Part shown: positions 1-64,000 of the stretch, in pieces
Layout of the letters: each line of letters opens with the position of its first letter
Position numbering within the stretch: position 1 is the stretch's first letter
Origin: Bacillota bacterium
GTDB lineage: Bacteria; Bacillota_I; Bacilli_A; RF39; UBA660
DNA length: 64,000 nucleotides
NCBI GenBank assembly: GCA_015059335.1
Contig: SVAP01000004.1
Location: 20,258-84,257 of the forward strand
Direction of reading: 5' to 3'
Notes under the pieces: model-generated
The model's input: the letters and a program-made list of their open reading frames with translations, nothing else
Told to the model about the DNA's origin: nothing
Databases searched by the model: none
Translations under genes and position numbers: made by a program

Positions 1-142
1 CAGACAAGAAAAATGGAGATCAGAGAAAAAGAAAATAAGATTTATAATAGAAATAATTTAAAAAGATAATAAATTTATAGCGAAAAGACATAATATAAGA
101 TTTCATAATTCCTAAATTATAATTGGATAAAATGATATATAT

Positions 143-170
143 AAATTCTTCGGACATGTCTGAAGAATTT
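143..170. promoter_or_regulatory. 28-bp near-perfect palindrome just upstream of the YhcG-family RBS (candidate operator)
   Basis: AAATTCTTCGGACATGTCTGAAGAATTT is self-complementary with one mismatch and is directly followed by the RBS AGAAAGGAGA. Confidence 0.55.
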
Positions 171-186
171 AGAAAGGAGAATTTTA

Positions 187-1224
187 GTGAAAATAAATAT
201 ATTAGAAAAAGTAGAAAATGATGAAAAATTAATAACTAGTATGTATCATCAAATATCGAATGTTATTACTGAAAATAAAACAAAAATGATTTACCAAATA
301 AATAATACTTTAGTGGAAACAAATTTTATGATTGGAAAAATCATTGTAGAAAACGAACAAAATGGAAATATTCGTGCAGAGTATGGAAAAGATATATTAA
401 AAAAATTATCTAAAAAATTAACTAATGAATATGGTTCAGGATTTAGTTTATCTGGTTTATATAACATGAGATTATTTTACAATAGATATAAAAATTTCCA
501 ACCACTGGCTGGAAATTTGAGTTGGAGCCATTATTGTTATTTAATTTATATAGAAGATGACGATGAAAGAAGTTTCTATGAAAAAGAATGTATTAATTCT
601 AAATGGTCAAAAAGAGAATTAAAAAGACAAATTGATTCATCACTATTTCAAAGGTTATTATTATCAGATGGTAAAACCAATAAGAAAAAAGTATTAGAAT
701 TATCAAAAAAAGGACAAACAATAAATAGTCCTACTGATATATTAAAAGAACCTTATGTATTTGAATTTTTAGGTATTAAAGAAAATAAACCATTACTTGA
801 AAGTGATTTAGAAAAAAATTTAATAAATCATTTATCTGCTTTTTTAATGGAATTAGGAAAGGGTTTTATGTATGTTGGAAATCAAGTAAGAATAACACTT
901 GACAATAATAAACATTATTATGTTGATCTTGTTTTTTACAATAAAATTTTAAGGTCATACGTTTTAATTGATTTGAAAATGGATGATATGAAGCCAGAAT
1001 ATGTAGGACAAATGAATATGTATGTTAATTATTATTCTAAAGAAATTAAAGATGAATTTGATAATGAAACAATAGGTATTATTCTTTGTACTGGTAAAAA
1101 AGGCGTAACTATGGAATATGCTTTAGGTGGACTTTCTAACAATATATTTGCATCAACTTATACTTATTACATTCCAAATAAAGATGAATTAATAAACGAG
1201 GTAGAAAAAGTATTGAATGGGTAA
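187..1224 (+). CDS. YhcG/DUF1016 family PD-(D/E)XK nuclease-domain protein
   Basis: GFSxSGLYNMRLFY, LSWSHY, WSKRELKRQI, KEPYVFEFLG, YVDLVFYNKILRSYVLIDLK and GQMNMY motifs typical of DUF1016. Confidence 0.9.
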   Translation: MKINILEKVENDEKLITSMYHQISNVITENKTKMIYQINNTLVETNFMIGKIIVENEQNGNIRAEYGKDILKKLSKKLTNEYGSGFSLSGLYNMRLFYNRYKNFQPLAGNLSWSHYCYLIYIEDDDERSFYEKECINSKWSKRELKRQIDSSLFQRLLLSDGKTNKKKVLELSKKGQTINSPTDILKEPYVFEFLGIKENKPLLESDLEKNLINHLSAFLMELGKGFMYVGNQVRITLDNNKHYYVDLVFYNKILRSYVLIDLKMDDMKPEYVGQMNMYVNYYSKEIKDEFDNETIGIILCTGKKGVTMEYALGGLSNNIFASTYTYYIPNKDELINEVEKVLNG

Positions 1225-1462
1225 TAATATAGATTGAATTGCCACTATAATAACATACTATTATGTTGTTATAAATAACAACATGAATATGTATGTCTTC
1301 TTTTAAAATAAACAAATCGCTTTGTAATGATGAAAGAATTTTAACTAGAGAATATAATTTTGACAAGTTTTAAACTTGTCTTTTTCTCATATTTTAACAA
1401 TTATTTCTTTTTTCACCAAATTGGGCATTATATGATATAATACTAATGAGGATGTGATTCTA

Positions 1463-2551
1463 TTGAGAGCAATAGTATGTGGTGGTGGAACTGGTGGACA
1501 TATATATCCAGCGCTTGCAATAATCAACAAGATAAAAGAAAAAGAACCAAATAGTGAATTTTTATATATAGGTACTCATAATAGAATGGAAAAAGATATA
1601 ATACCTAAATATGATATAGATTATGTTGGAATAGAAATGTATGGATTAAAAAGAAAATTATCTATATCTAATGTTAAAACATTATATTGTTATATGAATG
1701 CTTTTAAAAAGTGTAAAAAAGTAATCAAAAATTTTAATCCTGATGTTGTAATTGGTGTAGGTGGATATATAACTGATCCAGTAATATCTACAGCAAAAAA
1801 GCTGGGTTATAAAACTTTTATACATGAACAAAATAGTATTCCTGGTTTATCAAATAGACATTTAGAAAAATTCGCAGATAAAATTGCGATATCTTTTGAA
1901 AGCTCTAAAAAGTATTTTAAAAATCCAGAAAAAATAGTATATACAGGTAATCCATGTGGTGAAAATGCATTACAAGCAAAAAAAATAGATAAGAAAGAAC
2001 TTGGTTTAACTCCAAATAAAAAACTGGTTTTAATAGTAATGGGGTCTCTTGGTTCATCTAAGGTAAATGATATTATTACTACAATGTTACCTATGTTTAA
2101 TGAACGTGATTATGAAATCTTATTTGTAACTGGAAAAAATTATTATGAAAAGATAACTAACAAATTAAAAGTTCCTAAAAATGTTAAGATTGTTCCTTAT
2201 ATAGATAATATGACTAGAGTTATGAAGACAACTGATTTAATGGTTTCAAGGGCAGGAGCTTCTACTATGAGTGAAATTATGTCTTTAGAGGTACCAACTA
2301 TATTTATACCTAGTCCATATGTAACTGATAATCATCAATATAAAAATGCAAATGATTTAGTAAAAACTGGTGCGGCATTATTAATTGAAGAAGAAAATTT
2401 AAAAGGTGATATTTTAGTTAGAACTATTGATGAATTATTTAGAGATAAGAGAAAATATAATAAACTTAAAGAAAATTTAAAAGATATAGGAGTTAAAGGA
2501 AGCTCAGAAAAAATTTACAAAATGTTAAAAGAACTTGTAGAGGAGAAGTAA
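1463..2551 (+). CDS. murG: Undecaprenyl-PP-MurNAc-pentapeptide GlcNAc transferase MurG
   Basis: GGGTGGHIYP, HEQN, GNP, GSLGS, SRAGAST and HQYKNA motifs; TTG start at 1463 chosen from RBS spacing (track starts at 1454). Confidence 0.97.
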   Translation: MRAIVCGGGTGGHIYPALAIINKIKEKEPNSEFLYIGTHNRMEKDIIPKYDIDYVGIEMYGLKRKLSISNVKTLYCYMNAFKKCKKVIKNFNPDVVIGVGGYITDPVISTAKKLGYKTFIHEQNSIPGLSNRHLEKFADKIAISFESSKKYFKNPEKIVYTGNPCGENALQAKKIDKKELGLTPNKKLVLIVMGSLGSSKVNDIITTMLPMFNERDYEILFVTGKNYYEKITNKLKVPKNVKIVPYIDNMTRVMKTTDLMVSRAGASTMSEIMSLEVPTIFIPSPYVTDNHQYKNANDLVKTGAALLIEEENLKGDILVRTIDELFRDKRKYNKLKENLKDIGVKGSSEKIYKMLKELVEEK

Positions 2552-2552
2552 C

Positions 2553-3458
2553 ATGAAGAATATAAAAAAGATACTTGAAGATAAAAACATAGGTGAAATT
2601 TTAGAAAATGAATCGCTAAAAAAATATAATACTTATAAAATTGGTGGGGTAGCTAATTTAGTTGTCATTCCTAAAAATGTAGAAAAATTAATAGAATTGA
2701 TGAACATCATAAGAGAAAATAATATTAAGTATAAAGTAATAGGTAAGGGTTCTAATTTGATTTTTTCATCTAAAGAATACAATGGAATTATAATAAAACT
2801 TGATAAATTAGATAAACTTGAAATTAATGGAACTAAAATAACAGTAGGTGCTGGATATAGTTTAGTAAAACTATCATTAGAAACCGCTAAGAGAGGACTT
2901 TCAGGTTTAGAATTTGCAGCTGGTATTCCAGGTACAGTAGGTGGTTCTGTATTTATGAATGCTGGGGCATATAAAAACGATATTGGAGAATTAATTGAAA
3001 AAGTTAAACTTATAGATGATAATTTAAATATTGTTGAAATGAGTAAAGAAGAATTAGATTTTAGCTATAGACATTCATTTTTACAAAATCATAGAGATTA
3101 TATATGCATAGAAGTTACTTTAAACTTAGTAGAAGCTAATGTTGATGAGATAAAAGAAAAAATCAATAAGAGAAAACAAAAAAGATTAGAAACGCAACCA
3201 TTAGAATATCCTTCAGCTGGAAGTGTATTTAGAAATCCAGAAGATATTCCAGCTGGAAAATTAATAGAAGATGCAGGTTTAAAAGGTAAAATGATTGGTG
3301 GAGCTATGGTTAGTGAAAAACATGCAAATTTTATAATAAATTACAATAATGCGACAGGTGAAGATATATATAATTTAATTAATTATGTGAAAAATGAAAT
3401 AAAACAACAAACGGGGGTAGAATTAAAACAAGAACAAGAATTTGTTAATTGGGAGTAG
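2553..3458 (+). CDS. murB: UDP-N-acetylmuramate dehydrogenase MurB
   Basis: GKGSNL, GIPGTVGG..MNAGAY, PSAGSVFRNP, KHANF motifs. Confidence 0.97.
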   Translation: MKNIKKILEDKNIGEILENESLKKYNTYKIGGVANLVVIPKNVEKLIELMNIIRENNIKYKVIGKGSNLIFSSKEYNGIIIKLDKLDKLEINGTKITVGAGYSLVKLSLETAKRGLSGLEFAAGIPGTVGGSVFMNAGAYKNDIGELIEKVKLIDDNLNIVEMSKEELDFSYRHSFLQNHRDYICIEVTLNLVEANVDEIKEKINKRKQKRLETQPLEYPSAGSVFRNPEDIPAGKLIEDAGLKGKMIGGAMVSEKHANFIINYNNATGEDIYNLINYVKNEIKQQTGVELKQEQEFVNWE

Positions 3459-3464
3459 ATAATA

Positions 3465-4163
3465 ATGGCTACAGTAAAGGTTAAAAGAAAAAAATTAAGA
3501 ATTGGAATAGTTTTTTTAGTATTAATAATGTTATCCTTATTTGCATATCTAGGTTACTATTTATTTGAAAATACAATAGATGATAGAATTAAAAACATAT
3601 ATGTAATCGGAAATAAATATACTAAAGATTATGAAATTATTGAACTTGCCAAGATTAATAATTATCCTAGATTTCTTTCCATATCATCAAATGAAATGGA
3701 AAGAAGAATCAAGACTAATCCTTTTATAAAGGAAGTAGATGTAAAAAAGAAATTTGGAAATCAAATATACATTTATATTACTGAATATAATCCATTATTT
3801 TATGATAGAAATAATCAAAAATTAATATTAGAAACTAATAAAGATTTAGTTGTTGAGAAAATGATAGATGATATTCCTACACTTATTAATCCTGTAACTG
3901 ATGAATCTGTATATAAAAATTTAATAACAAAATTTATAAAAATAAATGATGAAGTTAAACAAAAAATTTCAGAAATAAATTATATACCAAATGAAGTAGA
4001 TAAAGAAAGATTTTTATTTTCAATGAAAGATGGAAATTATGTTTATATTACACTAACTAAAATAGAAGAAGTTAATAAATACTTAGATGTATTAAGTACT
4101 TTAAACAATAAAAAAGGAGTCTTATATTTAGATTCTGGAAATTATTTTGAAATATTAAATTAA
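3465..4163 (+). CDS. divIB: Cell division protein FtsQ/DivIB
   Basis: Basic N-terminus, single TM, POTRA-like segment; sits between murB and ftsA. Confidence 0.8.
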   Translation: MATVKVKRKKLRIGIVFLVLIMLSLFAYLGYYLFENTIDDRIKNIYVIGNKYTKDYEIIELAKINNYPRFLSISSNEMERRIKTNPFIKEVDVKKKFGNQIYIYITEYNPLFYDRNNQKLILETNKDLVVEKMIDDIPTLINPVTDESVYKNLITKFIKINDEVKQKISEINYIPNEVDKERFLFSMKDGNYVYITLTKIEEVNKYLDVLSTLNNKKGVLYLDSGNYFEILN

Positions 4164-4176
4164 ATTGGTGAAGTAA

Positions 4177-5250
4177 ATGAAGAAAAGAAGAAAAAGGAAA
4201 AAAAAGATTAAATTAATAATCGTTGTAATTATTATAGTAATAGTAGTATTAGGTTTTTTATATTTAAATTATGAACCATTAAAACTAAAATATATAGGTT
4301 ATACAGATAATGAAATAAAAATTATATTTGATAAGTTAGGCGATAATGAAATTAAAAAGGTTTTATCTAGTAAATATTTAGAAAATTTAGTATTAGTTAT
4401 TAATGATGAAAGATATGATTATAATAAATTTGATGAGTATATTACTATGATTGAAGATGGTAAAACTTTGGATGAAATTTATTATGTTGAAAAAGAAAAT
4501 AATGATGTGATTATAGAACAAGAAGATAATGATGTAGAAACTAAATTTAAAACTGCTAAATATTATATTGACGCTAACATTGATAGATATTTAAATTATT
4601 TAAATGAAAACCCAAATAAGAATATTGATGAAGTTATTAGATGTGTTAATTCTAATATTGATTATGAATTTTATACTAATGTAACTGCGACTGATATGAC
4701 TGAAGGGCACTTGATTTTAGTAAATAAATATACAAAGTTAGACAAAAATTATATTCCAAATCTAGTAACTATGAGTAATGTATATTCATATGGTAATATG
4801 CAGATGGAGAAAACTGCATATGAATATTTCAAAAAAATGGTTGATTCTGCTAAAGATGATGGAATAAAGTTATATAATATTTCATCATATAGAAGTTATG
4901 ATACACAAAATTATTTGTATAATAATTATGTTAATAGCGATGGAAAAAAAGCAGCTGATACATTTTCAGCACGTGCTGGATATTCAGAACATCAAACAGG
5001 ACTTGCAACAGATATAAATACAGCTAATTCTTCTGATCATTTTGAAAATACTAAAGAATATAAATGGTTAATAAATAATTCATATAAATATGGTTTTATT
5101 CTTAGATATCCACAGGGTAAAGAATATATTACTGGTTATAAATTTGAACCATGGCATTATAGATATGTTGGATTAGAAGTAGCTAAATATATTAAAGAAC
5201 ACAATATTACGTTTGAAGAGTATCACGCATATTTTATTAAAAATAAATAA
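4177..5250 (+). CDS. M15B (VanY/LdcB-like) D-Ala-D-Ala carboxypeptidase, membrane anchored
   Basis: SSYRSY, SARAGYSEHQTGLATD, EPWHYRYVG motifs; N-terminal TM. Confidence 0.9.
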   Translation: MKKRRKRKKKIKLIIVVIIIVIVVLGFLYLNYEPLKLKYIGYTDNEIKIIFDKLGDNEIKKVLSSKYLENLVLVINDERYDYNKFDEYITMIEDGKTLDEIYYVEKENNDVIIEQEDNDVETKFKTAKYYIDANIDRYLNYLNENPNKNIDEVIRCVNSNIDYEFYTNVTATDMTEGHLILVNKYTKLDKNYIPNLVTMSNVYSYGNMQMEKTAYEYFKKMVDSAKDDGIKLYNISSYRSYDTQNYLYNNYVNSDGKKAADTFSARAGYSEHQTGLATDINTANSSDHFENTKEYKWLINNSYKYGFILRYPQGKEYITGYKFEPWHYRYVGLEVAKYIKEHNITFEEYHAYFIKNK

Positions 5251-5254
5251 AATT

Positions 5255-5282
5255 AAACTACTGTACAAGTTGCAGTAGTTTT
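5255..5282 (+). terminator. Intrinsic terminator
   Basis: AAACTACTG/CAGTAGTTT stem after the peptidase stop codon. Confidence 0.7.
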
Positions 5283-5388
5283 GTTATAATATATTTCATA
5301 GGAATAATGCCCCGTATAAATGTTCTATTTTTATTTTTTTAAATTTATTGTATAATAAATATTATAAATGAGGAGAGTTGGTCTATCT

Positions 5389-6633
5389 ATGAAGAAAATA
5401 TATACGAGTATAGATATTGGTTCAGATAGTATCAAAATGGTAACTGCTGAAATATATAAAGGTAAAATAAATATTTTAGCTTCAACTGCTATAAAATCTG
5501 AAGGAATCAAAAAAGGGTTAATTGTAGATGCTGCTAAAGCAATTATTTCGATAAAAGAAGCATTAACAAGTATAGAAAATATGTTGGGTATCAAAATAAA
5601 TAAAGTAATTGCGTCAGTCCCTGCTAATGGTGCAGAGTTTGCGTTAGTAGATGGATACTCAACAATTACCAATGAAGAGAAAAAAGTAACAGGAAACGAT
5701 ATTATTAGATGTTTACAAGCCTGTGTTTATAATAAAATATCAGAAGATAGGGAATTAATTACTGTTGTACCAATAGAGTTTGCGTTGGATGGTGAAACTG
5801 GAATTAAAGATCCTAAAAATTTAATTGGTGAAAGATTAGGAGTTAAAGCAATAATGATAACTACTCCTAAAAAGAATGTTTATTCAGTAATTAGTGTTTT
5901 AGAAAATGTAGGATTAGAAGTCATTGATGTTGTGTTTAATTCAATAGGTGATTACTATCAGTTTAAAAATCAAAATATAGATTCTTGTGTTTCAGGAATA
6001 ATAAATATTGGAGCAGAAACTACAACTGCATCAGTATTTAATAAGGGAATATTAATGAATACTAAAGTAATTAATATCGGTGGTAAAAATATAGATAAAG
6101 ATATTACTTATGTATATAGATTAAATTTAAGAGATAGTAGAAAACTAAAAGAAAGTTTTGCAGTAGCTCATAAGAGATTTTCTAAAGTTAATGAAACGTT
6201 TGATATCATTAATAATGAAGGTGAAAGTCTAAAAATCAATCAATATGAAATTTCTGAAATTTGTATGGATAGATTAATGGAAATTATAAAAATTGTAAAA
6301 AATGAAATAAAAGACTTAACAAACAAAGAAATAAGTTATATAATTATTACAGGAGGAACTAGTGAGTTCTCTGGTTTTAACACATTATTAAATGAGTTTA
6401 TTAATAAAAATATTACGATAGCTGATATGAATACTATTGGCGTACGAAAAAATAGATTTTCTTCTTGTGTTGGAATGATAAAATACTTCAATGAAAAGAT
6501 GAAACTTAGAGGTAGAAATTATTCAATGTTAGATGAAGAAAAACAAGAAGAATTAGTATCAATTAAAAAGAAAAATAACTTTTCTAGTAATTCAATAATT
6601 GGAAAAGTATTCGGTCATTTTTTAGATAATTAG
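5389..6633 (+). CDS. ftsA: Cell division protein FtsA
   Basis: [25 protein letters not shown] actin-like motifs; precedes ftsZ; ATG 5389 follows AGGAGAG. Confidence 0.95.
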
Positions 6634-6644
6634 GGAGGCACGTT

Positions 6645-7736
6645 ATGTTTGGATTAGAAATGGATCAATTAGCAAAAATAAAGGTAATAGGTGTTGGTGG
6701 TGGAGGTAATAATGCTGTAAACCGAATGATAGAATCTGGAGTTAAAGGTGTTGAGTTCATTGTTGCAAACACTGACTTACAAGTGTTAAATGCTTCAAAA
6801 GCTCCAATTAAAATTCAATTAGGTGTATCCTTAACTGATGGATTAGGTGCTGGATCAAACCCAGAAGTTGGTAGAGAAGCAGCATTAGAGTCTAAAAAGG
6901 AAATTGAAGAAATTTTAAAAGGTGCTGACATGGTGTTTGTTACTTGCGGTATGGGTGGTGGAACTGGTACCGGTGCTGCTCCTGTAATTGCTGAAATCGC
7001 ACAAGATTTAGGTGCATTAACAGTTGGTATTGTTACAAAACCATTTAGTTTTGAAGGTAGAAAAAGAATGGAACACGCAATGGGTGGTCTAGAAGAATTA
7101 AAAAAACATGTAGATACACTAATTGTTATTCCAAATGATAGATTAAGAGAAATAATTGATAGATCTACTCCAATGCTTGAAGCATTTAGAGAAGTAGATA
7201 ACGTGTTAAGACGTGGTGTTCAATCAATATCTGACTTAATAGCAGTAGCTGGGTTAGTTAACCTTGACTTTGCTGATGTTAAAACAGTTATGAAAGATAG
7301 AGGAAACGCTGTAATTGGTATAGGTATTGGTGTAGGTGAAAATAGAGCTATTGAAGCTGCTAAACAAGCGGTATCAAGTCCATTATTAGAAACATCTATA
7401 TCTGGTGCAACTGATGCTATTATAAATATTACTGGTGGTGGTAACTTAACGTTATTTGAAGCAGAAGATGCTGCTCAAATAGTTAGAGAAGCTGCTAATA
7501 CTGAAATCAATACAATATTCGGTGCAGTAATTAATGAAAACTTAACTGATGAAGTTATTGTTACAGTAATCGCAACAGGTTTTGAAGAACCAGCTGAACC
7601 ATTATATCAATCATATACTAATCAAAAAAGAGAAGAAGTAAGAAGTACAAGAAGTACTTTACCATTAGATAATGATGATGACGATGATTCTGATTTAGAT
7701 ATCCCTCCATTCTTAAGAAGCAAAAGAGGATTTTAA
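6645..7736 (+). CDS. ftsZ: Cell division protein FtsZ
   Basis: [20 protein letters not shown] tubulin signature, NLDFADV, C-terminal DIPPFLR. Confidence 0.99.
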
Positions 7737-7747
7737 TGAATTTAAAG

Positions 7748-7782
7748 ACAGTAATTAAAGTGATATTAATTACTGTTTTTTT
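7748..7782 (+). terminator. ftsZ intrinsic terminator
   Basis: ACAGTAATT/AATTACTGT stem followed by a T-tract. Confidence 0.75.
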
Positions 7783-8433
7783 ATGTAAACCGTGTCAAAA
7801 GGGATTGACTATAAATAGATAAGTCATGTATAATTTAAATATAATAGAAGGAGTGATAAAAATGGAAGAAAATAAAAATAGTAAAAGTATTATATTTTCA
7901 ATCGTAGCTGTATTACTGTTAGTTGTAGTAGTAGCAGGAGCAACATATGCATACTTTGCATCTTCATCAAGTACAGCTAAACAAGAAATTAAAACAGGAT
8001 CATTGGCAATGGGATTCACTAATGGAGAATTCTTAAGAGCAGATTCATTAATGCCAATATCAGACAGTGAAATCAAAACAAAAGCAGCAGAATTAGATTT
8101 TTCTGTAACAAACCAAGGTACAGAACATATGAATCTAACAATAAGTCTAACAGATATCGAAATATCAGATGATTTAAAAGATGTAGACTTTAGATGGGGA
8201 TTATACAACAAAGATAAAGACTTAGGTATAGCATTTGGTATATTTGAAGATATAGGAACACAAACAAGTGTAACATTATTAACAGATACAATAATAGATG
8301 CAGTACTAGATGAAAATGAAGAAGACATAACAAAAAACTATACATTAAGAGTATGGATACATGATGATGGAGCAAATCAAAATTACATGCAAGGAGAAAC
8401 ATTCAGTGCGAAAGTTACTGTAGATGGTGAACC
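7773..8433 (+). repeat. Direct repeat copy 1 (promoter plus N-terminal TasA-like domain), nearly identical to 15573-16234
   Basis: Alignment by eye at offset ~7801 shows only scattered substitutions. Confidence 0.95.
7805..7834 (+). promoter_or_regulatory. SigmaA-type promoter with overlapping TGACT-N11-AGTCA inverted repeat
   Basis: TTGACT-18-TATAAT; the same architecture is conserved upstream of copy 2 (~15606-15635). Confidence 0.6.
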
Positions 8434-9196
8434 AGTTAAATATACACCAGAAGAATGTTTTGATTTCGATTTAACTACTGGAACAATTACAGGATATGAT
8501 ACTGATTGGCAAGGAACGACATGTAGAACAGATAAGGTAGATGGAGTAGATGAATTAGCTGTTGTAATACCTAAAACTATAGATGGTGTTACTGTTACTA
8601 AAATTGGCGAAAATGTTATGAATTTTGTTGAAGGAAATCCATATGTCGATTTCTATAATTATTCAATAAATAAAGTGATATTACCTGATACTATTACACA
8701 GATTGGTGATGGCGCTATCAGTTATAATGTTTTAAATCATTTAACCATTCCTGATAGTGTTACTGATATAGGAAGTATGTACGCTGTAGCGATTGATGTT
8801 ACAATTCCAGAAAGTGTAACATCAGGTAGTTTCAGTGCTACATTTTATGGTGATGAGATTGTTGAATCAGATACTTTGGTAATTCCTGGTTCAATGGCTA
8901 CAATAGTGGAAAGTGCATTTGGTGAAAGTAGATTTGAGAAAATTATATTAATGGAAGGTATTACTACTATTGAAAAAATAGCATTTAGCGGTGCTTATGG
9001 TATAACAAGTATTGAAATACCATCAACTGTTACAACTATTGGTGAAAAAGCGTTTGTTGATGGTAATGACTATGGAAAAGATATGACACAAATAATAGTA
9101 CGTGGTAAAACAAGTATACCAAGTACATTTGATGAAAATTGGAATTGTAAAAATGACGGATGTACTGAAAGATACAATGTAGTATTTAGACCATAA
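7862..9196 (+). CDS. SipW-class signal peptide, TasA/camelysin-like N-domain plus BspA-like (LRR_5) leucine-rich-repeat surface protein, copy 1
   Basis: VVAGATYAYF signal, NQNYMQGETF, repeated IPxSVTxIG / LPDTITQIG; ATG 7862 follows AGAAGGAGTGA. Confidence 0.8.
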   Translation: MEENKNSKSIIFSIVAVLLLVVVVAGATYAYFASSSSTAKQEIKTGSLAMGFTNGEFLRADSLMPISDSEIKTKAAELDFSVTNQGTEHMNLTISLTDIEISDDLKDVDFRWGLYNKDKDLGIAFGIFEDIGTQTSVTLLTDTIIDAVLDENEEDITKNYTLRVWIHDDGANQNYMQGETFSAKVTVDGEPVKYTPEECFDFDLTTGTITGYDTDWQGTTCRTDKVDGVDELAVVIPKTIDGVTVTKIGENVMNFVEGNPYVDFYNYSINKVILPDTITQIGDGAISYNVLNHLTIPDSVTDIGSMYAVAIDVTIPESVTSGSFSATFYGDEIVESDTLVIPGSMATIVESAFGESRFEKIILMEGITTIEKIAFSGAYGITSIEIPSTVTTIGEKAFVDGNDYGKDMTQIIVRGKTSIPSTFDENWNCKNDGCTERYNVVFRP

Positions 9197-9212
9197 TTAA
9201 AACTAAAGAAGC

Positions 9213-9587
9213 TTATGCTTCTTTTTGTTTGCCTTGTTTTCCAATAATTCCACCAGTCATTGATGAGATGATAAGTATTAAATAATATATTAAGTTTTTC
9301 CACTCAAATGGTGTATTAAAGCCTAGTAATACTACTAATAACATAAATATACTAATAATAGAACCAATTTTTAAACCTTCAAATATTCCTCTTTTTTTAC
9401 TTCTTTTAGAAAGATAAAATCCACTAAAGATAAATGTACCTATTATTAGAATCATTTGGATAATATTTAAAAAATTATCACTAATAATATTAAAATAATT
9501 TAACAAGGTAAATAAAAACATACCAATTATAATAGTTAAAAATACATACATAATATCTTTTAAATAAACTTTTAACATATAAATCAC
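9213..9587 (-). CDS. TIGR04086/YrzE-like membrane protein
   Basis: Four hydrophobic helices, SKKRGIFEG and GGIIG motifs; divergent from the DUF421 gene as in Bacilli. Confidence 0.7.
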   Translation of the reverse strand: MIYMLKVYLKDIMYVFLTIIIGMFLFTLLNYFNIISDNFLNIIQMILIIGTFIFSGFYLSKRSKKRGIFEGLKIGSIISIFMLLVVLLGFNTPFEWKNLIYYLILIISSMTGGIIGKQGKQKEA

Positions 9588-9653
9588 CTAATAAATCGTA
9601 TGTTATTGAATAAATTTATATTACACCACCCATAACTGTATTAGGTGATATAT

Positions 9654-10304
9654 ATGAATTATATGGCTGTTATTTTTAGAACTGTATTCTTTTATTTTGT
9701 TGTTTTAATATTATATAGGGTTATGGGTAAAAGGGAAGTTGGTCAACTTGGAATTGTAGATTTAATTGTATCAATACTTATTTCACAATTAGTTGCGATT
9801 AGTATAGAAAACTATGATGATACTATATTGATGTCTTTGATTCCTATTGTACTATTAACTTTTCTTCAGCTTGGGCTTGCATATTTAGCTTTAAAGGTGC
9901 CTAAAACTAGAAGTTTTTTAGATGGTAAGCCTTCTGTCTTAATTAAACATGGAAGAATAAATTTTAAAGAAATGTGTAGGCAAAAATATAATTTAGATGA
10001 CTTATTGATGCAGTTAAGAGAAAATGGAGTAAGGAATTTAGAAGAGGTAGAATACGCTATATTGGAGACTAGTGGAAATCTATCATTGTTTAAAAAAAAT
10101 ATATTAAAGATACCTACAGATTATCCTTTTGCGATAATTGTAGATGGCAAAATACAAGATGATATATTAAAAGAAATTAATAGGAGTAGAGATTGGATAC
10201 AAAATATATTAGATAAGAAGAGGATAAAAGTTGATGATGTTTTTTATGCGTTTTATAAGGGGTCAAAAACTTTTATAATTAGGAAAAGTGAATTATTAAA
10301 TTAA
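9654..10304 (+). CDS. DUF421 (YrbG/YetF-like) membrane protein
   Basis: MGKREVGQL, DGKPSVLIKHG, QLRENG..VEYAILETSGNLS. Confidence 0.9.
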   Translation: MNYMAVIFRTVFFYFVVLILYRVMGKREVGQLGIVDLIVSILISQLVAISIENYDDTILMSLIPIVLLTFLQLGLAYLALKVPKTRSFLDGKPSVLIKHGRINFKEMCRQKYNLDDLLMQLRENGVRNLEEVEYAILETSGNLSLFKKNILKIPTDYPFAIIVDGKIQDDILKEINRSRDWIQNILDKKRIKVDDVFYAFYKGSKTFIIRKSELLN

Positions 10305-10386
10305 ACTAAATTTTAAGCACATTAGTGCTCTTTTTTTTGTTTCGTGTTATACTATATATATAAATAGTAGTCAGTGAGGTAAAATA

Positions 10387-11664
10387 ATGTTTGAAGAGGG
10401 AAAAAAATATAAATTAAGTATAATTAGACAGGAAACTACAGGTAATGGAGTTGCTAAATACAATAAATTTCCAGTGTTTATTCCATATGGATTACCTGGG
10501 GAATTAGTAGAAGTTAAAATAAATAAATTAAAGAAAAATTACGCTAATGGAGAAATTATAAAACATATAACTAATTCTAAAGATAGAGTAAAACCACCAT
10601 GCCCATATTATTATCAATGTGGTGGTTGTGATTTGATGCATCAAGATTATAATGCTAGTTTGGAATTCAAGAAAAAGAATTTAATAGAGTTACTATATAA
10701 ATTTGCTAAAGTAAATTCTAATTTAATAAAGCTAAATAGTGTGGTTAAAGCTGAAGATAATTTTTATTATAGAAATAAAGTTACATTTCATGTTGAAAAT
10801 AATAAAATTGGTTTTTATAAAGAAGATACTAATGAACTTGTAGAAATTAATGAATGTATAATTATAAATCCTATCTTTAATATTGCATTAAAAGTAATAA
10901 AAAAATATTTAAAGGATAGTAATATAAAAACGGTTGTAATGAAGTATGGGGAATACACTAAAGAGTTAATGGTTATTTTTGAAACAGATAAGGATTTGAA
11001 TCTTAAGTTGATAGAGGATTTAAAATCAAAAATAAAAGTTTTAAAAAGTATATATACTTCAAATAAAAATAAACATAAATTAATATATGGAAGTGAATAT
11101 ATTACTGAGAAATTATTGGATAAAACTTTTAGAATAACACCTAAATCTTTTTTTCAAGTAAATACTAAACAAATTGAAAAGTTATTTTCTAATATTCAAA
11201 AATATATTACAGATAATGATATAAATATATTAGATTTATATTGTGGGACAGGTGTAATTAGTATTTTGATTGGTGATAAGAGTAGGAAGATATTAGGAGT
11301 AGATATAGTAAAAGAAGCTATTGATGCCGCAAATATTAATAAAGAAATTAATGATTGTAATAATATTGAGTTTATATCCTCTAATGTTAAAAATGTACTT
11401 CCTGTAATAAAGAAAGCTAATAAGAATTTGGATGTTATTATACTTGATCCTCCAAGAAGTGGAATTGATAAAGATAGTATAGAAATTATTAATGAATTAT
11501 TACCTAAGAAAATAATATATGTTTCATGTAATCCAGTAACTTTAACTAGAGATTTAAATATATTAAAAGCTAATTATGACATTAAAGAAATAACACCATA
11601 TGATTTATTTCCTATGACACATCATGTAGAAACTTTAACTTTGTTACAAATTAAGGAAAATTAG
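10387..11664 (+). CDS. rlmD: 23S rRNA m5U methyltransferase RlmD/RlmCD
   Basis: TRAM domain, CPYYYQCGGC, SFFQVN, LDLYCGTG, LDPPRSG, YVSCNP, DLFPMTHHVE. Confidence 0.93.
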   Translation: MFEEGKKYKLSIIRQETTGNGVAKYNKFPVFIPYGLPGELVEVKINKLKKNYANGEIIKHITNSKDRVKPPCPYYYQCGGCDLMHQDYNASLEFKKKNLIELLYKFAKVNSNLIKLNSVVKAEDNFYYRNKVTFHVENNKIGFYKEDTNELVEINECIIINPIFNIALKVIKKYLKDSNIKTVVMKYGEYTKELMVIFETDKDLNLKLIEDLKSKIKVLKSIYTSNKNKHKLIYGSEYITEKLLDKTFRITPKSFFQVNTKQIEKLFSNIQKYITDNDINILDLYCGTGVISILIGDKSRKILGVDIVKEAIDAANINKEINDCNNIEFISSNVKNVLPVIKKANKNLDVIILDPPRSGIDKDSIEIINELLPKKIIYVSCNPVTLTRDLNILKANYDIKEITPYDLFPMTHHVETLTLLQIKEN

Positions 11665-11750
11665 TGTTTTTAAAAAATATAAAAATAATAAAAAAAACTT
11701 GCATTTTTGATAAAAACTGTTAAAATAGATGCTGTAAAGGGAGTGTTTGT

Positions 11751-13022
11751 ATGAATAAATTTTTCAAGAAGTTTAATTCAGCTGAGTGTGTTGGCATAAT
11801 TATACTTGCATTATTAGTAGTTTTTGCAGGATATATGGTTTACAATCATAAAGATTTTAAAGTTAATACTACTACAAAATCAGAATCTAATAATAAAAAT
11901 TTATCTGGTTATTATTATGATGATTATTATGATGATTATTATGACTACGAAGATGATTACTATTATGATGATGACTACTACTATGATTATGAAGATGACT
12001 ATTATTACGATGATGAAGATTATTATTACGACTATGACTATGATTATGATTATAAATATGTAAATAATAAATATTATGATGATTACAGATATTATGATTA
12101 TAATGATAAAAATGCGCCATCAATTAGATTAGACGCTATTGGTGTTGTAATTCAATATCAAGATTTTGATCCGATGAATGGTGTTAGTGCTAGTCATTCA
12201 AAATACGGTGATATGACTGATGATATTGAAATAATATATAACAATGTTGATACTGATGTTCCAGGTACATACAGTGTTGTATATAAAGTATGTAATTATC
12301 CAGGTTCAGATTATTGTAGATCTACTTCTAGAAATGTAATTGTAAGAAGTATAGATTATGATAATCAATTTGGATATGAAGACTATGATAGAGAACCTAT
12401 ATGGAGTAATACAAAATCAGTAACTTGTAAACAAGGTTCTACAAAATGTAGTACTTCTAAAGTAGAAAAACCTACTGCAAAAGATCCTAATACAAATAGA
12501 GAATTAAGAGTAAAATTAATCGATGGTTATGTAGATATTGAAACACCAGATACTTATGTATTAGTTTATAGTGCAGAAACATCATATGGTGTTGTTGGTA
12601 CAGTTTCTAAATTAGTAATTATTGAAAGAGATTACTCATATGATTATGATTACGATTATGATTATGATTATGACTACGATTATAATATGAAAAGTAAATT
12701 TATAGATAATTATAAATGGACAAATAAAGTTACTTATACTTATCAATGTAGTGTTGAAGGACAATATGGTTTAAATGGTTGGTCTTTAGTTTCAACTGAT
12801 AAGTCAAATGGTCAATATTCTTCAAGTGCTGATAATCATCCAACATACTATTACAGTAAAAATGGATATTCTGGAACTTTAAATAAAGTTGATTTCTATT
12901 TACAAGATTCAGAAGATAAATTAACTAATGATTTAGGTTATTGTAATACAGTTGGTCAAACTAAACAAGTGGTTAGAACTTGGGTTGGTTTATATTCAGG
13001 ATTTGTATATAATTACAATTAA
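11751..13022 (+). CDS. Membrane-anchored Tyr/Asp-repeat protein with two DUF5011/Ig-like domains
   Basis: N-terminal TM, YD tracts, VDTDVPGTYSVVYKV and VDIETPDTYVLVYSA Ig-like motifs. Confidence 0.75.
   Translation: MNKFFKKFNSAECVGIIILALLVVFAGYMVYNHKDFKVNTTTKSESNNKNLSGYYYDDYYDDYYDYEDDYYYDDDYYYDYEDDYYYDDEDYYYDYDYDYDYKYVNNKYYDDYRYYDYNDKNAPSIRLDAIGVVIQYQDFDPMNGVSASHSKYGDMTDDIEIIYNNVDTDVPGTYSVVYKVCNYPGSDYCRSTSRNVIVRSIDYDNQFGYEDYDREPIWSNTKSVTCKQGSTKCSTSKVEKPTAKDPNTNRELRVKLIDGYVDIETPDTYVLVYSAETSYGVVGTVSKLVIIERDYSYDYDYDYDYDYDYDYNMKSKFIDNYKWTNKVTYTYQCSVEGQYGLNGWSLVSTDKSNGQYSSSADNHPTYYYSKNGYSGTLNKVDFYLQDSEDKLTNDLGYCNTVGQTKQVVRTWVGLYSGFVYNYN
11910..12110 (+). repeat. Low-complexity TAT/GAT tract encoding YD/YYD repeats (second tract 12630-12686)
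   Basis: TATGAT-type repeats read directly in the sequence. Confidence 0.9.
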
Positions 13023-13157
13023 AAGTGTATGAAAATACACTTTTTTTCTTTTGTAATAAAAAAATAAATTATGTAAACTAAGTGTATAATTATCATTAAA
13101 GTCTAAACTTGAATTTTAAAGAGTGTTATAATATATATGTAGAAATTTAATTTTTGT

Positions 13158-13193
13158 TACTACTTTGTATAGTTTGTACATATAAATTAATAG
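13158..13193 (+). promoter_or_regulatory. SigmaE-like promoter upstream of murE
   Basis: TACTACT-14-CATATAAAT; 17-mer TACATATAAATTAATAG shared with the spoVE upstream region. Confidence 0.5.
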
Positions 13194-13205
13194 GTGGCGA
13201 GTAAT

Positions 13206-14573
13206 ATGATAAATATAAAAACTAATTCAAAATTAATTAAACCAGGTGATACATTTATAGCTATTAAAGGTTTAAATAGAGATGGACATGATTATATAGA
13301 ATCAGCTATAGAAAATGGTGCATCAACTATTATATGTGAACACGGAAATTATAGTGTTAATACTGTAGTAGTGCCTGATACATATAAGTTTTTAAGAGAG
13401 TATTTATATACTAATTATTATGATAAAATTAAAGATTTGAAAATAATAGGAATGACTGGAACAAATGGTAAAACAACAAGTTGTTATCTTTTATATCAAG
13501 CATTTAAAAAGTTAAATAAAAAATGCGGATATATTGGAACAATAGGATTTTATATAGATGAAAAAGTACGTGATTTAGACAATACTACACCTGAAATCCA
13601 AGATGTTTATGAAATGTTATTAGAGTGTTCAGAAAATAATTGTGAATATGTTGTGATGGAAGTTAGTAGTCATGCGCTTGCTTTAGGTAGAGTTGATACA
13701 TTAAGCTTTGATTATGCAATATTCTCAAACCTTACTGATGATCATTTAGATTTTCATAAAACATTTGAACATTATACTGAGTCAAAGAAAAAATTATTTA
13801 CAATGGTAAAAAACAGTGGCGCATCAATTATAAATGTTGATGACCCTAATTATGAAAAGATAGTTAATAATAATTCTAGAAATTTGTTTTTTGGATTTAA
13901 TAATTCAGAATATAAAATATTAGGTTATGAGTATATAGATTATAAAACACATTTTAATGTAATAATTAACGGAAAAGAAGAAAAATTTATTACTAAGTTA
14001 TTAGGAAAATATAATATACATAACATGATGGGTGTTATATTGGTATTAAATGATTTAAAGATAGATATAGAAAAGATTAAAGAGATTGTTAGTGAAATAA
14101 ATTATCCTCCAGGTAGAATGGATACAGTTAAACATAACAAATCATTAATAATAGTAGATTATGCACATACTCCAGATGCAGTATTAAATGTTATAAGTTG
14201 TGTTAGAGAGTATACTAAAGGAAAAATTTATTCAATAATTGGTTGTGGCGGTAATAGAGAAAAAACTAAAAGACCACTAATGGCAAAAGGCGCAACTGAT
14301 TTATCAGATTATGTTATTATCACTAATGATAATCCTAGATTTGAAGATCCTAAAGAAATAATTAAAGATATGACTAATGGATTAGATAATACTAATTATG
14401 AAATTTGTGAAGATAGAGTAGAAGCAATTCATAAAGGAATAGATATGCTTAAAGATAATGATGTTTTACTAATATTAGGTAAGGGTCATGAGGATTATCA
14501 AATAATTGGTGATGTAAAACATCATCATGATGATAAAGAATGTGTAGTAGAATATATAGATAAGGTGATGTAA
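13206..14573 (+). CDS. murE: UDP-MurNAc-dipeptide:diamino acid ligase MurE
   Basis: GMTGTNGKTT, MEVSSHAL, NLTDDHLDFH, VDYAHTPDA, DNPR (meso-DAP-type motif), GKGHEDYQ. Confidence 0.96.
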   Translation: MINIKTNSKLIKPGDTFIAIKGLNRDGHDYIESAIENGASTIICEHGNYSVNTVVVPDTYKFLREYLYTNYYDKIKDLKIIGMTGTNGKTTSCYLLYQAFKKLNKKCGYIGTIGFYIDEKVRDLDNTTPEIQDVYEMLLECSENNCEYVVMEVSSHALALGRVDTLSFDYAIFSNLTDDHLDFHKTFEHYTESKKKLFTMVKNSGASIINVDDPNYEKIVNNNSRNLFFGFNNSEYKILGYEYIDYKTHFNVIINGKEEKFITKLLGKYNIHNMMGVILVLNDLKIDIEKIKEIVSEINYPPGRMDTVKHNKSLIIVDYAHTPDAVLNVISCVREYTKGKIYSIIGCGGNREKTKRPLMAKGATDLSDYVIITNDNPRFEDPKEIIKDMTNGLDNTNYEICEDRVEAIHKGIDMLKDNDVLLILGKGHEDYQIIGDVKHHHDDKECVVEYIDKVM

Positions 14574-14575
14574 AA

Positions 14576-15556
14576 ATGTTATTACTTACTAAAACAGTAC
14601 TATCTGTAATGATTGGATTTTTATTAGCAACAACATTAGGATTAATTTTAATACCTCTTTTAAAGAAATTAAATGTTAAACAAAGCCTTAGTATATATAT
14701 GGAAGAAGCACATAGAAAAAAAAGTGGTACTCCTACTATGGGTGGTTTAATATTTCTAATACCAACTGTTGCAACTATATTTATTCTTTATTTTATGAAT
14801 AAAATAGAAATAACAACAAATTTGTTGATGGTATTATTTGTGCTTATTGCATATGCGCTTATAGGATTTATAGATGATTATTTAATAATTAGAAGACATA
14901 ATAATAAGGGACTTACAGAAGTACAAAAATTATTAGGACAAGTAATAATTGCGATTGTTTTCTTCTTTATGTTTCTAAAAACAGGTGGAGAAACCTCTTT
15001 AGTAATATCTACTCTTGGAATAAATATTCAAATGGGATGGCTTTATGGTTTGTTTATATTATTCTTATTAGTAGGTGGTAGTAATGCAGTTAACATTACC
15101 GATGGATTAGATGGTCTTGCTGGTGGATTATCAGCTATTGCATTTATTGCGTTTGGTCTTATTTCTCTAAACTGTGGATATGAAGATATTGGTATATTTT
15201 GTTTTATACTTTGTGGAGCACTTATGGGATTCTTGATATTTAATATTCATCCCGCAAAAATATTTATGGGTGATACTGGTTCTTTAGCTTTAGGTGCTAC
15301 TTTAGCAACTATAGCAATTCTTGTTAGAAGAGAACTAACACTTGTTATAGTAGCAGGAGTATTTATAATAGAAACATTAACCGTAATAATCCAAATACTA
15401 TGGGTTAAATTATTTCATAAAAGATTATTCTTAATGACACCTTTACATCATCATTTTGAAAAGCTTGGATGGAGTGAAGTGGATATAGTTAAATTATTTT
15501 GGACAATAGGCTTAACATTATGTATGGCTGGAATATTCTTTGGAGTATGGTTATAA
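14576..15556 (+). CDS. mraY: Phospho-MurNAc-pentapeptide translocase MraY
   Basis: KKSGTPTMGG, GFIDDY, NAVNITDGLDGL, FMGDTGSLALG, PLHHHFE. Confidence 0.98.
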   Translation: MLLLTKTVLSVMIGFLLATTLGLILIPLLKKLNVKQSLSIYMEEAHRKKSGTPTMGGLIFLIPTVATIFILYFMNKIEITTNLLMVLFVLIAYALIGFIDDYLIIRRHNNKGLTEVQKLLGQVIIAIVFFFMFLKTGGETSLVISTLGINIQMGWLYGLFILFLLVGGSNAVNITDGLDGLAGGLSAIAFIAFGLISLNCGYEDIGIFCFILCGALMGFLIFNIHPAKIFMGDTGSLALGATLATIAILVRRELTLVIVAGVFIIETLTVIIQILWVKLFHKRLFLMTPLHHHFEKLGWSEVDIVKLFWTIGLTLCMAGIFFGVWL

Positions 15557-15572
15557 ACAGATAATAATTTAT

Positions 15573-16234
15573 CTGTTTTTTTGTGTAAACTTGCGTCAAA
15601 AAGGATTGACTAAAAATAGATAAGTCATGTATAATTTAAATATAATAGGAGGAGTGATAAAAATGGAAGAAAATAAAAATAGTAAAAGTATTATATTTTC
15701 AATCGTAGCTGTATTACTGATAGTTGTAGTAGTAGCAGGAGCAACATATGCATACTTTGCATCTTCATCAAGTACAGCTAAACAAGAAATTAAAACAGGA
15801 TCATTGGCAATGGGATTCACTAATGGAGAATTCTTAAGAGCAGATTCATTAATGCCAATATCAGACAGTGAAATCAAAACAAAAGCAGCAGAATTAGATT
15901 TTTCTGTAACAAACGAAGGTACAGAACATATGAATCTAACAATAAGTCTAACAGATATCGAAATATCAGATGACTTAAAAGATGTAGACTTTAGATGGGG
16001 ATTATACAATAAAGATAAAGACTTAGGTATAGCATTTGGAATATTCAAAGATATCGGTACAAATACAAGTGTAACATTATTAACAGATACAATAATAGAT
16101 GCAGTACTAGATGAAAATGAAGAAGACATAACAAAAAACTATACATTAAGAGTATGGATACATGACGATGGAGCAAATCAAAACTACATGCAAGGAGAAA
16201 CATTCAGTGCGAAAGTTACTGTAGATGGTGAACC
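15573..16234 (+). repeat. Direct repeat copy 2 of 7773-8433
   Basis: Near-identical sequence, beginning at the T-tract of the mraY terminator. Confidence 0.95.
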
Positions 16235-16943
16235 TATTAGTTATACACCAGAAAGTTGCTTTGGATTTAATTCAAGTACAGGTACAGTTACATCATATGA
16301 TTATGAAACATGTGGTGTAGCTGGTGTTGACGTGGTAATACCTAAATCAATAGATGGTGTTGCAGTTACAACTATTGGTAGTTCTTTTTGGTCAACTGGT
16401 GATGGACTTCCTTGGGGAACAGATGAATATATAGAATCTATGATTTTACCTGATACTATCACTAAAATTAACGACGAAGGAATTTATTATTTTGCTGCTG
16501 CGAGCGAATCGGAAATAACAATACCAGAAAGTGTAATAACTATTGGTAATAGCGGTTTTTCAGCAAGTCTTGCAAGAAATATACCAGAAAGTATAACAAC
16601 TATTGGATCATATGCATTTTATGGGAACATTTCAGCAGTTATACCTGGAAGTATCACTTCACTTTCTGAAGGTGCAATTAATGAATCTTCTGCAGAAAAT
16701 ATAATATTAATGGAAGGGATAAATGAAATCCAAGATTATGCATTATCTGGTAATTATTATGTGACTTCAATTGAAATACCGTCAAGTGTAACAACTATTG
16801 GATCAAATGCATTTGCTGATAATGAATATTTAACAGAAATAATAGTGCGTGGTAAAACAAGTGCACCAGCTACATTTGATGAGAATTGGAATTGTAAGGA
16901 TTATGATTGTACTGAACGATACAATGTAGTATTTAGACCATAA
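15663..16943 (+). CDS. SipW-class TasA-like plus BspA-like LRR surface protein, copy 2
   Basis: Same signal peptide and N-domain as copy 1, divergent LRR region, shared C-terminus CTERYNVVFRP. Confidence 0.8.
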   Translation: MEENKNSKSIIFSIVAVLLIVVVVAGATYAYFASSSSTAKQEIKTGSLAMGFTNGEFLRADSLMPISDSEIKTKAAELDFSVTNEGTEHMNLTISLTDIEISDDLKDVDFRWGLYNKDKDLGIAFGIFKDIGTNTSVTLLTDTIIDAVLDENEEDITKNYTLRVWIHDDGANQNYMQGETFSAKVTVDGEPISYTPESCFGFNSSTGTVTSYDYETCGVAGVDVVIPKSIDGVAVTTIGSSFWSTGDGLPWGTDEYIESMILPDTITKINDEGIYYFAAASESEITIPESVITIGNSGFSASLARNIPESITTIGSYAFYGNISAVIPGSITSLSEGAINESSAENIILMEGINEIQDYALSGNYYVTSIEIPSSVTTIGSNAFADNEYLTEIIVRGKTSAPATFDENWNCKDYDCTERYNVVFRP

Positions 16944-16996
16944 TTAAAATATTAAAAATTCTTATATCATATGATATAGGAATTTTTTTTATATAT

Positions 16997-17032
16997 AAAT
17001 ACTTTGTCTTATTTTTACATATAAATTAATAG
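16997..17032 (+). promoter_or_regulatory. SigmaE-like promoter upstream of spoVE/ftsW
   Basis: AAATACT-14-CATATAAAT matches the B. subtilis sigmaE consensus pattern; spoVE is sigmaE-controlled in B. subtilis. Confidence 0.55.
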
Positions 17033-17056
17033 ATGCTTGAAAGTAAGGTGTGAAAT

Positions 17057-18148
17057 GTGAAAAAAATAAATTTTGATTTAATATTGATTGCTGCTGTAAT
17101 AATATTATCTATATTTGGTGTAGTAATGATATATTCATCATCGAGTGTTTGGGCAGAGTATAAATTTGGAGATTCATTCAAATATTTAAAATCACAATCT
17201 TTATTTTTGATAGTTGGTATTGTACTAATGATTATAGTTTCTAAATACAATTATAAACAATATAAAAAACACGCTAATATCATACTTGGAGTTTGTTTTA
17301 TATTATTAATTTTAGTAATAATACCTGGTATTGGTACAGTAAGAAATGGCTCTAGAAGTTGGTTTGGTATTGGACCTTTTGGTATTCAACCTAGTGAATT
17401 TATGAAGCTTGCACTCATAATATTTACTGCCAAATATTTAGAAAAAAATAATAAATATATTGGTGATATTAAAAAGGGTGTATTTCCTATATTAGGTATA
17501 ACTTTAATTTCTTTTGCGCTTATTATGCTTCAACCAGATTTTGGTACTGGAACAATTTTAGTTATGACTATTATTTGTATGTTATTTGTTAGTGGTGTTA
17601 AAATGGGATTCTTTATGAAAATAGGTATAGTAGGTCTTATTGGGGTAGTTATTTTAATAGTTATCGCTCCTTACCGTTTACAACGTATTTTATCTTTTGT
17701 TAATCCTTGGGTGGATCCATTGGGTGCAGGATTTCAGATTATACAATCATTATACGCAATAGGTCCTGGTGGATTGCTTGGCATGGGGTTAGGTAATTCT
17801 ATTCAAAAACATTTTTATCTTCCAGAACCCCAAACAGATTTTATATTTTCGATAATTAGTGAGGAATTAGGATTTTTAGGCATTGTAATTGTTAGTGGAT
17901 TATTTTTAACTATAATTTATAGGGGAATAAAAATTGCATTAAATTCTGAAGATTTGTTTGGAAAATATTTAGCATTTGGAATGATATTTCAGCTTTCTTT
18001 TCAAGCAATTTTAAATTTAATGGTAGTTGTAGGATTAATTCCTGTAACAGGTGTTACTTTACCATTTTTAAGTTACGGAGGAAGTAGTTTGCTGATAACA
18101 ATGGTAAGTATGGGAATTTTACTTAATATATCAAGATGTCAGAAATAA
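17057..18148 (+). CDS. spoVE: SEDS family glycosyltransferase FtsW/SpoVE
   Basis: GSRSWFGIGPFGIQPSEFMK, LQPDFGT, LPEPQTDFIFSII, GVTLPFLSYGGSS; the size and sigmaE-like promoter favour SpoVE. Confidence 0.85.
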   Translation: MKKINFDLILIAAVIILSIFGVVMIYSSSSVWAEYKFGDSFKYLKSQSLFLIVGIVLMIIVSKYNYKQYKKHANIILGVCFILLILVIIPGIGTVRNGSRSWFGIGPFGIQPSEFMKLALIIFTAKYLEKNNKYIGDIKKGVFPILGITLISFALIMLQPDFGTGTILVMTIICMLFVSGVKMGFFMKIGIVGLIGVVILIVIAPYRLQRILSFVNPWVDPLGAGFQIIQSLYAIGPGGLLGMGLGNSIQKHFYLPEPQTDFIFSIISEELGFLGIVIVSGLFLTIIYRGIKIALNSEDLFGKYLAFGMIFQLSFQAILNLMVVVGLIPVTGVTLPFLSYGGSSLLITMVSMGILLNISRCQK

Positions 18149-18284
18149 TTACAAATTTATATTGGTTTTCAAATATATGTTTTATATAATTATATAAGAG
18201 AATAGGGATTAATGTTCATTCTATGAGTTAATTAAATTTTTAATAAAATTAAAAACACATGATATTAATCATGTGTTTTGTTTG

Positions 18285-19736
18285 TTATCTTGTTCTTCCT
18301 TCGCTTTTAATAATGTCAGTTTTTTGTTTTTCTATATCTTCTAAATAACCATTAATTATATCTCGATATTCTTCTAATAATTCTGTTTGGTTTATATTAA
18401 ATTCTTTATTAGACATAAGTTCCATAAAATTATTTTTAGCTCTTTTTTTTGTTTCGCTTAAAACTTTTAATGCTAATATAATAACTATTGGACGTGGTGA
18501 ATGATTACCTTTCATACTTTTTAAATTATTAATGTTAATAATGGTTTCAAATTCATTATTTACTAGAACTTTTTCTTTCTCATCCATATTTGAAAAATGT
18601 CTTTCTAGTGATTTATCTATTTCAACTATTTCTTGTTCGTTATTTTTAACTTGTTCTTGTTGAAATAAAACTTGCTCATCTAATGATTTGATAAATTCTG
18701 TATAAGTATCATTTAGTTTTCCAAATTTATCGTTTTCATCTCTAATTGTTCTCCAACAATCATTTAATACTCCATGTAATGAATATTCTTGGTTTTTAGA
18801 ATCAAAATAAATATTGGTTTTCAAAAGATCTTCAGAATCAAGATAAGCTTTATGTTGAGGTTTAATTTTAAAACCTTTTTTAATATAATTAACAGCTTCT
18901 TGTATATTTGAAAATCCTAGTTTTTTTACATTAAAGTAAAGTTGCCCTAATTGTATAATGTTAGGTTTTTGTTTTTGCTCTTTAAATATAAAATAGTCAT
19001 AACAATCATATCTAAAAAACAGTCTTTCTATTTTATTTTTTGTGTTACTGTACTCATCCTGATCTTCTTTGTATTCCATATAAGAATGTAATGTATTAAC
19101 TAAATCTTCTTGATTTATTTGTTGTATAGAATTCATTTTTTTGATATTATCTTTAATTCTTTTGTTTTCTTTCTCCTTGAAATGTTTCTCATGTGTTAGT
19201 TTTACTGGTTCTTCTAATTTTTTTAGTAAAGTTTTATCTATTAATATTTCATATGTTTTATCAACTAACTCTAAATCTACATTATATCCTTTACATATAT
19301 TTTTACCAAGATATTCATTTATTTTCTGACACGATTTTAACATTTCAGATTCGATTGTATCTTCGTCTTTATAGAAATCAAATAATTTATCAAATTCTTT
19401 GTTTGATATAGAGTTTTTTAATTCAGTTAATGATTCAATGGTTTTATCAATTCTAGCTATTTTTGATTCATAACTAATTGCATGGTTATCAGAAATAGTG
19501 ATTATGTCATCTTTTTTAGATGTTAATTTATTTATTTGTTCGTTTATATCTTTTATTATTGGTTCAGCATCATATTCCATGCTTTTTTTCATAATAGATA
19601 ATTTGATTTCTGATTCTAATAACTTTAATGTGTTTTTAATTAAACCAATATCATAAGTTTTATAATCTTGTGATCCATATGAAAAATCATTTAATATAAA
19701 TTCAAATTGTTCTAATATTTTTTTTGTTTCTTCCAT
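18285..19736 (-). CDS. Hypothetical coiled-coil-rich protein (483 aa)
   Basis: Long ORF with RBS AAGGAAGTGA; no recognisable motif; ends KSEGRTR. Confidence 0.8.
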   Translation of the reverse strand: MEETKKILEQFEFILNDFSYGSQDYKTYDIGLIKNTLKLLESEIKLSIMKKSMEYDAEPIIKDINEQINKLTSKKDDIITISDNHAISYESKIARIDKTIESLTELKNSISNKEFDKLFDFYKDEDTIESEMLKSCQKINEYLGKNICKGYNVDLELVDKTYEILIDKTLLKKLEEPVKLTHEKHFKEKENKRIKDNIKKMNSIQQINQEDLVNTLHSYMEYKEDQDEYSNTKNKIERLFFRYDCYDYFIFKEQKQKPNIIQLGQLYFNVKKLGFSNIQEAVNYIKKGFKIKPQHKAYLDSEDLLKTNIYFDSKNQEYSLHGVLNDCWRTIRDENDKFGKLNDTYTEFIKSLDEQVLFQQEQVKNNEQEIVEIDKSLERHFSNMDEKEKVLVNNEFETIININNLKSMKGNHSPRPIVIILALKVLSETKKRAKNNFMELMSNKEFNINQTELLEEYRDIINGYLEDIEKQKTDIIKSEGRTR

Positions 19737-19738
19737 AA

Positions 19739-19840
19739 TTATTTCACTTCCTTATTTTCTTTATTATTTGATAAATCATCTATTTTATCTAGTAAATTAT
19801 TTATTCTATCTAGTATTTCTAATTCTTCTTTAATATCCAT
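19739..19840 (-). CDS. 33-aa small ORF (MDIKEELEILDRINNLLDKIDDLSNNKENKEVK) not in the ORF track
   Basis: RBS GTGAGGGA upstream; stop lies 2 nt before the start of the 483-aa gene. Confidence 0.55.
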   Translation of the reverse strand: MDIKEELEILDRINNLLDKIDDLSNNKENKEVK

Positions 19841-19997
19841 TTGTTTTATCCCTCACTTTTAATTCCATTATACCATATTTTAATTTTATTCAAATACATT
19901 TTACATAATTTTACACCACTATAATAATTATTAATAAAAGTTATACTATATAAGTAATTGTTTAATATTTCTTGCATATTATTTACTGGTGATAATA

Positions 19998-20639
19998 ATG
20001 AATGATGAATTATATACAAAAGTACAAAAATTAAAAATGAAAGATAAAAACAATAAAAATAAAAAGGACAAGATAGTAAAAAAAAGTAAATATTTAAAAT
20101 CAATTTTATATAAGTCGTTAATTACGACAGTACTAGTACTAAGTGTATTAATTATAGCTAAAGCATCAGATAAATATAAAGCTATAATTAAACAAAATGT
20201 ATTTGATAAAAATTTTTCTTTTGCTAGTGTAAATGAGGTTTATACTAAATATTTAGGATCCGCACTTCCTTTTAAGGATATTAAAATATTTAAAGAAGAA
20301 ACTAAAACTACTTTTGAAGAAAAATTAAAATATACTGAGGCAAATAAATATTTGGATGGGGTAAAACTTACAGTTGAACAAAACTATTTAGTACCAATAC
20401 AAGAGAGTGGATTAGTAGTTTTTACTGGTGAGAAAGAAGGATATGGAAATATTGTTATTATTCAACAAGTTAATGGAATAGATATGTGGTATGGTAATTT
20501 AAATAATGTTAATGTTAATTTATATGATTATGTAGAAAAAGGTTCCTTATTAGGAGAAGTTAAGGATACTAATCTATATTTAGTATATCAGAAAGATGGC
20601 AAATATGTTGATTATAAAGAATATATTGAAGAAGATTAA
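19998..20639 (+). CDS. spoIVFA: SpoIVFA-like M23-fold protein
   Basis: TM then GLVVFTG..GYGNIVIIQQ..WYGNL..VEKGSLLG; directly precedes an M50 protease and rplU as in B. subtilis. Confidence 0.75.
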   Translation: MNDELYTKVQKLKMKDKNNKNKKDKIVKKSKYLKSILYKSLITTVLVLSVLIIAKASDKYKAIIKQNVFDKNFSFASVNEVYTKYLGSALPFKDIKIFKEETKTTFEEKLKYTEANKYLDGVKLTVEQNYLVPIQESGLVVFTGEKEGYGNIVIIQQVNGIDMWYGNLNNVNVNLYDYVEKGSLLGEVKDTNLYLVYQKDGKYVDYKEYIEED

Positions 20640-21390
20640 TATTAGTCCAATATTCTTTTTTTTAGCCTTTACATCAGTTATTACAGGATTATTCAAAGAT
20701 TTTTTAGTGTTTACATCAATAATAATATTTCACGAAACAGGTCATATTCTATCTGCAATATATTATAAATGGAAAATAAAAAAAATTAATTTTTATCCAT
20801 ATGGTGGCTACATAGAATTTAATGAAATATTGAATAAACCAATCAAAGAAGAGATAATAATTGTGATATCCGGACCTATTAGTCAAATATTATATTTTTT
20901 AATAATATATTTTCTTTACAATAATAATTATATTTCAACAAATATTTATGAATTATTTAAACACTATCATAATTCTATATTACTATTTAACTTGATTCCG
21001 ATATATCCATTAGATGGTATTAAAATAATAAACTTATTATTAAGTAAATTTATACCATATAGATATGCACATTATATATCATTATTAATATCAATAATAT
21101 TTATTATTGTTTTTACTTTTAGCTCAATTATATTTGGTCTTAGTATGAATTTTATATTAATAGTGGGTGTATTATTAAATCAGATAATTAAAGAAAAAAA
21201 GAATCATAATATGCTTTGTAGTAAATTTATATTTGAAAGATATATGTATTCATTAAGCTTCAATAAAACTAAAATTATTAATGAAGAAAATTTAAAAAAA
21301 ATGTATAGGGATTATAAACATGTATTTAAAACTAGAAATCAATACATAACAGAAAAAAAGGAATTAAAAAAAATATTTAGAAAAGTTTGA
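20596..21390 (+). CDS. spoIVFB: SpoIVFB-like M50 intramembrane metalloprotease (start uncertain)
   Basis: HETGH zinc motif, SGP, NLIPIYPLDG; synteny with spoIVFA and rplU. Confidence 0.8.
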   Translation: MANMLIIKNILKKINISPIFFFLAFTSVITGLFKDFLVFTSIIIFHETGHILSAIYYKWKIKKINFYPYGGYIEFNEILNKPIKEEIIIVISGPISQILYFLIIYFLYNNNYISTNIYELFKHYHNSILLFNLIPIYPLDGIKIINLLLSKFIPYRYAHYISLLISIIFIIVFTFSSIIFGLSMNFILIVGVLLNQIIKEKKNHNMLCSKFIFERYMYSLSFNKTKIINEENLKKMYRDYKHVFKTRNQYITEKKELKKIFRKV

Positions 21391-21420
21391 CTTAATCATT
21401 ATAATATGGTAAAATCTTTA

Positions 21421-21500
21421 ATGTTTGTAGGGCCTCTAACTCTACAACCGCACAGAAAAGGTTAGAAACTTTTAGTACCTTAATGGCGAGTCTTAGAATA
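21421..21500 (+). ncRNA. L21 ribosomal-protein leader RNA
   Basis: Follows TTGACT-17-TAAAAT; contains ACCGC...GGCGAGTC elements recalled from L21 leaders; lies directly before rplU; boundaries approximate. Confidence 0.7.
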
Positions 21501-21520
21501 TTAAATAAGGAGGTAATAAG

Positions 21521-21820
21521 ATGAAAGCAGTTATAGAAACTGGTGGAAAACAATATGTTGTATCTGAAGGTTCAGTAATCTATGTTGAAAAATTAGAAGC
21601 TGAAGCTGGAAAAGATTTTGTTTTCGAAAACGTATTAATGGTTGATGGTAACGTTGGTAGACCATATGTTACTGGTGCGAAAGTTGTTGGTACTGTTGAT
21701 AAACACGGTAAACAAAAGAAAATCGTTGTTTATAAATATAAACCAAAGAAAAAATATCGTAGAACACAAGGTCATAGACAACCATATACAAAAGTTACTA
21801 TTAAAAAAATTGAAGCATAG
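21521..21820 (+). CDS. rplU: 50S ribosomal protein L21
   Basis: [23 protein letters not shown]. Confidence 0.98.
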
Positions 21821-21829
21821 TGATTAGTT

Positions 21830-22129
21830 ATGATAAAGATTATTATTAATGAAGAAAATGAAATAACTATTTCTGGTCATTCTGGATATGAAGAAGCTGG
21901 AAAAGATATAGTATGTGCATCTGTTAGTAGTATTGCAATAACTACAATTAATGGAATACTTAGTATTGATTCTGAAGCCCTTAATTATGAAACTAGTGAT
22001 GGTTATATCAAGATTTTAATAAATAAACATTCTAATATTATTGATGCTTTATTACAAAACATGATTAATTTATTTAAAGAATTAGAGAAAGATTATAATA
22101 AATATGTAAAAATAGAGGAGGTGCGATGA
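21830..22129 (+). CDS. prp: Ribosomal-processing cysteine protease Prp (YsxB)
   Basis: [16 protein letters not shown]; lies between rplU and rpmA. Confidence 0.92.
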
Positions 22130-22130
22130 T

Positions 22131-22418
22131 ATGCAACTTTTAAAGTTAAATATTCAATTATTTGCGCATAAAAAAGGTAAAGGTTCATCTTCAAACGGTA
22201 GAGATTCTGCTGGTAGAAGATTAGGAGCTAAAGCTAGTGATGGGGAATTCATTACTGCTGGAAGCATTATATATCGTCAACGTGGAACTAAAATTTATCC
22301 AGGAACAAATGTAGGTATGGGTAATGATCATACATTATTTACTAAAATTGATGGATATGTTAAATATGAACGTTTAGGAAGAGATAAAAAACAAGTAAGT
22401 GTTTACGAAACAATTTAG
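22131..22418 (+). CDS. rpmA: 50S ribosomal protein L27 with Prp-cleaved N-terminal extension
   Basis: LNIQLF|[20 protein letters not shown]. Confidence 0.98.
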
Positions 22419-22508
22419 TTTACATTCGGTATAATTTAAAAGACAATATTTATTGTCTTTTTTTATGTTTGATGTTACAATCTAGATATAATAATAAGGA
22501 GGTTAATT

Positions 22509-23141
22509 ATGAAATATTCAAAGATAGTAATTTTATCAATATTATTAATCGTTAGTATTTTATTTTTAACACCTTTTTTTATTGACTTTAACAATACCAA
22601 TAATAATCAAATATTTAATACAGGTAAGTTGTCTGTTGAAAAAACAGAAGATAAAAACATAGTTGCTTATAATTATAAAAATGAAAAAGGTAAATTAATA
22701 TATTCTTGGACATTTGATAAAAATAAAATAGAAAATCATGAAAAGATAAATCTAGATATGGATTTTGAATCTGAAATTTTATCTAAAGCAATTAATGTAG
22801 AAGATAATGTGAAAATTTTATCATTTGATCACGAGGGATTATTACCTAATAATACACGTGTTAAAGTTTATGTTGGAGACAAATTTAATGAAAATGATAA
22901 GATTAATATATATTATTTTGATGAGGATATAGAAATATTAAAATATAAAAAAAGCTATACAGTGGATAATATGGGTTATATAGAAATAAATTTGGAACAT
23001 TGTTCTGATTATTTACTTACTGTTAATATTATAGAAACTGCAGTAAATAATCCTGCACATATGAGTTTTGTTATATTTGTTTTATTAGCGCTTATCATAT
23101 TATTAATTGGTGTATCGTTATTTTCTTCAAATGGGAAGTAG
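22509..23141 (+). CDS. Hypothetical surface protein with N- and C-terminal TM segments
   Basis: Hydrophobic ends; extracellular beta-rich domain ending LEHCSDY. Confidence 0.7.
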   Translation: MKYSKIVILSILLIVSILFLTPFFIDFNNTNNNQIFNTGKLSVEKTEDKNIVAYNYKNEKGKLIYSWTFDKNKIENHEKINLDMDFESEILSKAINVEDNVKILSFDHEGLLPNNTRVKVYVGDKFNENDKINIYYFDEDIEILKYKKSYTVDNMGYIEINLEHCSDYLLTVNIIETAVNNPAHMSFVIFVLLALIILLIGVSLFSSNGK

Positions 23142-23192
23142 TAATTTACTATTTCTTATTTTTTATGTTATAATATCTGCAGGTGATTTATT

Positions 23193-24470
23193 ATGTTTAT
23201 AGATGAAGTCGTAATTAAGGTTATTGCAGGAAAAGGTGGAGACGGTTGTACTTCTTTTCGTCGTGAAAAATATATTCCAATGGGTGGACCAGATGGAGGA
23301 AATGGTGGAAAAGGTAGTAGTATTATTTTTGAAGTTGATGAGGGTCTTAGAACTTTAATAGATTTGAGATATCAAAAAATTATTAAAGGTAAGAAAGGAT
23401 CGCATGGTGAAGGTAGTAATAGGAATGGTAAAGGTGCAGAAGATTTAATTATTAAAGTGCCTCCTGGAACAACTGTTACTGATAATGAAACTGGTCTTAT
23501 TGTTGCAGATTTAACTAAACATGGTGAGTCAGCAGTAGTTGCGACAGGTGGTCGTGGTGGTAGAGGTAATAGAGCTTTTGCAACTCATGATAATCCAGCA
23601 CCTGAAATCAGTGAATATGGTGAACCTGGTGAAGAAAGAGAAATTAAAGTTGAACTTAAACTTTTAGCAGATGTAGGATTAGTAGGTATGCCTAGTGTTG
23701 GTAAGTCTACATTATTATCTGTAATAAGTGCATCTAAACCTAAGATTGCAGCATATCACTTCACAACATTAAGTCCTAATTTAGGAGTTGTTAAAACTAT
23801 AGATAATAGAAGTTTTGTAGTTGCAGATTTACCTGGCCTTATTGAAGGAGCTTCATTAGGTGAAGGATTAGGTGACCAATTCTTAAAACATATTGAAAGA
23901 ACAAGAGTAATTGCGCACATTATAGATATGAGTGCATTTGAAGGTAGAGATCCTTATGAAGATTATAAAATTATAAATAAAGAATTAGAAGATTTTAATC
24001 CGAAAATTTTAAAAAAACCAATGATAGTTATCGCAAATAAAATGGATATAGAAGGCGCAGAAAAAAATTTAGAAGAATTCAAGAAAAAAGTACCTGGAGT
24101 TAAAATTTTTGAAATTAGCGCTGTATCTAGAACTGGTGTAGATAAAGTTTTAATTGAACTTGCTAATATGTTAGATAATATTCAACAAACTCCTATATAT
24201 GAAGAAGAAAAATTTGAAAGTCATGTGTTATATAAATTTAAAAAAGAACAACCATTTACTATATCTAAAGATCCTGATGGAACTTGGGTAGTATCTGGTG
24301 AACAAGTAGAAAAATTATTTAAAATGACTAAATTTACTACTGATGATAGTATCAAAAGATTTTCTAATAAACTTAGAAAAATGGGTATCGATGATAAGCT
24401 TTATGAAATGGGAGCTCAAGAAGGAGATACTGTTAGAATATTAGATTATTTATTTGAACTTAAGGCATAG
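23193..24470 (+). CDS. obgE: GTPase ObgE
   Basis: GGPDGGNGG, GMPSVGKST, YHFTTL, DLPGLIEG, NKMD, C-terminal DUF1967. Confidence 0.98.
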   Translation: MFIDEVVIKVIAGKGGDGCTSFRREKYIPMGGPDGGNGGKGSSIIFEVDEGLRTLIDLRYQKIIKGKKGSHGEGSNRNGKGAEDLIIKVPPGTTVTDNETGLIVADLTKHGESAVVATGGRGGRGNRAFATHDNPAPEISEYGEPGEEREIKVELKLLADVGLVGMPSVGKSTLLSVISASKPKIAAYHFTTLSPNLGVVKTIDNRSFVVADLPGLIEGASLGEGLGDQFLKHIERTRVIAHIIDMSAFEGRDPYEDYKIINKELEDFNPKILKKPMIVIANKMDIEGAEKNLEEFKKKVPGVKIFEISAVSRTGVDKVLIELANMLDNIQQTPIYEEEKFESHVLYKFKKEQPFTISKDPDGTWVVSGEQVEKLFKMTKFTTDDSIKRFSNKLRKMGIDDKLYEMGAQEGDTVRILDYLFELKA

Positions 24471-24481
24471 GGGGAATTTAA

Positions 24482-25354
24482 ATGTTTAAAACTCAAAAAT
24501 ATGATATTAAAAATTTTTATGTTGGAGAATTGTATATATCTACTAGAATAAATAGACCGTTAGGAACACCTGACAAGGAGATAACAAAAGAAAATAAAAT
24601 TAAATATGATATACAAAACAAAACAACAATGAATGGTGCGATTAGTATAAACGATCATTTTCATTTAAGTAAGAATAATAGATGGTATAATGGATTTCTA
24701 ACAATTTTTTACAAAATAAATAATAATTATATATGTCTACATAATGGAAATACTTATAGATTAAATAGCGAAGATTTTTGTGAAAATTTATTTAGATTAG
24801 ATAGTCTTTTACCAAAAATCAGTTATAATTGTCCTAAAGAAATAAGTAACAAAGCTGCACTTAGAATGTTTAAACAATTATTTGATATAGAATACGAATA
24901 TAAAATAGAAAAATTTTATACCGGTGAGTCATATAAATTAGATGACTTTTATGTTGGTAATTTGGCTCTTTGTTGCAAAAGTAATTCTAAAGAATTAGAA
25001 GAGAGAAGAAGTAAAAATATCAATACACCACAAAAGTATATGTTAAATAAAAGTGATGCATATTTATCATCTATATCAGGAACTATTGCTGATGAAAATA
25101 ATGTTGAATATGATTATTTACACTTTTATACATTATTTTTAAAACAAAAAAAAGGATTGTATAATTTACACAATTTCCAAGTATATAATTCTGGTATATT
25201 AGATAAAGAACATTTCAACAATTATAAACTAAATGAAAGTTATTATGATTGGATGGTACCGTTAAGAGAAGTGTTAGAAGAAAATAAAATTAAATATGAT
25301 TTAGATAATATAAATATTCCAAAAGCACTTAAATTATATAGGAAAATTAAATAA
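24482..25354 (+). CDS. Hypothetical protein with internally duplicated domain
   Basis: Two halves begin YDIKNFYVGELY / YKLDDFYVGNLA and share TxFxK..x.LHN. Confidence 0.75.
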   Translation: MFKTQKYDIKNFYVGELYISTRINRPLGTPDKEITKENKIKYDIQNKTTMNGAISINDHFHLSKNNRWYNGFLTIFYKINNNYICLHNGNTYRLNSEDFCENLFRLDSLLPKISYNCPKEISNKAALRMFKQLFDIEYEYKIEKFYTGESYKLDDFYVGNLALCCKSNSKELEERRSKNINTPQKYMLNKSDAYLSSISGTIADENNVEYDYLHFYTLFLKQKKGLYNLHNFQVYNSGILDKEHFNNYKLNESYYDWMVPLREVLEENKIKYDLDNINIPKALKLYRKIK

Positions 25355-25379
25355 GATTAGACAGGTGGAGATTTAATTT

Positions 25380-25580
25380 ATGACAAAAAAGAATAATGGA
25401 AATTTTAGCTTTTATGCTATTCCATGTAATAAACCTTTTGTTATACCATCAGGATTTTTAACAGGAGAAAGAAAAAGACAAGTTGAACTAAATCACAAAA
25501 AATTTCTTGAGAAGATGAATCAAATAAGTGAAGAAAAAGAGCATACACTTAAGAAAACTATAAATCAAAATAAAAGATAA
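25380..25580 (+). CDS. Small hypothetical protein (66 aa)
   Basis: RBS AGGTGGAG; basic C-terminus. Confidence 0.6.
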   Translation: MTKKNNGNFSFYAIPCNKPFVIPSGFLTGERKRQVELNHKKFLEKMNQISEEKEHTLKKTINQNKR

Positions 25581-25681
25581 TTCTAACCATTATATAAAAT
25601 TATAAATAACTATTATAGTGATATAAACATAATAACAATTCTATTATTGTTAAAAATTTGTTTTTATGTTATAATGAATAT

Positions 25682-25795
25682 GTCAAGGAAACTTGCATAA
25701 AATAAAAAAGGAACATTCAATATTGCAGTATTGAGTGTTGCCATAGAAATGGTTATCACCTAATTCAAAGCTGAGTTAGGTGATTTTCTTTTTAT
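25682..25795 (+). ncRNA. Candidate type I antitoxin antisense RNA (~110 nt)
   Basis: Promoter TTGTTA-17-(TG)TATAAT at 25647-25675; terminator ATCACCTAA/TTAGGTGAT plus T-tract; antisense to the 3' UTR of the toxin mRNA. Confidence 0.65.
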
Positions 25796-25875
25796 ATTAA
25801 AACTATAAATAGTAATAATACTAATAGGAAGATAAGAATTACTAAAGCTAAGATTAAAAAATCTTTCTTGTTCAT
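25792..25875 (-). CDS. 27-aa hydrophobic peptide MNKKDFLILALVILIFLLVLLLFIVLI, candidate type I toxin
   Basis: Strong RBS GGGAGG, single TM helix, own promoter and terminator (25742-25703); absent from the ORF track. Confidence 0.75.
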   Translation of the reverse strand: MNKKDFLILALVILIFLLVLLLFIVLI

Positions 25876-25944
25876 TTTACCGCCTCCCTTCATCAAGAAG
25901 TTTGGCAATCACCCAACTATTGAATATTCCTATAATTATTATAT

Positions 25945-25958
25945 CAAACATTTGTTCT
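25945..25958 (-). promoter_or_regulatory. LexA/DinR (Cheo)-like box in the toxin promoter spacer
   Basis: AGAACAAATGTTTG fits GAAC-RNRY-GTTY, inside TTGTGT-17-(TG)TATAAT on the minus strand. Confidence 0.6.
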
Positions 25959-26049
25959 TGACACAATAACTTATAGTTAATTTTTTAAAACAAATCTAAA
26001 ACCGGGATTTGTTTTTTTTCTTGACAATTAATTTGTTGTGATGTATTAT

Positions 26050-26069
26050 TGTATTAGTGATGTAATACA
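26050..26069 (+). promoter_or_regulatory. YtrA-type GntR operator
   Basis: TGTATTA-N6-TAATACA palindrome immediately downstream of TTGACA-17-TATTAT. Confidence 0.7.
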
Positions 26070-26088
26070 ATAATAGAAAGGATATAAT

Positions 26089-26454
26089 ATGAATTTTGAA
26101 TTTGATAATAATCTTCCAATATATATACAACTAGTTGAACAATTAAAAATGTATATAATATCAGGAAGAATAAAACCAGGTGAAAGATTACCATCAGTTA
26201 GAGATTTAGCTCTGCAGTCAAAAGTTAATCCAAATACAATGCAAAAGGCATTAACAGAATTAGAAGATGTAGGTTTAATTTATACAGAGAGAACTAATGG
26301 TAAGTTTGTTACAATTGATAAAAAACTAATAGAAAAATATAAAAAAGAATATGCTAAAGAATTATCCGATAGATATTTTTTGAGTATGAATAATATTGGT
26401 TACAATAATAAAGAAGCTATTGAATATTTAGAAAAATTAGGAGGAGACAATTAA
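26089..26454 (+). CDS. GntR family (YtrA-like) transcriptional regulator
   Basis: PIYIQL..PGERLPSVRDLA..VNPNTMQKA. Confidence 0.93.
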   Translation: MNFEFDNNLPIYIQLVEQLKMYIISGRIKPGERLPSVRDLALQSKVNPNTMQKALTELEDVGLIYTERTNGKFVTIDKKLIEKYKKEYAKELSDRYFLSMNNIGYNNKEAIEYLEKLGGDN

Positions 26455-27149
26455 TGGAATTATTAGAATGTATTAATCTAGAAAAAAGTTTTGGAAATAA
26501 AAAAATACTTAAAAATATAAATTTAAAAATACCTAGAGGTAAGATTATTGGACTTCTTGGTAAAAATGGTACTGGTAAATCTACTCTTATTAAAATTATA
26601 AATGATTTATTAACTCCAACATCTGGTAAAGTATTAGTGAATGGTAAAGAAATTGGTGTAGAGAGTAAGAAAATTATTTCTTATTTGCCAGAAAGAACAT
26701 ATTTAGATAAATCTATGACAGTTGATAAAGTAATTAATTATTTTGAAGAATTTTATGATAATTTTGATTCTAAAAAAGCTAGAAAATTACTTAAGGATTT
26801 GGGTCTTGATACCACACAAAAATTATCTAAAATGAGTAAGGGTATGCAAGAAAAGGTTCAATTGGTTCTTGTTATGTCAAGAAAAGCAGATTTATATATT
26901 TTAGATGAACCATTGGGTGGTGTAGATCCAGCTACTCGTGATTATATTTTAGATACAATACTTAGTAATTTTAATGAGGGAGCAAGTGTTATTATTTCGA
27001 CACATTTAATTTCTGATGTAGAAAGAATTTTAGATGAGGTAATATTTATTGATAAAGGTAAAATTATACTTACTTCTGATTCTGATGAACTTAGAAAAAA
27101 AGAAAATGGATCAATTGATGAAATATTTAGGAGGATGTTCAAATGTTAA
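26454..27149 (+). CDS. ABC transporter ATP-binding protein
   Basis: GKNGTGKST, MSKGM, LDEPLGG, STH. Confidence 0.95.
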   Translation: MELLECINLEKSFGNKKILKNINLKIPRGKIIGLLGKNGTGKSTLIKIINDLLTPTSGKVLVNGKEIGVESKKIISYLPERTYLDKSMTVDKVINYFEEFYDNFDSKKARKLLKDLGLDTTQKLSKMSKGMQEKVQLVLVMSRKADLYILDEPLGGVDPATRDYILDTILSNFNEGASVIISTHLISDVERILDEVIFIDKGKIILTSDSDELRKKENGSIDEIFRRMFKC

Positions 27150-27934
27150 AAAAGTTATTAAAATATGATTTAATCAATATTTATAAATTTTTAATAATAT
27201 TTTATAGTTTAGCGATATTTTTTGGGATATTAACTAGGATTTTTTTCAGTATTGAAAACTCATTTATATTAAATATAATTGGACAAATTTGTAGTGGTGC
27301 TGCAATATCTATGATGTTTAGTATATTAATCAATAATTTTATGAGATTGTGGGTTAGGTTTAAACAAAATTTATATGGTGATGAATCTTATTTAACACAT
27401 ACCTTACCAATAGAAAAGAAAACGTTATATTTATCAAAAATAATTACAGCAATTATTACATTGTTTACAAGTGTATTAGTAGTAGCATTAACATTATTTA
27501 TTGCATATTATTCAAAAGATTCAATTGAACTGATTAAGGGTATGTTACTTCCACTTGCCAATGCATACAATAATAAGGTAATTATAATTTTATTTTTATT
27601 ACTATTTGTTTTGTATCTTCAATTTATGAATATGTTACAATGTGGTTTAATTGGGATAATACTTGGACATAAAAAAAATAATACTAAAACTCTTTATTCA
27701 GTATTATTTGGATTTGGAGTATATCTTGTTAGTCAAACAATTATATTAATAATAATATTTTTAATGGCATTATTTAATAAAGATATAATGAATTTAATGT
27801 ATACAAATGAAATGATTAGCCTTTCATCAACAAAACTAATTGTTTATATATCAATTATAATATATACAGTAATATTATTTATTGAATATATTATTGGTAT
27901 AAAATTATTGAACAAGGGTGTAAATGTTGATTAA
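27143..27934 (+). CDS. ABC transporter permease
   Basis: Six TMs, ESYLTHTLP motif; operonic with the ATPase. Confidence 0.85.
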   Translation: MLKKLLKYDLINIYKFLIIFYSLAIFFGILTRIFFSIENSFILNIIGQICSGAAISMMFSILINNFMRLWVRFKQNLYGDESYLTHTLPIEKKTLYLSKIITAIITLFTSVLVVALTLFIAYYSKDSIELIKGMLLPLANAYNNKVIIILFLLLFVLYLQFMNMLQCGLIGIILGHKKNNTKTLYSVLFGFGVYLVSQTIILIIIFLMALFNKDIMNLMYTNEMISLSSTKLIVYISIIIYTVILFIEYIIGIKLLNKGVNVD

Positions 27935-28248
27935 TCAATAAAATTAATTTTAGTATTTAATATTTCACTTTTAATAGAATTACTTGGTAATTCTATTATT
28001 TTTTTTGCATTTTTAATTTTTAAAAATTTATATGGCTCTATAGATTTTTTATAACCTACAACTTTATTATCTTCATTAATACCTATAATATCGATTGCCT
28101 CTTTCATAAATATTGTGTGTATTGAATTACACTTTTCAAATAGTAATCCTGATGTAATGTTTTTTTTGAACATAAAACCTAATAATCTATCTTTAAAAGA
28201 AGTACATTTTTTTATATTTATTATTTTATTATCAATAACTATTTTCAT
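27931..28248 (-). CDS. DUF192 domain protein
   Basis: RLLGFMF..GLLFEKCNSIHTIFM..IIELP. Confidence 0.85.
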   Translation of the reverse strand: MKIVIDNKIINIKKCTSFKDRLLGFMFKKNITSGLLFEKCNSIHTIFMKEAIDIIGINEDNKVVGYKKSIEPYKFLKIKNAKKIIELPSNSIKSEILNTKINFID

Positions 28249-28322
28249 GTTCTCACCAATATAATAATAACATTTACAAATAATAAATTCAATTATGTGT
28301 TATAATTTATTTAGGTGGTAGT

Positions 28323-29276
28323 ATGAATAACAATTTTTTAATATATGGTGAAGATGAATTTTTGATAAAAAATAATATTAAAAAAATAATAAATTCAAAA
28401 AACAAAGAAAATACTTCAGTAATATATTATGATATGAGTGAAGTAACTATAGAGGAAGTATTAGAGGAATTAAACACTTTTGATTTGTTTGATAATGATA
28501 AAATTGTTATTTGTGAAAAGAGTATTTTTTTAACTGGTGAAGGTAAGAAGGATGTATATAATGTTGATATTCTACTTGAATATTTATCTAAAGCTAGTAA
28601 TAATAATGTTTTAATTATTACAAATTCTAATATTGATGAAAGAAGAAAAATTGTTAAGGATATTAAGAAATATTGTAATGTTATTAAATGTGATAAATTA
28701 AAAGACTACGAAATAGAGGATTATATTTTAAAAAGATTTCAAAAGGTAGGATATAGAATAGATACAAATTCTGTTAATTTAATTTTTGATAGGGTTGGAA
28801 ATGATTTGACTACAATCAATAATGAAATTAAGAAGCTTGTTATGTATAAATTAGATTCGAAATTAATAACAGAAGAAGATGTCTTAAAATTAGTACCTAA
28901 AAGAGTTGATGATAATATATTTGATTTAATTGATGCTGTAGTAGAAAATGATAAAAGAAAAATATTTGAATTATATGAAGGTCTTACAAATTATTATGGC
29001 GAAGAACCTACTAAAATTATAGTTATGATTTCCAATCAATTTAGATTAATGTTGCAATGTAAGATATTAAATAATAATGGTATGGGTGAAAAAGAGATAG
29101 CTGATTATTTAAAGATTCACCCATATAGAATTAAACTTTCATTACAAAAATCTAAATCTATTAAAAAGGAAGAGTTAGAAAGATATTTAGTGGATTTGGC
29201 TAATTTAGATATAAATATTAAAAGTGGTAAAACAAATAAAAACATAGGGTTAGAATTATTCTTTTTAAATATGTAA
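28323..29276 (+). CDS. holA: DNA polymerase III subunit delta
   Basis: LIYGEDEF, NEIKKL, IFDLIDAV, IHPYRIK, LELF. Confidence 0.92.
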   Translation: MNNNFLIYGEDEFLIKNNIKKIINSKNKENTSVIYYDMSEVTIEEVLEELNTFDLFDNDKIVICEKSIFLTGEGKKDVYNVDILLEYLSKASNNNVLIITNSNIDERRKIVKDIKKYCNVIKCDKLKDYEIEDYILKRFQKVGYRIDTNSVNLIFDRVGNDLTTINNEIKKLVMYKLDSKLITEEDVLKLVPKRVDDNIFDLIDAVVENDKRKIFELYEGLTNYYGEEPTKIIVMISNQFRLMLQCKILNNNGMGEKEIADYLKIHPYRIKLSLQKSKSIKKEELERYLVDLANLDINIKSGKTNKNIGLELFFLNM

Positions 29277-29327
29277 AAGAATAATTTTTTTATATATAAG
29301 GAAAGTACGTTAATTTTGAGAAATATA

Positions 29328-29356
29328 TTGACACAGGTACATTTGTTCGCTATAAT
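29328..29356 (+). promoter_or_regulatory. Consensus sigmaA promoter with LexA-like box in the spacer
   Basis: TTGACA-17-TATAAT; the spacer holds GGTACATTTGTTCG (reverse complement CGAACAAATGTACC). Confidence 0.65.
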
Positions 29357-29481
29357 TAATATACAGTAATGAGTAGTGTATAACAATCGTAAATATTGTA
29401 ATTTTACTGGTACAATATTTTAAATTTATGTTATAATTGAGTAATGCGTTTTTTAGCATTACATGAAAGGAAGTAATCAAG

Positions 29482-31710
29482 ATGGAAGAATGGAAAAGAT
29501 TTAAAGAAGGAAATTGGTGTAATGAAATTAATGTTAGTGATTTCATTCAAAAAAATTATAAAGCATATAATGAAGATGAAAGTTTTTTATCTGGAACAAC
29601 TGAAAAAACAAATAAAGTTTGGAATAAATGTTCAGAATTATTAAAAGAAGAATTAGAAAAACATGTACTAGATATAGATGTTGACCATATGTCAGCTATT
29701 AATGCTTTTGAAGCAGGTTATATTGATAAAGATAATGAAGTGATTGTTGGTCTTCAAACAGATGCGCCACTTAAAAGAATTGTTAATCCTTATGGTGGGA
29801 TTCGTATGGTTTATCAAGAATTAGATGCATATGGATATAAATTAAATAAAAATGTTGATAAGTATTTTAATGAATTTAGAAAAACTCATAATCAAGGTGT
29901 ATTTGATGCATATACTGATGATATTAGAAAAGCTCGTCATGTTGGATTATTAACTGGACTTCCAGATGCTTATGGTCGTGGAAGAATAATAGGTGATTAT
30001 AGACGTATTGCTTTATATGGTATTGACTATTTAATGGAATGTAAAAAATATGAATGGGATAATGTATATAAAGGAAGAATGGTTGAAGATGTAATTCGTA
30101 CAAGAGAAGAGTTATCAATTCAATATCGTGCATTAAAAGATATTAAAGATATGGCTGGTAAATATGGATATGATATTTCTAAACCAGCTAGAAATTCTAA
30201 AGAAGCTGTTCAATGGTTATACTTTGGATATTTAGCAGCTATTAAAGAAAATAATGGAGCTGCTATGAGTTTAGGTAGAGTAGATGCATTCTTAGATATT
30301 TATTTCGAAAGAGATTTAGAAGAAGGAACAATTACAGAATCTGGAATCCAAGAATTAATTGATCAATTTGTAATTAAATTAAGACTTGCACGTCATTTGA
30401 GAACTCCAGAATATGATGAATTATTTTCTGGTGATCCTACTTGGGTTACTTGTTCAATTGGTGGGGTAAATGAAAATGGAGAATCAATGGTTACAAAAAC
30501 ATCATATAGATTATTACATACTTTAACTAACCTTGATCCAGCACCAGAACCAAATATGACAGTTTTATGGAGTACTAAGTTACCAGAAAACTTTAAAAAA
30601 TATTGTTCAATGATGAGTATTAAAACTGATTCAATTCAATATGAAAATGATGATGTTATGCGTCCTATATATGGACATGATTATGCGATAGCATGTTGTG
30701 TATCTGCTATGCGTATGGGTAAAGATATGCAATTCTTTGGTGCTCGTTGTAATTTAGCTAAATCATTATTATATTCAATAAATGGTGGTATTGATGAAAT
30801 TAAAAAATCTAAAGTAATTGATGGATTCGATATTATGAATGATGATGTATTAGATTATGAAAAAGTTAAAGCTTCATATTTTAGAATGTTAGAACGCGTT
30901 GCAGAAATTTATTCTGATGCAATGAATATTATTCATTACATGCATGATAGATATGCTTATGAGGCAGGTCAAATGGCACTACATGACACAGATGTACATA
31001 GATATATGGCATATGGTGTTGCAGGACTTTCAGTAGTAGCTGACTCATTATCTGCAATTAAATATGCTAAAGTTAAACCAATAAGAGATGAAGATGGAAT
31101 TGCTGTTGATTTTGAAATTGAAGGTGATTATCCAAAATATGGTAATGATGATGATCGTGTAGATAGCATCGCTAAAGAAGTACTAAAAAAGATATATGGT
31201 GAACTTGCAAGTCATAAGACATATAGAAATGCTGAACCAACAATGTCAGTATTAACTATTACTTCTAATGTTGTGTATGGATCAAAAACAGGATCTACTC
31301 CTGATGGTAGAAAAAAAGGTGTAGCATTTGCACCAGGTGCAAATCCAATGCATTGTAGAGATGAAAATGGTGCAATTGCATCACTAAACTCTGTTGCAAA
31401 ATTAGATTATGGAACATGTTGTAAAGATGGTGTTTCAAATACATTCTCAATAGTACCAGATTCTTTAGGTAAAGACGATGAAGAGAGAGTTAAAAATCTT
31501 GTAACATTAATGGATGGATATTTTTCTCAAGGAGCACATCATTTAAATGTTAATGTATTAAATCGTGAAATGTTAATAGATGCAATGAATAATCCGGATA
31601 AATATCCACTGCTTACTATTCGTGTATCTGGTTATGCAGTAAGATTTAATAGACTTACTAGAAAACAACAAGAAGAGGTAATTTCTAGAACATTCCATGA
31701 AAAAATGTAG
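29482..31710 (+). CDS. pflB: Pyruvate formate-lyase
   Basis: [23 protein letters not shown] active-site cysteines, TIRVSGYAV glycyl-radical motif. Confidence 0.98.
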
Positions 31711-31711
31711 T

Positions 31712-32422
31712 ATGGTTGGTTATATAAATAAAATTGAAACAATGGGACTTGTAGATGGACCAGGAATTAGAACTGTAGTCTTTATGCAAGGTTGTGCTTT
31801 AAGGTGTTTATTCTGTCATAACCCAGAAACTTGGGAATTAAAAAAAGGTGATGAATATACACCTTTAGCTTTAGCTAGTAAAATAAAAAGATATAAAAAC
31901 TATTATGGAGAAGATGGTGGAGTTACTTTTTCAGGTGGAGAGCCCTTATTACAAAGTGAGTTTTTAATTGAAACATGTAAACTATTAAAAGAAGAAAATA
32001 TAAATATTTGTTTAGACACTTCAGGTGTTGGAACAAATATTGATGAGGTTTTAGATTTAGTGGATTTAGTTATATTTGATGTTAAAGCTATTGATGATGT
32101 TGGATATAGTAAAATGACAGGTTTATCTATTAATAAAAGTTTAGCGTTTTTAGATTTGTGTCAAAAGAAAAATAAAAAGTTATGGATTAGACAAGTCATA
32201 ATTCCTGGAATAAATGATACAAAAGAATATATTATGAAATTAGCGGACTTTTTAAAAAATGTTCAAAATATCGAAAAAATAGAATTATTACCATATCATA
32301 CAATGGGAGTTAATAAATACAAAGATTTAAATATTAATTATCCTTTGAAAGATACTGAATCTATGGATAAAATTAGATGTAAAGAATTAGAAAAATTATT
32401 AGTTGAGAATATTGGTTTATAA
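31712..32422 (+). CDS. pflA: Pyruvate formate-lyase activating enzyme (radical SAM)
   Basis: VDGPGIR, GCALRCLFCHNPE, SGGEPLLQ, LLPYH. Confidence 0.97.
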   Translation: MVGYINKIETMGLVDGPGIRTVVFMQGCALRCLFCHNPETWELKKGDEYTPLALASKIKRYKNYYGEDGGVTFSGGEPLLQSEFLIETCKLLKEENINICLDTSGVGTNIDEVLDLVDLVIFDVKAIDDVGYSKMTGLSINKSLAFLDLCQKKNKKLWIRQVIIPGINDTKEYIMKLADFLKNVQNIEKIELLPYHTMGVNKYKDLNINYPLKDTESMDKIRCKELEKLLVENIGL

Positions 32423-32462
32423 AACTAGTATTCTTTTTTTCTTATAATGTGATATAATTAAG

Positions 32463-34085
32463 GTGGAGATGATTAGTGTGAAAAATAAATTTTTAATTTT
32501 TAGAATTTTAATTACATTGTTATTTGCTTTCTTATTTTTCTATGTAGCATTACCACCAATAAATGTTACTAGTATGGATTTTTGGTTTTATTTATTATTT
32601 GTAGTGATAGTATATTTTGGAACTGCAGTTATAAATGTAATAAATTTTAACAATATTTTTACTAATATTAATATTAAAAAAACTGTTTTTAAAACAGCGG
32701 TTGTTCCAACTATTATTTTTGGTGTATTCGTACTTATATTTGTTTTGAATTTTATTTTATCCCCAGTATTTAGATCTGATGCTTATTCAAAAAGAATTAC
32801 AATAAATGAAGACGCTGAATTTATTACAGATGTTAAAGAAGTTGATTTTAGTGCTTTGCCACTTTTAGATAAAGAATCAAGTCAAAAACTTGGTGATAGA
32901 GTTATGGGACAAATGCCAGAATTAGTATCACAATTTTATGTATCTAGTTTATATACTCAAATTAATTATAATGATAAGATAGTTAGAGTTACCCCTTTAG
33001 AATATGATGGATTCTTTAAATTCTTTACTAACAGAAAAGAAGGAGTTAAAGGGTATATAACAGTTGATTCAGTATCTGGAGAATCTGAGTTAACAAAATT
33101 AGACAAAGGTATGAAATATATGCCTTCAGCAATGTTTTCTAAAGATTTATATCGTCATTTAAGATTTAATTATCCAACTGAAATTTTTGATGTTGAATGT
33201 TTTGAAATTGATAATGAAGGTAATCCATATTGGATTATACCAACAGTTAAATATGATGGTGTGGGAATAAAAAAAGAAATAACTGGTGTTATAATATTAG
33301 ATCCTATTACAGGAGAATCTAAAAAATATAAAACAAAAGATGTACCAACATGGGTAGATCATGTATATTCTGCAGAATTATTAATTGAACAAGTTGATGA
33401 TTGGGGAAAATATAAAAATGGATTTTTAAATTCAATATTTGGTCAAAAAAATGTAGTTCAAACAACAGATGGTTATAACTATACAGTTATGAATGATGAT
33501 GTTTATATGTACACAGGTATAACATCAGCTGCAGCTGATGAAGCTAATTTAGGATTCATATTAAGTAATATGAGAACTAAGGAAACAGTGTTTTATAAGG
33601 TTCCTGGAGCAGAAGAATACTCTGCTATGAGAAGTGCAGAGGGTCAAGTACAACAAATGAATTATACTGCATCATTTCCATTATTAATTAATTTAAATAA
33701 TAGAGCTACGTATTTATTATCACTAAAAGATAATGCAGGACTTGTAAAAATGTATGCATTTGTAGATGTTAAAGATTATCAAAAAGTTGTTGTAACAGAT
33801 GCTTCAAAAGGAATAGAAGTAGCTGCTAATAATTATTTAAATAATGCTGAAGATTTAGTAGATAAAGATAATGTTATAGAAAAAGAAATAACCATTAAAA
33901 ATATTCTTAGTGCGGTTATTGATGGAAATACATATTATTATATAACTGATACTAACAATCAAAAATATAGGATATCTATCAAAGTAGATAAAAAAAGAGT
34001 ACCTTTCTTAAGTACTAATCAAACAATAAAAATAAAATATTCCAATGAAAGTGATGTTATAGAAATAATTGAATTATCAGAATAG
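32463..34085 (+). CDS. Conserved membrane-anchored hypothetical protein
   Basis: Three N-terminal TMs and a large extracellular domain (VTPLEY, PTWVDHVY, PLLIN); function not recognised. Confidence 0.75.
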   Translation: MEMISVKNKFLIFRILITLLFAFLFFYVALPPINVTSMDFWFYLLFVVIVYFGTAVINVINFNNIFTNINIKKTVFKTAVVPTIIFGVFVLIFVLNFILSPVFRSDAYSKRITINEDAEFITDVKEVDFSALPLLDKESSQKLGDRVMGQMPELVSQFYVSSLYTQINYNDKIVRVTPLEYDGFFKFFTNRKEGVKGYITVDSVSGESELTKLDKGMKYMPSAMFSKDLYRHLRFNYPTEIFDVECFEIDNEGNPYWIIPTVKYDGVGIKKEITGVIILDPITGESKKYKTKDVPTWVDHVYSAELLIEQVDDWGKYKNGFLNSIFGQKNVVQTTDGYNYTVMNDDVYMYTGITSAAADEANLGFILSNMRTKETVFYKVPGAEEYSAMRSAEGQVQQMNYTASFPLLINLNNRATYLLSLKDNAGLVKMYAFVDVKDYQKVVVTDASKGIEVAANNYLNNAEDLVDKDNVIEKEITIKNILSAVIDGNTYYYITDTNNQKYRISIKVDKKRVPFLSTNQTIKIKYSNESDVIEIIELSE

Positions 34086-34178
34086 AGGCTTTTGCCTCTA
34101 TTTTAATTTTTTTTAAAAATAAAAGACTTTTCGTTAGAAATTTGGTACAATAACTTTATAAGATAGGAGAAACAAAAT

Positions 34179-34472
34179 ATGGAAAATGAGGGTTATAATA
34201 GAATAATAGAGAAATATCATATTCAAAATTATAAAGACCTGTTTATTGCAGATGATTTAGTTCAAAAAATTAAAGATATGGAGTCTGGCACAGAAACCAC
34301 AATTGCTTTTTTGTTAGATGATTTGATAAATGATTATACAACTAAGGAACTTTTTGAAATTACAAATGAAGTAATAGAAATGTGTAAATCAGAAAATATA
34401 ATATTAGATTTTTCGAAATATGAAGTTATGGATGTGGGTTTGCCTTTCAACGTACCATTCATAAAAAAATAA
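34179..34472 (+). CDS. Small acidic hypothetical protein
   Basis: RBS AGGAGA; ends GLPFNVPFIKK. Confidence 0.7.
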   Translation: MENEGYNRIIEKYHIQNYKDLFIADDLVQKIKDMESGTETTIAFLLDDLINDYTTKELFEITNEVIEMCKSENIILDFSKYEVMDVGLPFNVPFIKK

Positions 34473-34552
34473 TGTTTTTTATTAGAAATATATAATCAAG
34501 ATAATTATTTAAATAAATTAAAAAAAATAATGATACCATGGGAGGACTACTT

Positions 34553-37438
34553 ATGAATAATAAAATGGTTGAAAAGTTTTTAACTTATTATCAAAAAGGG
34601 AAATTAACTAAAATAGATAAATTACTTTTAAAAAATAAAAATAACATCGGATTTTTTAATGAGTTATTAAAAAATTCTCTTTTTACAGAAGATTTTCTGG
34701 TATTACAAATGGATGATGAAATATTTAGAAAATTGGACGTTGAAGTTCAAAAAAAATTAATAAATGAAAAACATAGATTGTTTGCACATGCAAGTGAAGA
34801 AGTTAGAAACGATAAACATTTTATTGAATCATTAATTGAATCAATAGAAAATGGTACAATAAAAGATGATGTGCCAAATACAGTATATAAACACATTGGA
34901 ACTAAATTGTTAAGTGATAAAGATTATGTTATGTCACTTATGAATAAAGAACCACATGTATTTATTCATAGTATGGATAAAATTAATTATAATGAACAAG
35001 AACTTAAATCTTTTTTCGATAAAAATCCAGAATTAATTGGTTATTTACCTTCCTCTTTAAAGAATAATGTTGAGTATGTTTGTGAACTAATAAAAAAAAT
35101 TCCAAGCAATAAAATAACATCATATATTGGTATTCTTGAATTTGATTATTTAAAATTAGAATCAATAAAACAAACTCTTATTGGTAAAATTGGATTAAAA
35201 AATTATAATATTGTGTTATTAGATTCTATTGAAAAAAATATAATTAAATTATCTGAAATATCAGCAGAGGAATTTAAACAAATAATATTTTCATGTCCAA
35301 ATATGTTTGAAAACATAAACAAAAAAGAAATGTTTCTTGCAAAAGGGGATAAAAAAGAAAACATAAGCGCAATAAATAAGATAAATGAGATATCTAGATT
35401 AACGTTTAATGAAATTGATAGTCCAGAAAAATTATCAAAAAAATTATTTGAATTATCATCATATACTAATAAAAAAATATCTTATGAACAAATTTTAATG
35501 CAAGTAACAAATGATTGGGAAGAAATAAAAGCATGGATAAGTAAAATAGATGAAGAACATTTATTAGATGACGGGAAATTAGATAATACGTTCCCAAAAG
35601 AAGAAGTATTCAGAAATATTTATAATTTATTAATAGCTATACAAGAAAACAAGTTAAATGATGCCTTTAAAGTGTTTATGAACGCTGAATTAAGAAAAAG
35701 TGAATATGGTGAAGGATTAAGAAACATCAACGTTACAGATGATAATGTCGAGTTTTTACAACTAGCTTGTACTACAAATATGTTTAATTATGATAATAAA
35801 TATATAGATATGTTTAATAAATTATTTAAAAAATTTAGTCGATATACTAATGATCCATATAATGCAATAGATATCATTAATAGAATTGCAAATACCAAAT
35901 CTTTATGCGATATTATTATGGAAACTAATATTGATTCACTAGATAATAATGTAATTGCTAATTTACATAATTACATTCAAACTGATTTGTACAACATAAT
36001 TAAAATTAATAATTTAGAAGAATTAAAAGAATTTAATAATATTTCAAATAAAATTAATAGTCCTGAAATAAAAACTAAATTAGATAATAGATTACAAGAT
36101 AAAAAATGGGTTTTATTAATGAAACATTTTCAAATTAGTTTACCAATGGCGAAGAATTTATTGCATTCATATTTTAGTTCAAAGAACAGTTCAATATTAT
36201 ATCAAAAATATCCCGAAGTTATGTATTTAAAGGAGTTAATAGAAAAAATTGTATTATCAGGTAATGATAAAGATTTAGATAATATTGATAAAGAGTTTAC
36301 GAATAATAATATATATATTGATTTTAAAACAATACAAAATATTGTTGCTAATATGAAAACATCATATGCAAATGAAATTAAAGATTCTTTAACAAAAACA
36401 AATTATCAATCTGGAATAATTGATTATTCTAATACAGATTTTAATTTATTAGTTCATGTAATAGGAGCTTATGGTGAAAGTCCTAAAGGTGATGTATACG
36501 ATTCATGGAATACAAAGGAAGGAACATCTAAAGTATCAATTTGTACAAGTTTTATATCAGATAATAATATGGGAATTGCGCCTACTAATGAACATTCAGT
36601 AGTTTTAGGGTTTTCAGATTTACCAGAAAATTATCTTGAACTAATGAGTTGTAATGATTTATATTCAAAAGGATTTACAGCAAAAAGAACAAGTGAATTT
36701 CTTACATCTAATGAACTTAAAAATAAAACAAGGCATGGACATAATGAATTAGTTATAAGACGGAGATATGGTGAATTTACAGAAAAGAAAGTAGAACCCT
36801 CATATATTATTTGTTTTGATAATGTTAATGAGGAAAGTAGAATTGCTGCGCAAAAATTTGGTATACCCATTATATTTATAGATAGAGAAAAAGTAGCGCG
36901 AAGACATCAACAAGAAATAAATAATATGGTACAGGAATTTAAATCAACATTAAACCCAGAATTAATATCTAAAATTATATGTGAACAGGAAAATAATAAA
37001 GCGGGCTTAAGATTAGTAAGACCAGATTTGGTTGATAAATATTTTAGTAGTGAGTATAGACAAAATAATATAGAAACTATATATTCAATAATTAAATCAA
37101 ATTTAAATTCTAATAATCAACAAGCAATTATATCAATGCAAGAATTTGTGAAAGTTATTCAAGAAGAACAAGAAAAATTTAAAGTAACAAAAGAAACTCC
37201 ACATAGAAAAAATACCTATGATGTTAATGTGGATGAGCTTATTAACGAATTTAAACAAAATCCTCTTATAGATGAAAAAGTAGAAACAAAGAGTGTAATG
37301 ACAGCAGAAGAATTATACAAAAAGTTTTTAGAATGTAGAGAAAAATTATCACAAAGCGAAAGATTAGAATTAGATTATTTAAATAAAATGCAAAAAGAAA
37401 TGATTGAACAAGAATCAAATTCAATGAAAGTAGGATAA
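34553..37438 (+). CDS. Large protein with N-terminal DUF4116-like repeats and a C-terminal putative ADP-ribosyltransferase-like domain
   Basis: HASEEVRNDKHF / LLSDKDYV / SLKNNVEYV repeats; LVHV..CTSFI..HNELV pattern (fold is inference). Confidence 0.6.
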   Translation: MNNKMVEKFLTYYQKGKLTKIDKLLLKNKNNIGFFNELLKNSLFTEDFLVLQMDDEIFRKLDVEVQKKLINEKHRLFAHASEEVRNDKHFIESLIESIENGTIKDDVPNTVYKHIGTKLLSDKDYVMSLMNKEPHVFIHSMDKINYNEQELKSFFDKNPELIGYLPSSLKNNVEYVCELIKKIPSNKITSYIGILEFDYLKLESIKQTLIGKIGLKNYNIVLLDSIEKNIIKLSEISAEEFKQIIFSCPNMFENINKKEMFLAKGDKKENISAINKINEISRLTFNEIDSPEKLSKKLFELSSYTNKKISYEQILMQVTNDWEEIKAWISKIDEEHLLDDGKLDNTFPKEEVFRNIYNLLIAIQENKLNDAFKVFMNAELRKSEYGEGLRNINVTDDNVEFLQLACTTNMFNYDNKYIDMFNKLFKKFSRYTNDPYNAIDIINRIANTKSLCDIIMETNIDSLDNNVIANLHNYIQTDLYNIIKINNLEELKEFNNISNKINSPEIKTKLDNRLQDKKWVLLMKHFQISLPMAKNLLHSYFSSKNSSILYQKYPEVMYLKELIEKIVLSGNDKDLDNIDKEFTNNNIYIDFKTIQNIVANMKTSYANEIKDSLTKTNYQSGIIDYSNTDFNLLVHVIGAYGESPKGDVYDSWNTKEGTSKVSICTSFISDNNMGIAPTNEHSVVLGFSDLPENYLELMSCNDLYSKGFTAKRTSEFLTSNELKNKTRHGHNELVIRRRYGEFTEKKVEPSYIICFDNVNEESRIAAQKFGIPIIFIDREKVARRHQQEINNMVQEFKSTLNPELISKIICEQENNKAGLRLVRPDLVDKYFSSEYRQNNIETIYSIIKSNLNSNNQQAIISMQEFVKVIQEEQEKFKVTKETPHRKNTYDVNVDELINEFKQNPLIDEKVETKSVMTAEELYKKFLECREKLSQSERLELDYLNKMQKEMIEQESNSMKVG

Positions 37439-37441
37439 GAA

Positions 37442-37714
37442 ATGGTAGAAAAAGAATTATTAGAGTACTATAAAAATTTAGATGAAAATGAAAAAAGAAA
37501 CCAAATAAGTGCAGAATTTGAGAAATTAACACTATTACTTGATTCAATACACAAACAATTTAATATTGAGAAAATGCCTAGTTCAATCGAATCTTATAAC
37601 AAGGCAACGGATAGTAATATGAGCAATGAAGATTTTTTCAATTTAATGTATGAAAACATTATATATTTAAGAAAAGACATTTTAACTCTTGTTAATTCAA
37701 TAATGATAAAGTAA
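37442..37714 (+). CDS. Small helical hypothetical protein, 3 nt after the preceding gene
   Basis: 90-aa ORF starting right after the stop at 37438. Confidence 0.7.
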   Translation: MVEKELLEYYKNLDENEKRNQISAEFEKLTLLLDSIHKQFNIEKMPSSIESYNKATDSNMSNEDFFNLMYENIIYLRKDILTLVNSIMIK

Positions 37715-37846
37715 ACAAAATAAAATACAAATTTAATATGTAATAAAATTTTGTGTTTTTACAAATATATTAAATACAATATCGATTATGCATTTGATTA
37801 TGACTTATTTTATGCTATAATAATTTATACAAAAGAGGTTTTGAAT

Positions 37847-38539
37847 ATGGAAAGTTTATTTCAAGATGAAATTGAAGAAATAAAAGATGAGAATTTACAA
37901 TTAAGATATTTATTAGGTACATTAAATAGAAAAGATAAAGAGCAATGTCCAACAAACAGTTATTGGAATTGTGATATAAGATGCGATGCAACGCCTGTTA
38001 ACGATGATAAAAAACTATTAAAAGTATTAATTTTTATAAAAAAACATAACTTAAGTGTTGATTCTTTCTTTAGATTATTATGTTCACATTTAAAAGGTAA
38101 TTTTTGTTATTATGATGGTGACTGTGGTGAGTTAATAAGAGAGTTGGATTATGCTATTAAAGATTATGAATTTGTTTTTTCAAAAACATACAGTCTACCA
38201 CAAAATGATTATAAAGAAAAAGAACTATTAAAGCTTATATTACGAGATATAAACAATCAAGATTCATCACTAAATATTCTCATAAAAAAATATTCATTAA
38301 CTATAACTGATTTTATGGTTTTAGCAAAAACAAGTTTGATTATGAACTGGAAGCAACATTCTTTTTGGGAAAGAAAGGATTTATTTAAAGATTTAAAACA
38401 AATACTGGACAACAATAATTTATATGATACTATGGAAAGTGTTTTGGAATATCGTAAAGATTTAAAGATAACTGAAACAGATGAACAACACGAAAAATCA
38501 TTAAGAAAAAGTTTTATAAATAAATTCAGAAAAAGATAG
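37847..38539 (+). CDS. Hypothetical protein
   Basis: ATG 37847 after AAGAGG and TGCTATAAT; basic C-terminal tail. Confidence 0.7.
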   Translation: MESLFQDEIEEIKDENLQLRYLLGTLNRKDKEQCPTNSYWNCDIRCDATPVNDDKKLLKVLIFIKKHNLSVDSFFRLLCSHLKGNFCYYDGDCGELIRELDYAIKDYEFVFSKTYSLPQNDYKEKELLKLILRDINNQDSSLNILIKKYSLTITDFMVLAKTSLIMNWKQHSFWERKDLFKDLKQILDNNNLYDTMESVLEYRKDLKITETDEQHEKSLRKSFINKFRKR

Positions 38540-38643
38540 AACGCTATTATGCGTTTTTTTCTTTACAATTTAGTGTCAATTATATTTGAAAATAATTGTT
38601 TTAGTGTTATAATTTATATATATAATCTAGTGAGGTGTGTTGT

Positions 38644-40827
38644 ATGGCTAAGAAAAAGTCTAGAAAAGAAACTAGTAAGAGTAAGTTTAAATATACAAGT
38701 GAATTAGTAGGATTTATTATTGTATTAATTTCAATAATAGGTTTATGTGGATTTGGAATAGTAGGAGATATTGTACGTGGATTTGCTTTATTTTTAGTTG
38801 GTTCATGGTTTCAACTATTATTATTAGGATTGTTTATAATTGGTTTTTATATGGCAATCAAAAGAGAAATGCCAGAATTTATAAATGCTAAAATGATAGG
38901 ACTATATTTAATATTTATTGCAATATTATTATTTTCACATTTAAGTTATGTTAGAGAACTAGGCGGAAATGGTGTAGACATATTTAAAGAAACTATCGAT
39001 AATATGATGCTTAGTTTAAAAAGTGTTGATGAAATAGATGGTGGTGGAATAATAGGAGCTGCTTTCTCATTTGCATTTTATAAATTATTAGGTAGTGATG
39101 GTGCTTTTGTAGTATCTTGTGCAATGGTACTATTTGGTGTTATTTTGTTATTTAATGTTTCAATAATTGAAGCATTTAAATGGATGTTTAGTAAAATCAA
39201 ATCAGTATTTAAACATGAAAAAACTGACAAAGAAGCAGTTAAAGAAAAAGAAGAAAATTATGAAAAAGATAATAAGATTGTTGTATCAAGTGTAGATGAA
39301 CTTATTCATGTACATGACAAACAAGAAGAACAATTAACAATTGATACTGTACAAGTAGCTGAACAACCAGTTTCTAATGCAGGATATAAATTGCCTCCAA
39401 TATCTTTACTTGATGAACCAAAGAAAAGTAAAAGTACTCATAATGAAGAACAAATAAAGAAGACAATTGAAATACTTGAAAAAGTGTTAGCTGATTTTCA
39501 AATTGTTGGTAAAGTTACAGAAATTCATGTTGGACCAAATGTAACACAATATGAAATGGAATTAAAATCAGGAACAAAGGTTAGTAAAGTATTAAGTATT
39601 AACCGAGAAATTGCTTTAGCATTGTCAGCAAAAGATGTAAGAATTCAAGCACCTATTCCAGGTAAAAGTACAATAGGTATTGAAATTCCTAATCCAGTTA
39701 CAACAATGGTTGGATTTAGAGAAATAATAAGTGCAGTTCCTAAAAATATGAAAGATAGTAAGTTACTTGCCGCTCTAGGTAAAGACATAATGGGACGGGC
39801 ACAGTATGTAGAAATAAATAAAACACCCCACCTTTTAGTTGCTGGAGCAACTGGTAGTGGTAAATCAGTATGTATTAATGGTATTATATGTTCAATACTA
39901 ATGAGGGCTAAACCTGATGAAGTAAAACTACTTATGGTGGACCCTAAAAAAGTTGAACTTAGTATGTATAATGGTGTTCCACATTTAATGGCACCTGTTG
40001 TAACAGACCCTAAAAAAGCTTCTATTGCGCTACAAAAAATAGTTAGTGAAATGGAAAACAGATATGATTTATTTAGTGAAAGTAAAACTAAAAATATTGC
40101 CGGTTATAATGAATTAATAGAACAAAAAAACAAGAATTTACCAGATGATGAAAAACTAAAAAAACTACCATATATTGTAGTTTTAGTAGATGAACTTGCT
40201 GACCTTATGCTAGTTGCATCAAAAGAAGTTGAAGATTCAATTATGAGAATTACTCAAATGGCTCGTGCGGCAGGTATACATTTAATTATAGCAACACAAA
40301 GACCATCAACTGATGTAATTACAGGTGTTATTAAGGCAAACATTCCATCAAGAATAAGTTTTGCTGTTTCATCAAGTATAGACTCAAGAACAATTCTTGA
40401 TATGATCGGAGCAGAAAAATTATTAGGTAAAGGGGATATGTTATTCCTACCAATGGGTGAAAATGCTCCAATACGTATGCAAGGTAACTTTATTTCTGAA
40501 GAAGAAATTAAAAGAATTGTTGACTTTACAATAGAACAACAAAAAGCAAAATATGATGAGAGATTAATGGAGTTAGAACATAAAACAGTTGAAGCAAATA
40601 TTCCACAAGAAGAATATGATGATCCGCTATATAATGAAATAGTTGATTATGCAATTAATAGTGGTAAGATAAGTGCATCATTAATTCAAAGAAAATACAG
40701 ATTAGGTTATAACAGAGCAGCTAGAATAATAGATTTATTAGAGGAAAGAGGTATTGTTGGTCCTCAAAATGGTTCTAAGCCTAGGGAAGTTTTAGTGAAA
40801 TTAGAAAATAGTAATAATGATGAATAA
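38644..40827 (+). CDS. ftsK: DNA translocase FtsK/SpoIIIE
   Basis: N-terminal TMs, PHLLVAGATGSGKS, VDELADLM, ATQRPS, gamma domain GYNRAARII. Confidence 0.96.
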   Translation: MAKKKSRKETSKSKFKYTSELVGFIIVLISIIGLCGFGIVGDIVRGFALFLVGSWFQLLLLGLFIIGFYMAIKREMPEFINAKMIGLYLIFIAILLFSHLSYVRELGGNGVDIFKETIDNMMLSLKSVDEIDGGGIIGAAFSFAFYKLLGSDGAFVVSCAMVLFGVILLFNVSIIEAFKWMFSKIKSVFKHEKTDKEAVKEKEENYEKDNKIVVSSVDELIHVHDKQEEQLTIDTVQVAEQPVSNAGYKLPPISLLDEPKKSKSTHNEEQIKKTIEILEKVLADFQIVGKVTEIHVGPNVTQYEMELKSGTKVSKVLSINREIALALSAKDVRIQAPIPGKSTIGIEIPNPVTTMVGFREIISAVPKNMKDSKLLAALGKDIMGRAQYVEINKTPHLLVAGATGSGKSVCINGIICSILMRAKPDEVKLLMVDPKKVELSMYNGVPHLMAPVVTDPKKASIALQKIVSEMENRYDLFSESKTKNIAGYNELIEQKNKNLPDDEKLKKLPYIVVLVDELADLMLVASKEVEDSIMRITQMARAAGIHLIIATQRPSTDVITGVIKANIPSRISFAVSSSIDSRTILDMIGAEKLLGKGDMLFLPMGENAPIRMQGNFISEEEIKRIVDFTIEQQKAKYDERLMELEHKTVEANIPQEEYDDPLYNEIVDYAINSGKISASLIQRKYRLGYNRAARIIDLLEERGIVGPQNGSKPREVLVKLENSNNDE

Positions 40828-40908
40828 TGTCAATTTGATGAAAAGTTTATCTTTCTATTTTAATTTTTATATGTTTTTGTTATAATGAATATAAGAGTAG
40901 GTGGCTAC

Positions 40909-41580
40909 ATGAAGAAAATAGTTATATTACTTTGTTTATTATTATTTACAACTGGTTGTACAGTTTCTAAAATTGATATGGAAGATAGAGATAATATACT
41001 TAATATTACGTTAAATCGAAACGTTAATCTATTTAATAGGGTATCTAAAGGATATAAATATTATTTACCTAAGGGTATATCGTTATTAGATTATAAAGAA
41101 TATAATGAAATATTATATTCTAATTCAAATAAATATTATTTATATATTGACATTATTTCTTATCATTATAAAACTCAAAAGAAATATACAATAAATAATA
41201 ATTCTGAATATTCTAAAATTCTTAATTATAATGATAAAAATGGATATTTAGAAATTAAAAAACAAGATAATAAGTATCATATTTTGTATGAGTATAATTA
41301 TGCTAAAATGGAAGCTGTAGTAAAAGAAGAAGATGTTAATGAAACAATTATGAATATGGGTTATATTTTATCTTCAATCCAATATAACAATATTGTTATA
41401 AATAGTTTAGTTGGAGAAAATGTTCTAGATTTTAAGGAAGAAAAATATGAAATAGAAAAACCTACAGAAAACGATAATACATTTTTAGATTATGTAAATA
41501 CATATGATAAATACAATGGTAAAGATAAAATAGAAGATACAGATACTATCAAGAATAATGTTAGTGATATTGATGAATAA
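40909..41580 (+). CDS. Hypothetical lipoprotein
   Basis: MKKIVILLCLLLFTTGC lipobox. Confidence 0.75.
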   Translation: MKKIVILLCLLLFTTGCTVSKIDMEDRDNILNITLNRNVNLFNRVSKGYKYYLPKGISLLDYKEYNEILYSNSNKYYLYIDIISYHYKTQKKYTINNNSEYSKILNYNDKNGYLEIKKQDNKYHILYEYNYAKMEAVVKEEDVNETIMNMGYILSSIQYNNIVINSLVGENVLDFKEEKYEIEKPTENDNTFLDYVNTYDKYNGKDKIEDTDTIKNNVSDIDE

Positions 41581-41607
41581 ATATTTTGAAAACGAGGTGT
41601 CATAAGG

Positions 41608-42444
41608 ATGGGAATGTTAGATAAAATTAAAAATTTATTTTATGAAGAAGAAGTTGTAGAAGTTCCTAAAGAAGAAAAAAAAGCAACTATAATTATTAAA
41701 GAAGATTTAAATGAAGAAAAAAAAGATGAAATGGATGAAGTAGTTAGTGAAAGAGACTTACTAAAAAGTGAAACTACGTTTAAATTTCCTGTGATATTTG
41801 AAGATGAAGATTTTGCAGATATGGAAAAAGAAAAAAAGAAACTTCAAGAACAAAATAATAGAAAACCTGAAGTTAGAGAACAACAATCATCTAAATATAG
41901 GAAACCAACATTGGATAGAGAAGTAATAAGAGAAGTAATTGAAAAGCCTAAAAAATTCAAACCTTCGCCAGTAATTTCTCCAGTGTATGGTGTTTTAGAT
42001 AAAAAAGGTGATGAGAACAGTAATTCTAGAACTCGTAGTTCTTCTTTAGAAGATACTAAAGAAATGGTAATTAATTTCGATACTATAAGACAAAAAGCAT
42101 ATGGATCATTAACTGATGATATAGAAAATGAACTTGCACCTAGAAGTAAAAATATTGATGATATTGAAAAAGAAATAGATAGTATATTAGGTGAAAATAA
42201 TCTTCTTAGTGATTTGGAAGAAAAAACTGTTGAGGTTAATAATGTTTCAGTAGAAGAAGATAATGATGAGTATAATTATTCTGATTTTGGTGTAGAATAT
42301 AAAATAGATAATTCAGAATCAATTGATTCTGATAAAAAGGCTCCGAAAAAAGAAGAAAACGATGAAGTTAAAGAAAAAAAAGATAAAGAAGTAGAACTTA
42401 CTGAGGATTTATTTAATTTGATAGATTCTATGTATGATAGATAG
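41608..42444 (+). CDS. Acidic, probably disordered hypothetical protein
   Basis: E/D/K-rich with FKPSPVISPVYG motif. Confidence 0.7.
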   Translation: MGMLDKIKNLFYEEEVVEVPKEEKKATIIIKEDLNEEKKDEMDEVVSERDLLKSETTFKFPVIFEDEDFADMEKEKKKLQEQNNRKPEVREQQSSKYRKPTLDREVIREVIEKPKKFKPSPVISPVYGVLDKKGDENSNSRTRSSSLEDTKEMVINFDTIRQKAYGSLTDDIENELAPRSKNIDDIEKEIDSILGENNLLSDLEEKTVEVNNVSVEEDNDEYNYSDFGVEYKIDNSESIDSDKKAPKKEENDEVKEKKDKEVELTEDLFNLIDSMYDR

Positions 42445-42447
42445 GAC

Positions 42448-42753
42448 GTGATTTTTTTGGAAACTTTAAGTGTTGTAATGCCTATAATATTATGTACACT
42501 GACATCCATACTAGTTTTAGTTTTAATAGTACTTGCATTTAAACTTATGTATACAATAGATAAAATAAATATACTTGCTGATGATATAACTAAAAAAGTA
42601 AACTCATTAAATGGATTTTTTAGTTTAGTTGATTTAATTACAGATAAAGTAGCGCTATTAAGTGATAAAACAGTAGATTTTATCAGTGGATTATTTACAA
42701 AAATGTTAAGTAGTAGAAAAAATAATACTAAAGGAGAGGGAACAAATGAGTAA
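42448..42753 (+). CDS. DUF948/YtxG-like membrane protein
   Basis: N-terminal TM plus coiled coil, directly before a YtxH-like gene. Confidence 0.65.
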   Translation: MIFLETLSVVMPIILCTLTSILVLVLIVLAFKLMYTIDKINILADDITKKVNSLNGFFSLVDLITDKVALLSDKTVDFISGLFTKMLSSRKNNTKGEGTNE

Positions 42754-43165
42754 AGAAAAACATAGTGGTTTAGGAAAATTTGTTTTAGGTGCAGCAATTG
42801 GTGCTGGATTAGGTATTTTATTCGCACCGAAAAAAGGTAGTGAAACTAGAAAAGATTTAAAAATTAAAATAGATGAATTAGTAAAAAAAGTTAAAGAAAT
42901 GGATATAGAAGAAGTTAAAAATAATCTTCAAACAAAATTAGATGAATTATTAACTGAATTAGAAGATTTAGATAAAGAAAAAGCTTTGAAAATAGCTAAA
43001 GAAAAAGGAAATCAGTTAAAAGAAAAAGCTGAAGATATTTATAATATAGCTAAAGAAAAAGGAACACCTATTTTACAAAAAGCTGCAGCTGAAGTTAAAC
43101 AAAAAACTATAGATGTTGTTGAAGAAGTATTAAGAAAATTAAAAAATGAAGAAAAAAGCAAGTAA
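42746..43165 (+). CDS. YtxH domain protein
   Basis: FVLGAAIGAGLGILFAPKKGSETRKDL. Confidence 0.9.
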   Translation: MSKEKHSGLGKFVLGAAIGAGLGILFAPKKGSETRKDLKIKIDELVKKVKEMDIEEVKNNLQTKLDELLTELEDLDKEKALKIAKEKGNQLKEKAEDIYNIAKEKGTPILQKAAAEVKQKTIDVVEEVLRKLKNEEKSK

Positions 43166-43264
43166 TTAAAATACCAATATAGATTATTTCTATATTGGTA
43201 TTTTAAATTGACTATAAAAATATATTTTGATAGAATATATTCAGTAATCAGAGGTGAAAACAAT

Positions 43265-43834
43265 ATGAAAACAATAACTTATGTAACAGGAAATTGGGCA
43301 AAAGTAGCTAGTGCTAAACAAGCGCTTGATCCTCTTGGGTATGAAATAAATAATATTAAACTTGATACAATAGAAATACAGTCAGACGATGTAGAAGAAG
43401 TATCAAAATATTCTGCGAAATGGGCAAGTGAAAAGTTAAAGTGTAGTGTATTAACAAATGATTCAGGACTTTTTGTAGAAGCTCTTAATGGTTTTCCTGG
43501 AACATATACAAGATATGTTGAAGAAACAATAGGTGAAGATGGATTATTAAAACTTCTTGAAGGAATAGAAAATAGAAAAGCATATTTTAAGGAAGTTTTA
43601 GCATATTGTGAATATGGTAAAGAACCAGTTATATTTTCTAATATTACAAATGGAACTATTACAAAAGAAAAACACGGCGAATATGGTTGGAGTTGGGATT
43701 TTGTATTTATGCCAGATGGAGAAACTCAAACACTTGGATGTTTTCCGGATGATGAAAGATGGAAGTTTTGGAGTCAAGCTGCATATAAAAGATTAGCTGA
43801 ATATTTAGATGAAAAAGAAAATCAAAATAATTAA
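43265..43834 (+). CDS. Non-canonical purine NTP pyrophosphatase (Ham1/RdgB family)
   Basis: YVTGNWAK, EIQ, NDSGLFVEALNGFPG, GWSWDFVF. Confidence 0.88.
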   Translation: MKTITYVTGNWAKVASAKQALDPLGYEINNIKLDTIEIQSDDVEEVSKYSAKWASEKLKCSVLTNDSGLFVEALNGFPGTYTRYVEETIGEDGLLKLLEGIENRKAYFKEVLAYCEYGKEPVIFSNITNGTITKEKHGEYGWSWDFVFMPDGETQTLGCFPDDERWKFWSQAAYKRLAEYLDEKENQNN

Positions 43835-43993
43835 ATTTTATAGATATAAATTTATTATAATGATAAAATAAGTATAGAGAAATCTATACTTTTATTATTT
43901 ATGTTAGAAAAATTTACCTTTTTATCAAAATGGATAGACAAAGAATTTCATTTCATATATAATAAAAAATAGTAATTTGTGGAGGTGACCCTT

Positions 43994-46321
43994 ATGGTTA
44001 AAACTAGCTTACCAGTTATTGTATTAAAGGGGATAGTACTGCTTCCACATTGTGAACTTAGAGTGGAATTTTCCAATGAAGTAGATAAAAGTATTTTACA
44101 AAATGCTGCAGATTATTCTGATAATCATGTTTTAGTTGTTACACAAATTAATGAATTAGAAGAACATATTAATATTAAAAATTTACCTAAAGCTGGTGTT
44201 GTAGCTAGAATTAAAAGTAAAATAACTCTTGCTAATAATCATGTTAGAGTAATTTTAGAAGGGCTTAATAGAACAGAGGTTCATAGTTATATTAAATATG
44301 GCGAAGAAAAAGATACTATTGAATGCCAAATAGGACCTACTACAATTTATGAAATAGATTCTAAAGAAGAATTTGCACTTGTAAGAAAGTTACTTAAGGA
44401 GTTAGAAAATTTAATTAATAAGGCTCCATATATGAGTAATAGTATATTAGGAGAGTTATCTGGAATAACTAATATTAATGTAATAACAGATATTATATGT
44501 CAATTTTTACCAACAACACCATCTAGAAAAATTGATTATATTAAAGAGGCAAATCCTAGTGTCAGGGTAAAAATGTTATTACAAGATATCAATGATGAAT
44601 TAGAAATTATTGAGTTAGAAAATAGAATTGATTTAGATTTGAGAAAAGGATTAGAGGATAGTCAAAAGGAATATTTTTTAAGAGAAAAAATTAGAATTAT
44701 AAAAGAAGAACTTGGCGATATTAACTCTAAAGATAGTGAAATTGAAGAATTAAGAACAAAAATTGAGGCATTAAAGTGTCCTAATAAAATTAAAGAAAGA
44801 TTAAAATTAGAGTTAAACAGATATCAATCTATGGCACCTAATTCACCTGAATATAGTATGTTAAGAACATATATTGATACACTTATTTCAATACCATTTG
44901 GTAATTATACAAAGGATAATACAAATTTGAGAAAATCAAAACAAATTTTAGATAATTCGCATTATGGTTTAGAGAAAGTTAAAGAAAGAATTTTAGAGTT
45001 TTTAGCTGTTAAACAAATGAGTAAAAACTTGACTGCTCCAATTCTTTGTTTTGTAGGTCCACCTGGTATTGGTAAAACAACACTTGCCTCATCTATTGCG
45101 AAAAGTTTAGATAGAAATTTTGTTAAAATAAGTGTTGGTGGAGTAAACGATGAAGCAGAAATAATGGGACATAGAAGAACATATATAGGTTCTGCTCCTG
45201 GAAAAATTATTCAAACTTTAAAGAAAAGTAAAAGTATGAATCCAGTATTTTTGATTGACGAAATTGATAAATTAACTAAAGATTATAAAGGGGATCCTGC
45301 AAGTGCATTACTAGAAGTTTTAGATAAGGAACAAAATAAATATTTTGTTGATAATTATATAGAAGAAGAAGTGGATTTATCAAATGTAATATTTTTAGTA
45401 ACGGCAAACTATATTGAACAAATTCCAGAACCTTTAAGAGATAGACTAGAAATTATAGAGTTAGATAGTTATACAGAATATGAAAAAGTAGATATTGCTA
45501 AAAGACATTTAATACCTAAATTAATTCGTGAACATGGTATTACTAGAGAAAATATATTTATACCTGATAAGACTGTTTTAGCAATTGTTCGTAATTATAC
45601 TAAAGAATCTGGTGTAAGAGAACTTGAAAGGGTATTATCTAAAATTATTCGTAAGGTAGTAAAAAATATGCTTATAAATAATGATAGGGATGTTCTATAT
45701 AAAATTCATGATACTTCATTAGAAAAATATTTAGGAAAGAAAAAATATTTCTATATGGATAAGGCTGAAGTAAATCAAATTGGAGTGGTTAATGGTCTTG
45801 CATACACATCTTATGGTGGAGATATTTTACCTATTGAAGTTACATACTATAAAGGTAAAGGTAATTTAATATTAACTGGTTCTTTGGGAGAAGTTATGAA
45901 AGAAAGTGCTTCTATCGCACTAAGTTATATAAAAAGCAATTTTGGTATATTTAATATCGATATAAATGAATTAGATAACACTGATATTCATATACACGTA
46001 CCAGAAGGGGCGGTTCCAAAGGATGGACCAAGTGCGGGTATAACTTTAACTACTGCTTTAATAAGTGCGCTTTCTAAAAGAAGTGTTGATAATATGGTTG
46101 CGATGACTGGTGAAATTACATTAAGAGGTAAAGTGTTACCTATTGGTGGATTAAAGGAAAAAGTTATAGGTGCACATAGAAGTGGTGTTAAAACAATTAT
46201 TTTACCTATAGAAAATGAAAGAGATATTAAAGATATACCTAAAAATATAGTAGATGATATAAAATTTATTTTTGTTAGAAATTATATAGGAGTATATAAA
46301 TATATTTTTAAGGGAGAATAA
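43994..46321 (+). CDS. lon: ATP-dependent protease La
   Basis: GPPGIGKTT, GHRRTYIGSAPG, DEIDK, PKDGPSAG catalytic Ser, IGGLKEK. Confidence 0.98.
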   Translation: MVKTSLPVIVLKGIVLLPHCELRVEFSNEVDKSILQNAADYSDNHVLVVTQINELEEHINIKNLPKAGVVARIKSKITLANNHVRVILEGLNRTEVHSYIKYGEEKDTIECQIGPTTIYEIDSKEEFALVRKLLKELENLINKAPYMSNSILGELSGITNINVITDIICQFLPTTPSRKIDYIKEANPSVRVKMLLQDINDELEIIELENRIDLDLRKGLEDSQKEYFLREKIRIIKEELGDINSKDSEIEELRTKIEALKCPNKIKERLKLELNRYQSMAPNSPEYSMLRTYIDTLISIPFGNYTKDNTNLRKSKQILDNSHYGLEKVKERILEFLAVKQMSKNLTAPILCFVGPPGIGKTTLASSIAKSLDRNFVKISVGGVNDEAEIMGHRRTYIGSAPGKIIQTLKKSKSMNPVFLIDEIDKLTKDYKGDPASALLEVLDKEQNKYFVDNYIEEEVDLSNVIFLVTANYIEQIPEPLRDRLEIIELDSYTEYEKVDIAKRHLIPKLIREHGITRENIFIPDKTVLAIVRNYTKESGVRELERVLSKIIRKVVKNMLINNDRDVLYKIHDTSLEKYLGKKKYFYMDKAEVNQIGVVNGLAYTSYGGDILPIEVTYYKGKGNLILTGSLGEVMKESASIALSYIKSNFGIFNIDINELDNTDIHIHVPEGAVPKDGPSAGITLTTALISALSKRSVDNMVAMTGEITLRGKVLPIGGLKEKVIGAHRSGVKTIILPIENERDIKDIPKNIVDDIKFIFVRNYIGVYKYIFKGE

Positions 46322-46322
46322 A

Positions 46323-46970
46323 ATGATTAAAAAACGTGTAAAAGGTGATTTAATAGTTGTTTCAGGACCTAGTGGTTGTGGTAAAGATACTATTTGTAAT
46401 GAAATCTTTAAAATTAGAAAAAATATAGTTAAATCTATTTCTATGACTACTAGAGATATGAGAGATGGAGAAATAAATAATAAAGATTATTACTTTGTTA
46501 CCAAAGAAGAATTTGAAGAAAAAATAAATGATGATGAATTATTAGAATACGCTATTGTACATGAAAAAGATTATTATGGTACTCCTAAGAAGAAAGTTTT
46601 AGAAACTTTAGAATCAGGATTTGACATAGTATTAATTATAGATATACAAGGTGCGCTTCAAATTAAGGAAAAATATCCTGAGGCAGTATTTATATTTATT
46701 ATGCCTCCATCAATAAAGGAATTAAAATCTAGACTTATAAATAGAAAAAGTGAAACTAAAGAATCTATGCTTAGAAGATTTAAATCTATGTATAAAGAAG
46801 TTAATGAAATTAATAAATATAATTATGTTGTAGTTAATGATAATTTAGATGATTCAGTTAAAACTGTTGATGCAATTATTGAATCACAAAAAAGTAGAGT
46901 AGATAGAATTGAAGAGTTAGATATTAATTCTATTGAAGAAGCAATACATGAAGAATTAGTTGATTTATAA
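46323..46970 (+). CDS. gmk: Guanylate kinase
   Basis: SGPSGCGKDT, SMTTR, YYGTP. Confidence 0.96.
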   Translation: MIKKRVKGDLIVVSGPSGCGKDTICNEIFKIRKNIVKSISMTTRDMRDGEINNKDYYFVTKEEFEEKINDDELLEYAIVHEKDYYGTPKKKVLETLESGFDIVLIIDIQGALQIKEKYPEAVFIFIMPPSIKELKSRLINRKSETKESMLRRFKSMYKEVNEINKYNYVVVNDNLDDSVKTVDAIIESQKSRVDRIEELDINSIEEAIHEELVDL

Positions 46971-47011
46971 TTTTTTAAATTTTGTAAATAATAGAATAAG
47001 GAGGAATAAAA

Positions 47012-48412
47012 ATGGATAAAGATGAATTAAAGAAAGAGTTGTTTCTAAACAATAAAAATGGTTGGGAAAGTGTTGATGAAAGTAAAAGAAAAGAAATTTT
47101 TGAATTTTCAAAAGATTATATAGATTTCTTAAATAGTGTTAAAACAGAAAGAGAAGCAGTAACTTTTATTGAAAATTTATTAGTTACAAATGGATTTAAA
47201 AATATTAATAGTGTGACTGAATTAAAAGTTAATGATAAAGTATTTTTTGTGAATAGAGAAAAAAGTATTTATGCTGCTATTATAGGTAAAGATATAACTA
47301 GTGGTATTAATATTATTGGTTCACATATTGATTCACCAAGATTGGATTTAAAACCTAATCCAATATATGAGGATAGTGGATTTGCTTATTTTAAAACTCA
47401 CTATTATGGTGGAATAAAAAAATATCAATGGACATCTATCCCTCTAGCGATACATGGTATTATTGTTAAAAGCGATGGAACAAAAATAAATATTTCTATT
47501 GGTGAAAAAAATGAAGATCCAATTTTAACTATAACTGATTTACTACCACATCTTGCAATGGATCAAATGCAAAAGAAAATGAGTGAGGGAATTAATGGGG
47601 AAGATTTAAATCTTTTAATTGGCAATATCCCTTATGATAAAGATAATGATGGTTCATTGGTTAAACTAAATATTTTAAAATTATTAAATGATAAATATGG
47701 TATTAAAGAGATTGATTTTACAAGTTCAGAATTAGAAGCTGTACCTGCATTTAGAGCTAAAAGCTTAGGACTTGATGAAAGTATGGTTGCTGGTTATGGT
47801 CAAGATGATAGGGTATGTGCTTATACTTCATTAAGAGCATTATTAGATATTAATAATCCAGAAAAAACCTCAATTTGTATATTCGCTGATAAAGAAGAAA
47901 TTGGTAGTGTTGGAAATACTGGTATGTATTCTAGAAGCTTTGATACATTTGTATCTATTATTCTAAATAAACTTGGTATTAATACCCCAAATTTAATAGA
48001 TATTATATTTAATAAATCTATGATGTTATCTGCAGATGTTGATGGAGCATTAGATCCTATTTATGCATCTGTATCAGAAAAAAACAATGCATCATTTTTA
48101 GGACACGGTATTCATATGAATAAATATACTGGTTCAAGAGGAAAAAGTGGTGCAAGTGATGCTAATGCTGAATATGTAGCTAAAGTAAGAAATATATTTG
48201 AAACAAATAATGTTAGTTATCAAATTAGTGAATTAGGTAAAGTAGATGTTGGTGGCGGAGGTACTATCGCATATATACTTGCTAATAAAGGAATTGATGT
48301 AATTGATTGTGGTGTTCCTGTATTATCAATGCATTCACCATATGAAGTTACTAGTAAATTTGATATTTATGAAGCTTATAAAGGGTATAAAGCATTCTTA
48401 AATTGGAGATAA
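47012..48412 (+). CDS. M18 family aminopeptidase
   Basis: GSHIDSPRLD, GQDDRVC, DKEEIGS, GGGGTI, SMHSPYE. Confidence 0.92.
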   Translation: MDKDELKKELFLNNKNGWESVDESKRKEIFEFSKDYIDFLNSVKTEREAVTFIENLLVTNGFKNINSVTELKVNDKVFFVNREKSIYAAIIGKDITSGINIIGSHIDSPRLDLKPNPIYEDSGFAYFKTHYYGGIKKYQWTSIPLAIHGIIVKSDGTKINISIGEKNEDPILTITDLLPHLAMDQMQKKMSEGINGEDLNLLIGNIPYDKDNDGSLVKLNILKLLNDKYGIKEIDFTSSELEAVPAFRAKSLGLDESMVAGYGQDDRVCAYTSLRALLDINNPEKTSICIFADKEEIGSVGNTGMYSRSFDTFVSIILNKLGINTPNLIDIIFNKSMMLSADVDGALDPIYASVSEKNNASFLGHGIHMNKYTGSRGKSGASDANAEYVAKVRNIFETNNVSYQISELGKVDVGGGGTIAYILANKGIDVIDCGVPVLSMHSPYEVTSKFDIYEAYKGYKAFLNWR

Positions 48413-48461
48413 TTATTGTAATTATCTTCTTTTTTTGTTATATTAAATATAGTTTGGAGAG

Positions 48462-49067
48462 ATGTTTATGAAAGAAACTATAAATAAGATGTTTATATCA
48501 TCAATATTGTCATCAGCTGTTTTACTTGTAATTGGATTACTATTATTTATTAGACCAGAAAGTACTTTATCATTAATCTCATATACAATAGGTGGTATTT
48601 TAGTAATTATTGGTACTAATTCTTTAATTAATTATTATAGGGGTAAAGAATATGTTTCAAGATTTGAATTGTTTTATGGTGTTTTAGGAGTATTAGGCGG
48701 ATTTGTTTTAATATTAAATCCTAAAGCAATTGTATCATTAATACCATTTATTATAGGTGTATGGATTGTTATTAGTAGTCTAAGTAAGTTAAAATATAGT
48801 ATAAATGTTAGTAGTAAAAAAACAAAAGCAGGAATTATTTCATTGGTTATAACAATACTTACTTTAGTATTAGGTGTTATTCTAATATTTAATCCATTTT
48901 CTGGAGCAGTATTTATTACTAAAATGATTGGACTATTCTTATTTGTTTATGCAATATTAGATATAGTTCAAAGTTCTATTATTAAAAAAGATGTCAATGC
49001 AATAATTATAGTAGAAGAAGAACCTAAAAAGAGTAGAAAAAAGAAAAAAATAATAGATGCTGAATAG
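48462..49067 (+). CDS. DUF308/HdeD family membrane protein
   Basis: Six TMs in paired repeats (LLFIRP / LILNP / LIFNP). Confidence 0.75.
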   Translation: MFMKETINKMFISSILSSAVLLVIGLLLFIRPESTLSLISYTIGGILVIIGTNSLINYYRGKEYVSRFELFYGVLGVLGGFVLILNPKAIVSLIPFIIGVWIVISSLSKLKYSINVSSKKTKAGIISLVITILTLVLGVILIFNPFSGAVFITKMIGLFLFVYAILDIVQSSIIKKDVNAIIIVEEEPKKSRKKKKIIDAE

Positions 49068-49111
49068 CAAGGTCGAAACAAAAATGTTTCGACTTTTTTT
49101 ATGTTTAAATG

Positions 49112-49140
49112 TTGACTATAGAACAAATGTATGTTACTAT
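49112..49140 (+). promoter_or_regulatory. SigmaA promoter with LexA-like box upstream of the ORF6N gene
   Basis: TTGACT-17-TACTAT; the spacer holds AGAACAAATGTATG. Confidence 0.55.
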
Positions 49141-49171
49141 GTTGTTAACAATCAGGAGGGAGGTATGGTTT

Positions 49172-50056
49172 GTGAATGAAGTTGTAGTAAAAGAAAATAT
49201 AAATATTGAAAATATGATCCATGAAATAAGAGGGAAATCAGTAATGTTAGATAGCGATGTTGCGATGTTGTTTGGTTACGAGACTAAATATTTAAATAGA
49301 CAAGTTCAAAGAAATATTAATAGATTTCCAAAAAATTATTGTTTTCAGTTGACCATAGAAGAATATGAAAACTTGAGGTGCCAAAATGTCACCTCAAGTT
49401 TGAGTGATAATTATGGTGGAAGAAGATACTTGCCATATGTATTTACAGAGTATGGCATAACAATGCTTGCTGGTATTTTAAAAAGTGAAGTAGCAGTTAA
49501 AATGAGTTTAAAAATTGTTGATACTTTTATTGCCATGAAAAAATATATATCTAAAGATTTTCTAAAGCAAGACTATATAAAAAATATGGTTATTAAACAT
49601 GATAATGATATTAAATTATTAAAAGAATCATTATCTAAACTTGAAGAGAAAAAACAAATAAATGAAATATATTTTAATGGACAAATATATGATGCTTATT
49701 CTAAGATAATTGATATATTAAAAGAAGCTAAAACTGAAATAATCATAATTGATGCTTATGCAGATAAATCTGTTTTAGATTTAATTAGAAGTCTTGATAT
49801 TAATGTTACATTGATAGTTAAGAGTAAAAGTTTACTAACTAAAGTGGATATTCATAAATACAATGAGCAATACAATAATTTAAAAGTTATATACAACGAT
49901 ACATTTCATGATAGATATTTTATATTAGACAAAGAGAAAGTATATCACTCAGGAACGTCATTAAATAGAATAGGTTCTAAAACTTTTTCAATAAATAAAA
50001 TAGAAGATAAATTAGTAATTGATAATTTAATTAAAAATGTTAATGAATTATATTAA
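49172..50056 (+). CDS. ORF6N (KilA-N-like) DNA-binding domain protein with a C-terminal PLD-like/nuclease-like region
   Basis: IRGKSVMLDSDVA, RFPKNYCFQLT, GGRRYLPYVFTEYG; C-terminal FHDRYFILD; GTG 49172 after AGGAGGGAGG. Confidence 0.85.
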   Translation: MNEVVVKENINIENMIHEIRGKSVMLDSDVAMLFGYETKYLNRQVQRNINRFPKNYCFQLTIEEYENLRCQNVTSSLSDNYGGRRYLPYVFTEYGITMLAGILKSEVAVKMSLKIVDTFIAMKKYISKDFLKQDYIKNMVIKHDNDIKLLKESLSKLEEKKQINEIYFNGQIYDAYSKIIDILKEAKTEIIIIDAYADKSVLDLIRSLDINVTLIVKSKSLLTKVDIHKYNEQYNNLKVIYNDTFHDRYFILDKEKVYHSGTSLNRIGSKTFSINKIEDKLVIDNLIKNVNELY

Positions 50057-50125
50057 AAAATTTACATTTTTATTAATTAATGTTATACTTAATGTGTATT
50101 AAAAATATACAAGGGAGGTTTTGTT

Positions 50126-51907
50126 ATGAATAAAGAAAATAGACCATCAATAGAAAAACCATGGTTAAAATATTATGAAGGGGATTTTAGTGAAAAAGAT
50201 ATACCTAAAAAATCAATATATCAACTTGCAATAGATTCTAATAAATATAATATGAATAATATCGCAATTGATTTAAGAATGTGTATAAATAATTATGAAC
50301 AATGTTTTACAATGACATATAATGATTTTTTTAAAGAAATTAATAACAATGCAAAATCATCATCAGTAATGGGAATTAAAACTGATGAAATTGTACCAAT
50401 GATAGTACCAAATATACCTGAAGCTAGAACGCTAACTTATGCAAATAGTATAATTGGAGCAACTACATATGCAATTTCACCATTATTACCAGTAAAACAA
50501 TTAGAAAAAATTTTAAAAGAAAATCAAATTAAAAATATTTTTGTTTTCAGTGCTTTATATGATAAATACAAAAGTGCGTTACAAAGTGATAGTTTAGAAA
50601 ATGTTGTGGTTTTAAGTGCAGAATCTTCTAAATCTGAAAGTATAGAAGCATTAAAGAAAATTAAAAATGAATTAGTTAATAAACAAATTATTCCATGGAA
50701 TGAATATCAAAATTACAGCAAAGAAATTAAAGAAAATTTGAAACCATATTATAAAGATAATCATACTGCGATTATTGTTGGAACTAGTGGTACTACAGGA
50801 ACATCAAAGGGAGTATGTTTAAGTGATAAAAATTTAAATTCAGCAGCACTATCTTATATAAATGGTAAAGTTTTTGAAGGGTCATATTTAGATGCATTAC
50901 TTCCTTCAATTGTTTATGGAACAGTTATGTCTCACTTACAAGTTGTTGATGGAAAACATGTGTATTTAGTGCCAGAATTATTAACAACAAATATCTCTAA
51001 AGCTCTATGCGCTACAAAGGCAGATGTTTTTGCAGGTGGACCTGTTCATTACATTAATATTAACGCTAGTGAGGAATTTAAAAATGGACAAATGCCAAAA
51101 AGAAATATTTATCTTTCAGGTGGTGCATCATTACCAAGCGATATAGAGAGTAAACTAAATGGTGTTGGTGCCGGATATTCAGAAGATGAAGTCAATAATG
51201 ATATAATTGTTAGACAAGGATATGCACTATCAGAAACTTGTGGACTTGGAACTATTGCAAAAAGAGGTGCATATACATTTGGAAGTGTTGGAATTCCTAT
51301 GTTATATAATACAATTGGAATATTTAAGCCAGGAACCGATGAAGAGTTAGGTTATAATGAAAATGGTGAAATTTGTGTTAGTGGTCCAAGTGTAATGCAA
51401 GGATATTTAAATAATCCAGAAGAAACTGCAAAAGTTTTGATGGAACATAGTGATGGAAAAATCTGGGTTCATACAAAAGATATTGGTTATATGAATGAAG
51501 ATGGAAAAGTATTCCATGTTGATAGAATTAAAAATATATTTATGAGAACAGGATTTAATGTACATCCTACACAAATTGCTGAATTTATAGATACTATTCC
51601 ATATGTTAAAAATTCTGCAGTAATTGGATTTGAACATCCAGAAGAGCAAAATGTACCAGTAGCATTTATAGAATTAGAACCAAATGTTCTTAATAATAAA
51701 ACACAAGAAGAAATCATACATGAAATAAGTGAACAATGTTATGCAAATTTAGAAGAAACATCTATTCCAGTTGATTATGTAATTGTAGATTCAATCCCAA
51801 TTAATGTTGGTGGAAAAATAGATGTTGAAAAAATTAAAAAGGAATCTAATATCGATTTTATGAAAAATCAAAAAATATTAAAAAAAGAAATAAAATTTAA
51901 TAAATAG
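50126..51907 (+). CDS. Class I adenylate-forming enzyme (acyl-CoA synthetase-like)
   Basis: TSGTTGTSKG P-loop, GYALSET, TKDIG..DRIK, GGKID. Confidence 0.9.
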   Translation: MNKENRPSIEKPWLKYYEGDFSEKDIPKKSIYQLAIDSNKYNMNNIAIDLRMCINNYEQCFTMTYNDFFKEINNNAKSSSVMGIKTDEIVPMIVPNIPEARTLTYANSIIGATTYAISPLLPVKQLEKILKENQIKNIFVFSALYDKYKSALQSDSLENVVVLSAESSKSESIEALKKIKNELVNKQIIPWNEYQNYSKEIKENLKPYYKDNHTAIIVGTSGTTGTSKGVCLSDKNLNSAALSYINGKVFEGSYLDALLPSIVYGTVMSHLQVVDGKHVYLVPELLTTNISKALCATKADVFAGGPVHYININASEEFKNGQMPKRNIYLSGGASLPSDIESKLNGVGAGYSEDEVNNDIIVRQGYALSETCGLGTIAKRGAYTFGSVGIPMLYNTIGIFKPGTDEELGYNENGEICVSGPSVMQGYLNNPEETAKVLMEHSDGKIWVHTKDIGYMNEDGKVFHVDRIKNIFMRTGFNVHPTQIAEFIDTIPYVKNSAVIGFEHPEEQNVPVAFIELEPNVLNNKTQEEIIHEISEQCYANLEETSIPVDYVIVDSIPINVGGKIDVEKIKKESNIDFMKNQKILKKEIKFNK

Positions 51908-51984
51908 GATACGAAATGTATCCTATTTAATTTACAAAAAATTAGTAATATGTTATTATTTTTTTATAAGGTAGGTGTTATAAA

Positions 51985-53766
51985 ATGATTAGTGTTTCTT
52001 TTGCGATTTGTTGTTTAGTGTTTTTATCAATTATATCAATTGTATATTTTTCAAAAAAACGTATAAAAAACATGGATAATAAAATATTTTCAATTTTAAT
52101 TATTTTAAATTTAATTGGAATTTGTATTGATGTTTCTGGATATTTTGCTTTTAAAGCACTAGGGGTAGATAATGTATTAAATATATTTATCTCAAAAATT
52201 TATTTAATATATTATATTTCATTTATTTTTTGCCTTACTATTTATGTATATAATATATCATTTAAAAATTTAAATAAAATTTTAAAAACATTTATTACTA
52301 TTTTTGCAGTATTATGTACAATTGTATTTATATTACCAATTAGTGTAACAATGAAAGACAATACAGCATTCTCATATGGGCCTAGTGTTAATTTAGGATA
52401 TGTATGTGTATTTGGTCTTACTTTTGCGATGATTATTATTTTACTAATAAATATTAAGAAAATAAAATCAAAAAAATATATGCCAATTTTTGCCTTTGTA
52501 ATTTTGACTTTTTTAGCATTCACAATTCAAAAAATTAATCCAGATATTGCATTATTGTTATTATCAAATTCAGTTGTTACGACACTTATGTATTTTACAA
52601 TTGAGAATCCAGATGTTAAATTAATCAACGAATTAAATGATAATAGAGTATTAATTGAAAAAACAAATGAAGAAAAATCTAACTTCTTATTTAAAATGAC
52701 TGCAGAAGTTAGGCATCCAATAGATTATATATATGAAACAAGTAAATCATTACTTAATGAAACAGATCCTGAAAAATTAAGTAGAGCAATGTCGGTTATT
52801 AATAGTAGTTCAAAAAAAGTTTCATATTTAATAAATGAAGTATTAAATGTATCATCAATTGATATTAAAAAACTAAAAATAGTTAATACTAAATATAATT
52901 TTTATAATATCATTAGTGAAATACAAGCTAGGACAAATCAAGAAAACACAAAAAATATTGATATCAGATATGAAATAAGTCAAGATATTCCTGAATCATT
53001 ATATGGTGATGCAATTAAGATAAAACAAATAATTATGACAATACTTTCTAACTCACTTAAATATACCAATAAAGGTTTTATAGAATTAAGTGTATCGTCA
53101 ATGATTAAATATGATGTATGTAGACTAATAATCTCAATAGAAGATTCAGGTATAGGTATGGATATCGCAAAAGTTAATGATTTATTGGAATATGATGAAG
53201 AAATGAGCGAAAATGATTTAAAAACTTTAGGTAAAATAGATTTAAATTTAAATATTGTTAAAAAAATTATTAAATATCTTGGTGGATCAATCATGATTAA
53301 AAGTGAGGTAGGAAAAGGTTCTGAATTTATTATTGTATTAGATCAAAAAATAGATTTAAATAGCAATTATAATGAATCTGATAAATATACATCGTTTGTA
53401 CAAAAGAAAACAAAGGTTTTATTAGTTGATGACAACATGGAAGAATTAAGTACAATTGAAAATATTTTAAATAAAAGTAATATAAGTTATACATCCACAA
53501 CATATAGTAAAGATTGCCTTGATAAAATCAACAATAACTATAAATATGATATAATAATAATTAATGATGAAATGCCAGAATATAGTGCATATGAAACACT
53601 AAAAAAATTAAAAGAAATAAAAGGATTTAATATTCCAGTGGTAGTTATTCTAGATAAGAAAAAAGATTTCATGAAACAACACTACATAGAAGATGGATTT
53701 AAAGATTATATTTTAAAAGAAAAACTTGATAGAGAAATAAAAAGAGTAATTAATAAATACTTATAA
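51985..53766 (+). CDS. Membrane hybrid histidine kinase/receiver protein with degenerate phospho-sites
   Basis: About 7 TMs, N-box ILSNSLKYT, G1 EDSGIG, G2 SEVGKGSEF, receiver LVDD; H-box reads MTAEVRHP. Confidence 0.85.
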   Translation: MISVSFAICCLVFLSIISIVYFSKKRIKNMDNKIFSILIILNLIGICIDVSGYFAFKALGVDNVLNIFISKIYLIYYISFIFCLTIYVYNISFKNLNKILKTFITIFAVLCTIVFILPISVTMKDNTAFSYGPSVNLGYVCVFGLTFAMIIILLINIKKIKSKKYMPIFAFVILTFLAFTIQKINPDIALLLLSNSVVTTLMYFTIENPDVKLINELNDNRVLIEKTNEEKSNFLFKMTAEVRHPIDYIYETSKSLLNETDPEKLSRAMSVINSSSKKVSYLINEVLNVSSIDIKKLKIVNTKYNFYNIISEIQARTNQENTKNIDIRYEISQDIPESLYGDAIKIKQIIMTILSNSLKYTNKGFIELSVSSMIKYDVCRLIISIEDSGIGMDIAKVNDLLEYDEEMSENDLKTLGKIDLNLNIVKKIIKYLGGSIMIKSEVGKGSEFIIVLDQKIDLNSNYNESDKYTSFVQKKTKVLLVDDNMEELSTIENILNKSNISYTSTTYSKDCLDKINNNYKYDIIIINDEMPEYSAYETLKKLKEIKGFNIPVVVILDKKKDFMKQHYIEDGFKDYILKEKLDREIKRVINKYL

Positions 53767-53767
53767 G

Positions 53768-53796
53768 GACTAATTTAGTCCTTTTTTTCATACAAT
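53768..53796 (+). promoter_or_regulatory. SigmaE-like promoter of dacB
   Basis: GACTAAT-14-CATACAAT; the -10 matches the sigmaE consensus; dacB is sigmaE-controlled in B. subtilis. Confidence 0.6.
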
Positions 53797-53812
53797 TTTA
53801 TAGGTGGTAAAC

Positions 53813-54163
53813 ATGAAAAAATTAGTTGTAATAATTAGTTTAATATTATTTTTAATACCTAATAAGACTTATGCACTAGGGGAGTCTTCATCATCTATTA
53901 CAGTTATGGATATGGATACTGGTAGAGTTTTATATAGTAAAAACCAAAGCGAGAAAAGACTTATTGCATCTATTACAAAAATAATGACTGCGATAGTTGC
54001 GATTGAAAGTGGTAAGCTAAATGATATAGTTGTAGTAGATGATAGTATTTTAAAAGCGTATGGTTCTGGTATTTATATTGAAATAGGTGAACAAATAAGA
54101 TTAGAAGATTTAGTGTATGGTCTTATGCTTAGAAGCGGTAATGAACTAGCAATTACGGAATAG
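53813..54163 (+). pseudogene. dacB: 5' fragment of a DacB-like S11 D-Ala-D-Ala carboxypeptidase, interrupted after the SGN motif
   Basis: Signal peptide, IASITKIMT (SxxK) and LRSGN (SxN), then ELAITE-stop; no KTG motif or C-terminal half in the window. Confidence 0.8.
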
Positions 54164-54328
54164 CAGTTGGAACTTATGAAAGAAGATTTAATAATATAAC
54201 CTCATTTAAACCTTATGATATAACATATTATTGGAAATTATATATATAACAATTGACTTAGTATATTTTATATAAATCTACAAAGGGTGCTATTAAATAG
54301 CATCTTTTTTTCATAGGAGGAGGTTATT

Positions 54329-55102
54329 ATGTCAGTATTTAAAATTGAAAAGAATAAAAATTATACAGTAATGAGTAATTATCATTTAAGAGATAAAAAT
54401 TTAACTTATAAAGCAAAAGGTCTATTATCGTTTATGTTAAGCTTACCTGAGGATTGGGACTACTCACTTGCAGGGTTATGTGCTATTAGTAAAGAAAGTA
54501 GAGATGGAATAAGATCCATATTAAAAGAATTGCAAGAACATCATTATGTTGAAATAGAAAAGGTTAGAGGGGATAAAGGTTATTTTGAGTATAATTATTT
54601 GATATATGAAATACCACATTTTATTGAAGTAGAAAAAGAAAAAACTAATCCAGATATGGAAAATCCACACCTGGATAATCCAAATGTGGAAACAACTACA
54701 CAAATAAATACTAATATAATAAATACTAATAAACAAATAGATAAAGATGATAAAACCATTTCATCTTTTTTTATACCTGAAGAACACAATATTTTGACAT
54801 TAGAATTAGTCAATAGGGGATATATAAATGAAACTGATACACAAATATTTTATTATGATAAATTATTTGAAGATTTATTAAGTGAAGGTAATTCGTATAA
54901 AGATTTAGTTCAAATAATTCATTACATCATTCCTAGAGTTGTAAATAGAAAGTTTAAAGATGAAGATGGCAATGATATAAATAATAAATTTGGATATTTT
55001 AAAAATGCTATAATTAGTAATATTAAAAAATTAAATTATGATTACGAAGATTTATGGGGAGAAGATGAGTATGATTGGTTAAATGATGATTTAGAAAGAT
55101 AA
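54329..55102 (+). CDS. Phage/ICE-type replication-initiator-like helix-turn-helix protein
   Basis: KNKNYTVMSNYHLRDKNL..AKGLLSFMLSLPEDWD..ESRDGIRSILKEL..Y, typical of Firmicutes element replication HTH proteins; RBS AGGAGGAGG. Confidence 0.8.
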   Translation: MSVFKIEKNKNYTVMSNYHLRDKNLTYKAKGLLSFMLSLPEDWDYSLAGLCAISKESRDGIRSILKELQEHHYVEIEKVRGDKGYFEYNYLIYEIPHFIEVEKEKTNPDMENPHLDNPNVETTTQINTNIINTNKQIDKDDKTISSFFIPEEHNILTLELVNRGYINETDTQIFYYDKLFEDLLSEGNSYKDLVQIIHYIIPRVVNRKFKDEDGNDINNKFGYFKNAIISNIKKLNYDYEDLWGEDEYDWLNDDLER

Positions 55103-55112
55103 AATTATACAC

Positions 55113-55228
55113 AAAAAAAATCGTCTCTTTACTAGCAGACGACCTACTACTTAACCTATATACTACATTACTGCATAGGTTATGTCAGATTTCACGGCAC
55201 TACTTAATACTACTTGTGTCATCTGACA
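55113..55228 (-). ncRNA. Candidate ~115-nt three-hairpin sRNA with repeated UAGUA motifs
   Basis: TTGACA-18-(TG)TATTAT promoter at 55263-55234; stems TGTCAGAT/ATCTGACA, TAACCTAT/ATAGGTTA, TCGTCT/AGACGA plus T8. Confidence 0.6.
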
Positions 55229-55327
55229 AATTAATAATATCATAAATTGTAATATATTGTCAATAATTAATTTTTTAAAGTTTAATATTAAATATTCAAT
55301 ATAGAATAATTAAGTATTTAATTCGTA

Positions 55328-55564
55328 CTATTTTCTATATTTTAAAATATCGTTTACATCACAATCTAATGCAAAACACATTCTTGCTATTATATCTATA
55401 TCTATTCTAATTACACGATTATGATAATAACGATTAACTAAATCATAATTAACTGCAATCATAGTACATAGTTTATTTCTACTTATATCTTTTTTATCTA
55501 ATACTTCTTTTAAAGTAATTTCTAATTTCCCATAATCTTTTAATGTATAAATATTATTATCCAT
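55328..55564 (-). CDS. XRE/Cro-C1-type HTH regulator
   Basis: LKEVLDKKDISRNKL..RIDIDIIARMCFALDCDVNDIL; ATG 55564 after GAGGTGG. Confidence 0.88.
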   Translation of the reverse strand: MDNNIYTLKDYGKLEITLKEVLDKKDISRNKLCTMIAVNYDLVNRYYHNRVIRIDIDIIARMCFALDCDVNDILKYRK

Positions 55565-55805
55565 AATTCCACCTCTCATATTTTAATTATTTATTGATTA
55601 AAATATAAAACTTTAAAGTTATATCCAATTTAATTATATTTGAAAATTATAAATTAAAAAATTACACAAAAATATTGCAATATTACTTATATTATTCTAA
55701 ATAATGCAATATTTTATACAAAAAATGTAAAATATCGTTAAAATAAAAGATTTTATGTTATAATTATATATATAAGGATAGAAGTTATATTGAGGTGATG
55801 TAAAA

Positions 55806-56429
55806 ATGAAAACTACTATATATTTAATTAGACACAGTGAACCTTTTAAAGTTCATAGGGGAAATGTAAATGTAAGTGAGTCAATATTGATAGAAAATGA
55901 AAAATCTCCATTAAGTATAAATGGAGAAAAGATAGCTGAAAAATGGGCTACTAATGTTGAATTTAATGCTCTTGATGTGGTGTATTCTTCTAATTATGTT
56001 AGAGCAATGTCCACTGCTAAATATTTTGCACATAATAATAATCTTAAAGTAAATATAGATGAGAGATTTAATGAAAGAATACATGGAGTAGATAGTTGGG
56101 AAGAATTACCAAAGAATTTTGAATCTAATCAATTTGAAGATGAAAATTATAAAGTAGGATTTGGAGAATCTCAAAAAGATGTTCAAACTCGTATGTATTC
56201 TGCATTAGTTGAAGTTATGAAAAATTATAAAGGAAAAAGAATTGCTATAATATCACATTCAACTGCTATTGCATTTCTTTTAAAAATGTTTAGTGATGTT
56301 CAATATACTGGAGATTATTCATATAAAGAAAATAAATATTTTGATGGTAAATGGGATTATGTTGAAACATTTAAATTAGAATTTGATGAAAATAATGTTT
56401 TAGTAAATATTGCAAATATAAATGAATAA
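55806..56429 (+). CDS. Histidine phosphatase (PGM family)
   Basis: YLIRHSE, SSNYVRAMST, ISHS. Confidence 0.9.
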   Translation: MKTTIYLIRHSEPFKVHRGNVNVSESILIENEKSPLSINGEKIAEKWATNVEFNALDVVYSSNYVRAMSTAKYFAHNNNLKVNIDERFNERIHGVDSWEELPKNFESNQFEDENYKVGFGESQKDVQTRMYSALVEVMKNYKGKRIAIISHSTAIAFLLKMFSDVQYTGDYSYKENKYFDGKWDYVETFKLEFDENNVLVNIANINE

Positions 56430-56490
56430 AAACAAATATATACTAACCAAATAAAAAAAATAGATACTATTAAAGTGAAGGGGATGTAAT

Positions 56491-56991
56491 ATGAATGATG
56501 AATTATACAATAAGTATCATAATCAATTATTTAGATGGTGTATAACTAAAGCAAATAATTATAGTGATGCTGAAGACCTTTTGCAAGAAATTAATTATCA
56601 ATTAGCAGTTGCATTTTCTAGAGATGTTTTGATTGTTGATGAAGAAAGATTTATTTGGAAGGTTGCATATTATACTTGGTGTAAAAAAGTAAAGGAATAT
56701 AATAAAAATAAAAATGTAGTATCAATAACAGATGAGATGGAAAGCATTTTAAAAGATGAGAGTATTGATATCCTGAAACAAGTTGAGATGACAGAAGTAA
56801 AAGATATATTACTAAATCATATTTCTAAATTAGATATTACATCAAAAAAGTGTATAATTCTTTATTATTATGAAGGCCTTTCAATAAAAGAAATTGCTAA
56901 AACTTTAAATATTAAAGAAAATTTAGTTAAATATTATCTTTATAAAGCAAGAAATCAATTGAGAAAGGAATTGGAAAATGAAAACATTTAA
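56491..56991 (+). CDS. ECF-type sigma-70 family factor
   Basis: DAEDLLQE region 2; LYYYEGLSIKEIA..LVKYYLYKAR region 4. Confidence 0.88.
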   Translation: MNDELYNKYHNQLFRWCITKANNYSDAEDLLQEINYQLAVAFSRDVLIVDEERFIWKVAYYTWCKKVKEYNKNKNVVSITDEMESILKDESIDILKQVEMTEVKDILLNHISKLDITSKKCIILYYYEGLSIKEIAKTLNIKENLVKYYLYKARNQLRKELENENI

Positions 56992-57832
56992 TGAATTGAT
57001 AGCATTAGCTAAAGAATATGCTAGAAAAGTCAAAAATAAAAATACTATATTATATGATCCTATCTTTAGAATTGAAGATGGAAATTTGTGTCTTGAATAT
57101 TTAATTGTTGAGTTCAATGATGAATTTAATAATGATTATAGAATTAAAAGACCAATAGAATGGTTTACACAGGACATATTAAGTGGTGAAATATTAAATT
57201 ATTATAATGTTAATGATAAAGATTATTCATTATTACCACTTGGCAAATTATTTGATAATAATGGTGAAAGTATTTTATATGACCAAAGTAATGATATTAC
57301 AAGAAGTTTTCAAAAATGGCAAAAAGATATCATTAAGCAAATAAAAGAAGAATATGAAAACTCAAATAATTTATTATATGATGAAAAGGTTATGAAAATA
57401 GAAAATACTATAATAAGTCCAAAAGAATATATATTGTCAAATATTGATAGTATTTTTGAAAAAATGTTCAATATGCTATTTGAAGATATGGGTAATGTTA
57501 TTAGTGATTCATATAATGAATATTTTGAAAGTTTGTTTAATGAAATTCGTAATAAATATATTAATGATAAAATCATTGATAAACGATTGATAAAACAATA
57601 TATGAATTTTCTTAAATATTCATGGCCAGAGTCTTTAGATTTATTTAATAATTGTACTAACATAAAAGAAATAAATGATGAAGGTTATGATAATGCTATT
57701 ATACAAATGTTGGAAGATAAAAAATTGAAAAGAGTAATTGAAAATCCTGGAATTTTTCCAGTTGAAATGCAAATTGATAATAATTGTACTGAGAGTGTAA
57801 TAAATAAAAAAGAAGGAAGTGGTGATGAATAA
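56978..57832 (+). CDS. Hypothetical soluble protein overlapping the sigma gene
   Basis: 284-aa ORF, 14-nt overlap, no TM. Confidence 0.75.
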   Translation: MKTFNELIALAKEYARKVKNKNTILYDPIFRIEDGNLCLEYLIVEFNDEFNNDYRIKRPIEWFTQDILSGEILNYYNVNDKDYSLLPLGKLFDNNGESILYDQSNDITRSFQKWQKDIIKQIKEEYENSNNLLYDEKVMKIENTIISPKEYILSNIDSIFEKMFNMLFEDMGNVISDSYNEYFESLFNEIRNKYINDKIIDKRLIKQYMNFLKYSWPESLDLFNNCTNIKEINDEGYDNAIIQMLEDKKLKRVIENPGIFPVEMQIDNNCTESVINKKEGSGDE

Positions 57833-58626
57833 TGAATGAATTTCAAAATATTAAGATGAGAATAAAAATGGCAATAATGATGGAACCTACTATATCATTA
57901 AAAATTCAACATGATTATTGTGATATGTTAGAAAATTGTAATAGTATGGAACAAATTCCTGAAGAATTGAAAAGATTTGTTAAAATCGTTTTAACAGAAA
58001 TGAGAGAAGAACAAGAAGAAATAGAAGAATCAAACAAAGAAAGAGAACCAATTATGAGTATAGATGAAGTGATTTCTTCTATTGATAAAACTATAAACGA
58101 TATTCAAAATGGTAATAATGTTTATACTGAAGAACAAATTCAAAATAAAGTAGAAAATTATCAACAACAAGCAAATCAATTGTTTGATTATATTGATGAA
58201 AATGGAAAAGTGAAAATACAAGAAGAATTTACTCCTAAAGTAAGAAAATATGATTGGAAAAGAGATTTAAGAAGTGGATTAGCAAGTTTAATAATTGCTC
58301 TTAATGATGATAATTATAATACTGTTTATGTTAAAGATAAAAACAATAATGATGTTTTACTTTATGTAAAAAACATAACTGAACTTCAAGAAATTTTTGA
58401 AAAATATAATTTATATATAGTACTTGATTACGATAAAGAAAGATTGGCAAATGAATATTTGAATCAAAGATTATTAGATTTGAGTGAAGAAAAATTAATG
58501 TTATGTTTATCATATTTATTGGAAAAATCAAAACAAGATTTAAGTATAATTGATAAATATCTAGGCAATCGTATTTTAGTTGGACTTGCAACATTATTAT
58601 ACAATCATTTATATAATTTAATTTAA
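57832..58626 (+). CDS. Hypothetical protein
   Basis: Stop/start coupled (TAATG) to the previous ORF. Confidence 0.75.
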   Translation: MNEFQNIKMRIKMAIMMEPTISLKIQHDYCDMLENCNSMEQIPEELKRFVKIVLTEMREEQEEIEESNKEREPIMSIDEVISSIDKTINDIQNGNNVYTEEQIQNKVENYQQQANQLFDYIDENGKVKIQEEFTPKVRKYDWKRDLRSGLASLIIALNDDNYNTVYVKDKNNNDVLLYVKNITELQEIFEKYNLYIVLDYDKERLANEYLNQRLLDLSEEKLMLCLSYLLEKSKQDLSIIDKYLGNRILVGLATLLYNHLYNLI

Positions 58627-58647
58627 ATAAGAAAGAGGGAATAAAAA

Positions 58648-59349
58648 ATGAAAGAATTAATTGAAAAAAGAAAACAATATACAAATACTTTAATGGAAGT
58701 TTATAAAAAGAAAAGTGAAGAATATTTAAATGATACTCAAAGTATCCTTGATCGTGAACAAGGTTTTAGAGAGTATATGAAAGAAAAAATATCAGTATCT
58801 AGTTTTCAAAAAGGACTAGATGACTTTGTTGAAGAAACAAAAAGAATTGGTAATAAAATAATTGCTGAAAAGAGTGAATTTAATGAATTATTAAATGAAT
58901 TTTCTTTAAAAGATAATGATTTTTCAGTTGCAATGCTTACTAATACTAGAAAAAATATATTTGATAAAGTAGAAGTAGAAAAAGTATTAAAAGAATTGGA
59001 AGATGAGTTTGATAATGAATACAAAACTATCATTTTAGATTATACTAATAAGTTAGACCAATTATTTGAAAAAATCAAAAAAATGGTAGAATTAAATAGA
59101 AAATTTGTTGTTGAATATGGTGGATTACAATTAACTGAAACTCCTGTAGAAAATGAATATAAACCAATATATGATATGCACGATCAAATTTATAATAAGT
59201 TTATATATGAATTTCAAACAGAGGCATATAGAATTAATTTTTTACCACAACAAATTAAATCTACATATACAAGAACAACTAAATTATTAGATGAAAATTA
59301 TGATATATTTAGTGATTTATTAAATGATTTAGAACAAAGTAATAGTTAA
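58648..59349 (+). CDS. Hypothetical helical protein
   Basis: RBS AGAGGG; 233-aa ORF. Confidence 0.75.
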   Translation: MKELIEKRKQYTNTLMEVYKKKSEEYLNDTQSILDREQGFREYMKEKISVSSFQKGLDDFVEETKRIGNKIIAEKSEFNELLNEFSLKDNDFSVAMLTNTRKNIFDKVEVEKVLKELEDEFDNEYKTIILDYTNKLDQLFEKIKKMVELNRKFVVEYGGLQLTETPVENEYKPIYDMHDQIYNKFIYEFQTEAYRINFLPQQIKSTYTRTTKLLDENYDIFSDLLNDLEQSNS

Positions 59350-59384
59350 TACTGTTTTGTTCAAAGAAAGGAGATAGTAAAATA

Positions 59385-59684
59385 ATGGAATTAGAAAAAA
59401 TTATTGAACTATTTTTAGAAGAAAAGATTAGTGCTAGAGAAGTTAGCGATATGCTTGACAATGATAAAATGATATTAGAAAGAATAAAAGACAAGTTTGA
59501 ATATGGAAAAATTATTCAAAAATTAAATAAAAAATATAAAGAAGTTATGAATCAGCCAGTAATATTACCATATCATTGTACATGGGAAGATACTATTATT
59601 GCTTTAATGATAGCAATTGAAAACAAAAAAAATGTTGAAGATGTGGCAAATGGTTTTTACCATTATGATGATAATATGTATTAA
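59385..59684 (+). CDS. Small hypothetical protein
   Basis: RBS AAGGAG; 99 aa. Confidence 0.7.
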   Translation: MELEKIIELFLEEKISAREVSDMLDNDKMILERIKDKFEYGKIIQKLNKKYKEVMNQPVILPYHCTWEDTIIALMIAIENKKNVEDVANGFYHYDDNMY

Positions 59685-59693
59685 TTAATAGAG

Positions 59694-60443
59694 GTGATAA
59701 TGATGAGATTTGATGTACCATCAATTGTAATAAATAAATTATTTGAACAAGGATATGAAGAACAAATTTTGGATGCCGTTATGGCGTTTGAAACAGATTC
59801 TAGTAAAGAAGTTAGTGATATACCATTATCACCTGCTTTAATTAATGACAATGGAGAAAATATTATTTTTACAAATGAAGTTTTACAAGAATATAAAAAT
59901 TTAGTTAAAAGAATTAAAAATCCTTCAACAGCTCAAGAAATACCATTTTTCTTATTGGGTAATACTAAAAATATTGATGGACAAGATTATGTAGTTGTTC
60001 AAGAAATTATATATTCCATAAATGGTAATTTAGATGATTTAAGAGTATCTATAGACGAAGGAAAATTTAGAGAGTTAGTAACTAATTCAAATTATGATGT
60101 TGTATCTATTGGGCATACACATGGTAATGTTAGTGAGGAGAAGAAACAACAATCTCTTACTAGACAATTACCACCTGATTTAGTTGAAAAATATGCAATT
60201 AGAGATGTTGGATTAAACATCTCGATTGCAGATATATGGCAACATGAAGCTTTTAAACAAATTGCTAGTCAATTAGGAAATAAGAAAATATTACAAAGTA
60301 TTATTATGTATAATGGAGATATTATTATGATTGATGATAATAGCATTAGTAAAAGCAACAATGTACAAGCAATTTTAGAAAATGGGAATATTATTAATTT
60401 ACCAACTTCTGTACAACAAGAAAATTTAAATATACACAGATGA
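59694..60443 (+). CDS. JAB/MPN+ (JAMM)-like metalloprotease domain protein
   Basis: QEIPFFLLG, GHTHG, then SIAD (E..HxH..SxxD) with an insertion. Confidence 0.6.
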   Translation: MIMMRFDVPSIVINKLFEQGYEEQILDAVMAFETDSSKEVSDIPLSPALINDNGENIIFTNEVLQEYKNLVKRIKNPSTAQEIPFFLLGNTKNIDGQDYVVVQEIIYSINGNLDDLRVSIDEGKFRELVTNSNYDVVSIGHTHGNVSEEKKQQSLTRQLPPDLVEKYAIRDVGLNISIADIWQHEAFKQIASQLGNKKILQSIIMYNGDIIMIDDNSISKSNNVQAILENGNIINLPTSVQQENLNIHR

Positions 60444-60456
60444 TTGGAGGCAGTAA

Positions 60457-61302
60457 ATGGATAAATTAAAAAAAGAAAATTATATCAAAGAACTTAAAAG
60501 AAAATTTAAGTTTAATAAAAAAACATTTAATTTATTTATAGAACATATAAAAAATTTTGAACTTGCTGAAGAAAAATTTAAAATTGAAAAACATTCATAT
60601 AAAGTTGGAGATGATGTTCTTTTGAAGAAAGGAACATTTATGCATGGAACAAGAAAAGGATATGATGGTTTAGAATTAATTATAGATAATGGGTTTTTGA
60701 GTACAAATATATTTAGTCCAAATGCAAAAGCTCAAAAAACACCTTATTGTGTTAGTATGTGGAACATTCAAAATGATATTCTATTAAAAGAATATGTAAA
60801 CTTATATAGTGGAATGACAATTAAATATACTGATTTTACTGATAAACCTACAACTAAATTAGTACCTTTTAATAAACTTGATGAAGAAATAGAAGATAGT
60901 AGAAAAGTTGATTTTTGGATGTGGACTGCAGAACAAACAAAAGAAATAAGATTTTTACCATCATTAATAAGGGATAACAATCAAATAGCATTTATTATTA
61001 ATACTGAAAGTGAGTATGCTAAAAAATTAATTGAAAATGATATTTTTAATTTAAATTTTGATAAGAAAATATTAAAATCATTTATTAGTGATTGGTTTAT
61101 AAAGAATTTCATATATGCAAAAAGAGATGATTTTACTACTAATAGAGAAAGTGCAATAATTTTTGGATTACCTAGTTGTTTTATAGAAGGTATTTTTGTA
61201 GGTAGAGTAATTGAGAATGATAAAGAAAAATTAGAACAAATAAAAAAACATTTTGAAAATTGCTATATTTGTAATTTGGATGGAAAAGTTATTATGGAGT
61301 AA
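60457..61302 (+). CDS. Hypothetical protein, putative ADP-ribosyltransferase-like fold
   Basis: FMHGT..IIDNGFLS..YCVS..RES pattern; fold is inference. Confidence 0.5.
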   Translation: MDKLKKENYIKELKRKFKFNKKTFNLFIEHIKNFELAEEKFKIEKHSYKVGDDVLLKKGTFMHGTRKGYDGLELIIDNGFLSTNIFSPNAKAQKTPYCVSMWNIQNDILLKEYVNLYSGMTIKYTDFTDKPTTKLVPFNKLDEEIEDSRKVDFWMWTAEQTKEIRFLPSLIRDNNQIAFIINTESEYAKKLIENDIFNLNFDKKILKSFISDWFIKNFIYAKRDDFTTNRESAIIFGLPSCFIEGIFVGRVIENDKEKLEQIKKHFENCYICNLDGKVIME

Positions 61303-61305
61303 AAA

Positions 61306-61767
61306 ATGAATTTAGATTTTACAAAAGAGAATTATAGATTTAATGCAAGAGTGTCAGCAATTATTTATAACAAGGATAAAACAAAAGTATTGCTTTTCAA
61401 AATAAATGATGGTAGAGATTTTTATATGTTACCTGGTGGAAGAATTGAATTAAATGAAGATAGTAAAACTGCAATATCCAGAGAAATAAATGAAGAACTT
61501 AACTATAATTTAGAATATGAGTTATGCTCTATTCAAGAAAACTTTGTTAGTAAAAGTAATATTAATATAATGCAATATTGTTTTTGCTATAAGGCAATAT
61601 ATAATGATGAAATAGAACGAATTAGTTTTAATTGTTTAGATAATGAAAATCAAATGTTTTATTGGACTGATATTAAAGATATTGATAAATTAAATATATT
61701 ACCTATATCTAATAAAAATTTGATTAAAGAACAATTTAATGAAATCCAACATATTATAGAAAAATAA
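61306..61767 (+). CDS. NUDIX hydrolase
   Basis: GGRIELNEDSKTAISREINEELN Nudix box. Confidence 0.92.
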   Translation: MNLDFTKENYRFNARVSAIIYNKDKTKVLLFKINDGRDFYMLPGGRIELNEDSKTAISREINEELNYNLEYELCSIQENFVSKSNINIMQYCFCYKAIYNDEIERISFNCLDNENQMFYWTDIKDIDKLNILPISNKNLIKEQFNEIQHIIEK

Positions 61768-61792
61768 TTAAATATAGAAGTTTGGTGGTGAT

Positions 61793-63556
61793 TTGATGTT
61801 TGATAACGAATTGAAACAATTATTTGATAATATTCAGTATAAATTAAAATCTAATTCTGAAACAACTTTATCAGATATCGAACAAGAAATATCGTCTATA
61901 AGAAAAAGAGTTGTAACTAAAATAGGAGATATATTATCATATAATGGAATTTCTTTTGATCTTTATAAATTGGAAGGAATAGTAGAAGATTATTTATCAA
62001 ATGAATTAAAACAATTTAATAAAAAGTTTCTTGTTGAAAACTTTCAAAAATTAGCAACCTTTAATTCTTCAGTTCAAGGTTTTATATCTCAACAAGCAAA
62101 ACAGCAAACTGATAAATCAAAAAAAGAGCAAACTGTTGAAGAAATGATGAAAAAAATGGATTATACTATGTCAGAGTATAAAAAAATAACAATAAATTTA
62201 AATGAACAATTTAATAAGTTATTTAAAAAAATATTAAAAGAAAATCCTTTGTATGATAGACCACAAGCAGTAGAAGATATTAAAAGAGTTCTAACATCTG
62301 AAATGAAAGCAGCTCAAGAATATTTAAAAGATAAAAGAAATCAAATTGTTACATCAAATACTACATTAATTATAGAAAGTTCAAAAAGATTAAGCGAACA
62401 TACTGATTATGTTTCAACAACAATGGAACAACCTGAACAAGTGGTTGAGCAAATTAAAAAAGTTGAAGAATCAATTGATAGGGAAATACAAACATCTTAT
62501 GAACAAGATAAATCTTTAGAAGAAACTAATATTACACAAACTACTACTTCTCCAAAAGTTGAATATCAAAGTCCTATTCAAACTGAAAAAAGAGATGATG
62601 TATCAGTAGTAGAAACAAATAATGATGATTATAAAACTTTATATGCTCCAAGTTTTAAATCTTTTGAATCACAAATGTCTAATCAATCAAATGAAGAAAA
62701 ACAAAATTATAGGATTTTAGAAGATGGAACTATAGAGTGGAAACAAGATCCTAGAAAGAATATGTTTACTGATGAAGAAATACAAATGTTTAATAGTCAG
62801 AGTCAAGCACCAACTATAGTTGATAATGAAATAAGAATTATTGATGCAGTAAAGAACCAAATGAATCAACATGTTTGGAAAGATATAGGATTGTATGCAA
62901 CTAGAACAGATACAACGATTGATAATGTTTCTAATGAAATGTTAAGAGAAGTTAGTATTTTATTACAACAAAATGGAATACCAAATAATCCTAATATAAC
63001 TATGCAAATAATCCAACAATTAAATAGTGAGTTAAAAGAAGTTAATAATAATTTAAGTGCTAATATGGTAACTACTTTCACAAATATAAATAATGCAACA
63101 ATGGACTCTATTTCTCAAACATTTTCAATGCAACCAGATGTAAAAGAACAAGAAGTTCAACAATGTTTAGATGTATATTTACAAACTACACAATTAAGAG
63201 GATTTCATTTGAATTGCTCTAATCAATTTGGAAAAGTAGTTAGAGATATATGCAGTCAATATGGTATAAAACAAAATTCTCCACAATTTATAGAAATAAC
63301 AAGAATAGTAGAAAGTAAAAGGATACAGGTAGAAAGTCAATTACATAATATGTTTAATGATTTTTCTAATAGTAATGCCAATTATATTTCTAATACAATT
63401 GGAAGTACAATGTTATCTCAACAATATGTGCAAGGATTACAACAAGAACTAACACCACAACAAATTCAAATGTTATTAGATTACAATAGAACAGAAATAG
63501 AAAAAAATTATAGTATGGAACAAATGCATCAAGATGTAGTGGGAATGTCAAGATAG
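61793..63556 (+). CDS. Gln-rich coiled-coil hypothetical protein
   Basis: 587-aa ORF, Q/E/T-rich linker, ends VVGMSR. Confidence 0.75.
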   Translation: MMFDNELKQLFDNIQYKLKSNSETTLSDIEQEISSIRKRVVTKIGDILSYNGISFDLYKLEGIVEDYLSNELKQFNKKFLVENFQKLATFNSSVQGFISQQAKQQTDKSKKEQTVEEMMKKMDYTMSEYKKITINLNEQFNKLFKKILKENPLYDRPQAVEDIKRVLTSEMKAAQEYLKDKRNQIVTSNTTLIIESSKRLSEHTDYVSTTMEQPEQVVEQIKKVEESIDREIQTSYEQDKSLEETNITQTTTSPKVEYQSPIQTEKRDDVSVVETNNDDYKTLYAPSFKSFESQMSNQSNEEKQNYRILEDGTIEWKQDPRKNMFTDEEIQMFNSQSQAPTIVDNEIRIIDAVKNQMNQHVWKDIGLYATRTDTTIDNVSNEMLREVSILLQQNGIPNNPNITMQIIQQLNSELKEVNNNLSANMVTTFTNINNATMDSISQTFSMQPDVKEQEVQQCLDVYLQTTQLRGFHLNCSNQFGKVVRDICSQYGIKQNSPQFIEITRIVESKRIQVESQLHNMFNDFSNSNANYISNTIGSTMLSQQYVQGLQQELTPQQIQMLLDYNRTEIEKNYSMEQMHQDVVGMSR

Positions 63557-63568
63557 GAGTGAAATTTT

Positions 63569-63901
63569 ATGTATCAATCACAAATAGCAGTTAATTTAAA
63601 AAAGAAAATTGATGAAGAAATGCAAAATTTTAAAACTCAAAATTCCTTAATGACATTAGATGAACAAATTTTAAATGCAAAGAATAAAGATGAGTTGATA
63701 AGCATAAAAAATCATTTAGCAGATATACAAGAGATGGAATTAATGCAACAACAAGGTTTAAGTCAAACCAAACAAAAAACAAAAATTTTATTAAAAAAAG
63801 CAGGATTTGTAGATGTATTAGGGTTATGTATGCTTGTAGGTTTTATAGTAGGAATAGGTATAGGAATAGGATATATTTTATATAGATTTGGATTAAAATA
63901 A
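63569..63901 (+). CDS. Small protein with a C-terminal membrane anchor
   Basis: Basic KQKTKILLKKAGF followed by a hydrophobic C-terminal helix. Confidence 0.75.
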   Translation: MYQSQIAVNLKKKIDEEMQNFKTQNSLMTLDEQILNAKNKDELISIKNHLADIQEMELMQQQGLSQTKQKTKILLKKAGFVDVLGLCMLVGFIVGIGIGIGYILYRFGLK

Positions 63902-63926
63902 AACTTTTAAATATGAGGTAGTAAAG

Positions 63927-64000
63927 ATGAAAAAAAAGAAAGAAATAAATAATAGTATAAAAATTTTAAAATACTTTAAGACTGCTAAATTAAGTGTAGT
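63927..64000 (+). CDS. 5' end of a CDS running out of the window
   Basis: GAGG RBS, ATG, open frame MKKKKEINNSIKILKYFKTAKLSV. Confidence 0.5.
   Translation, partial: MKKKKEINNSIKILKYFKTAKLSV

Follow-up and report, generated by a model that had tools for sequence, protein, structure and literature searches.

In Helicobacter pylori, chimeras of babA, babB and babC arise through intragenomic gene conversion (PMC4552749). By analogy, babA/babB is the closest genetic counterpart of the gene pair described here, although the protein family and the cell envelope are unrelated to ours, and the bab genes carry a CT repeat subject to phase variation and are documented to swap loci among isolates; our genes have no repeat tract, and no swapping was seen in >20 assemblies. 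On the protein side, the first comparison is with Bacillus TasA/CalY (tapA-sipW-tasA). The donor strand of TasA is the segment right after the SipW cleavage site (PMC9674648), and our proteins likewise carry a SipW-type motif, a ~165-aa beta-sandwich matching PF12389 nearly over its full length and a conserved segment right after the predicted cleavage site, at TasA's donor-strand position. They differ in that their scores lie barely above cut-offs, TasA was missed by fold and PDB sequence searches, a C-terminal leucine-rich repeat (LRR) domain is fused to the sandwich, and the genes are scattered among housekeeping genes with no adjoining sipW or tapA.

In other TasA-superfamily fibres (AbpA, AbpX, Tafi, CanA and Sulfolobus threads), extra modules sit on predicted tip or minor subunits, and a dedicated signal peptidase is present (bioRxiv 10.64898/2026.01.04.697558; PMC9245690; PMC12518558). 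The concept of a fibre-type domain bearing extra modules is shared with our case, and CanA is a weak structural match; however, those systems are operons with peptidase and accessory genes, whereas here we deal with dispersed paralogs having their own promoters, and the acidic donor-strand position 4 of AbpX is absent (predicted mature end YFASSSS). The C-terminal half resembles, by sequence and fold, BspA-type LRR proteins (4gt6, 4fd0, 4fdw; T. pallidum TpLRR 6mlx; pneumococcal PcpA 4cp6), but anchoring would fall to the TasA-like N-domain and not to choline-binding repeats, lipoprotein signals, LPXTG or Por sorting. Finally, FimH-type chaperone-usher adhesins offer a functional analogy, since a fibre-incorporation and a binding domain would be joined in both; there is no homology, and domain order and assembly machinery differ.

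The window, i.e., the whole 64-kb stretch of DNA analysed, comes from an uncultured, gut-type bacterium of the class Bacilli with 25% GC. Its relevant features are as follows.

7744..7783, forward strand: ftsZ terminator hairpin and T-run (inverted repeat, 15-nt arms, 93% complementary); the 5' repeat starts in its 3' arm/T-tract.
7773..8500, forward strand: 5' homogenised module of copy A (promoter, 5'UTR, signal peptide, N-domain, linker start), delimited by identity and dS.
7794..7809, forward strand: palindrome GTCAA-N6-TTGAC across the -35 box of copy A, a candidate operator (pattern search).
7805..7834, forward strand: sigma-70-type promoter of copy A, TTGACT-18-TATAAT (11/12 match).
7862..9196, forward strand: copy A coding sequence, 444 aa (gene call, domain profiles, models).
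9078..9202, forward strand: 3' conserved block of copy A, ending 6 nt past the stop codon (86% identical to 16825-16949; dS 0.32); the right-hand boundary of the unit is TAATTAAAA.
9205..9224, no strand: bidirectional terminator common to copy A and the convergent DUF3792 gene.
9213..15556, no single strand: unique inter-repeat segment with DUF3792 (reverse strand), DUF421/YetF, a TRAM-tRNA(U5) methyltransferase, a 423-aa Ig-like protein, murE and mraY.
15555..15582, forward strand: mraY terminator hairpin, AAACAGATAA-TAAT-TTATCTGTTT, and T-run.
15573..16301, forward strand: 5' homogenised module of copy B, with promoter 15606-15635 and palindrome 15595-15610.
15663..16943, forward strand: copy B coding sequence, 426 aa, with the architecture of copy A and a divergent LRR.
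16825..16949, forward strand: 3' conserved block of copy B (alignment; Logan contigs begin at 16920).
16949..17000, forward strand: AT-rich terminator hairpin and T8 after copy B (inverted repeat, 25-nt arms, 88% complementary).

Both genes are monocistronic and complete, each with its own promoter. The direct repeat, at a spacing of 7801 bp, is 94.7% identical over 729 nt (7773-8500 vs 15573-16301), with 35 differing positions across the module. Its opening 300 nt are 99% identical, the near-identical stretch (~650 bp, 97-100% identity) begins some 75 nt before the ATG and ends near codon 190, and the longest uninterrupted match between the copies comprises 194 nt (7920-8113). At the other end, the 125-nt 3' blocks are 86% identical, and their final 42 nt, TGTACTGAA[A/C]GATACAATGTAGTATTTAGACCATAATTAAAA, differ by a single base. 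Between these ends, the LRR middles share only ~55% of DNA and 49% of protein positions. In both copies, the 5' repeat sets in at the T-run of a terminator hairpin, that of ftsZ (7744-7780) for A and that of mraY (15555-15576) for B, as seen in the alignment and in an inverted-repeat scan. This architecture—constant ends, strongly divergent middle, starts at terminator T-tracts—is what an earlier note on this DNA had described, and it stands in every part. The note had also pointed out that the repeats flank murE-mraY, so that a deletion between them should be counter-selected; their position and direct orientation agree, and such a deletion would cost essential genes. A repeat search revealed no third copy or further fragment of the family in the 64-kb window.

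The earlier note had named an assembly artefact as grounds for abandoning its claim. That the window's assembly collapsed or mis-joined the repeat could be suspected because the module breaks every short-read assembly and one contig (L007) joins mraY to the LRR of copy A. However, the A and B modules are distinct at their 35 positions, all 20 contigs with the exact FtsZ end inside the module, ~15 assemblies contain ~7.9-kb contigs that correspond to the inter-repeat segment bounded by repeats, and all four junctions—ftsZ-module, module-A-LRR-DUF3792, mraY-module-B-LRR (contig L112, spanning murE-mraY-B-LRR) and B-LRR-ftsW—were each independently reproduced at 99.8-100% identity, while the sole alternative pairing of flanks would yield a cycle. 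Since both loci recur at 99.8-100% identity in >20 independent assemblies, an artefact is excluded for practical purposes, and we give it a negligible chance.

The history of the pair can be read from synonymous divergence. Between A and B, dS equals 0.027 over codons 1-120 and 0.07 over codons 141-190, staying at 0.027-0.07 throughout the module except within a 20-codon patch, vs 1.08 in the LRR and 0.32 in the tail; the non-coding promoter and 5'UTR are also common to both copies. The two LRRs are homologous to each other by profile and alignment. Because dS is ~0.03 in the N-domain against ~1.1 in the LRR, this comparison shows A and B to be old paralogs in which gene conversion, i.e., non-reciprocal homologous recombination between direct repeats 7.8 kb apart, has recently homogenised the 5' ~650 bp. 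The homogenisation proposed in the earlier note is thus upheld, promoter included. Identical ends around the variable middle of an adhesin-like protein might bring to mind a single recent duplication of the whole gene, after which selection would have driven the two LRRs apart very fast. Yet the LRR is saturated at synonymous sites, and selection on the protein cannot make a 40-fold contrast in dS; this scenario is therefore refuted, and we consider it highly improbable.

The pair belongs to a larger family, lineage-restricted and multi-copy. We found 54 close homologs, nearly all of 410-450 aa with LRR_5, and at least 5 family copies in the related MAG JAZQBG01. The N-domains of the JAZQBG copies are only 72-91% identical, so homogenisation is not universal. 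Further family loci, after an SMC-epimerase and after a thioredoxin gene, occur in samples with the window's exact FtsZ and MraY; the window's genome, to which loci of the L001 and L005 types may belong, probably holds 5-7 copies. Among 80 related loci, most have ftsW immediately behind mraY, and none of the 80 contains a family gene. Because mraY abuts ftsW in relatives, copy B has been inserted there as a promoter-to-stop unit that splits mraY-ftsW.

The segments of family members appear to have separate histories. Among 50 pairs with N-domain identity of >=90%, 29 have LRR identity of <60%; P0028 and P0031 are 97% alike in the N-domain and 98% in the LRR, with tails just 47% alike; and the N-domain of P0013 groups with P0007 while its tail groups with A and B. 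Such incongruence shows N-domain, LRR and tail types to have been reassorted across the family by occasional recombination. The bab-like pattern of near-identical ends, a divergent middle and non-reciprocal exchange is therefore found here, in the dS contrast and in segment-wise incongruence among well-supported sequences.

Could this be programmed adhesin or antigenic variation, in which the constant 5' and 3' blocks serve as recombination handles for frequent swaps of LRR cassettes, truncated donors included? Homology blocks do flank the LRR (~650 nt at 97-100% and 45-125 nt at 86-98%), and some copies are frameshifted or lack their 5' part (P0013, L012, L013), the truncated ones being confined to other loci or other genomes. 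Moreover, four contigs (L007, L008, L004 and L018) pair flanks otherwise than the majority, each switching inside the repeat, and the 6 mismatches of L112 over 3.4 kb are all confined to a 71-nt patch of the module. Against this, the discordant contigs may be explained as assembler chimeras, since short-read metagenome paths cross a node of 194 identical nt and the arrangement in L007 would require an impossible cycle; taken more broadly, they may be artefacts or signs of more active recombination. The window itself holds no silent promoterless cassettes, both copies being full-length with identical strong promoters and ribosome-binding sites, and no invertible-promoter repeats, repeat tracts, riboswitch or recombinase were found at the loci. 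Nor were the mosaic middles that the earlier note had proposed to look for seen at the two loci: contigs L112-L119, from many samples, match the window's A and B LRRs at 99.97-100% identity (L113-L119 doing so along their length), and across >20 independent assemblies the LRR at each locus is invariant, with no swapping between the two. Neither one expression site with silent cassettes nor, at the assembly level, the population heterogeneity of pilE/pilS, vlsE and MgPa-type systems was found. We thus give up antigenic variation and cassette swapping, in a programmed sense, as an improbable part of the earlier proposal, and infer an ordinary recombining gene family.

The promoters of A and B (the twin at 15606) match the consensus at 11/12 positions, the best of the region, and their identity implies co-expression. 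GTCAA-N6-TTGAC has 2 matches in the window, both at these promoters, against 0.02 expected by chance, and is kept in loci L001, L004 and L008, which makes the palindrome a candidate operator. Translation most likely starts at ATG 7862 / 15663 (MEENKNSK...), located 7 nt past a GGAGTG ribosome-binding site, and gene calls P0003 and P0006 concur; the upstream ATG 7826 / 15627 was rejected, falling within the -10 box.

The protein encoded by copy A divides as follows.

Residues 1-30: signal peptide / transmembrane helix, with end GATYA|YF.
Residues 31-195: TasA/camelysin-like beta-sandwich.
Residues 196-235: Cys-containing linker / LRR N-cap.
Residues 236-400: BspA-type LRR_5 repeats.
Residues 401-444: conserved C-cap, ...RGKTS..F.ENWNC..C.ERYNVVFRP.

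The LRR assignment is clear: LRR_5 (Pfam PF13306) scores 69.7 and 76.7 bits for the two copies (cut-off 27.7), profile searches of the PDB retrieve 4gt6 (E 4e-32) and 4fdw (E 4e-28), Foldseek matches the model (pLDDT 81) to 4fd0, 4gt6 and 6mlx with probability 1.00, and all full-length members of a 42-sequence family alignment have a C-cap ending in [FY]RP. The signal peptide and N-domain are closer to thresholds. NCBIfam TIGR04088 (SipW-dependent signal peptide) gives 20.0 bits for A, 22.4 for B and 21 for P0053 (cut-off 19), and Peptidase_M73 (PF12389, TasA/camelysin) gives 26.4 bits for the N-domain alone and 23.8 for the whole protein, a small margin over the cut-off of 22.5, with a match spanning profile positions 5-188 of 196; PF12389 is also matched by 21 of 66 N-domain relatives (E <= 0.01). 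The architecture given in the earlier note can therefore be retained, the TasA/camelysin and SipW-type assignment being marginally supported by profile scores.

Structure prediction bore out the BspA-type fold for the LRR and a beta-sandwich for the N-domain, but not its TasA identity. The N-domain model (pLDDT 91) is a jelly-roll that resembles lectins and CBMs in a generic way (best E 9e-4); TasA (5OF1/5OF2/8AUR) is not among its top 50 PDB fold matches, where CanA (rank 23) and FimG (rank 28) are weak hits, and no TasA was returned by a PDB sequence-profile search. The sipW gene that had been expected is missing from the surroundings: no sipW/S26 motif was detected in the window or beside any family locus (~375 kb scanned), nor any tapA-like partner beside any copy. 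Fibre assembly by these proteins would thus be plausible and not firmer, because the profiles are marginal, the fold search lacks TasA and no sipW lies nearby.

These same observations, together with the monocistronic and scattered genes, unlike fibre operons, would suit non-polymerising LRR receptors, secreted or at the surface, whose N-domain would be a stalk or spacer behind an uncleaved anchor or ordinary signal peptide, 5' homogenisation being a neutral by-product of proximity (7.8 kb). What speaks against such receptors is that conservation in the family peaks right behind the hydrophobic helix (G26, A30 and F32 never vary in the 42-member alignment), that TIGR04088 exceeds its cut-off in A, B and P0053, and that the N-domain superfamily (954 clusters) includes hundreds of clusters with stand-alone ~185-aa proteins, typical of fibre subunits. 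One such protein, of 190 aa, adjoins paralog P0007. Non-LRR proteins of 686 and 541 aa also carry a related domain. Overall, we find the receptor reading rather unlikely, albeit a serious one.

Returning to the account that we favour, each copy would be a self-contained unit that begins with its promoter, ends just beyond its stop codon and sits behind the terminator of a housekeeping operon. Conversion has acted on the promoter and first ~190 codons of A and B, leaving the LRRs their ancient divergence, in what would be ordinary concerted evolution combined with diversification of the ligand-binding part. The N-domain would display the LRR outside the cell: most likely, following predicted cleavage after GATYA, the freed N-terminal strand would be inserted as a donor strand into a TasA-like fibre, which might consist of family members themselves or of a plain subunit encoded separately. 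Paralogs whose N-domains are kept identical would stay assembly-compatible. Taken as a whole—old paralogs, inserted units, conversion of the 5' module, reassortment in the family and display of the LRR by the N-domain—we hold this account to have slightly better than an even chance of being right.

It is tempting to go one step further, to a quite doubtful idea: the N-domain might be a universal "plug" through which co-expressed paralogs co-assemble by donor-strand exchange into a heteropolymeric TasA-type fibre. If true, Gram-positive bacteria would have a modular adhesive fibre that needs no operon, for which a literature search gave us no described counterpart. A single fibre would then show many specificities, bearing different LRR proteins along with the 686-aa and 541-aa ones, and gene conversion of promoter and N-domain would persist because selection favours paralogs that remain assembly-compatible.

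The two TasA-LRR genes, copy A downstream of ftsZ and copy B downstream of mraY, form a direct DNA repeat with a spacing of 7801 bp. Their 5' blocks (7773-8500 and 15573-16301) are 94.7% identical over 729 nt, with 99% identity in the first 300 nt. The 3' blocks (9078-9202 and 16825-16949) are 86% identical and show one base difference in the last 42 nt, and the DNA between the 5' and 3' blocks is ~55% identical. This comparison confirmed the earlier note, which had described paired genes with constant ends and a divergent middle, both copies starting at the T-tract of an upstream terminator. The elements of the two copies are as follows:

7744-7780, ftsZ terminator hairpin; the 5' block of copy A begins in its T-run
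7805, copy A promoter, TTGACT-18-TATAAT
7826-9196 (+), copy A ORF as opened from the upstream ATG in the ORF scan of the window
7862, ATG of copy A, with the ribosome-binding site GGAGTG 7 nt upstream
15555-15576, mraY terminator hairpin; the 5' block of copy B begins in its T-run
15606, copy B promoter, TTGACT-18-TATAAT
15627-16943 (+), copy B ORF as opened from the upstream ATG
15663, ATG of copy B, with GGAGTG 7 nt upstream

The promoters are the two best matches of the region, and both lie inside the 5' block. We took ATG 7862 / 15663 as the true start, since the upstream ATG sits in the -10 box and the gene calls of other assemblies start at MEE.... A palindrome, GTCAA-N6-TTGAC, covers the -35 box (7794-7809 and 15595-15610); the two promoters are its sole occurrences in the window, and it is kept at other family loci. 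It may be an operator for some regulator. The same unit boundaries recur across the loci of this organism: TGTAAAC..GTCAAAAGGGATTGACT on the left, ~78 nt upstream of the ATG, and TAATTAAAAT on the right, 8-10 nt past the stop codon. No transposase or target duplication marks the family units.

The contrast between ends and middle was quantified as synonymous divergence (dS) of A versus B, calculated per segment by the Nei-Gojobori method.

Synonymous divergence between copies A and B
Codons 1-120: 0.027
Codons 121-140 (a 20-codon patch): 0.36
Codons 141-190: 0.07
Linker: 0.57
LRR: 1.08, saturated
C-terminal tail: 0.32

Protein-level selection is unable to yield a 40-fold difference at synonymous sites, and the non-coding promoter and 5'UTR are also common to A and B. 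Because their LRRs and tails are homologous, A and B are old paralogs, the first ~650 bp of which have recently been overwritten by non-reciprocal recombination. The 40-fold synonymous contrast and the homology of LRRs and tails rule out a recent duplication with a fast-evolving middle. The gene conversion proposed in the earlier note is thus upheld.

Exact-identity look-ups with the FtsZ, MraY, DUF421 and FtsW proteins of the window allowed us to address the possibility of an assembly artefact. All 20 contigs entering the 5' module from ftsZ end at window positions 8002-8060, and ~15 contigs of 7.6-7.96 kb exactly match the segment between the repeats. The breakpoints fall in a perfectly identical run of 194 nt (7920-8113). 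From 7983 or 15721 on, the window is matched at 99.97-100% identity by the contigs that reach the repeats from their 3' sides (L113-L119). Another contig, L112, starts at murE, crosses mraY and the module without a break and extends into the B-LRR, at 99.83% identity. The only other pairing of the four unique flanks, mraY to A-LRR, closes a murE-mraY cycle, so the flank arrangement of the window is the consistent one. Reproduced in independent assemblies, the repeat pair is confirmed as real. L112 differs from the window at six positions over 3.4 kb, all confined to one 71-nt patch of the copy B module (L112:2700-2771, window 15915-15985); at two of them it has the base of copy A, and the other four produce DITIS, which other family members also have. 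The patch results either from a short conversion tract donated by a third paralog or from the path chosen in an assembler bubble.

Four contigs of other assemblies depart from this picture, all switching inside the repeat. L007 runs from the 3' end of mraY into the A-LRR. L008 passes from an unknown upstream flank into an L004-type module, the B-LRR and ftsW. L004 is 99.6% identical to another contig, L001, over 10.6 kb to the end of the N-domain and unrelated beyond, and L018 crosses over within the N-domain, from the upstream flank of contig L005 to the downstream flank of L001. These are real recombinants or assembler chimeras, both of which predict the same sequence. L007 was rejected as a real arrangement, as it implies a cycle (mraY to A, and on through murE to mraY again); a chimera, or else a rare junction from a circle or a duplication, has to account for it. 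In practical terms, all short-read assemblies of this organism are interrupted by the 194-nt identical core within the cell-division (dcw) cluster, and chimeric contigs result, which matters for genome binning.

The earlier note had further suggested that LRR cassettes are swapped for antigenic variation. The constant blocks would permit a double crossover exchanging LRRs, but none was seen in assemblies from many samples. Each locus keeps the same LRR in >20 assemblies, which argues against frequent switching, although the samples look like related series and may share one strain. The window contains no silent cassettes. An invertible promoter, a riboswitch and simple-sequence phase variation were likewise rejected, as the loci carry no inverted repeats around the promoters, simple-sequence tracts, Rfam element or recombinase. 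Overall, an antigenic-variation system is not supported for the A/B family.

In both copies, the 5' module has a 177-aa ORF exactly beneath it on the antisense strand:

7795-8328 (-), under copy A
15596-16129 (-), under copy B

The family copies of the related MAG JAZQBG01 keep this frame open as well, for 107-158 aa. Dual coding was rejected, given comparable shadow ORFs (104-183 aa) elsewhere in the window; antisense stops are rare because of the wobble-on-wobble register and sense codons mostly ending in A. Most likely, these too are shadow ORFs.

A search with the N-domain retrieved 54 close homologs. Nearly all have a length of 410-450 aa and carry LRR_5, and without exception they derive from metagenomes or MAGs with a Firmicutes or Bacilli label. 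Scanning genome contigs with the family-alignment profile placed the family in only one GTDB representative genome, JAZQBG01; a single-sequence query in the same scan gave no match. Of the five copies in this MAG, a single one is intact; a contig end interrupts another, two carry frameshifts, and the remaining copy is truncated at its 5' end next to an IS3-type transposase. The copy at L012:2585-5023, 5'-truncated as well as frameshifted and adjoining IS3-type transposase ORFs, is a decaying paralog. Samples holding the exact FtsZ and MraY of the window contain more family loci, such as that of P0007, located after an SMC-epimerase and followed by a 190-aa stand-alone M73-like gene, and that of P0013, which lacks a signal peptide, after thioredoxin. 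The same samples hold a 686-aa and a 541-aa protein with related N-domains but no LRR. These loci probably share the organism of the window, which would then have 5-7 TasA-LRR paralogs. A 966-aa window ORF, considered as a second SMC that would set the organism of L001 apart from that of the window, is a DUF4116 protein. The window itself has no third copy; the family as a whole is multi-copy.

The family is also mosaic. Its members average 70% identity in the N-domain and 37% in the LRR, and in 29 of the 50 pairs with N-domain identity of at least 90% the LRRs are <60% identical. Every full-length member of the 42-sequence alignment ends in [FY]RP. There are two kinds of tail, ...WNC...C... 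and ...GLTTEGGLPEGVN..., which reassort independently. The N-domain groups {A, B, P0006, P0005} and {P0007, P0013} conflict with the tail groups {A, B, P0013} and {P0007}. Homogenisation is not universal, since the JAZQBG01 copies share only 72-91% identity in the N-domain. The two proteins with a related N-domain (39-44% identity) and no LRR are:

L005:13752-15812, 686 aa, passing the SipW-substrate model
L001:59-1684, 541 aa

Both carry large C-terminal regions without a Pfam match, so the N-domain is also joined to non-LRR cargo. Its superfamily comprises 954 clusters at 50% identity, with many stand-alone proteins of ~185 aa and many with other C-terminal extensions. A stand-alone relative, P0076, sits on a 1.5-kb contig whose context is uninformative.

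Copy B is a lineage-specific insertion, as mraY and ftsW are contiguous in most of 80 loci with MraY relatives (36-75% identity) and the family gene is present in none of them (0/80); a few have unrelated inserts between mraY and ftsW. The metagenome scan with MraY gave no same-species contigs (best 69-75% identity). We also observed an unusual gene order and several other features in the window:

187-18148, murG-murB-divIB-VanY-ftsA-ftsZ upstream of murE-mraY-ftsW, with five unrelated genes and two family units interposed and no murD or murF between
11751-13022 (+), 423-aa protein with a bacterial surface Ig-like domain, identical in other assemblies; long Tyr/Asp/Glu-only tracts (YYDDYYDDYYDYEDDYYYDDD...) are coded at 11885-12107 and 12632-12719
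21436-21503 (+), ribosomal protein L21 leader (RF00559, 54.5 bits) upstream of the L21-Prp-L27 genes
25647-25995, without an ORF of at least 100 aa or an Rfam family at the gathering threshold, and 81.6% identical to the unrelated locus L005:6284-6631; it may be a repeated non-coding element

The proposed architecture of a SipW-class signal peptide, TasA-like domain and BspA-like LRR holds, the signal peptide and the TasA-like part on marginal profile scores. In both proteins, Pfam LRR_5 scores 70-77 bits, and the NCBIfam model of the SipW-dependent signal peptide, TIGR04088, scores 20-22 bits (cut-off 19). Both also match Peptidase_M73, TasA/camelysin (23.8 bits for the whole protein and 26.4 for the N-domain alone, cut-off 22.5, profile positions 5-188 of 196). 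The AlphaFold full-length model is confident (pLDDT 81, pTM 0.81). A BspA-type LRR is clearly recognisable in the C-terminal half, both from the PDB sequence profile (4gt6, E 4e-32) and from the fold (4fd0, 4gt6, TpLRR and PcpA). As the LRR swamped the full-length fold search, the N-domain was modelled alone, again with confidence (pLDDT 91), giving a predicted jelly-roll beta-sandwich behind a long N-terminal helix. Structure prediction bore out the LRR but did not recover TasA for the N-domain: its fold search yielded nothing but generic sandwiches of lectins and CBMs, TasA did not appear among the top 50, and CanA, the archaeal cannula protein, ranked 23rd and FimG 28th. When the N-domain alignment was searched against PDB sequence profiles, TasA was again missing, and the archaeal pilins that were matched (E 0.3-1) fell short of significance. 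Membership of the N-domain in the TasA superfamily is suggested by marginal but full-length profile matches, not by structure.

All sequences of the family alignment have G26, A30 and F32. We infer that the proteins would be exported and then cleaved after GATYA, the N-domain displaying the LRR, most likely via donor-strand assembly. TasA has its donor strand directly behind the SipW cleavage site (PMC9674648), and tip or minor subunits with extra modules have been predicted for other TasA-superfamily fibres (bioRxiv 10.64898/2026.01.04.697558). Two observations count against the fibre idea: the missing structural match to TasA, and the absence of sipW or an accessory gene from the 64-kb window and from beside any family copy read. 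A fibre scaffold is a plausible prediction for the A/B family.

In genetic behaviour, the closest known likeness is to babA/babB/babC of Helicobacter, a set of adhesin paralogs that are nearly identical at their ends, diverge in the middle and are reshaped by intragenomic gene conversion (PMC4552749). Our literature search found no paper on TasA-like domains fused to BspA-type LRRs, nor on this dispersed TasA-LRR family. The 40-fold dS contrast represents a clean, quantifiable case of concerted evolution limited to the display half of an adhesin, with the binding half diversifying. If the N-domain mediates fibre assembly, the family would illustrate how uncultured gut or rumen Bacilli form adhesive surfaces that need no sortase, S-layer or choline-binding anchors, and the recently defined TasA superfamily would extend to subunits with their own binding heads.

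Follow-up and report, generated by a model that had tools for sequence, protein, structure and literature searches.

The gene-free gap at positions 25640-25980 of the window (i.e., the whole 64,000-nt stretch of DNA that was analysed) raises the question of what, if anything, is encoded there. The gap is flanked by a 66-aa open reading frame (ORF) on the plus strand, which ends at 25580, and by an operon for a GntR-type regulator and an ABC transporter, which starts at 26089; obg is found a few kb upstream of the gap. The assembly comprises 1.30 Mb with a GC content of 25 % and is 89.7 % complete. The gap is the location of a cassette of ~330 bp (25647-25975) with two convergent promoters and an unannotated gene pair, i.e., a minus-strand, hydrophobic 27-codon ORF with a Shine-Dalgarno (SD) sequence and a plus-strand gene for an RNA of ~110 nt that faces this ORF. 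As discussed below, the cassette, which belongs to a family not described before, is probably a type I toxin-antitoxin module under repression by LexA. We infer that both strands are transcribed, that the peptide is toxic, that LexA binds the toxin promoter and that the module has a role in persistence or defence; the transcript ends, the toxin and the antisense RNA are predictions. The features, in window coordinates, are the following:

25938..25966, minus strand: toxin promoter, with a TTGTGT -35 element (25966-25961), a 17-nt spacer and an extended -10 element, TGaTATAAT (25946-25938).
25945..25958, minus strand: LexA-type operator AGAACAAATGTTTG, within the promoter spacer and abutting the -10 element; it overlaps the spacer and the extended -10.
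25700..25931, minus strand: predicted toxin mRNA of ~230 nt, the ends of which follow from the positions of promoter and terminator; homologues from 32 copies were aligned.
25903..25931, minus strand: fold-back 5' arm AGGAAUAUUCAAUAGUUGGGUGAUUGCCA, i.e., the first 29 nt, predicted to pair with 25743-25709 in helices of 14, 8 and 6 bp.
25883..25888, minus strand: SD sequence GGGAGG, located 7 nt upstream of the ATG; in the alignment, GGAGG is almost invariant.
25792..25875, minus strand: 27-codon ORF MNKKDFLILALVILIFLLVLLLFIVLI plus stop (ATG at 25875, TAA at 25794-25792), predicted to encode a toxin with a single transmembrane helix.
25755..25784, minus strand: stem-loop within the 3' UTR of the toxin mRNA, complementary to the antitoxin terminator.
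25700..25743, minus strand: toxin terminator, a bulged hairpin (25742-25710) followed by U6, the bases of which double as the fold-back 3' arm.
25647..25675, plus strand: antitoxin promoter, TTGTTA-17-TATAAT with an upstream TG; 10/12 match with the TG in a promoter scan.
25682..25794, plus strand: predicted antisense RNA of ~112 nt, aligned in 34 copies and described by a covariance model.
25755..25794, plus strand: antitoxin intrinsic terminator, a 13-bp stem (25755-25784) and a T-run, TTTTCTTTTT; it ends at the toxin stop codon.

The first-pass annotation had assigned a promoter, a ribosome-binding site, a 27-aa ORF and a terminator to the minus strand, all of which are found where it placed them. 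It had also proposed a plus-strand promoter and terminator that would yield an antisense RNA of ~110 nt; both elements are present and the predicted product is ~112 nt in length. The convergent layout with overlapping 3' ends, which it had likened to that of txpA/RatA and bsrG/SR4, was recovered as well, with an overlap at ~25700-25794.

The cassette is part of a family, which made a comparative analysis possible. A second intact copy (G000:C8:328982-329307), which is 83 % identical, carries the same box and encodes the peptide MNKKDFLILSLVIIIFLLLFLLFIVLI, is found in the same genome, adjoining the genes for tRNA-Arg and tRNA-Leu, and a 5' remnant of the cassette is located at C8:221115-221237. 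A BLAST search over 61 related genomes gave matches in 37, many of which harbor several full-length copies. The copies are scattered, often beside tRNA or tmRNA genes, some are arranged in tandem arrays with a spacing of ~358 bp, and near-identical copies are found in different genera. The relatives are metagenome-assembled genomes labelled as uncultured Bacilli, Tenericutes or Mycoplasmatota (e.g., Candidatus Pelethosoma) from human, rabbit, chicken and ruminant guts. With the covariance model of the antisense RNA, hits were obtained in 16 of 35 sampled genomes from the same taxonomic family, with up to 11 copies per genome of ~1.2 Mb, as opposed to 0 of 266 genomes that represent other families of the class. 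These distributions indicate that the cassette is restricted to a single family of uncultured gut Bacilli/Mycoplasmatota with small genomes of 25 % GC. The comparisons below are based on aligned sets of 36 copies of the cassette, 32 mRNAs and 34 antisense RNAs.

Searches of existing collections did not connect the cassette to any known family. The matches in Rfam (E <= 10, positions 25000-26600) were chance matches only, with scores far under the gathering scores, and scans of seven family peptides against Pfam and NCBIfam gave nothing near the cut-offs, the best being HokA at 12.4 bits vs a cut-off of 89. A BLAST search against phage and plasmid records gave no match, and neither the conserved 5' UTR nor the antitoxin 5' module was found in viral contigs by exact-pattern scans.

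A simple promoter scan is uninformative in this AT-rich DNA (10 sites vs 9.7 expected), and it missed both the TTGTGT promoter, where only 3 of the 6 positions of the weak -35 element match, and the bulged toxin terminator, which forms a hairpin of modest stability when folded alone (-8.9 kcal/mol). What makes the promoter and terminator elements credible is not the scan but their in-register conservation across 36 copies, as seen for the TTG...TATAAT elements of the toxin promoter. In the relatives, conservation within the cassette is highest at the antitoxin promoter (at least 90 % identity), even beside divergent toxins, and the antitoxin terminator is the sole one obtained from a scan of the kilobase, vs 0.2 expected.

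The predicted peptide is composed of a charged head, MNKKD, followed by 21 hydrophobic residues. In 25 of the 36 copies the ORF is exactly 27 codons in length, in the others it ranges from 24 to 29 codons, and a few are broken; residues K3, K4, D5, I15, L17, L18, L21, L22 and F23 are invariant. Pairwise differences at codon positions 1, 2 and 3 number 2633, 980 and 2970, respectively, i.e., the second position is the most conserved, which is the pattern expected for hydrophobic NUN codons that are kept while L, I, V and F interchange. The pattern indicates that the small ORF is under protein-coding constraint. The ORF list also holds a longer, TTG-started form of the same frame. In exact look-ups the 27-, 34- and 38-aa forms of the peptide were all absent from a collection of 15 billion proteins; this absence fits, because an 84-nt ORF is believed to fall under the length limit that gene callers usually apply.

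The SD sequence is predicted to be occluded in the full-length mRNA, where GGGAG pairs with CUUCC at 25831-25827, inside the ORF, and its mean unpaired probability is 0.13. Across the family, sequestration is achieved in two ways, i.e., with CUUCC within the ORF in one subgroup and with CCUUC just upstream in the other.

The most conspicuous property of the toxin mRNA is the predicted pairing of its 5' and 3' ends. The minimum free energy (MFE) of the transcript 25931..25700 is -64.9 kcal/mol, vs -39.7 ± 4.0 kcal/mol for shuffled sequences (z -6.27), and none of the 200 shuffles was as good. Position A25931, the predicted toxin start, is also the first paired base of the fold-back, and the 3' arm is the terminator hairpin opened, where both halves of the hairpin are used. 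Alternative pairing of this kind between the toxin 5' UTR and 3' end had been proposed in the first-pass annotation, and the pairs it described are exactly those of the MFE fold. Long-range 5'-3' pairs are found in the MFE structures of each of the 32 mRNAs (13-31 pairs between the first 32 and the last ~60 nt), including divergent copies with differing arm sequences. In an alignment-free comparison, cognate arms gave -33.0 vs -26.9 kcal/mol for non-cognate arms (permutation p <= 5e-5) and -10.9 kcal/mol for shuffled arms. In the 32-mRNA alignment, 85 % of the cells in the 28 fold-back pairs are standard pairs vs 39-47 % when the partner is slid, and compensatory changes are observed in 16 fold-back pairs vs 9.2 ± 1.6 in shuffles (0/500 as good). 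The mutually exclusive terminator hairpin is conserved too, with 80.6 % of the cells paired and 6 compensatory pairs. Furthermore, owing to its G-U pairs the fold-back has a higher stability on the toxin strand, as compared with the complementary strand, in 32/32 copies; this bias rules out a DNA-level inverted repeat. The fold-back, which covaries and is strand-specific across the homologous loci, is in other words selected at the RNA level, as judged from these comparisons.

Over ~90 nt, from the stop codon of the toxin to its terminator, the antisense RNA and the toxin 3' UTR are perfectly complementary, and the antisense RNA is itself predicted to be highly structured (MFE -37.5 kcal/mol, z -6.29). 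The 3' UTR stem-loop of the toxin mRNA remains exposed in the fold-back form and shows compensatory pairs (alignment columns 188-198/210-220); it is the likely first contact site for the antisense RNA according to the structural model. Taken together, the locus combines a gene for a small hydrophobic peptide, which has its own SD sequence and shows coding constraint, with an antisense RNA gene whose product would pair with the toxin mRNA, the latter at the level of sequence only, and this type I layout is kept as a unit in dozens of copies.

The LexA-type box was described in the first-pass annotation as GAAC-AAAT-GTTT within the spacer of the toxin promoter, and this core is present at 25957-25946. 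The genome encodes LexA (TIGR00498, 235.9 bits), the ORF of which is located at G000:C8:298177-298791. The AT-rich genome contains 35 strict matches to GAAC-N4-GTTY, and the intergenic ones are found at lexA, recA and a Bro-N/dinD-like gene; the corresponding operators are CGAACAATTGTTTG, found twice in the divergent promoter region of lexA, CGAACAAACGTTTG at recA and CGAACAGATGTTTG at the dinD-like gene, and the box of the toxin promoter has the very form of these operators. The promoter of the latter, TTGATT-ACCGAACAGATGTTTGA-TATAAT, has the same geometry as the toxin promoter. About 2.6 M genome positions were scored with a 14-nt matrix built solely from the lexA-proximal operators of 39 related genomes; the two toxin promoters ranked third and fourth at 20.0 bits, after lexA (22.1 bits, twice) and before the dinD-like gene (19.3 bits) and recA (18.4 bits), where the right half of the matrix partly reflects the -35 element that overlaps the lexA operators. 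In one of the relatives (L096), moreover, the lexA operator has exactly the sequence of a 16-mer from the toxin promoter, AAGAACAAATGTTTGA.

Within the family, a box with a score of 15 bits or more is found in 12 of the 36 copies, which represent six genera; in all of them it has the same offset, directly next to the -10 element, and retains its half-sites while the N4 varies (AAAT, ATTT, AGAT, AAAC or GAAT). The presence of lexA in the genome and the conservation of the box had been named as the points on which the SOS reading would turn. The former was found, while the box is in register in only about one third of the copies, such that SOS control as originally proposed fits a subset of the family, including both copies of the present genome, and not all members. 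Because two thirds of the family have no LexA box, SOS control is not family-defining; the distribution of the box indicates that it is a property of that subset. On a tree based solely on the transcribed region, the box-bearing copies cluster (0/500 shuffles as low) and at least 4-5 changes of state are required, which implies that promoters have been lost or swapped repeatedly.

Three other explanations of the locus need to be considered, the most radical of which is that the cassette is a MITE-like mobile element, where the terminal complementarity is a DNA inverted repeat and the ORF and the RNAs are incidental. A multi-copy unit of ~330 bp with complementary ends, which is often found beside tRNA or tmRNA genes and for which near-identical copies occur in different genera, has the appearance of such an element. 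However, the complementarity depends on G-U pairs, with the toxin strand favored in 32/32 copies, the helices begin exactly at the predicted transcript ends, the homology runs past both arms into the two promoters, the ORF length is kept with the second codon position conserved, and no match is found in the phage, plasmid or viral collections. The strand asymmetry and the coding signature led us to reject this explanation, which is highly improbable. A more conservative alternative is that the peptide is an SOS-induced small membrane regulator, e.g., a division inhibitor, the level of which is merely tuned by the antisense RNA. Models for such a regulator are SidA from Caulobacter (29 aa) and the staphylococcal SosA, and a single-helix peptide of the right size with predicted LexA control would qualify; the match of one family peptide to the SosA model, at 7.2 bits, is far under the cut-off of 60. 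Gram-positive division inhibitors are usually encoded divergently from lexA, and in the present genome this position, behind LexA boxes, is occupied by a separate 50-aa transmembrane ORF. A regulator would also not be expected to be multi-copy (up to 11 per 1.2-Mb genome), in tandem arrays and beside tRNA/tmRNA genes, nor to have most of its copies without a LexA box. Moreover, the cassette is predicted to have both a dedicated cis-antisense RNA and a locked mRNA, as is typical of type I toxins. We therefore regard a regulatory peptide as unlikely.

The third alternative leaves the toxin-antitoxin cassette as it is and concerns the box, which could be a chance occurrence or a relic that does not bind LexA, the promoter being constitutive or otherwise controlled. 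The motif is short, with its 35 strict matches in an AT-rich genome, many family members do without it, and a conserved inverted repeat located immediately upstream, TTAACTATAAGTTAT, could bind another factor. On the other hand, among the 2.6 M positions scored with the 14-nt matrix only lexA outscores the box, which is present in both copies of the genome; the 12 box-bearing copies, from six genera, have conserved half-sites around a variable N4, always abutting the -10 element, and the geometry is identical to that of the dinD-like SOS promoter. That the box does not bind LexA thus appears unlikely. The reading in which the cassette is a type I toxin-antitoxin module, repressed by LexA at this locus, is the one used below.

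According to this reading, in an undamaged cell LexA would block the toxin promoter, while the constitutively synthesized antisense RNA would mop up any leaky mRNA. The antisense RNA would first form a kissing contact with the exposed 3' UTR stem-loop; since it competes with the mRNA 5' end for the same bases, it would then displace this end from the 3' end. The outcome would be a duplex of ~90 bp, a substrate for RNase III, as well as an unprotected 5' end, open to RNase J, and the message would be destroyed. Upon DNA damage, RecA-driven cleavage of LexA would lead to a surge in toxin mRNA, to levels in excess of the antisense RNA. Translation of this closed, stable mRNA would eventually follow, and the peptide would enter the membrane, where, like TisB in E. 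coli, it may cause depolarisation and growth arrest or death.

The displacement step was modelled by blocking the 3' overlap of the mRNA, which freed the 5' end in 32/32 copies, with an increase in the unpaired probability from 0.07 to 0.57. The genome encodes RNase III (246.8 bits) and two RNase J paralogues (594.6 and 482.2 bits). The best-supported model, which is an inference from these calculations, is that the antisense RNA and the mRNA 5' end compete for the 3' segment and that this competition would trigger decay. Two other modes of action were considered. A translation block as that exerted by SR4 is not supported, i.e., modelled antisense binding tightened the sequestration of the SD in just 16 of 32 copies. 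Pairing in trans of the Fst/SprA1 style was rejected, with a mean z of +0.33 for the antitoxin 5' module against the translation start and inconsistent sites; the lack of pairing between this module and the translation start makes a par- or SprA1-type mechanism unlikely.

A more speculative extension, which we consider possible rather than probable, is that the cassette is a three-way RNA switch and, being modular, links several stress inputs to one toxin family. Here, the antitoxin would mimic the structure of the mRNA 5' end, the common target of the two being the 3' segment/terminator, and it would unlock the self-protected mRNA for RNase III and RNase J without blocking the ribosome. The modularity is suggested by a comparison of the copies, where one antitoxin promoter and 5' hairpin appear to be combined with two or more unrelated toxins (27 aa and 17 aa), and by the repeated exchange of the toxin promoter noted above.

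How does the cassette relate to characterized type I systems? The systems bsrG/SR4, bsrE/SR5, txpA/RatA and yonT/SR6 are found in B. subtilis (PMC3834814, PMC3531473, PMC5848175) and share with the predicted architecture of the cassette the convergent orientation, an antisense RNA of ~100 nt over the 3' end of the toxin mRNA and an SD sequence within a stem. The predicted contact between the antitoxin terminator loop and the toxin 3' loop resembles the first contact in bsrG/SR4, RNase III-dependent decay is known for the B. subtilis systems and a gene for RNase III is present here, and the degradation logic of txpA/RatA and bsrG/SR4 (PMC3531473, PMC3834814) matches the proposed decay model. 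The cassette also fits the T1TAdb scheme, where an antisense RNA on the 3' side is the layout of the Gram-positive families (PMC8594479). In contrast, there is no sequence similarity between the cassette and the B. subtilis systems, i.e., Rfam, Pfam and NCBIfam gave no credible match to TxpA/RatA or BsrG/SR4, and the cassette is not on a prophage. Unlike in those systems, the overlap halts at the stop codon without entering the ORF, the toxin is shorter (27 vs 30-59 aa), the mRNA 5' end is predicted to pair with the segment targeted by the antitoxin, and a LexA-type operator is present.

[quoted passage not shown] Toxins of the tisB/dinQ type are, as predicted for the cassette peptide, single-helix membrane peptides (27-29 residues), and in tisB-type systems the full-length mRNA is translationally inert, to which the occluded mRNA of the cassette may be likened. 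These systems are, however, proteobacterial with an E. coli-type LexA box and have no sequence similarity to the cassette, and their antitoxins are encoded upstream, do not overlap with the toxin gene and act at the 5' region, whereas the antitoxin of the cassette is convergent and overlaps the 3' UTR. The reviews consulted here (PMC11951105, PMC8309996, PMC5848175) name E. coli as the only source of type I toxins under LexA control.

The par locus of pAD1 (fst/RNA II) and the Fst/Ldr family (PMC7472228) also have convergent promoters. In fst RNA I an intramolecular helix, the upstream helix, sequesters the extreme 5' end and stabilises the mRNA (PMC7472228); similarly, the fold-back of the cassette starts from the predicted +1, with an unpaired probability of 0.07 for the first 12 nt. 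The decay model proposed above joins a protective helix of this type to the degradation logic of txpA/RatA and bsrG/SR4. A stem-loop that hides the SD and an RNA-RNA contact that begins at complementary terminator loops (PMC7472228) are further likenesses. The PXXXG motif and the charged C-terminal tail of Fst (PMC7472228) are absent from the cassette peptide, i.e., the 25 aligned 27-codon peptides contain no Pro or Gly, except for a single Pro in one copy, and the C-terminus is hydrophobic or has a single Lys. Repeats of the DRa/DRb type as in Fst were not found in the cassette, where the overlap is ~90 nt with two separate terminators, while fst has one shared terminator. Finally, hok/sok and aapA1/IsoA1 (PMC6733600) have in common with the cassette a long-distance 5'-3' lock and an inactive, stable toxin mRNA. 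In these systems the antisense RNA targets the 5' region and trimming at the 3' end activates the mRNA (PMC6733600), whereas the antisense RNA of the cassette would target the 3' arm itself, and trimming would, unlike in hok/sok, remove this target. The cassette is therefore filed as a new family on the basis of these sequence comparisons, with known principles in a new combination.

From the above discussion, it emerges that a reduced-genome, uncultured gut lineage harbors a well-supported new family, which offers a compact and testable model of how an antisense RNA that binds the 3' end may control an mRNA closed by pairing of its 5' and 3' ends. The present locus appears to be the first LexA-controlled type I system beyond the E. 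coli examples covered in the reviews. It also provides a hint that DNA damage, caused by, e.g., antibiotics or phage, might trigger dormancy or death in these gut bacteria.

A second toxin family, with a 17-aa peptide (MTNREKSQFIIILLLFL), was found in a relative of the same genus, and has an architecture in common with the predicted LexA-repressed 27-aa cassette of the window. The antitoxin promoter and 5' hairpin are nearly alike in the two families, and the 17-aa family has a 5'-3' fold-back of its own, i.e., pairing of the first nucleotides of the toxin mRNA with its 3' end. In this sister genome, the 17-aa cassette is located directly downstream of obg, at a spot syntenic with the site of the 27-aa cassette, while the window harbors here the 27-aa cassette and ~3 kb of extra genes instead. 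In the source genome (G000), the 17-aa family is left only as two toxin-less remnants, which may be orphan antitoxins.

L024:1470-1880 (G002:C13), 17-aa toxin locus
G000:C8:173632-173748, toxin-less remnant
G000:C8:36910-37025, toxin-less remnant

The surroundings of the 27-aa toxin promoter contain the following elements.

Window 25966-25980, minus strand, inverted repeat TTAACT-ATA-AGTTAT, overlapping the toxin -35
Window 25986-26020, plus strand, terminator-like hairpin AAAACAAATC...GATTTGTTTT and T-run
Window 26021-26049, gntR promoter, near-consensus TTGACA-17-TATTAT

Copies of both toxin families from the same genus (L040, L044, L055 and L024) have this inverted repeat conserved on their upstream side, and it may serve as an UP-like element or as a second operator. 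The terminator-like hairpin stands between the toxin and gntR promoters and probably insulates the GntR/ABC operon. At the toxin-distal end of many copies (L002, L011, L015, L044, L010, L012, L041, L046 and L052), the antitoxin -35 is found within the loop of a covarying hairpin, e.g., AAAACGACTT-GTCAAA-AAGTCGTTTT, followed on both strands by a T-run; the copy in the window is without this hairpin, which might have a regulatory function or act as a back-up terminator in both directions.

Two more, weaker LexA-type boxes are found in the window, each within a promoter-like site, and three LexA boxes precede an ORF divergent from lexA.

Window 29328-29462, weaker box upstream of pyruvate formate-lyase
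Window ~49120 (G000:C13:69377), weaker box TTGACTAT-AGAACAAATGTATG-TTACTAT, 13.7 bits
G000:C8 ~298915-299067, outside the window, ORF of 50 aa, single transmembrane segment (MLSNVYEENKGIIIFLLMFVIFAYVAVIRVDH...)

This ORF, whose position matches that of YneA/SosA, is a candidate for an SOS inhibitor of cell division.

Several cassettes have a tRNA or tmRNA gene no more than a few tens of bases away (L002:1868-2033, L012:1098-1454, L020:1738-1814), and tandem arrays are found in other genomes (e.g., G279:C3:184239, 184597 and 184955). Because the transcribed regions of L009 (G028) and L010 (G014), from different genera, are almost identical (branch lengths ~0.03), while LexA proteins are only ~70 % identical between genera, the data suggest horizontal spread of the cassettes or very strong constraint.

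Follow-up and report, generated by a model that had tools for sequence, protein, structure and literature searches.

A large serine recombinase element splits the sporulation gene dacB at its SxN codons and may be excised in the mother cell

The window analysed here, a stretch of 64,000 nucleotides, holds what its sequence identifies as the left junction of a mobile element that a large serine recombinase (LSR) has placed in dacB, with the crossover between the N and D codons. The two junctions, their common core, the intact gene halves, the recombinase and the wide recurrence of the arrangement together make this nearly certain. The account of the whole that we favour, at a probability of roughly 55%, is that this LSR element leaves dacB without a scar in the mother cell, with a 68-aa element protein acting as directionality factor. 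The features of the window are as follows.

53767..53796 (+), dacB control region: hairpin GGACTAATTTAGTCC, T-run, then CATACAAT; recurs 5' of dacB in other genera
53813..54142 (+), dacB 5' half, codons 1-110, ending in S-G-N of the SxN active-site motif (PF00768, orthologue identity)
54143..54144 (+), GA crossover dinucleotide (attL/attR/attB comparison across hosts)
54145..54200 (+), element arm of attL (P'), AACTAGCAATTACGGAATAGCAGTTGGAACTTATGAAAGAAGATTTAATAATATAAC, conserved across loci
54329..55102 (+), winged-helix (HTH_36) replication-initiator or DnaD-like protein, 257 aa (PF13730; PHROG)
55328..55579 (-), XRE/Cro-type HTH regulator, 83 aa (PF13443, E 3e-12)
55806..56991 (+), cargo: histidine phosphatase (207 aa) and ECF-like sigma factor (166 aa) (PF00300, PF08281/PF04545)
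56978..64000 (+), further cargo, mostly ORFs of unknown function, with a NUDIX hydrolase at 61306-61767 (ORF list, Pfam)

The open reading frame at 53813-54163 (+) encodes 116 aa, of which residues 1-110 are DacB: in a profile search they match positions 11-109 of Peptidase_S11 (PF00768, 68.9 bits), and they share 88% identity with the N-terminal part of a complete 356-aa orthologue from the same genus. After ...LMLRSGN the orthologues go on with DAAL..., whereas the frame in the window reads ELAITE-stop; the break lies between the AAT ending at 54142 and the GA dinucleotide at 54143-54144. The exact 116-aa truncated product is present on 19 public contigs. The preliminary description of this DNA had reported an intact DacB N-terminus up to LRSGN followed by ELAITE-stop, and both the PF00768 match and the orthologue alignment bear this out. 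Its wording 'LRSGN-GA' placed the break correctly at SGN, but the residues after N are ELAITE and not GA. It had also proposed a sigmaE-type promoter 5' of dacB. The CATA-type sequence CATACAAT was indeed found at 53789-53796, 16 nt 5' of the dacB ATG, with the hairpin GGACTAATTTAGTCC and a T-run ahead of it, and the arrangement is conserved: hairpin-T7-CATAnnnT also precedes dacB in 10 of 12 genomes from other species and genera. By the B. subtilis consensus we take it to be the -10 of a mother-cell promoter of the sigmaE/sigmaK type, so the sigma factor itself is presumptive; a sigma-70 promoter scan gave matches at background level only. This conserved CATAcaaT -10, together with what is known of B. 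subtilis, suggests that dacB is expressed in the mother cell. The host, an uncultured gut spore-former, has genes for sigmaE-like, intact sigmaK-like and sigmaF factors as well as spoIVA.

Comparison across hosts showed that GA is the only sequence common to attL, attR and attB at the junction. The adjoining element arm, AACTAGCAATTACGGAATAGCAGTTGGAACTTATGAAAGAAGATTTAATAATATAAC, supplies the ELAITE codons and the stop to truncated DacB, and is conserved at 5 loci in genomes and on 16 metagenome contigs. The segment 54120-54170, previously suggested to be attL, is the left junction of a site-specific element, from 54143 onward. The imperfect inverted repeat described at 54144-54168 is present; more meaningful is the symmetry of the reconstructed attP, in which the two element arms around GA are inverted-symmetric at 16 of 22 positions by manual count. 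Beyond the arm, Pfam and PHROG agreed with the first reading of a replication-initiator-like gene, an XRE regulator and then cargo. The 257-aa left-end gene matches a PHROG replication initiation protein (E 1e-20), and at the DNA level it shares 81-83% identity with the left ends of two related elements (G013 and G006). The element extends past the end of the window and past the end of its contig, C13.

No dacB 3' half, spmAB, rluB or cognate LSR was detected in the assembly itself with Pfam, with tblastn using a paralogue, or with five orthologue C-termini. However, contig L087, from the same JGI metagenome sample, carries the 68-aa ORF, a 567-aa LSR, a 242-aa dacB 3' half, spmA, spmB and rluB. 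Because the right end is present in the same sample, we read its absence as assembly incompleteness; the assembly is 89.7% complete, and a repeated adhesin gene lies where the contig breaks. A second contig from this strain (L058), 100% identical to C13:78757-91110, continues with a SpaA-type adhesin and a sortase. The recombinase and 3' half had been expected to the right of the window: both exist, but on another contig of the sample and not in this assembly. The predicted content was otherwise recovered on L087, where the 3' half starts exactly at D-A-A, contains KTG, matches PF00768 positions 111-238 and is directly adjoined by the LSR, which lies against attR in all relatives too. The Gate-domain genes spmA and spmB lie directly 3' of it, in the same order as in relatives, and by sequence the interrupted gene is the dacB orthologue, first in an operon dacB-spmA-spmB. 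Neither a missing recombinase nor decay of the dacB halves, which had been named as contrary outcomes, was seen: the recombinase exists, and both halves are open and undecayed.

The 567-aa protein scores above cut-offs for PF00239 (110.9 bits), PF07508 (56.7) and PF13408 (27.2), and matches a PHROG integrase (E 2.5e-107). Its catalytic serine motif, of the YxRVST..Q type, is FYARVSTDRYEQ, and a K/E-rich region at about 395-480 follows the zinc ribbon and is taken as the coiled-coil insert. The best solved relative is 3g13 (E 1.9e-40), a 'putative conjugative transposon recombinase'. The 68-aa ORF lies immediately upstream of the LSR gene and is apparently co-transcribed with it. These two far-end genes are the only universally conserved genes of the element; they are transcribed towards the dacB 3' half, and the LSR reading frame crosses attR.

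Joining the halves in silico at GA gave an uninterrupted 356-aa DacB with ASITK (SxxK), RSGN and GGKTG, 92-93% identical without gaps to intact orthologues of the same genus. The reconstruction of attB and attP proposed at the outset hence yields an intact DacB by scarless joining at the GA core, and the same joining restores a functional-looking ORF at three further loci (G013, G006 and L040).

In this strain the element is probably a conjugative element of about 45 kb, its middle being pieced together from copies of about 96-97.5% identity. Genes for a VirB4-type ATPase, a coupling protein and a cell-wall hydrolase lie on contigs 96.6-97.5% identical to the left-interior and right-end pieces of the same strain; these T4SS-type genes were seen on the related contigs and not on the strain's own. 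One 30-kb scaffold links the LSR to a gene whose product is identical to one of this element. Assembled in this way, its gene set would comprise ATPases of the VirB4 and coupling-protein types together with an M23 hydrolase, SSB, a sortase and an adhesin. Pfam returned no relaxase family for any of the element's ORFs, and the replication-initiator-like protein at the left end is a relaxase candidate. A walk by protein identity from the contig end was rejected as a route to the right end: it enters another host species, whose 3' half is only 54% identical to same-genus DacB. The walked contig chain served solely as a scaffold for the element's middle.

At least 25 further genomes or contigs, from several genera, carry this integration module at the identical codon, on elements of 5.8-15 kb with unrelated cargo and no transfer genes seen. 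This LSR, at 88-100% identity, occurs in 12 species-representative genomes. A dac 3' half starts exactly at the D codon in all LSR genomes with enough flank (11/11), the element arm is fused to ...SGN of a dac gene in 14 of the 16 metagenome contigs bearing it, and every 3' half examined (17/17) is open. By our own tally dacB is the target at 23 of 27 junctions of this LSR clade, which also hits a dacF-like paralogue (L037, L044). A sister LSR clade (50-58% identity), found in 16 of 301 family genomes, targets the dacF-like paralogue at that same codon; in B. subtilis, dacF is expressed in the forespore. In the species studied here 19 contigs carry the 5' fragment of dacB and 20 the 3' fragment, with no intact allele on record. 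LSR dN/dS is 0.05-0.13 in most of the divergent pairs, and the 68-aa ORF has a median of 0.21 in a set including the 5.8-15 kb elements without visible transfer genes. LSR dS is 0.03-0.08 against host dS of 0.2-1.07, making the elements far younger than their hosts, and they spread horizontally and fast between species and genera. We rejected dN/dS as proof of selection on the split dacB halves: since the elements are so much younger than the hosts, the constraint may predate insertion and the intact halves may reflect recent insertion only.

We infer that excision takes place, and the proposed course is that the LSR would recombine attL with attR, releasing the element without a scar and restoring the 356-aa DacB and its operon. 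By analogy with skin, SPbeta and gin, the mother cell during sporulation is the most likely setting, and the 68-aa protein the putative directionality factor; the spore genome would retain the element. No attP circle junction was found in metagenome or viral contigs, where the element arm alone, as positive control, gave 16 matches, all attL-type or other sites. Rejoined DacB for four hosts was not on record in an exact look-up among 15 billion proteins. Such absence from assemblies is expected because the excised form would be a minority form. The 68-aa-ORF-LSR operon is preceded by a conserved terminator, an AT-rich stretch of about 45 nt and an RBS, and no CATA-type -10 like that of dacB is evident in the conserved ~45 nt between terminator and 68-aa ORF. 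An upstream ORF of 167/168 aa was rejected as directionality factor, since several elements lack it or have a shortened copy.

Developmental regulation of excision is argued by analogy, and it is weakened by the horizontal spread, the youth of the elements, the lack of an evident CATA promoter and the dacF-targeting sister clade, and because a conjugative-looking element has its own reason to excise. An explanation built on these points, which we consider possible but at clearly less than even odds, is that a conjugative or mobilisable element uses the gene as a safe harbour. Here the LSR would recognise the conserved SxN-motif DNA of PBP5-type carboxypeptidases, chosen because it is in every potential host in genes dispensable for growth; excision would serve transfer and be unlinked to sporulation, and carriers would lack DacB, and perhaps SpmAB, unless the element leaves. 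B. subtilis dacB, dacF and spmAB nulls still sporulate, which fits. So do the T4SS that this strain's element most likely carries, the annotation of 3g13, rapid transfer between species and genera, the dacF-like paralogue hit by both clades, the failure to find a sporulation-type promoter before the LSR operon, and the parallel with Tn5397/TndX, which also has a GA core and a conserved domain-coding target, Fic (PMC4430133). However, the 5.8-15 kb derivatives, in which no transfer genes were seen, have retained both the LSR and the 68-aa ORF, and purifying selection on these is strong; across all ~20 contigs sampled, this species seems to be fixed for the element; the junctions are strongly biased to dacB; and every LSR element in a mother-cell gene tested so far excises in sporulation (PMC5595907, PMC4191935, PMC5025042).

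That the element is instead locked in place, with dacB a pseudogene of this lineage heading to decay, strikes us as very improbable. An assembly without right end, spmAB or cognate LSR would agree with it, as would a nonsense codon in the LSR of one related copy (L107) and a degenerate left end at a non-dac site (L050, L055). However, the same samples contain the right end, with LSR and 3' half both intact, all dacB halves are open, the LSR is under purifying selection, and incompleteness with the break at the adhesin gene explains the missing part.

If excision is developmental, as we favour, dacB-spmAB becomes a new programmed-rearrangement target beside sigK, spsM, spoVFB, spoVR and gerE, and a horizontally spreading element has plugged into the mother-cell programme of many hosts. 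It would then be, to our knowledge, the first such case for a cortex-maturation operon, for a conjugative-type element and for uncultured small-genome gut Bacilli; we found no published report of dacB as target of such an element. A bolder extension, which we think unlikely, is that the 68-aa protein is a free-standing copy of the LSR's coiled-coil motif and works as directionality factor by competing with auto-inhibitory coiled-coil contacts at attL and attR, within a guild of elements from 5.8 kb to about 45 kb that sit at dacB/dacF SxN codons and are excised in the sporangium. The 68-aa profile gave nothing significant against PDB sequences. Were the extension true, many uncultured small-genome gut Bacilli would need mobile-element excision to mature their spore cortex. 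If excision is not developmental, a serine recombinase uses active-site-motif DNA as a universal landing pad, in parallel to Tn5397 and Fic, and a fraction of gut spore-formers have their cortex-trimming genes knocked out. With its short, well-defined att sites, conserved around GA, and the compact LSR and 68-aa pair, the system offers a possible recombinase tool.

Among known systems, the gin element in gerE of Bacillus cereus ATCC 10987, with the large serine recombinase GirC and GirX, is likewise a non-phage island splitting a small mother-cell sporulation gene; both pair a serine recombinase with a small accessory factor, and precise excision (here in silico) restores the ORF (PMC5595907). 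The dacB element differs in its SxN-codon target, in having one LSR against gin's three and a 2-bp GA core against a 9-bp overlap, and probably in carrying a conjugation apparatus in this strain; excision in sporulation has been demonstrated for gin alone. In skin(Cd) of Clostridioides difficile (LSR CD1231, 72-aa directionality factor CD1234; PMC5025042) the LSR also adjoins the junction of a split mother-cell gene, and a small (~70 aa) element protein is the counterpart of our possible directionality factor. However, skin is prophage-like and targets sigK, and CD1234 is transcribed from a sigmaE/SpoIIID promoter of its own, apart from the recombinase gene, whose expression is constitutive (PMC5025042), whereas the 68-aa ORF sits next to the LSR without a recognisable sigmaE-type -10. 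Tn5397 resembles the dacB element as an LSR-moved conjugative element (probable here) with a central GA crossover and conserved-motif DNA as target (PMC4430133), and the broad host range of both would follow because the targeted DNA encodes a conserved protein motif. Tn5397 enters Fic-domain genes and has a Tn916-type conjugation module (PMC4430133), and TndX is sufficient for integration and excision according to the title of a reference cited there; the dacB element, in contrast, lies in a sporulation operon, has a conserved small ORF with its LSR, and its cargo and T4SS genes are unrelated by annotation. The SPbeta prophage in spsM of Bacillus subtilis, with SprA and SprB, is itself fully mobile and also serves as a sporulation gene-intervening element through an LSR and a small directionality factor (a candidate here). 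It differs in being a phage and in that sprB is under a sporulation-dependent promoter of its own, whereas the dacB element is conjugative or island-like; SPbeta nonetheless demonstrates that developmental excision is still open to recent elements that spread horizontally (PMC4191935, PMC5499854).

The dacB gene in the window is truncated to an ORF of 116 aa. Residues 1-110 of its product match positions 11-109 of PF00768 at 68.9 bits and are the N-terminus of a D,D-carboxypeptidase of family S11, with the SxxK motif (ASITK) retained, and the carboxypeptidase sequence breaks off directly after S-G-N. The intact orthologue in same-genus genomes has 356 aa, is 88% identical over the 5' half and continues with D-A-A-L, where the window frame reads ELAITE-stop. 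This confirmed the preliminary description of an intact DacB N-terminus ending at SGN with its continuation replaced. DNA comparison placed the last host bases, AAT, up to 54142 and foreign DNA from 54145, with the GA at 54143-54144 common to all junction types. The features of this region and of the element in the window are:

53767-53796: inverted repeat GGACTAAnTTAGTCC, T7 run and CATAnnnT
53789-53796: putative -10, CATACAAT, upstream of the dacB ORF
53813-54163: truncated dacB ORF, 116 aa
downstream of the dacB 5' half: winged-helix replication-initiator-like gene; XRE regulator
element cargo: histidine phosphatase; ECF-like sigma factor; NUDIX hydrolase; many ORFs without any family assignment

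Upstream of dacB, a hairpin GGACTAATTTAGTCC and a T-run precede CATACAAT, and most of the other genera that we compared show this type of layout 5' of dacB as well. Judged against the B. subtilis consensus, CATACAAT would fit a -10 of the mother-cell type (sigmaE/sigmaK, 'CATA'). The GGACTAAnTTAGTCC arrangement also occurs in the dacB upstream regions of loci L006-L015 and L026, and persists across genera despite different upstream genes. Its half-site resembles the SpoIIID box (GGACAAG-like), and the repeat may be more than a terminator.

The host genome (G000; 1.30 Mb, 25% G+C, 18 contigs) is 89.7% complete, and in this assembly we found no dacB 3' half, spmA/spmB, rluB or close homologue of the large serine recombinase (LSR) of the element. 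The sole other PBP5-type gene is the dacF-like paralogue beside spoIIAA-sigF on contig C8. At this locus (L004, C8:394500-399500) the dacF-like gene is divergent, and a 116-aa SpoIIAA-like gene is followed directly by a 221-aa sigma factor gene, with no spoIIAB ORF. The window is C13:20258-84257, and this contig stops 7.1 kb beyond it, with accessory genes up to its end. Exact-protein look-ups identified a contig in JGI sample 3300022753 (L058) that is 100% identical to C13:78757-91110 and extends 5.2 kb past C13 through genes for a 1291-aa SpaA-type adhesin, a sortase and a small resolvase-like protein. Since this contig runs on into the adhesin, we place the C13 break at the repeated adhesin gene.

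Using the C-terminal 246 aa of same-genus DacB as query, we detected a 242-aa DacB 3' fragment (P0004, 93% identical to same-genus DacB) on 20 contigs, and several samples hold left-junction, interior and right-junction contigs together. In sample 3300022753 the fragment lies on a 92.8 kb contig (L087), in the order 76-aa ORF, 168-aa ORF, 68-aa ORF, 567-aa LSR, dacB 3' half, spmA, spmB, yoeB/yefM, rluB. The predicted 3' dacB half with KTG, spmAB and a recombinase was therefore present in the same sample, but not in the host assembly. Joining the window 5' half to the L087 3' half in silico at GA gave a single open frame of 356 aa with SxxK, SGN and KTG all present, and 92-93% identity without gaps to intact orthologues. 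The reconstruction of attB and attP proposed earlier thus yielded a 2-bp GA core and an intact DacB.

Two genomes of other genera (G013 and G006) carry both dacB halves on one contig, with elements of 15,166 and 15,010 bp. These share only two stretches, and their cargo is unrelated: ~960 bp on the left, comprising the arm and the replication-initiator-like gene (92% identity), and ~2.5 kb on the right, comprising the 68-aa ORF and LSR (86% identity). The sites read:

attL: ...GGNAAT/GA/ACTAGC...
attR: ...CGCCAGG/GA/TGCNGC...
attB: ...GGTAAT/GA/TGCAGC...
attP (reconstructed): ...CGCCAGG/GA/ACTAGC...

The junction overlap is exactly 2 bp, in line with expectation for a serine recombinase, and GA is the centre of an imperfect dyad symmetry in the reconstructed attP. 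In the LSR we identified Resolvase, Recombinase and Zn-ribbon domains; among solved structures, its best relative is 3g13, a 'putative conjugative transposon recombinase' (E 1.9e-40). Because its frame runs across attR, its last ~12 residues are host-encoded, and excision would exchange this tail for about 35 element-encoded residues. The LSR, dacB 3' half and spmA-spmB share a strand, and their frames overlap or abut (L087 1549-4534; L025 14231-16658), the coordinates on these two contigs leaving no gap or gene between them. While the element is in place, its recombinase promoter might drive spmAB transcription.

The 68-aa ORF directly upstream of the LSR was present in 14/14 elements (median dN/dS 0.21). 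It starts with TTG, has a good RBS and is preceded by a conserved AT-rich stretch of ~45 nt that follows a terminator hairpin. A sequence search of the PDB with its product gave no significant match. AlphaFold2, from a 12-sequence alignment, predicted a helical hairpin (pLDDT 83), and the six best Foldseek matches in the PDB were all the coiled-coil motif of a Listeria innocua prophage LSR (5uae, 4kis, 5u96; TM 0.65-0.77, rmsd 0.6-1.9 A, identity 24-26%), at non-significant E values of 0.17-1.3. Profile and Smith-Waterman comparison aligned the protein to the tip of the coiled-coil region of its own LSR, residues 437-464 (EITISEYETL vs EIDLQEYNTL; shuffle p 0.02-0.035). Together, these comparisons weakly suggest that the protein mimics the coiled coil as a free-standing unit and could serve as directionality factor.

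The element of the window's strain is probably a conjugative element of ~45 kb. Three pig-gut contigs (L073, L076 and L081) match the left-interior and right-end pieces of the strain at 96.6-97.5% identity, and the genes bridging these pieces encode an SSB, a T4SS pilin-like protein, DUF8208, an 836-aa VirB4/TraC-type ATPase, an M23 peptidase, a 649-aa coupling protein and a 2125-aa SNF2-type protein; no relaxase was recognised among the element ORFs. One 30-kb scaffold reaches the LSR from a gene encoding an identical copy of one of the studied element's proteins. Our sum of the offsets gave a length of ~44,965 bp. We infer the middle of the element from the bridging copy; the host of that copy differs, with a dacB 3' half only 54% identical to same-genus DacB. 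A further related mobile element in the window's genome is indicated by a second T4SS-like region (C4:336-1609; 70% identity to the pilin/DUF8208 part) and by a paralogue of the replication-initiator-like gene (C14:13725-14412, 66% identity). This 1.3 Mb genome has at least nine more serine recombinase genes (C8, 63-64, 148-150, 186-188 and 505-506 kb; C13:160-1710; C17:45.3-46.9 kb; C1:38-40 kb; and two in tandem at C7:43.4-46.7 kb).

A scan of species-representative genomes found the LSR at 88-100% identity in 12 genomes, from human, rabbit, goat and deer, with titles including uncultured Bacilli, 'Clostridium sp. CAG:417', 'CAG:762' and 'Mollicutes UMGS1266'. The dac 3' half begins exactly at the D codon in all 11 with enough flank, and element sizes were 5.8 kb (L037), 9.7 and 9.9 kb, and up to 15 kb. 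Scanning metagenomes with the element arm matched 16 contigs, 13 with the arm joined to dacB at ...RSGN, one to a dacF-like gene at ...ASGN, and two where the site is unrelated and the initiator gene truncated. In the latter two (L050 and L055, human gut), arm and initiator adjoin what remains of the 3' end of a gene for a CaCA-type membrane protein; the element may have used a secondary site there, or the copy may be rearranged and in decay. Among 301 species sampled from the host family, 4 had a close LSR and 16 a recombinase of a sister clade (50-58% identity), which in 5 of 6 inspected cases (L109-L112 and L114, in G205, G159, G104, G240 and G283) adjoins the dacF-like paralogue at the same SxN/D codon. 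Two members of the studied clade (L037 and L044) also lie at this dacF-like codon. In G283 the dacF-like 3' half is cut again ~106 codons further by a second serine-recombinase element. A different element occupies the same dacB codon in G015 (L027/L028; C52 and C28), with different arms, a GATG-looking core and an adjoining 532-aa frame that ends in an LSR-like C-terminus.

We put the probability that excision is coupled to sporulation at roughly 55%. The exact junction and the open frames of 17/17 dacB 3' halves count for excision, as does strong purifying selection on the LSR (dN/dS mostly 0.05-0.13), which extends to small elements that showed no transfer genes. Also for it are the sigmaE-like, intact sigmaK-like, sigmaF and spoIVA genes of the host and, in the window's species, the split form on 19-20 contigs with no intact allele on record. 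On the other side, the assemblies searched contained no attP junction or rejoined dacB, and no CATA-type -10 was evident 5' of the 68-aa ORF-LSR operon. That the insertion is simply dead is improbable, one LSR copy with a nonsense codon (L107) speaking for it. This copy, from one sample of a sister species (ENA ERZ28654211 scaffold_31413), was called as genes of 169 and 349 aa around the internal stop, and reflects either a locked element or a mistake in assembly.

Possible, at lower odds than sporulation-coupled excision, is that the element uses dacB as a safe harbour without developmental control, as dacF-like genes are targeted too. By dS, the elements are considerably younger than the hosts that carry them (L087 vs L105, dS 1.04 for dacB and 1.07 for spmA, 0.076 for the LSR; L029 vs L030, host 0.21, LSR 0.03), so intact dacB halves may only reflect recent insertion. 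Full-text searches, whose coverage lay outside subscription journals, returned no publication naming dacB as the target of a gene-intervening element. The new target operon, the landing site in active-site codons and the probably conjugative carrier are worth noting in this respect. Mother-cell excision is established for those elements of this kind that have been tested (PMC5595907, PMC4191935, PMC5025042), which counts for excision here; TndX of Tn5397, a conjugative-transposon LSR with a GA core whose target is a conserved domain-coding sequence, provides a non-developmental model that favours a safe harbour (PMC4430133).

Follow-up and report, generated by a model that had tools for sequence, protein, structure and literature searches.

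A motif-rich small RNA family on mobile elements of gut Bacilli and its possible role as a decoy for an RNA-binding factor

In the window, that is, the whole 64-kb stretch of DNA that was analysed, a short intergenic region carries on its minus strand the signals of a small RNA (sRNA) gene, with an XRE-type regulator gene on one side and a convergent replication gene on the other. The features of the locus are the following, those on the minus strand being given in the direction of transcription:

53804..54163, plus strand: N-terminal part only (119 aa) of a D-Ala-D-Ala carboxypeptidase gene, dac', which abuts the element
54329..55102, plus strand: Rep-like gene of 257 aa (cluster c1) with an HTH_36 N-domain, convergent with the sRNA
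54646..54731, no strand assigned: iteron-like direct repeats inside rep, two copies of TAATCCARATRTGGAAA at 30-bp spacing and two copies of AATAAATACTAATA
55328..55579, minus strand: XRE/HTH_26 regulator gene of 83 aa, directly upstream of the sRNA and on the same strand
55263..55258, minus strand: -35 hexamer TTGACA
55242..55234, minus strand: extended -10 element TGaTATTAT (TATTAT at 55239..55234)
55227..55113, minus strand: predicted sRNA transcript of ~115 nt, from G 55227 to the end of U8, both ends being predicted
55227..55184, minus strand: hairpin 1, with outer stem GUCAGAU/AUCUGAC, inner stem CAC/GUG and loop AAGUAGUAUUAAGUAGUGCC
55182..55152, minus strand: hairpin 2, with stem UAACCUAU/AUAGGUUA and loop GCAGUAAUGUAGUAU
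55151..55143, minus strand: single-stranded linker AGUAGUAGG between hairpin 2 and the terminator
55142..55121, minus strand: intrinsic terminator hairpin UCGUCU-GCUAGUAAAG-AGACGA, with the motif-bearing loop GCUAGUAAAG
55120..55113, minus strand: U8 tract, 3' end of the terminator (whole terminator 55113..55142)

Both promoter elements were located by direct reading and by a promoter scan. The spacer between TTGACA and TATTAT is 18 nt long on the minus strand and has the TG at its end, and this extended -10 promoter scores 11 out of 12, being the second-best promoter match in 3.5 kb. The predicted start, G 55227, is the first base of hairpin 1. Reading of the minus strand therefore confirmed the original prediction of a three-hairpin sRNA that starts at the base of hairpin 1 and ends in a stem plus U8, and all the repeated motif strings that had been listed for its loops and linker are present, the loop of hairpin 1 containing AAGUAGUA-UU-AAGUAGUG. 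The position between the XRE gene and the convergent replication gene was likewise correct, as was the absence of an ORF, since no ORF of at least 40 aa was found between 55103 and 55327; the only frame at the locus, of 26 aa, has its start upstream of the -10 box and lacks conservation among relatives. The RNA has a minimum free energy of -33.8 kcal/mol (z = -3.26), and none of 200 shuffled sequences folded equally well. It contains AGUA 8 times versus 3.09 ± 1.38 in 200 dinucleotide shuffles, none of which had more than 7, and at the DNA level there are three copies of TACTAC within 64 nt at the sRNA gene versus 53 copies on the two strands of the 64-kb window together. The gene is single-copy in its 1.3-Mb genome. 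The best explanation for 55227..55113 is an independently transcribed sRNA gene, with a putative promoter of the sigma-A type and a predicted intrinsic terminator. It had been taken for an unannotated RNA, and the Rfam search agreed with this: at gathering score it gave no family, and a limit of E ≤ 10 brought up two snoRNA matches only, both due to chance; the sole Rfam family in the window is the ribosomal protein L21 leader (RF00559) at 21436-21503 on the plus strand, with 54.5 bits.

We have found a family of RNAs that includes the window RNA and has about 50 distinct members at 64 loci, all of them in MAGs of uncultured gut Bacilli or in metagenomes from gut or rumen. Two relatives were present among 60 related genomes, one in a dac'-Rep-RNA arrangement and the other between two XRE genes near a serine recombinase. 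A pattern search for the 3' part in 185,579 species genomes yielded 30 true loci, all of them in gut or rumen Bacilli MAGs, and a looser pattern added about 28 loci from metagenomes. Among 401 genomes of the taxonomic family to which the window belongs, a covariance model detected the RNA in only 9, two of which have it twice; covariance model R1 gives the window RNA 99.1 bits (E 2e-16). No family member was found in phage or plasmid records, where the RNA used as a DNA query gave AT-rich promoter matches or none, and the viral contigs searched with two family patterns contained no true member. We have found no description of the GNAGUA motif or of the RNA family in the literature. Judged from its sequences, this is an sRNA family whose only carriers are integrative elements in a single family of gut Bacilli with small genomes.

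All members have in common a 3' module consisting of the linker G(U/C)AGUAG, 1-4 nt and a terminator with the loop CUGC-WW-GUAU-WG; the linker is the most conserved copy of the motif and lies always 1-4 nt ahead of the terminator stem. Upstream of this module, three classes can be told apart. Class II RNAs have a single hairpin and about 62 nt, class I RNAs (including the one in the window) have two or three hairpins and 88-155 nt, and in class III RNAs (126-185 nt) a 12-bp stem closes a C-poor loop of ~110 nt, in which 8-nt units like UUGUAGUA, AUGCAGUA and GAAGUA follow one another in tandem. The predicted transcripts of the family are thus between 62 and 185 nt long. A promoter of the form TTGnnn-16..19-TAnnnT was present at the right distance in 46 of the 50 unique members, with a spacer of mostly 17 nt, and in most members an extended -10 (TGn) precedes TAnnnT. 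Every member ends in a stem followed by at least 6 U, and the positions of promoter and terminator are conserved across the family.

The collection of homologues made it possible to examine the covariation that the original prediction implied. On a plain MAFFT alignment, which was not fitted to any structure, RNAalifold predicted three helices; among the 11 sequences of this alignment 95.8% of the cells pair, versus 30-39% with the partner slid, and five pairs of helix 2 show compensatory changes. In the covariance model (CM) alignment of 39 distinct sequences, which is fitted to the model structure so that its pair counts are inflated, 95.1% of the cells pair versus 33-46% when slid, and compensatory changes occur in 21 of the 24 pairs. 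Changes on both sides were counted in 104 cells of the CM alignment versus 24.9 ± 4.4 in shuffles (0 of 500 as high), cells that do not amount to as many independent events because many family members are closely related. All 11 pairs of helix 1 have both-side changes somewhere in the family in the same alignment, and the closing stem of class III covaries as well (GAUA/UAUC versus GCUA/UAGC). Furthermore, ~96 of 820 cells in the CM alignment (~12%) are G-U pairs, which would be mismatches on the opposite strand, and this indicates that the fold exists on the transcribed strand only. The covarying structure, the strand mark left by the G-U pairs and the positionally conserved promoter and terminator support the interpretation of the locus as a probable RNA gene.

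These data bear directly on a DNA-level explanation, according to which the TACTAC repeats would bind Rep or another DNA-binding protein, as iterons, centromere-like sites or operator arrays, and the hairpins would be incidental. A rep gene does adjoin the locus in many cases, and arrays of 7-8 bp repeats are known as binding sites of ribbon-helix-helix proteins on Firmicute plasmids. Moreover, some viral contigs (L138, L233 and L251) have triple direct repeats of GGTAGTAGG or GGTAGTAAGG with inverted copies ~90 nt away. These arrays look like DNA-binding-site arrays more than RNAs, and the matches of the loose array pattern in viral contigs were mostly coding sequences or simple repeats. Against a DNA element stand the compensatory changes and the G-U pairs that mark one strand as folded, the conserved positions of the promoter and of the U-tract terminator, and the orientation of the motif relative to transcription, which is always the same, convergent c2 3' ends included (see below). 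The TACTAC-iteron origin that had been considered as an alternative also fails on comparative grounds: no such repeats or RNA were found beside (downstream of) eight Rep homologues of 64-85% identity, and other iteron-like repeats lie inside rep itself. Together with the strand-specific structure, this makes the DNA-level explanation very improbable.

The Rep-like c1 protein matches phage replication-initiator and DnaD-like PHROGs families. Besides the direct repeats listed above, the rep gene contains inverted repeats at 54648-54690, and the direct repeats resemble the internal origins of phage replisome-organizer genes; these repeats inside rep are more likely than the TACTAC sites to be the origin, an assignment that we infer from their arrangement. 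Rep c1 was present in 9 of 9 RNA-bearing genomes versus 84 of 401 overall, so that only 9 of the 84 genomes with this Rep have the RNA, and Rep c1 and the RNA were on one contig in all seven carrier loci whose coordinates were compared. As the RNA always occurs with Rep c1 but is absent beside close Rep homologues, it appears to be an accessory module and not the origin. At another locus (L083 376-2932), the Rep homologue beside the RNA matches in two pieces ~1.7 kb apart, as if split by an insertion.

The RNA was always located within mobile-element modules, in four layouts. The first one, XRE, RNA, convergent Rep and dac', is that of the window and also of L080, which has the same sigma-factor cargo. 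In the second (type B), a 4-5 kb core comprises the RNA, a gene called c2 (181 aa), XRE, Rep, a 66-aa gene and a large serine recombinase. In the third, to which most class III RNAs belong, the RNA lies downstream of a VirD4 coupling-protein gene in a relaxase-encoding conjugative module; around the class III RNA of L021 only unclassified neighbours were seen. In the fourth, the RNA directly follows an XRE gene with two HTH. No protein family is common to all 64 loci within 6 kb, and a conserved small protein adjoining the RNA was sought there and not found.

Some further observations concern the edge of the element. The dac'-Rep-RNA layout occurs also in G013, L016, L017 and L080, and dac is cut after ~117-136 residues right beside the Rep gene in several genera (window, L010, L016, L017 and L080). 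The C-terminal remainder of dac' was not found in the genome of the window, which has an intact paralogue on contig C8, and there is no recombinase between dac' and rep in the window, in contrast to L033 and L038. In addition, a gene pair encoding an AMP-binding enzyme and a hybrid histidine kinase (window 50126-53766) adjoins the RNA also in L024, L036 and L057. The pair precedes dac'-Rep in the window, where it converges with the RNA, and comes immediately after the class III RNA in conjugative elements; its presence beside the RNA in two arrangements may reflect an integration hot spot.

The arrangement of the genes also allows for a cis-acting role, in which the sRNA or its terminator would control read-through from rep or c2 by antisense or transcriptional interference. 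In most class I and II loci the RNA is indeed tail-to-tail with rep, c2 or another gene, and on the rep strand no T-run follows the hairpin, so that rep transcripts could enter the RNA gene. However, the facing gene varies with the type of element, and the class with the giant loop has co-directional downstream genes. Such a convergent unit, which we consider distinctly improbable as the main function, would also not account for a loop motif that is kept and multiplied on stems that drift.

Each of the 50 unique RNAs has between 1 and 16 GNAGUA and up to 21 AGUA, and the family total of AGUA is 431 versus 161.8 expected. The motif has the consensus WWW-G-U-AGUA, and the spacing between copies peaks at 3 and 8 nt; the second base of the hexamer is free (U, C or A), and hexamers often stand in pairs 8 nt apart. 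The motif is displayed single-stranded in loops and linkers, including the loop of the terminator. The stems vary across the family while loops and linkers retain G-N-A-G-U-A: six or more unrelated stems bear the loop UGCAGUAAUGUAGUAU, which occurs in hairpin 2 of the window RNA, in L052, L080 and L083, and twice in L100, and the terminator stems UCGUCU/GGGACGA, UUACCU/GGGGUAA and ACAACU/GGGUUGU share the loop CUGC-WW-GUAU, the stem having been replaced and the loop kept in L052 and in L070/L093. Loops that are kept on unrelated stems, together with covarying stems, show that selection acts on the exposed loop sequence and on pairing as such.

The same motif is present at other 3' ends. Apart from the sRNA gene, the 1.3-Mb genome has just two significant GNAGUA clusters, both of them at 3' ends of mobile-element genes and shortly before terminators. 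One consists of five GNAGUA at the 3' end of a cro-like gene (L054 5130-5210; G000 contig C8 ~311130-311210), which sits in a small island with int, cI(S24), cro, xis-like and DnaD-like genes and is followed by a terminator with the loop AUGCAGUAUC. The second cluster lies within the 3' UTR of a c2-like gene, ahead of its terminator (L055, G000 contig C11); at L055 5237-5494, 2.3 kb from this gene, there is a close paralogue of the 83-aa XRE protein of the window. When the two clusters were compared to the covariance model of the RNA, no remote homology was detected (E > 0.5).

The c2-family genes have a conserved GUAGUA...GCAGUACCCCUAAAC element 3' of the gene in 10 of the 12 genomes examined (L058-L069), in which 2-4 copies of G(U/C)AGUA directly past the stop codon precede GCAGUACC(C)CUAAAC; a terminator usually comes 15-25 nt after the element. 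The type-B loci share this element (for instance L013 1955-1974), and there the 3' end of c2 faces the sRNA, each of the two having the motif on its own sense strand, which argues for a signal at the RNA level. On one viral contig (L249, minus strand ~7050-7130), an extended -10 promoter is followed by AUAAGUAGUAAAGUAGUAAAGUAGUAAAG, an A/U stem and CACCCCUAAGA, a stretch that resembles the c2 3' element and lies between the next gene and a gene whose C-terminus, judged by eye, is ArpU-like. The c2 protein has no Pfam or PHROG family, and its predicted model (pLDDT 84) gave no fold match in the PDB. We considered it as an obligatory partner of the RNA and rejected it, as it is present in only 2 of the 9 RNA-bearing genomes.

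A possible interpretation, and the one that we tentatively prefer, is that the sRNA is a multivalent decoy or scaffold for a putative sequence-specific RNA-binding factor. It is suggested by the exposed motif in loops and linkers, the free base within it, the regular 8-nt register and the copy number between 1 and ~20. The module would be a hairpin with an arbitrary stem, or a linker, that shows GNAGUA in single-stranded form. The factor would be a single-strand RNA binder, most likely an oligomeric protein from the host or the element, and it could also read the GNAGUA clusters upstream of terminators at the 3' ends of c2-family and cro-like genes. By titrating it, the sRNA could alter the fate of these transcripts, as CsrB does with CsrA. 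We infer the transcription of the gene, the factor and its titration, next to gene signals, a conserved structure, loop selection, copy-number variation and element restriction that the sequences show. The known candidates for such a partner can be discarded: Hfq (PF17209) was found in 0 of 9 carrier genomes, with a negative tblastn in G000 as well, CsrA (PF02599) gave no match over the cut-off in 9 of 9 carriers, and TRAP (PF02081) and HutP (PF09021) were each found in 0 of 9. The control genomes were positive in these searches, B. subtilis being the control for TRAP and HutP, and all four proteins are excluded as partners.

The exposed motif could also be read by another RNA, the sRNA acting in trans by base pairing, with GUAGUA as repeated seeds for UACUAC-like sites in mRNAs. 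The C-rich loops of RsaE/RoxS or LhrC are seed regions of this type that pair with mRNAs, and the carriers studied here lack Hfq, like many Firmicutes that have loop-seed sRNAs; the motifs are, moreover, single-stranded in loops and linkers. But neither the window nor the genome contained a complementary cluster or an extended target; the best blastn-short matches had 11-13 nt at E > 1, and an RNAduplex scan of translation start regions gave no difference from background (-24 ± 5.5 kcal/mol). A free second position in the hexamer would suit recognition by a protein better than by one fixed target, and ten to twenty copies per RNA exceed any known seed arrangement. We therefore regard base pairing as an unlikely main function. 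The same results give no support to the C4-like antisense regulator that had been suggested at the outset, no UACUAC cluster or extended complement being present in the window or genome, and no TACTAC cluster was found in the 64-kb window outside the RNA gene. C4 RNA (P1/P7) and ColE1 RNA I resemble the window RNA in being small multi-hairpin regulatory RNAs in the regulation or replication region of an element; unlike them, however, it has no complementary targets that we could find and no Rfam match, and its loop motif has no counterpart there.

A further explanation is that the repeats mimic the site of an endoribonuclease, either a toxin or an RNA-targeting defence nuclease, and that the RNA inhibits or saturates this enzyme as a decoy substrate or RNA antitoxin. 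The family shares with ToxI of type III toxin-antitoxin systems a repeat RNA between promoter and terminator and a location on mobile elements, and its sporadic, accessory occurrence and tandem short repeats would agree with an antitoxin, as would the one weak PADLOC match of the c2-like protein to Csx1 (E 1.2e-4). The units of ToxI, however, have ~36 nt compared to 8 nt here, and there is no conserved toxin gene on the same strand past the terminator, the downstream gene being convergent or variable between loci. As c2 is also missing from most carriers and has no recognisable nuclease fold, an antitoxin seems quite unlikely.

The decoy interpretation is best appreciated against the RNAs that are known to titrate or to be bound by proteins. 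Like CsrB, RsmZ and RsmY, the family described here consists of stand-alone sRNAs with a promoter and an intrinsic terminator and a short motif in many loops and linkers, the copy number varies among homologues, and similar sites are found in mRNAs. The sponge logic of the CsrB/RsmZ-like RNA that had been proposed for this locus is consequently retained, with the motif kept in loops in 1 to 16-21 copies, whereas membership in that family is not: the CsrB/RsmZ/RsmY motif is A(N)GGA and not GNAGUA, the GGs of the window RNA are only in the stem of hairpin 2 and at the junction of linker and terminator (AGUAGUAGG) with no GGA formed, neither CsrA nor Hfq is present in the nine carriers, and there is no Rfam match. 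Furthermore, CsrB, RsmZ and RsmY are encoded on the core chromosome and their mRNA sites are at ribosome-binding sites, whereas this sRNA is on mobile elements and its candidate sites are at 3' ends before terminators. CrcZ and CrcY of Pseudomonas, which titrate an oligomeric RNA-binding protein (Hfq/Crc), likewise have repeated short A-rich single-stranded motifs, and AGU-AGU formally fits their A-R-N repeat, but none of the carriers encodes Hfq, and the RNAs of the present family have another architecture and resemble CrcZ and CrcY neither in sequence nor by Rfam.

The Bacillus RNAs bound by TRAP or HutP are a third point of comparison, as they also have a regularly spaced NAG-containing array directly before or in an intrinsic terminator. 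Their arrays of (G/U)AG or UAG triplets are read by a ring-shaped oligomer. Here the spacing is 8 nt instead of 5-6 or 7, the array makes up a small transcript of its own or a 3' UTR and not the 5' leader of a biosynthetic or catabolic operon, and the TrpBP and HutP families are absent from the carriers. As far as sequence can show, the RNA family is new and would work like a known kind of regulator with a new motif and host range.

To our knowledge, protein-titrating sRNAs have been described for very few proteins (CsrA, Hfq/Crc and RNA polymerase), almost all of them in Proteobacteria. The family would represent the same sponge design with a different motif, on mobile elements and in a lineage without the usual RNA chaperones. 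If a partner exists, the RNA could serve as a bait for finding an undescribed RNA-binding regulator or nuclease in a large group of gut bacteria that are uncultured, and it would show that mobile elements carry tunable sponges. A more far-reaching and rather doubtful version of this idea is that these Hfq- and CsrA-less gut Bacilli, or their elements, possess a new sequence-specific regulator or nuclease that reads GNAGUA clusters beside terminators and that an expandable sponge RNA of the elements, with 1 to ~20 sites, neutralises or hijacks; if true, this would be a new axis of post-transcriptional control or anti-defence, found from the RNA side. Even if no partner is found, RNA databases gain a clean new family of ~50 sequences that covaries strongly and grows in modules, through the duplication of hairpins and repeats. 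This growth can be followed in the closest relative of the window RNA (L100 3038-3148), in which promoter and terminator are nearly identical and hairpin 1 is swapped for a second copy of the hairpin-2 loop module, a replacement that we take as evidence for evolution by duplication or replacement of modules.
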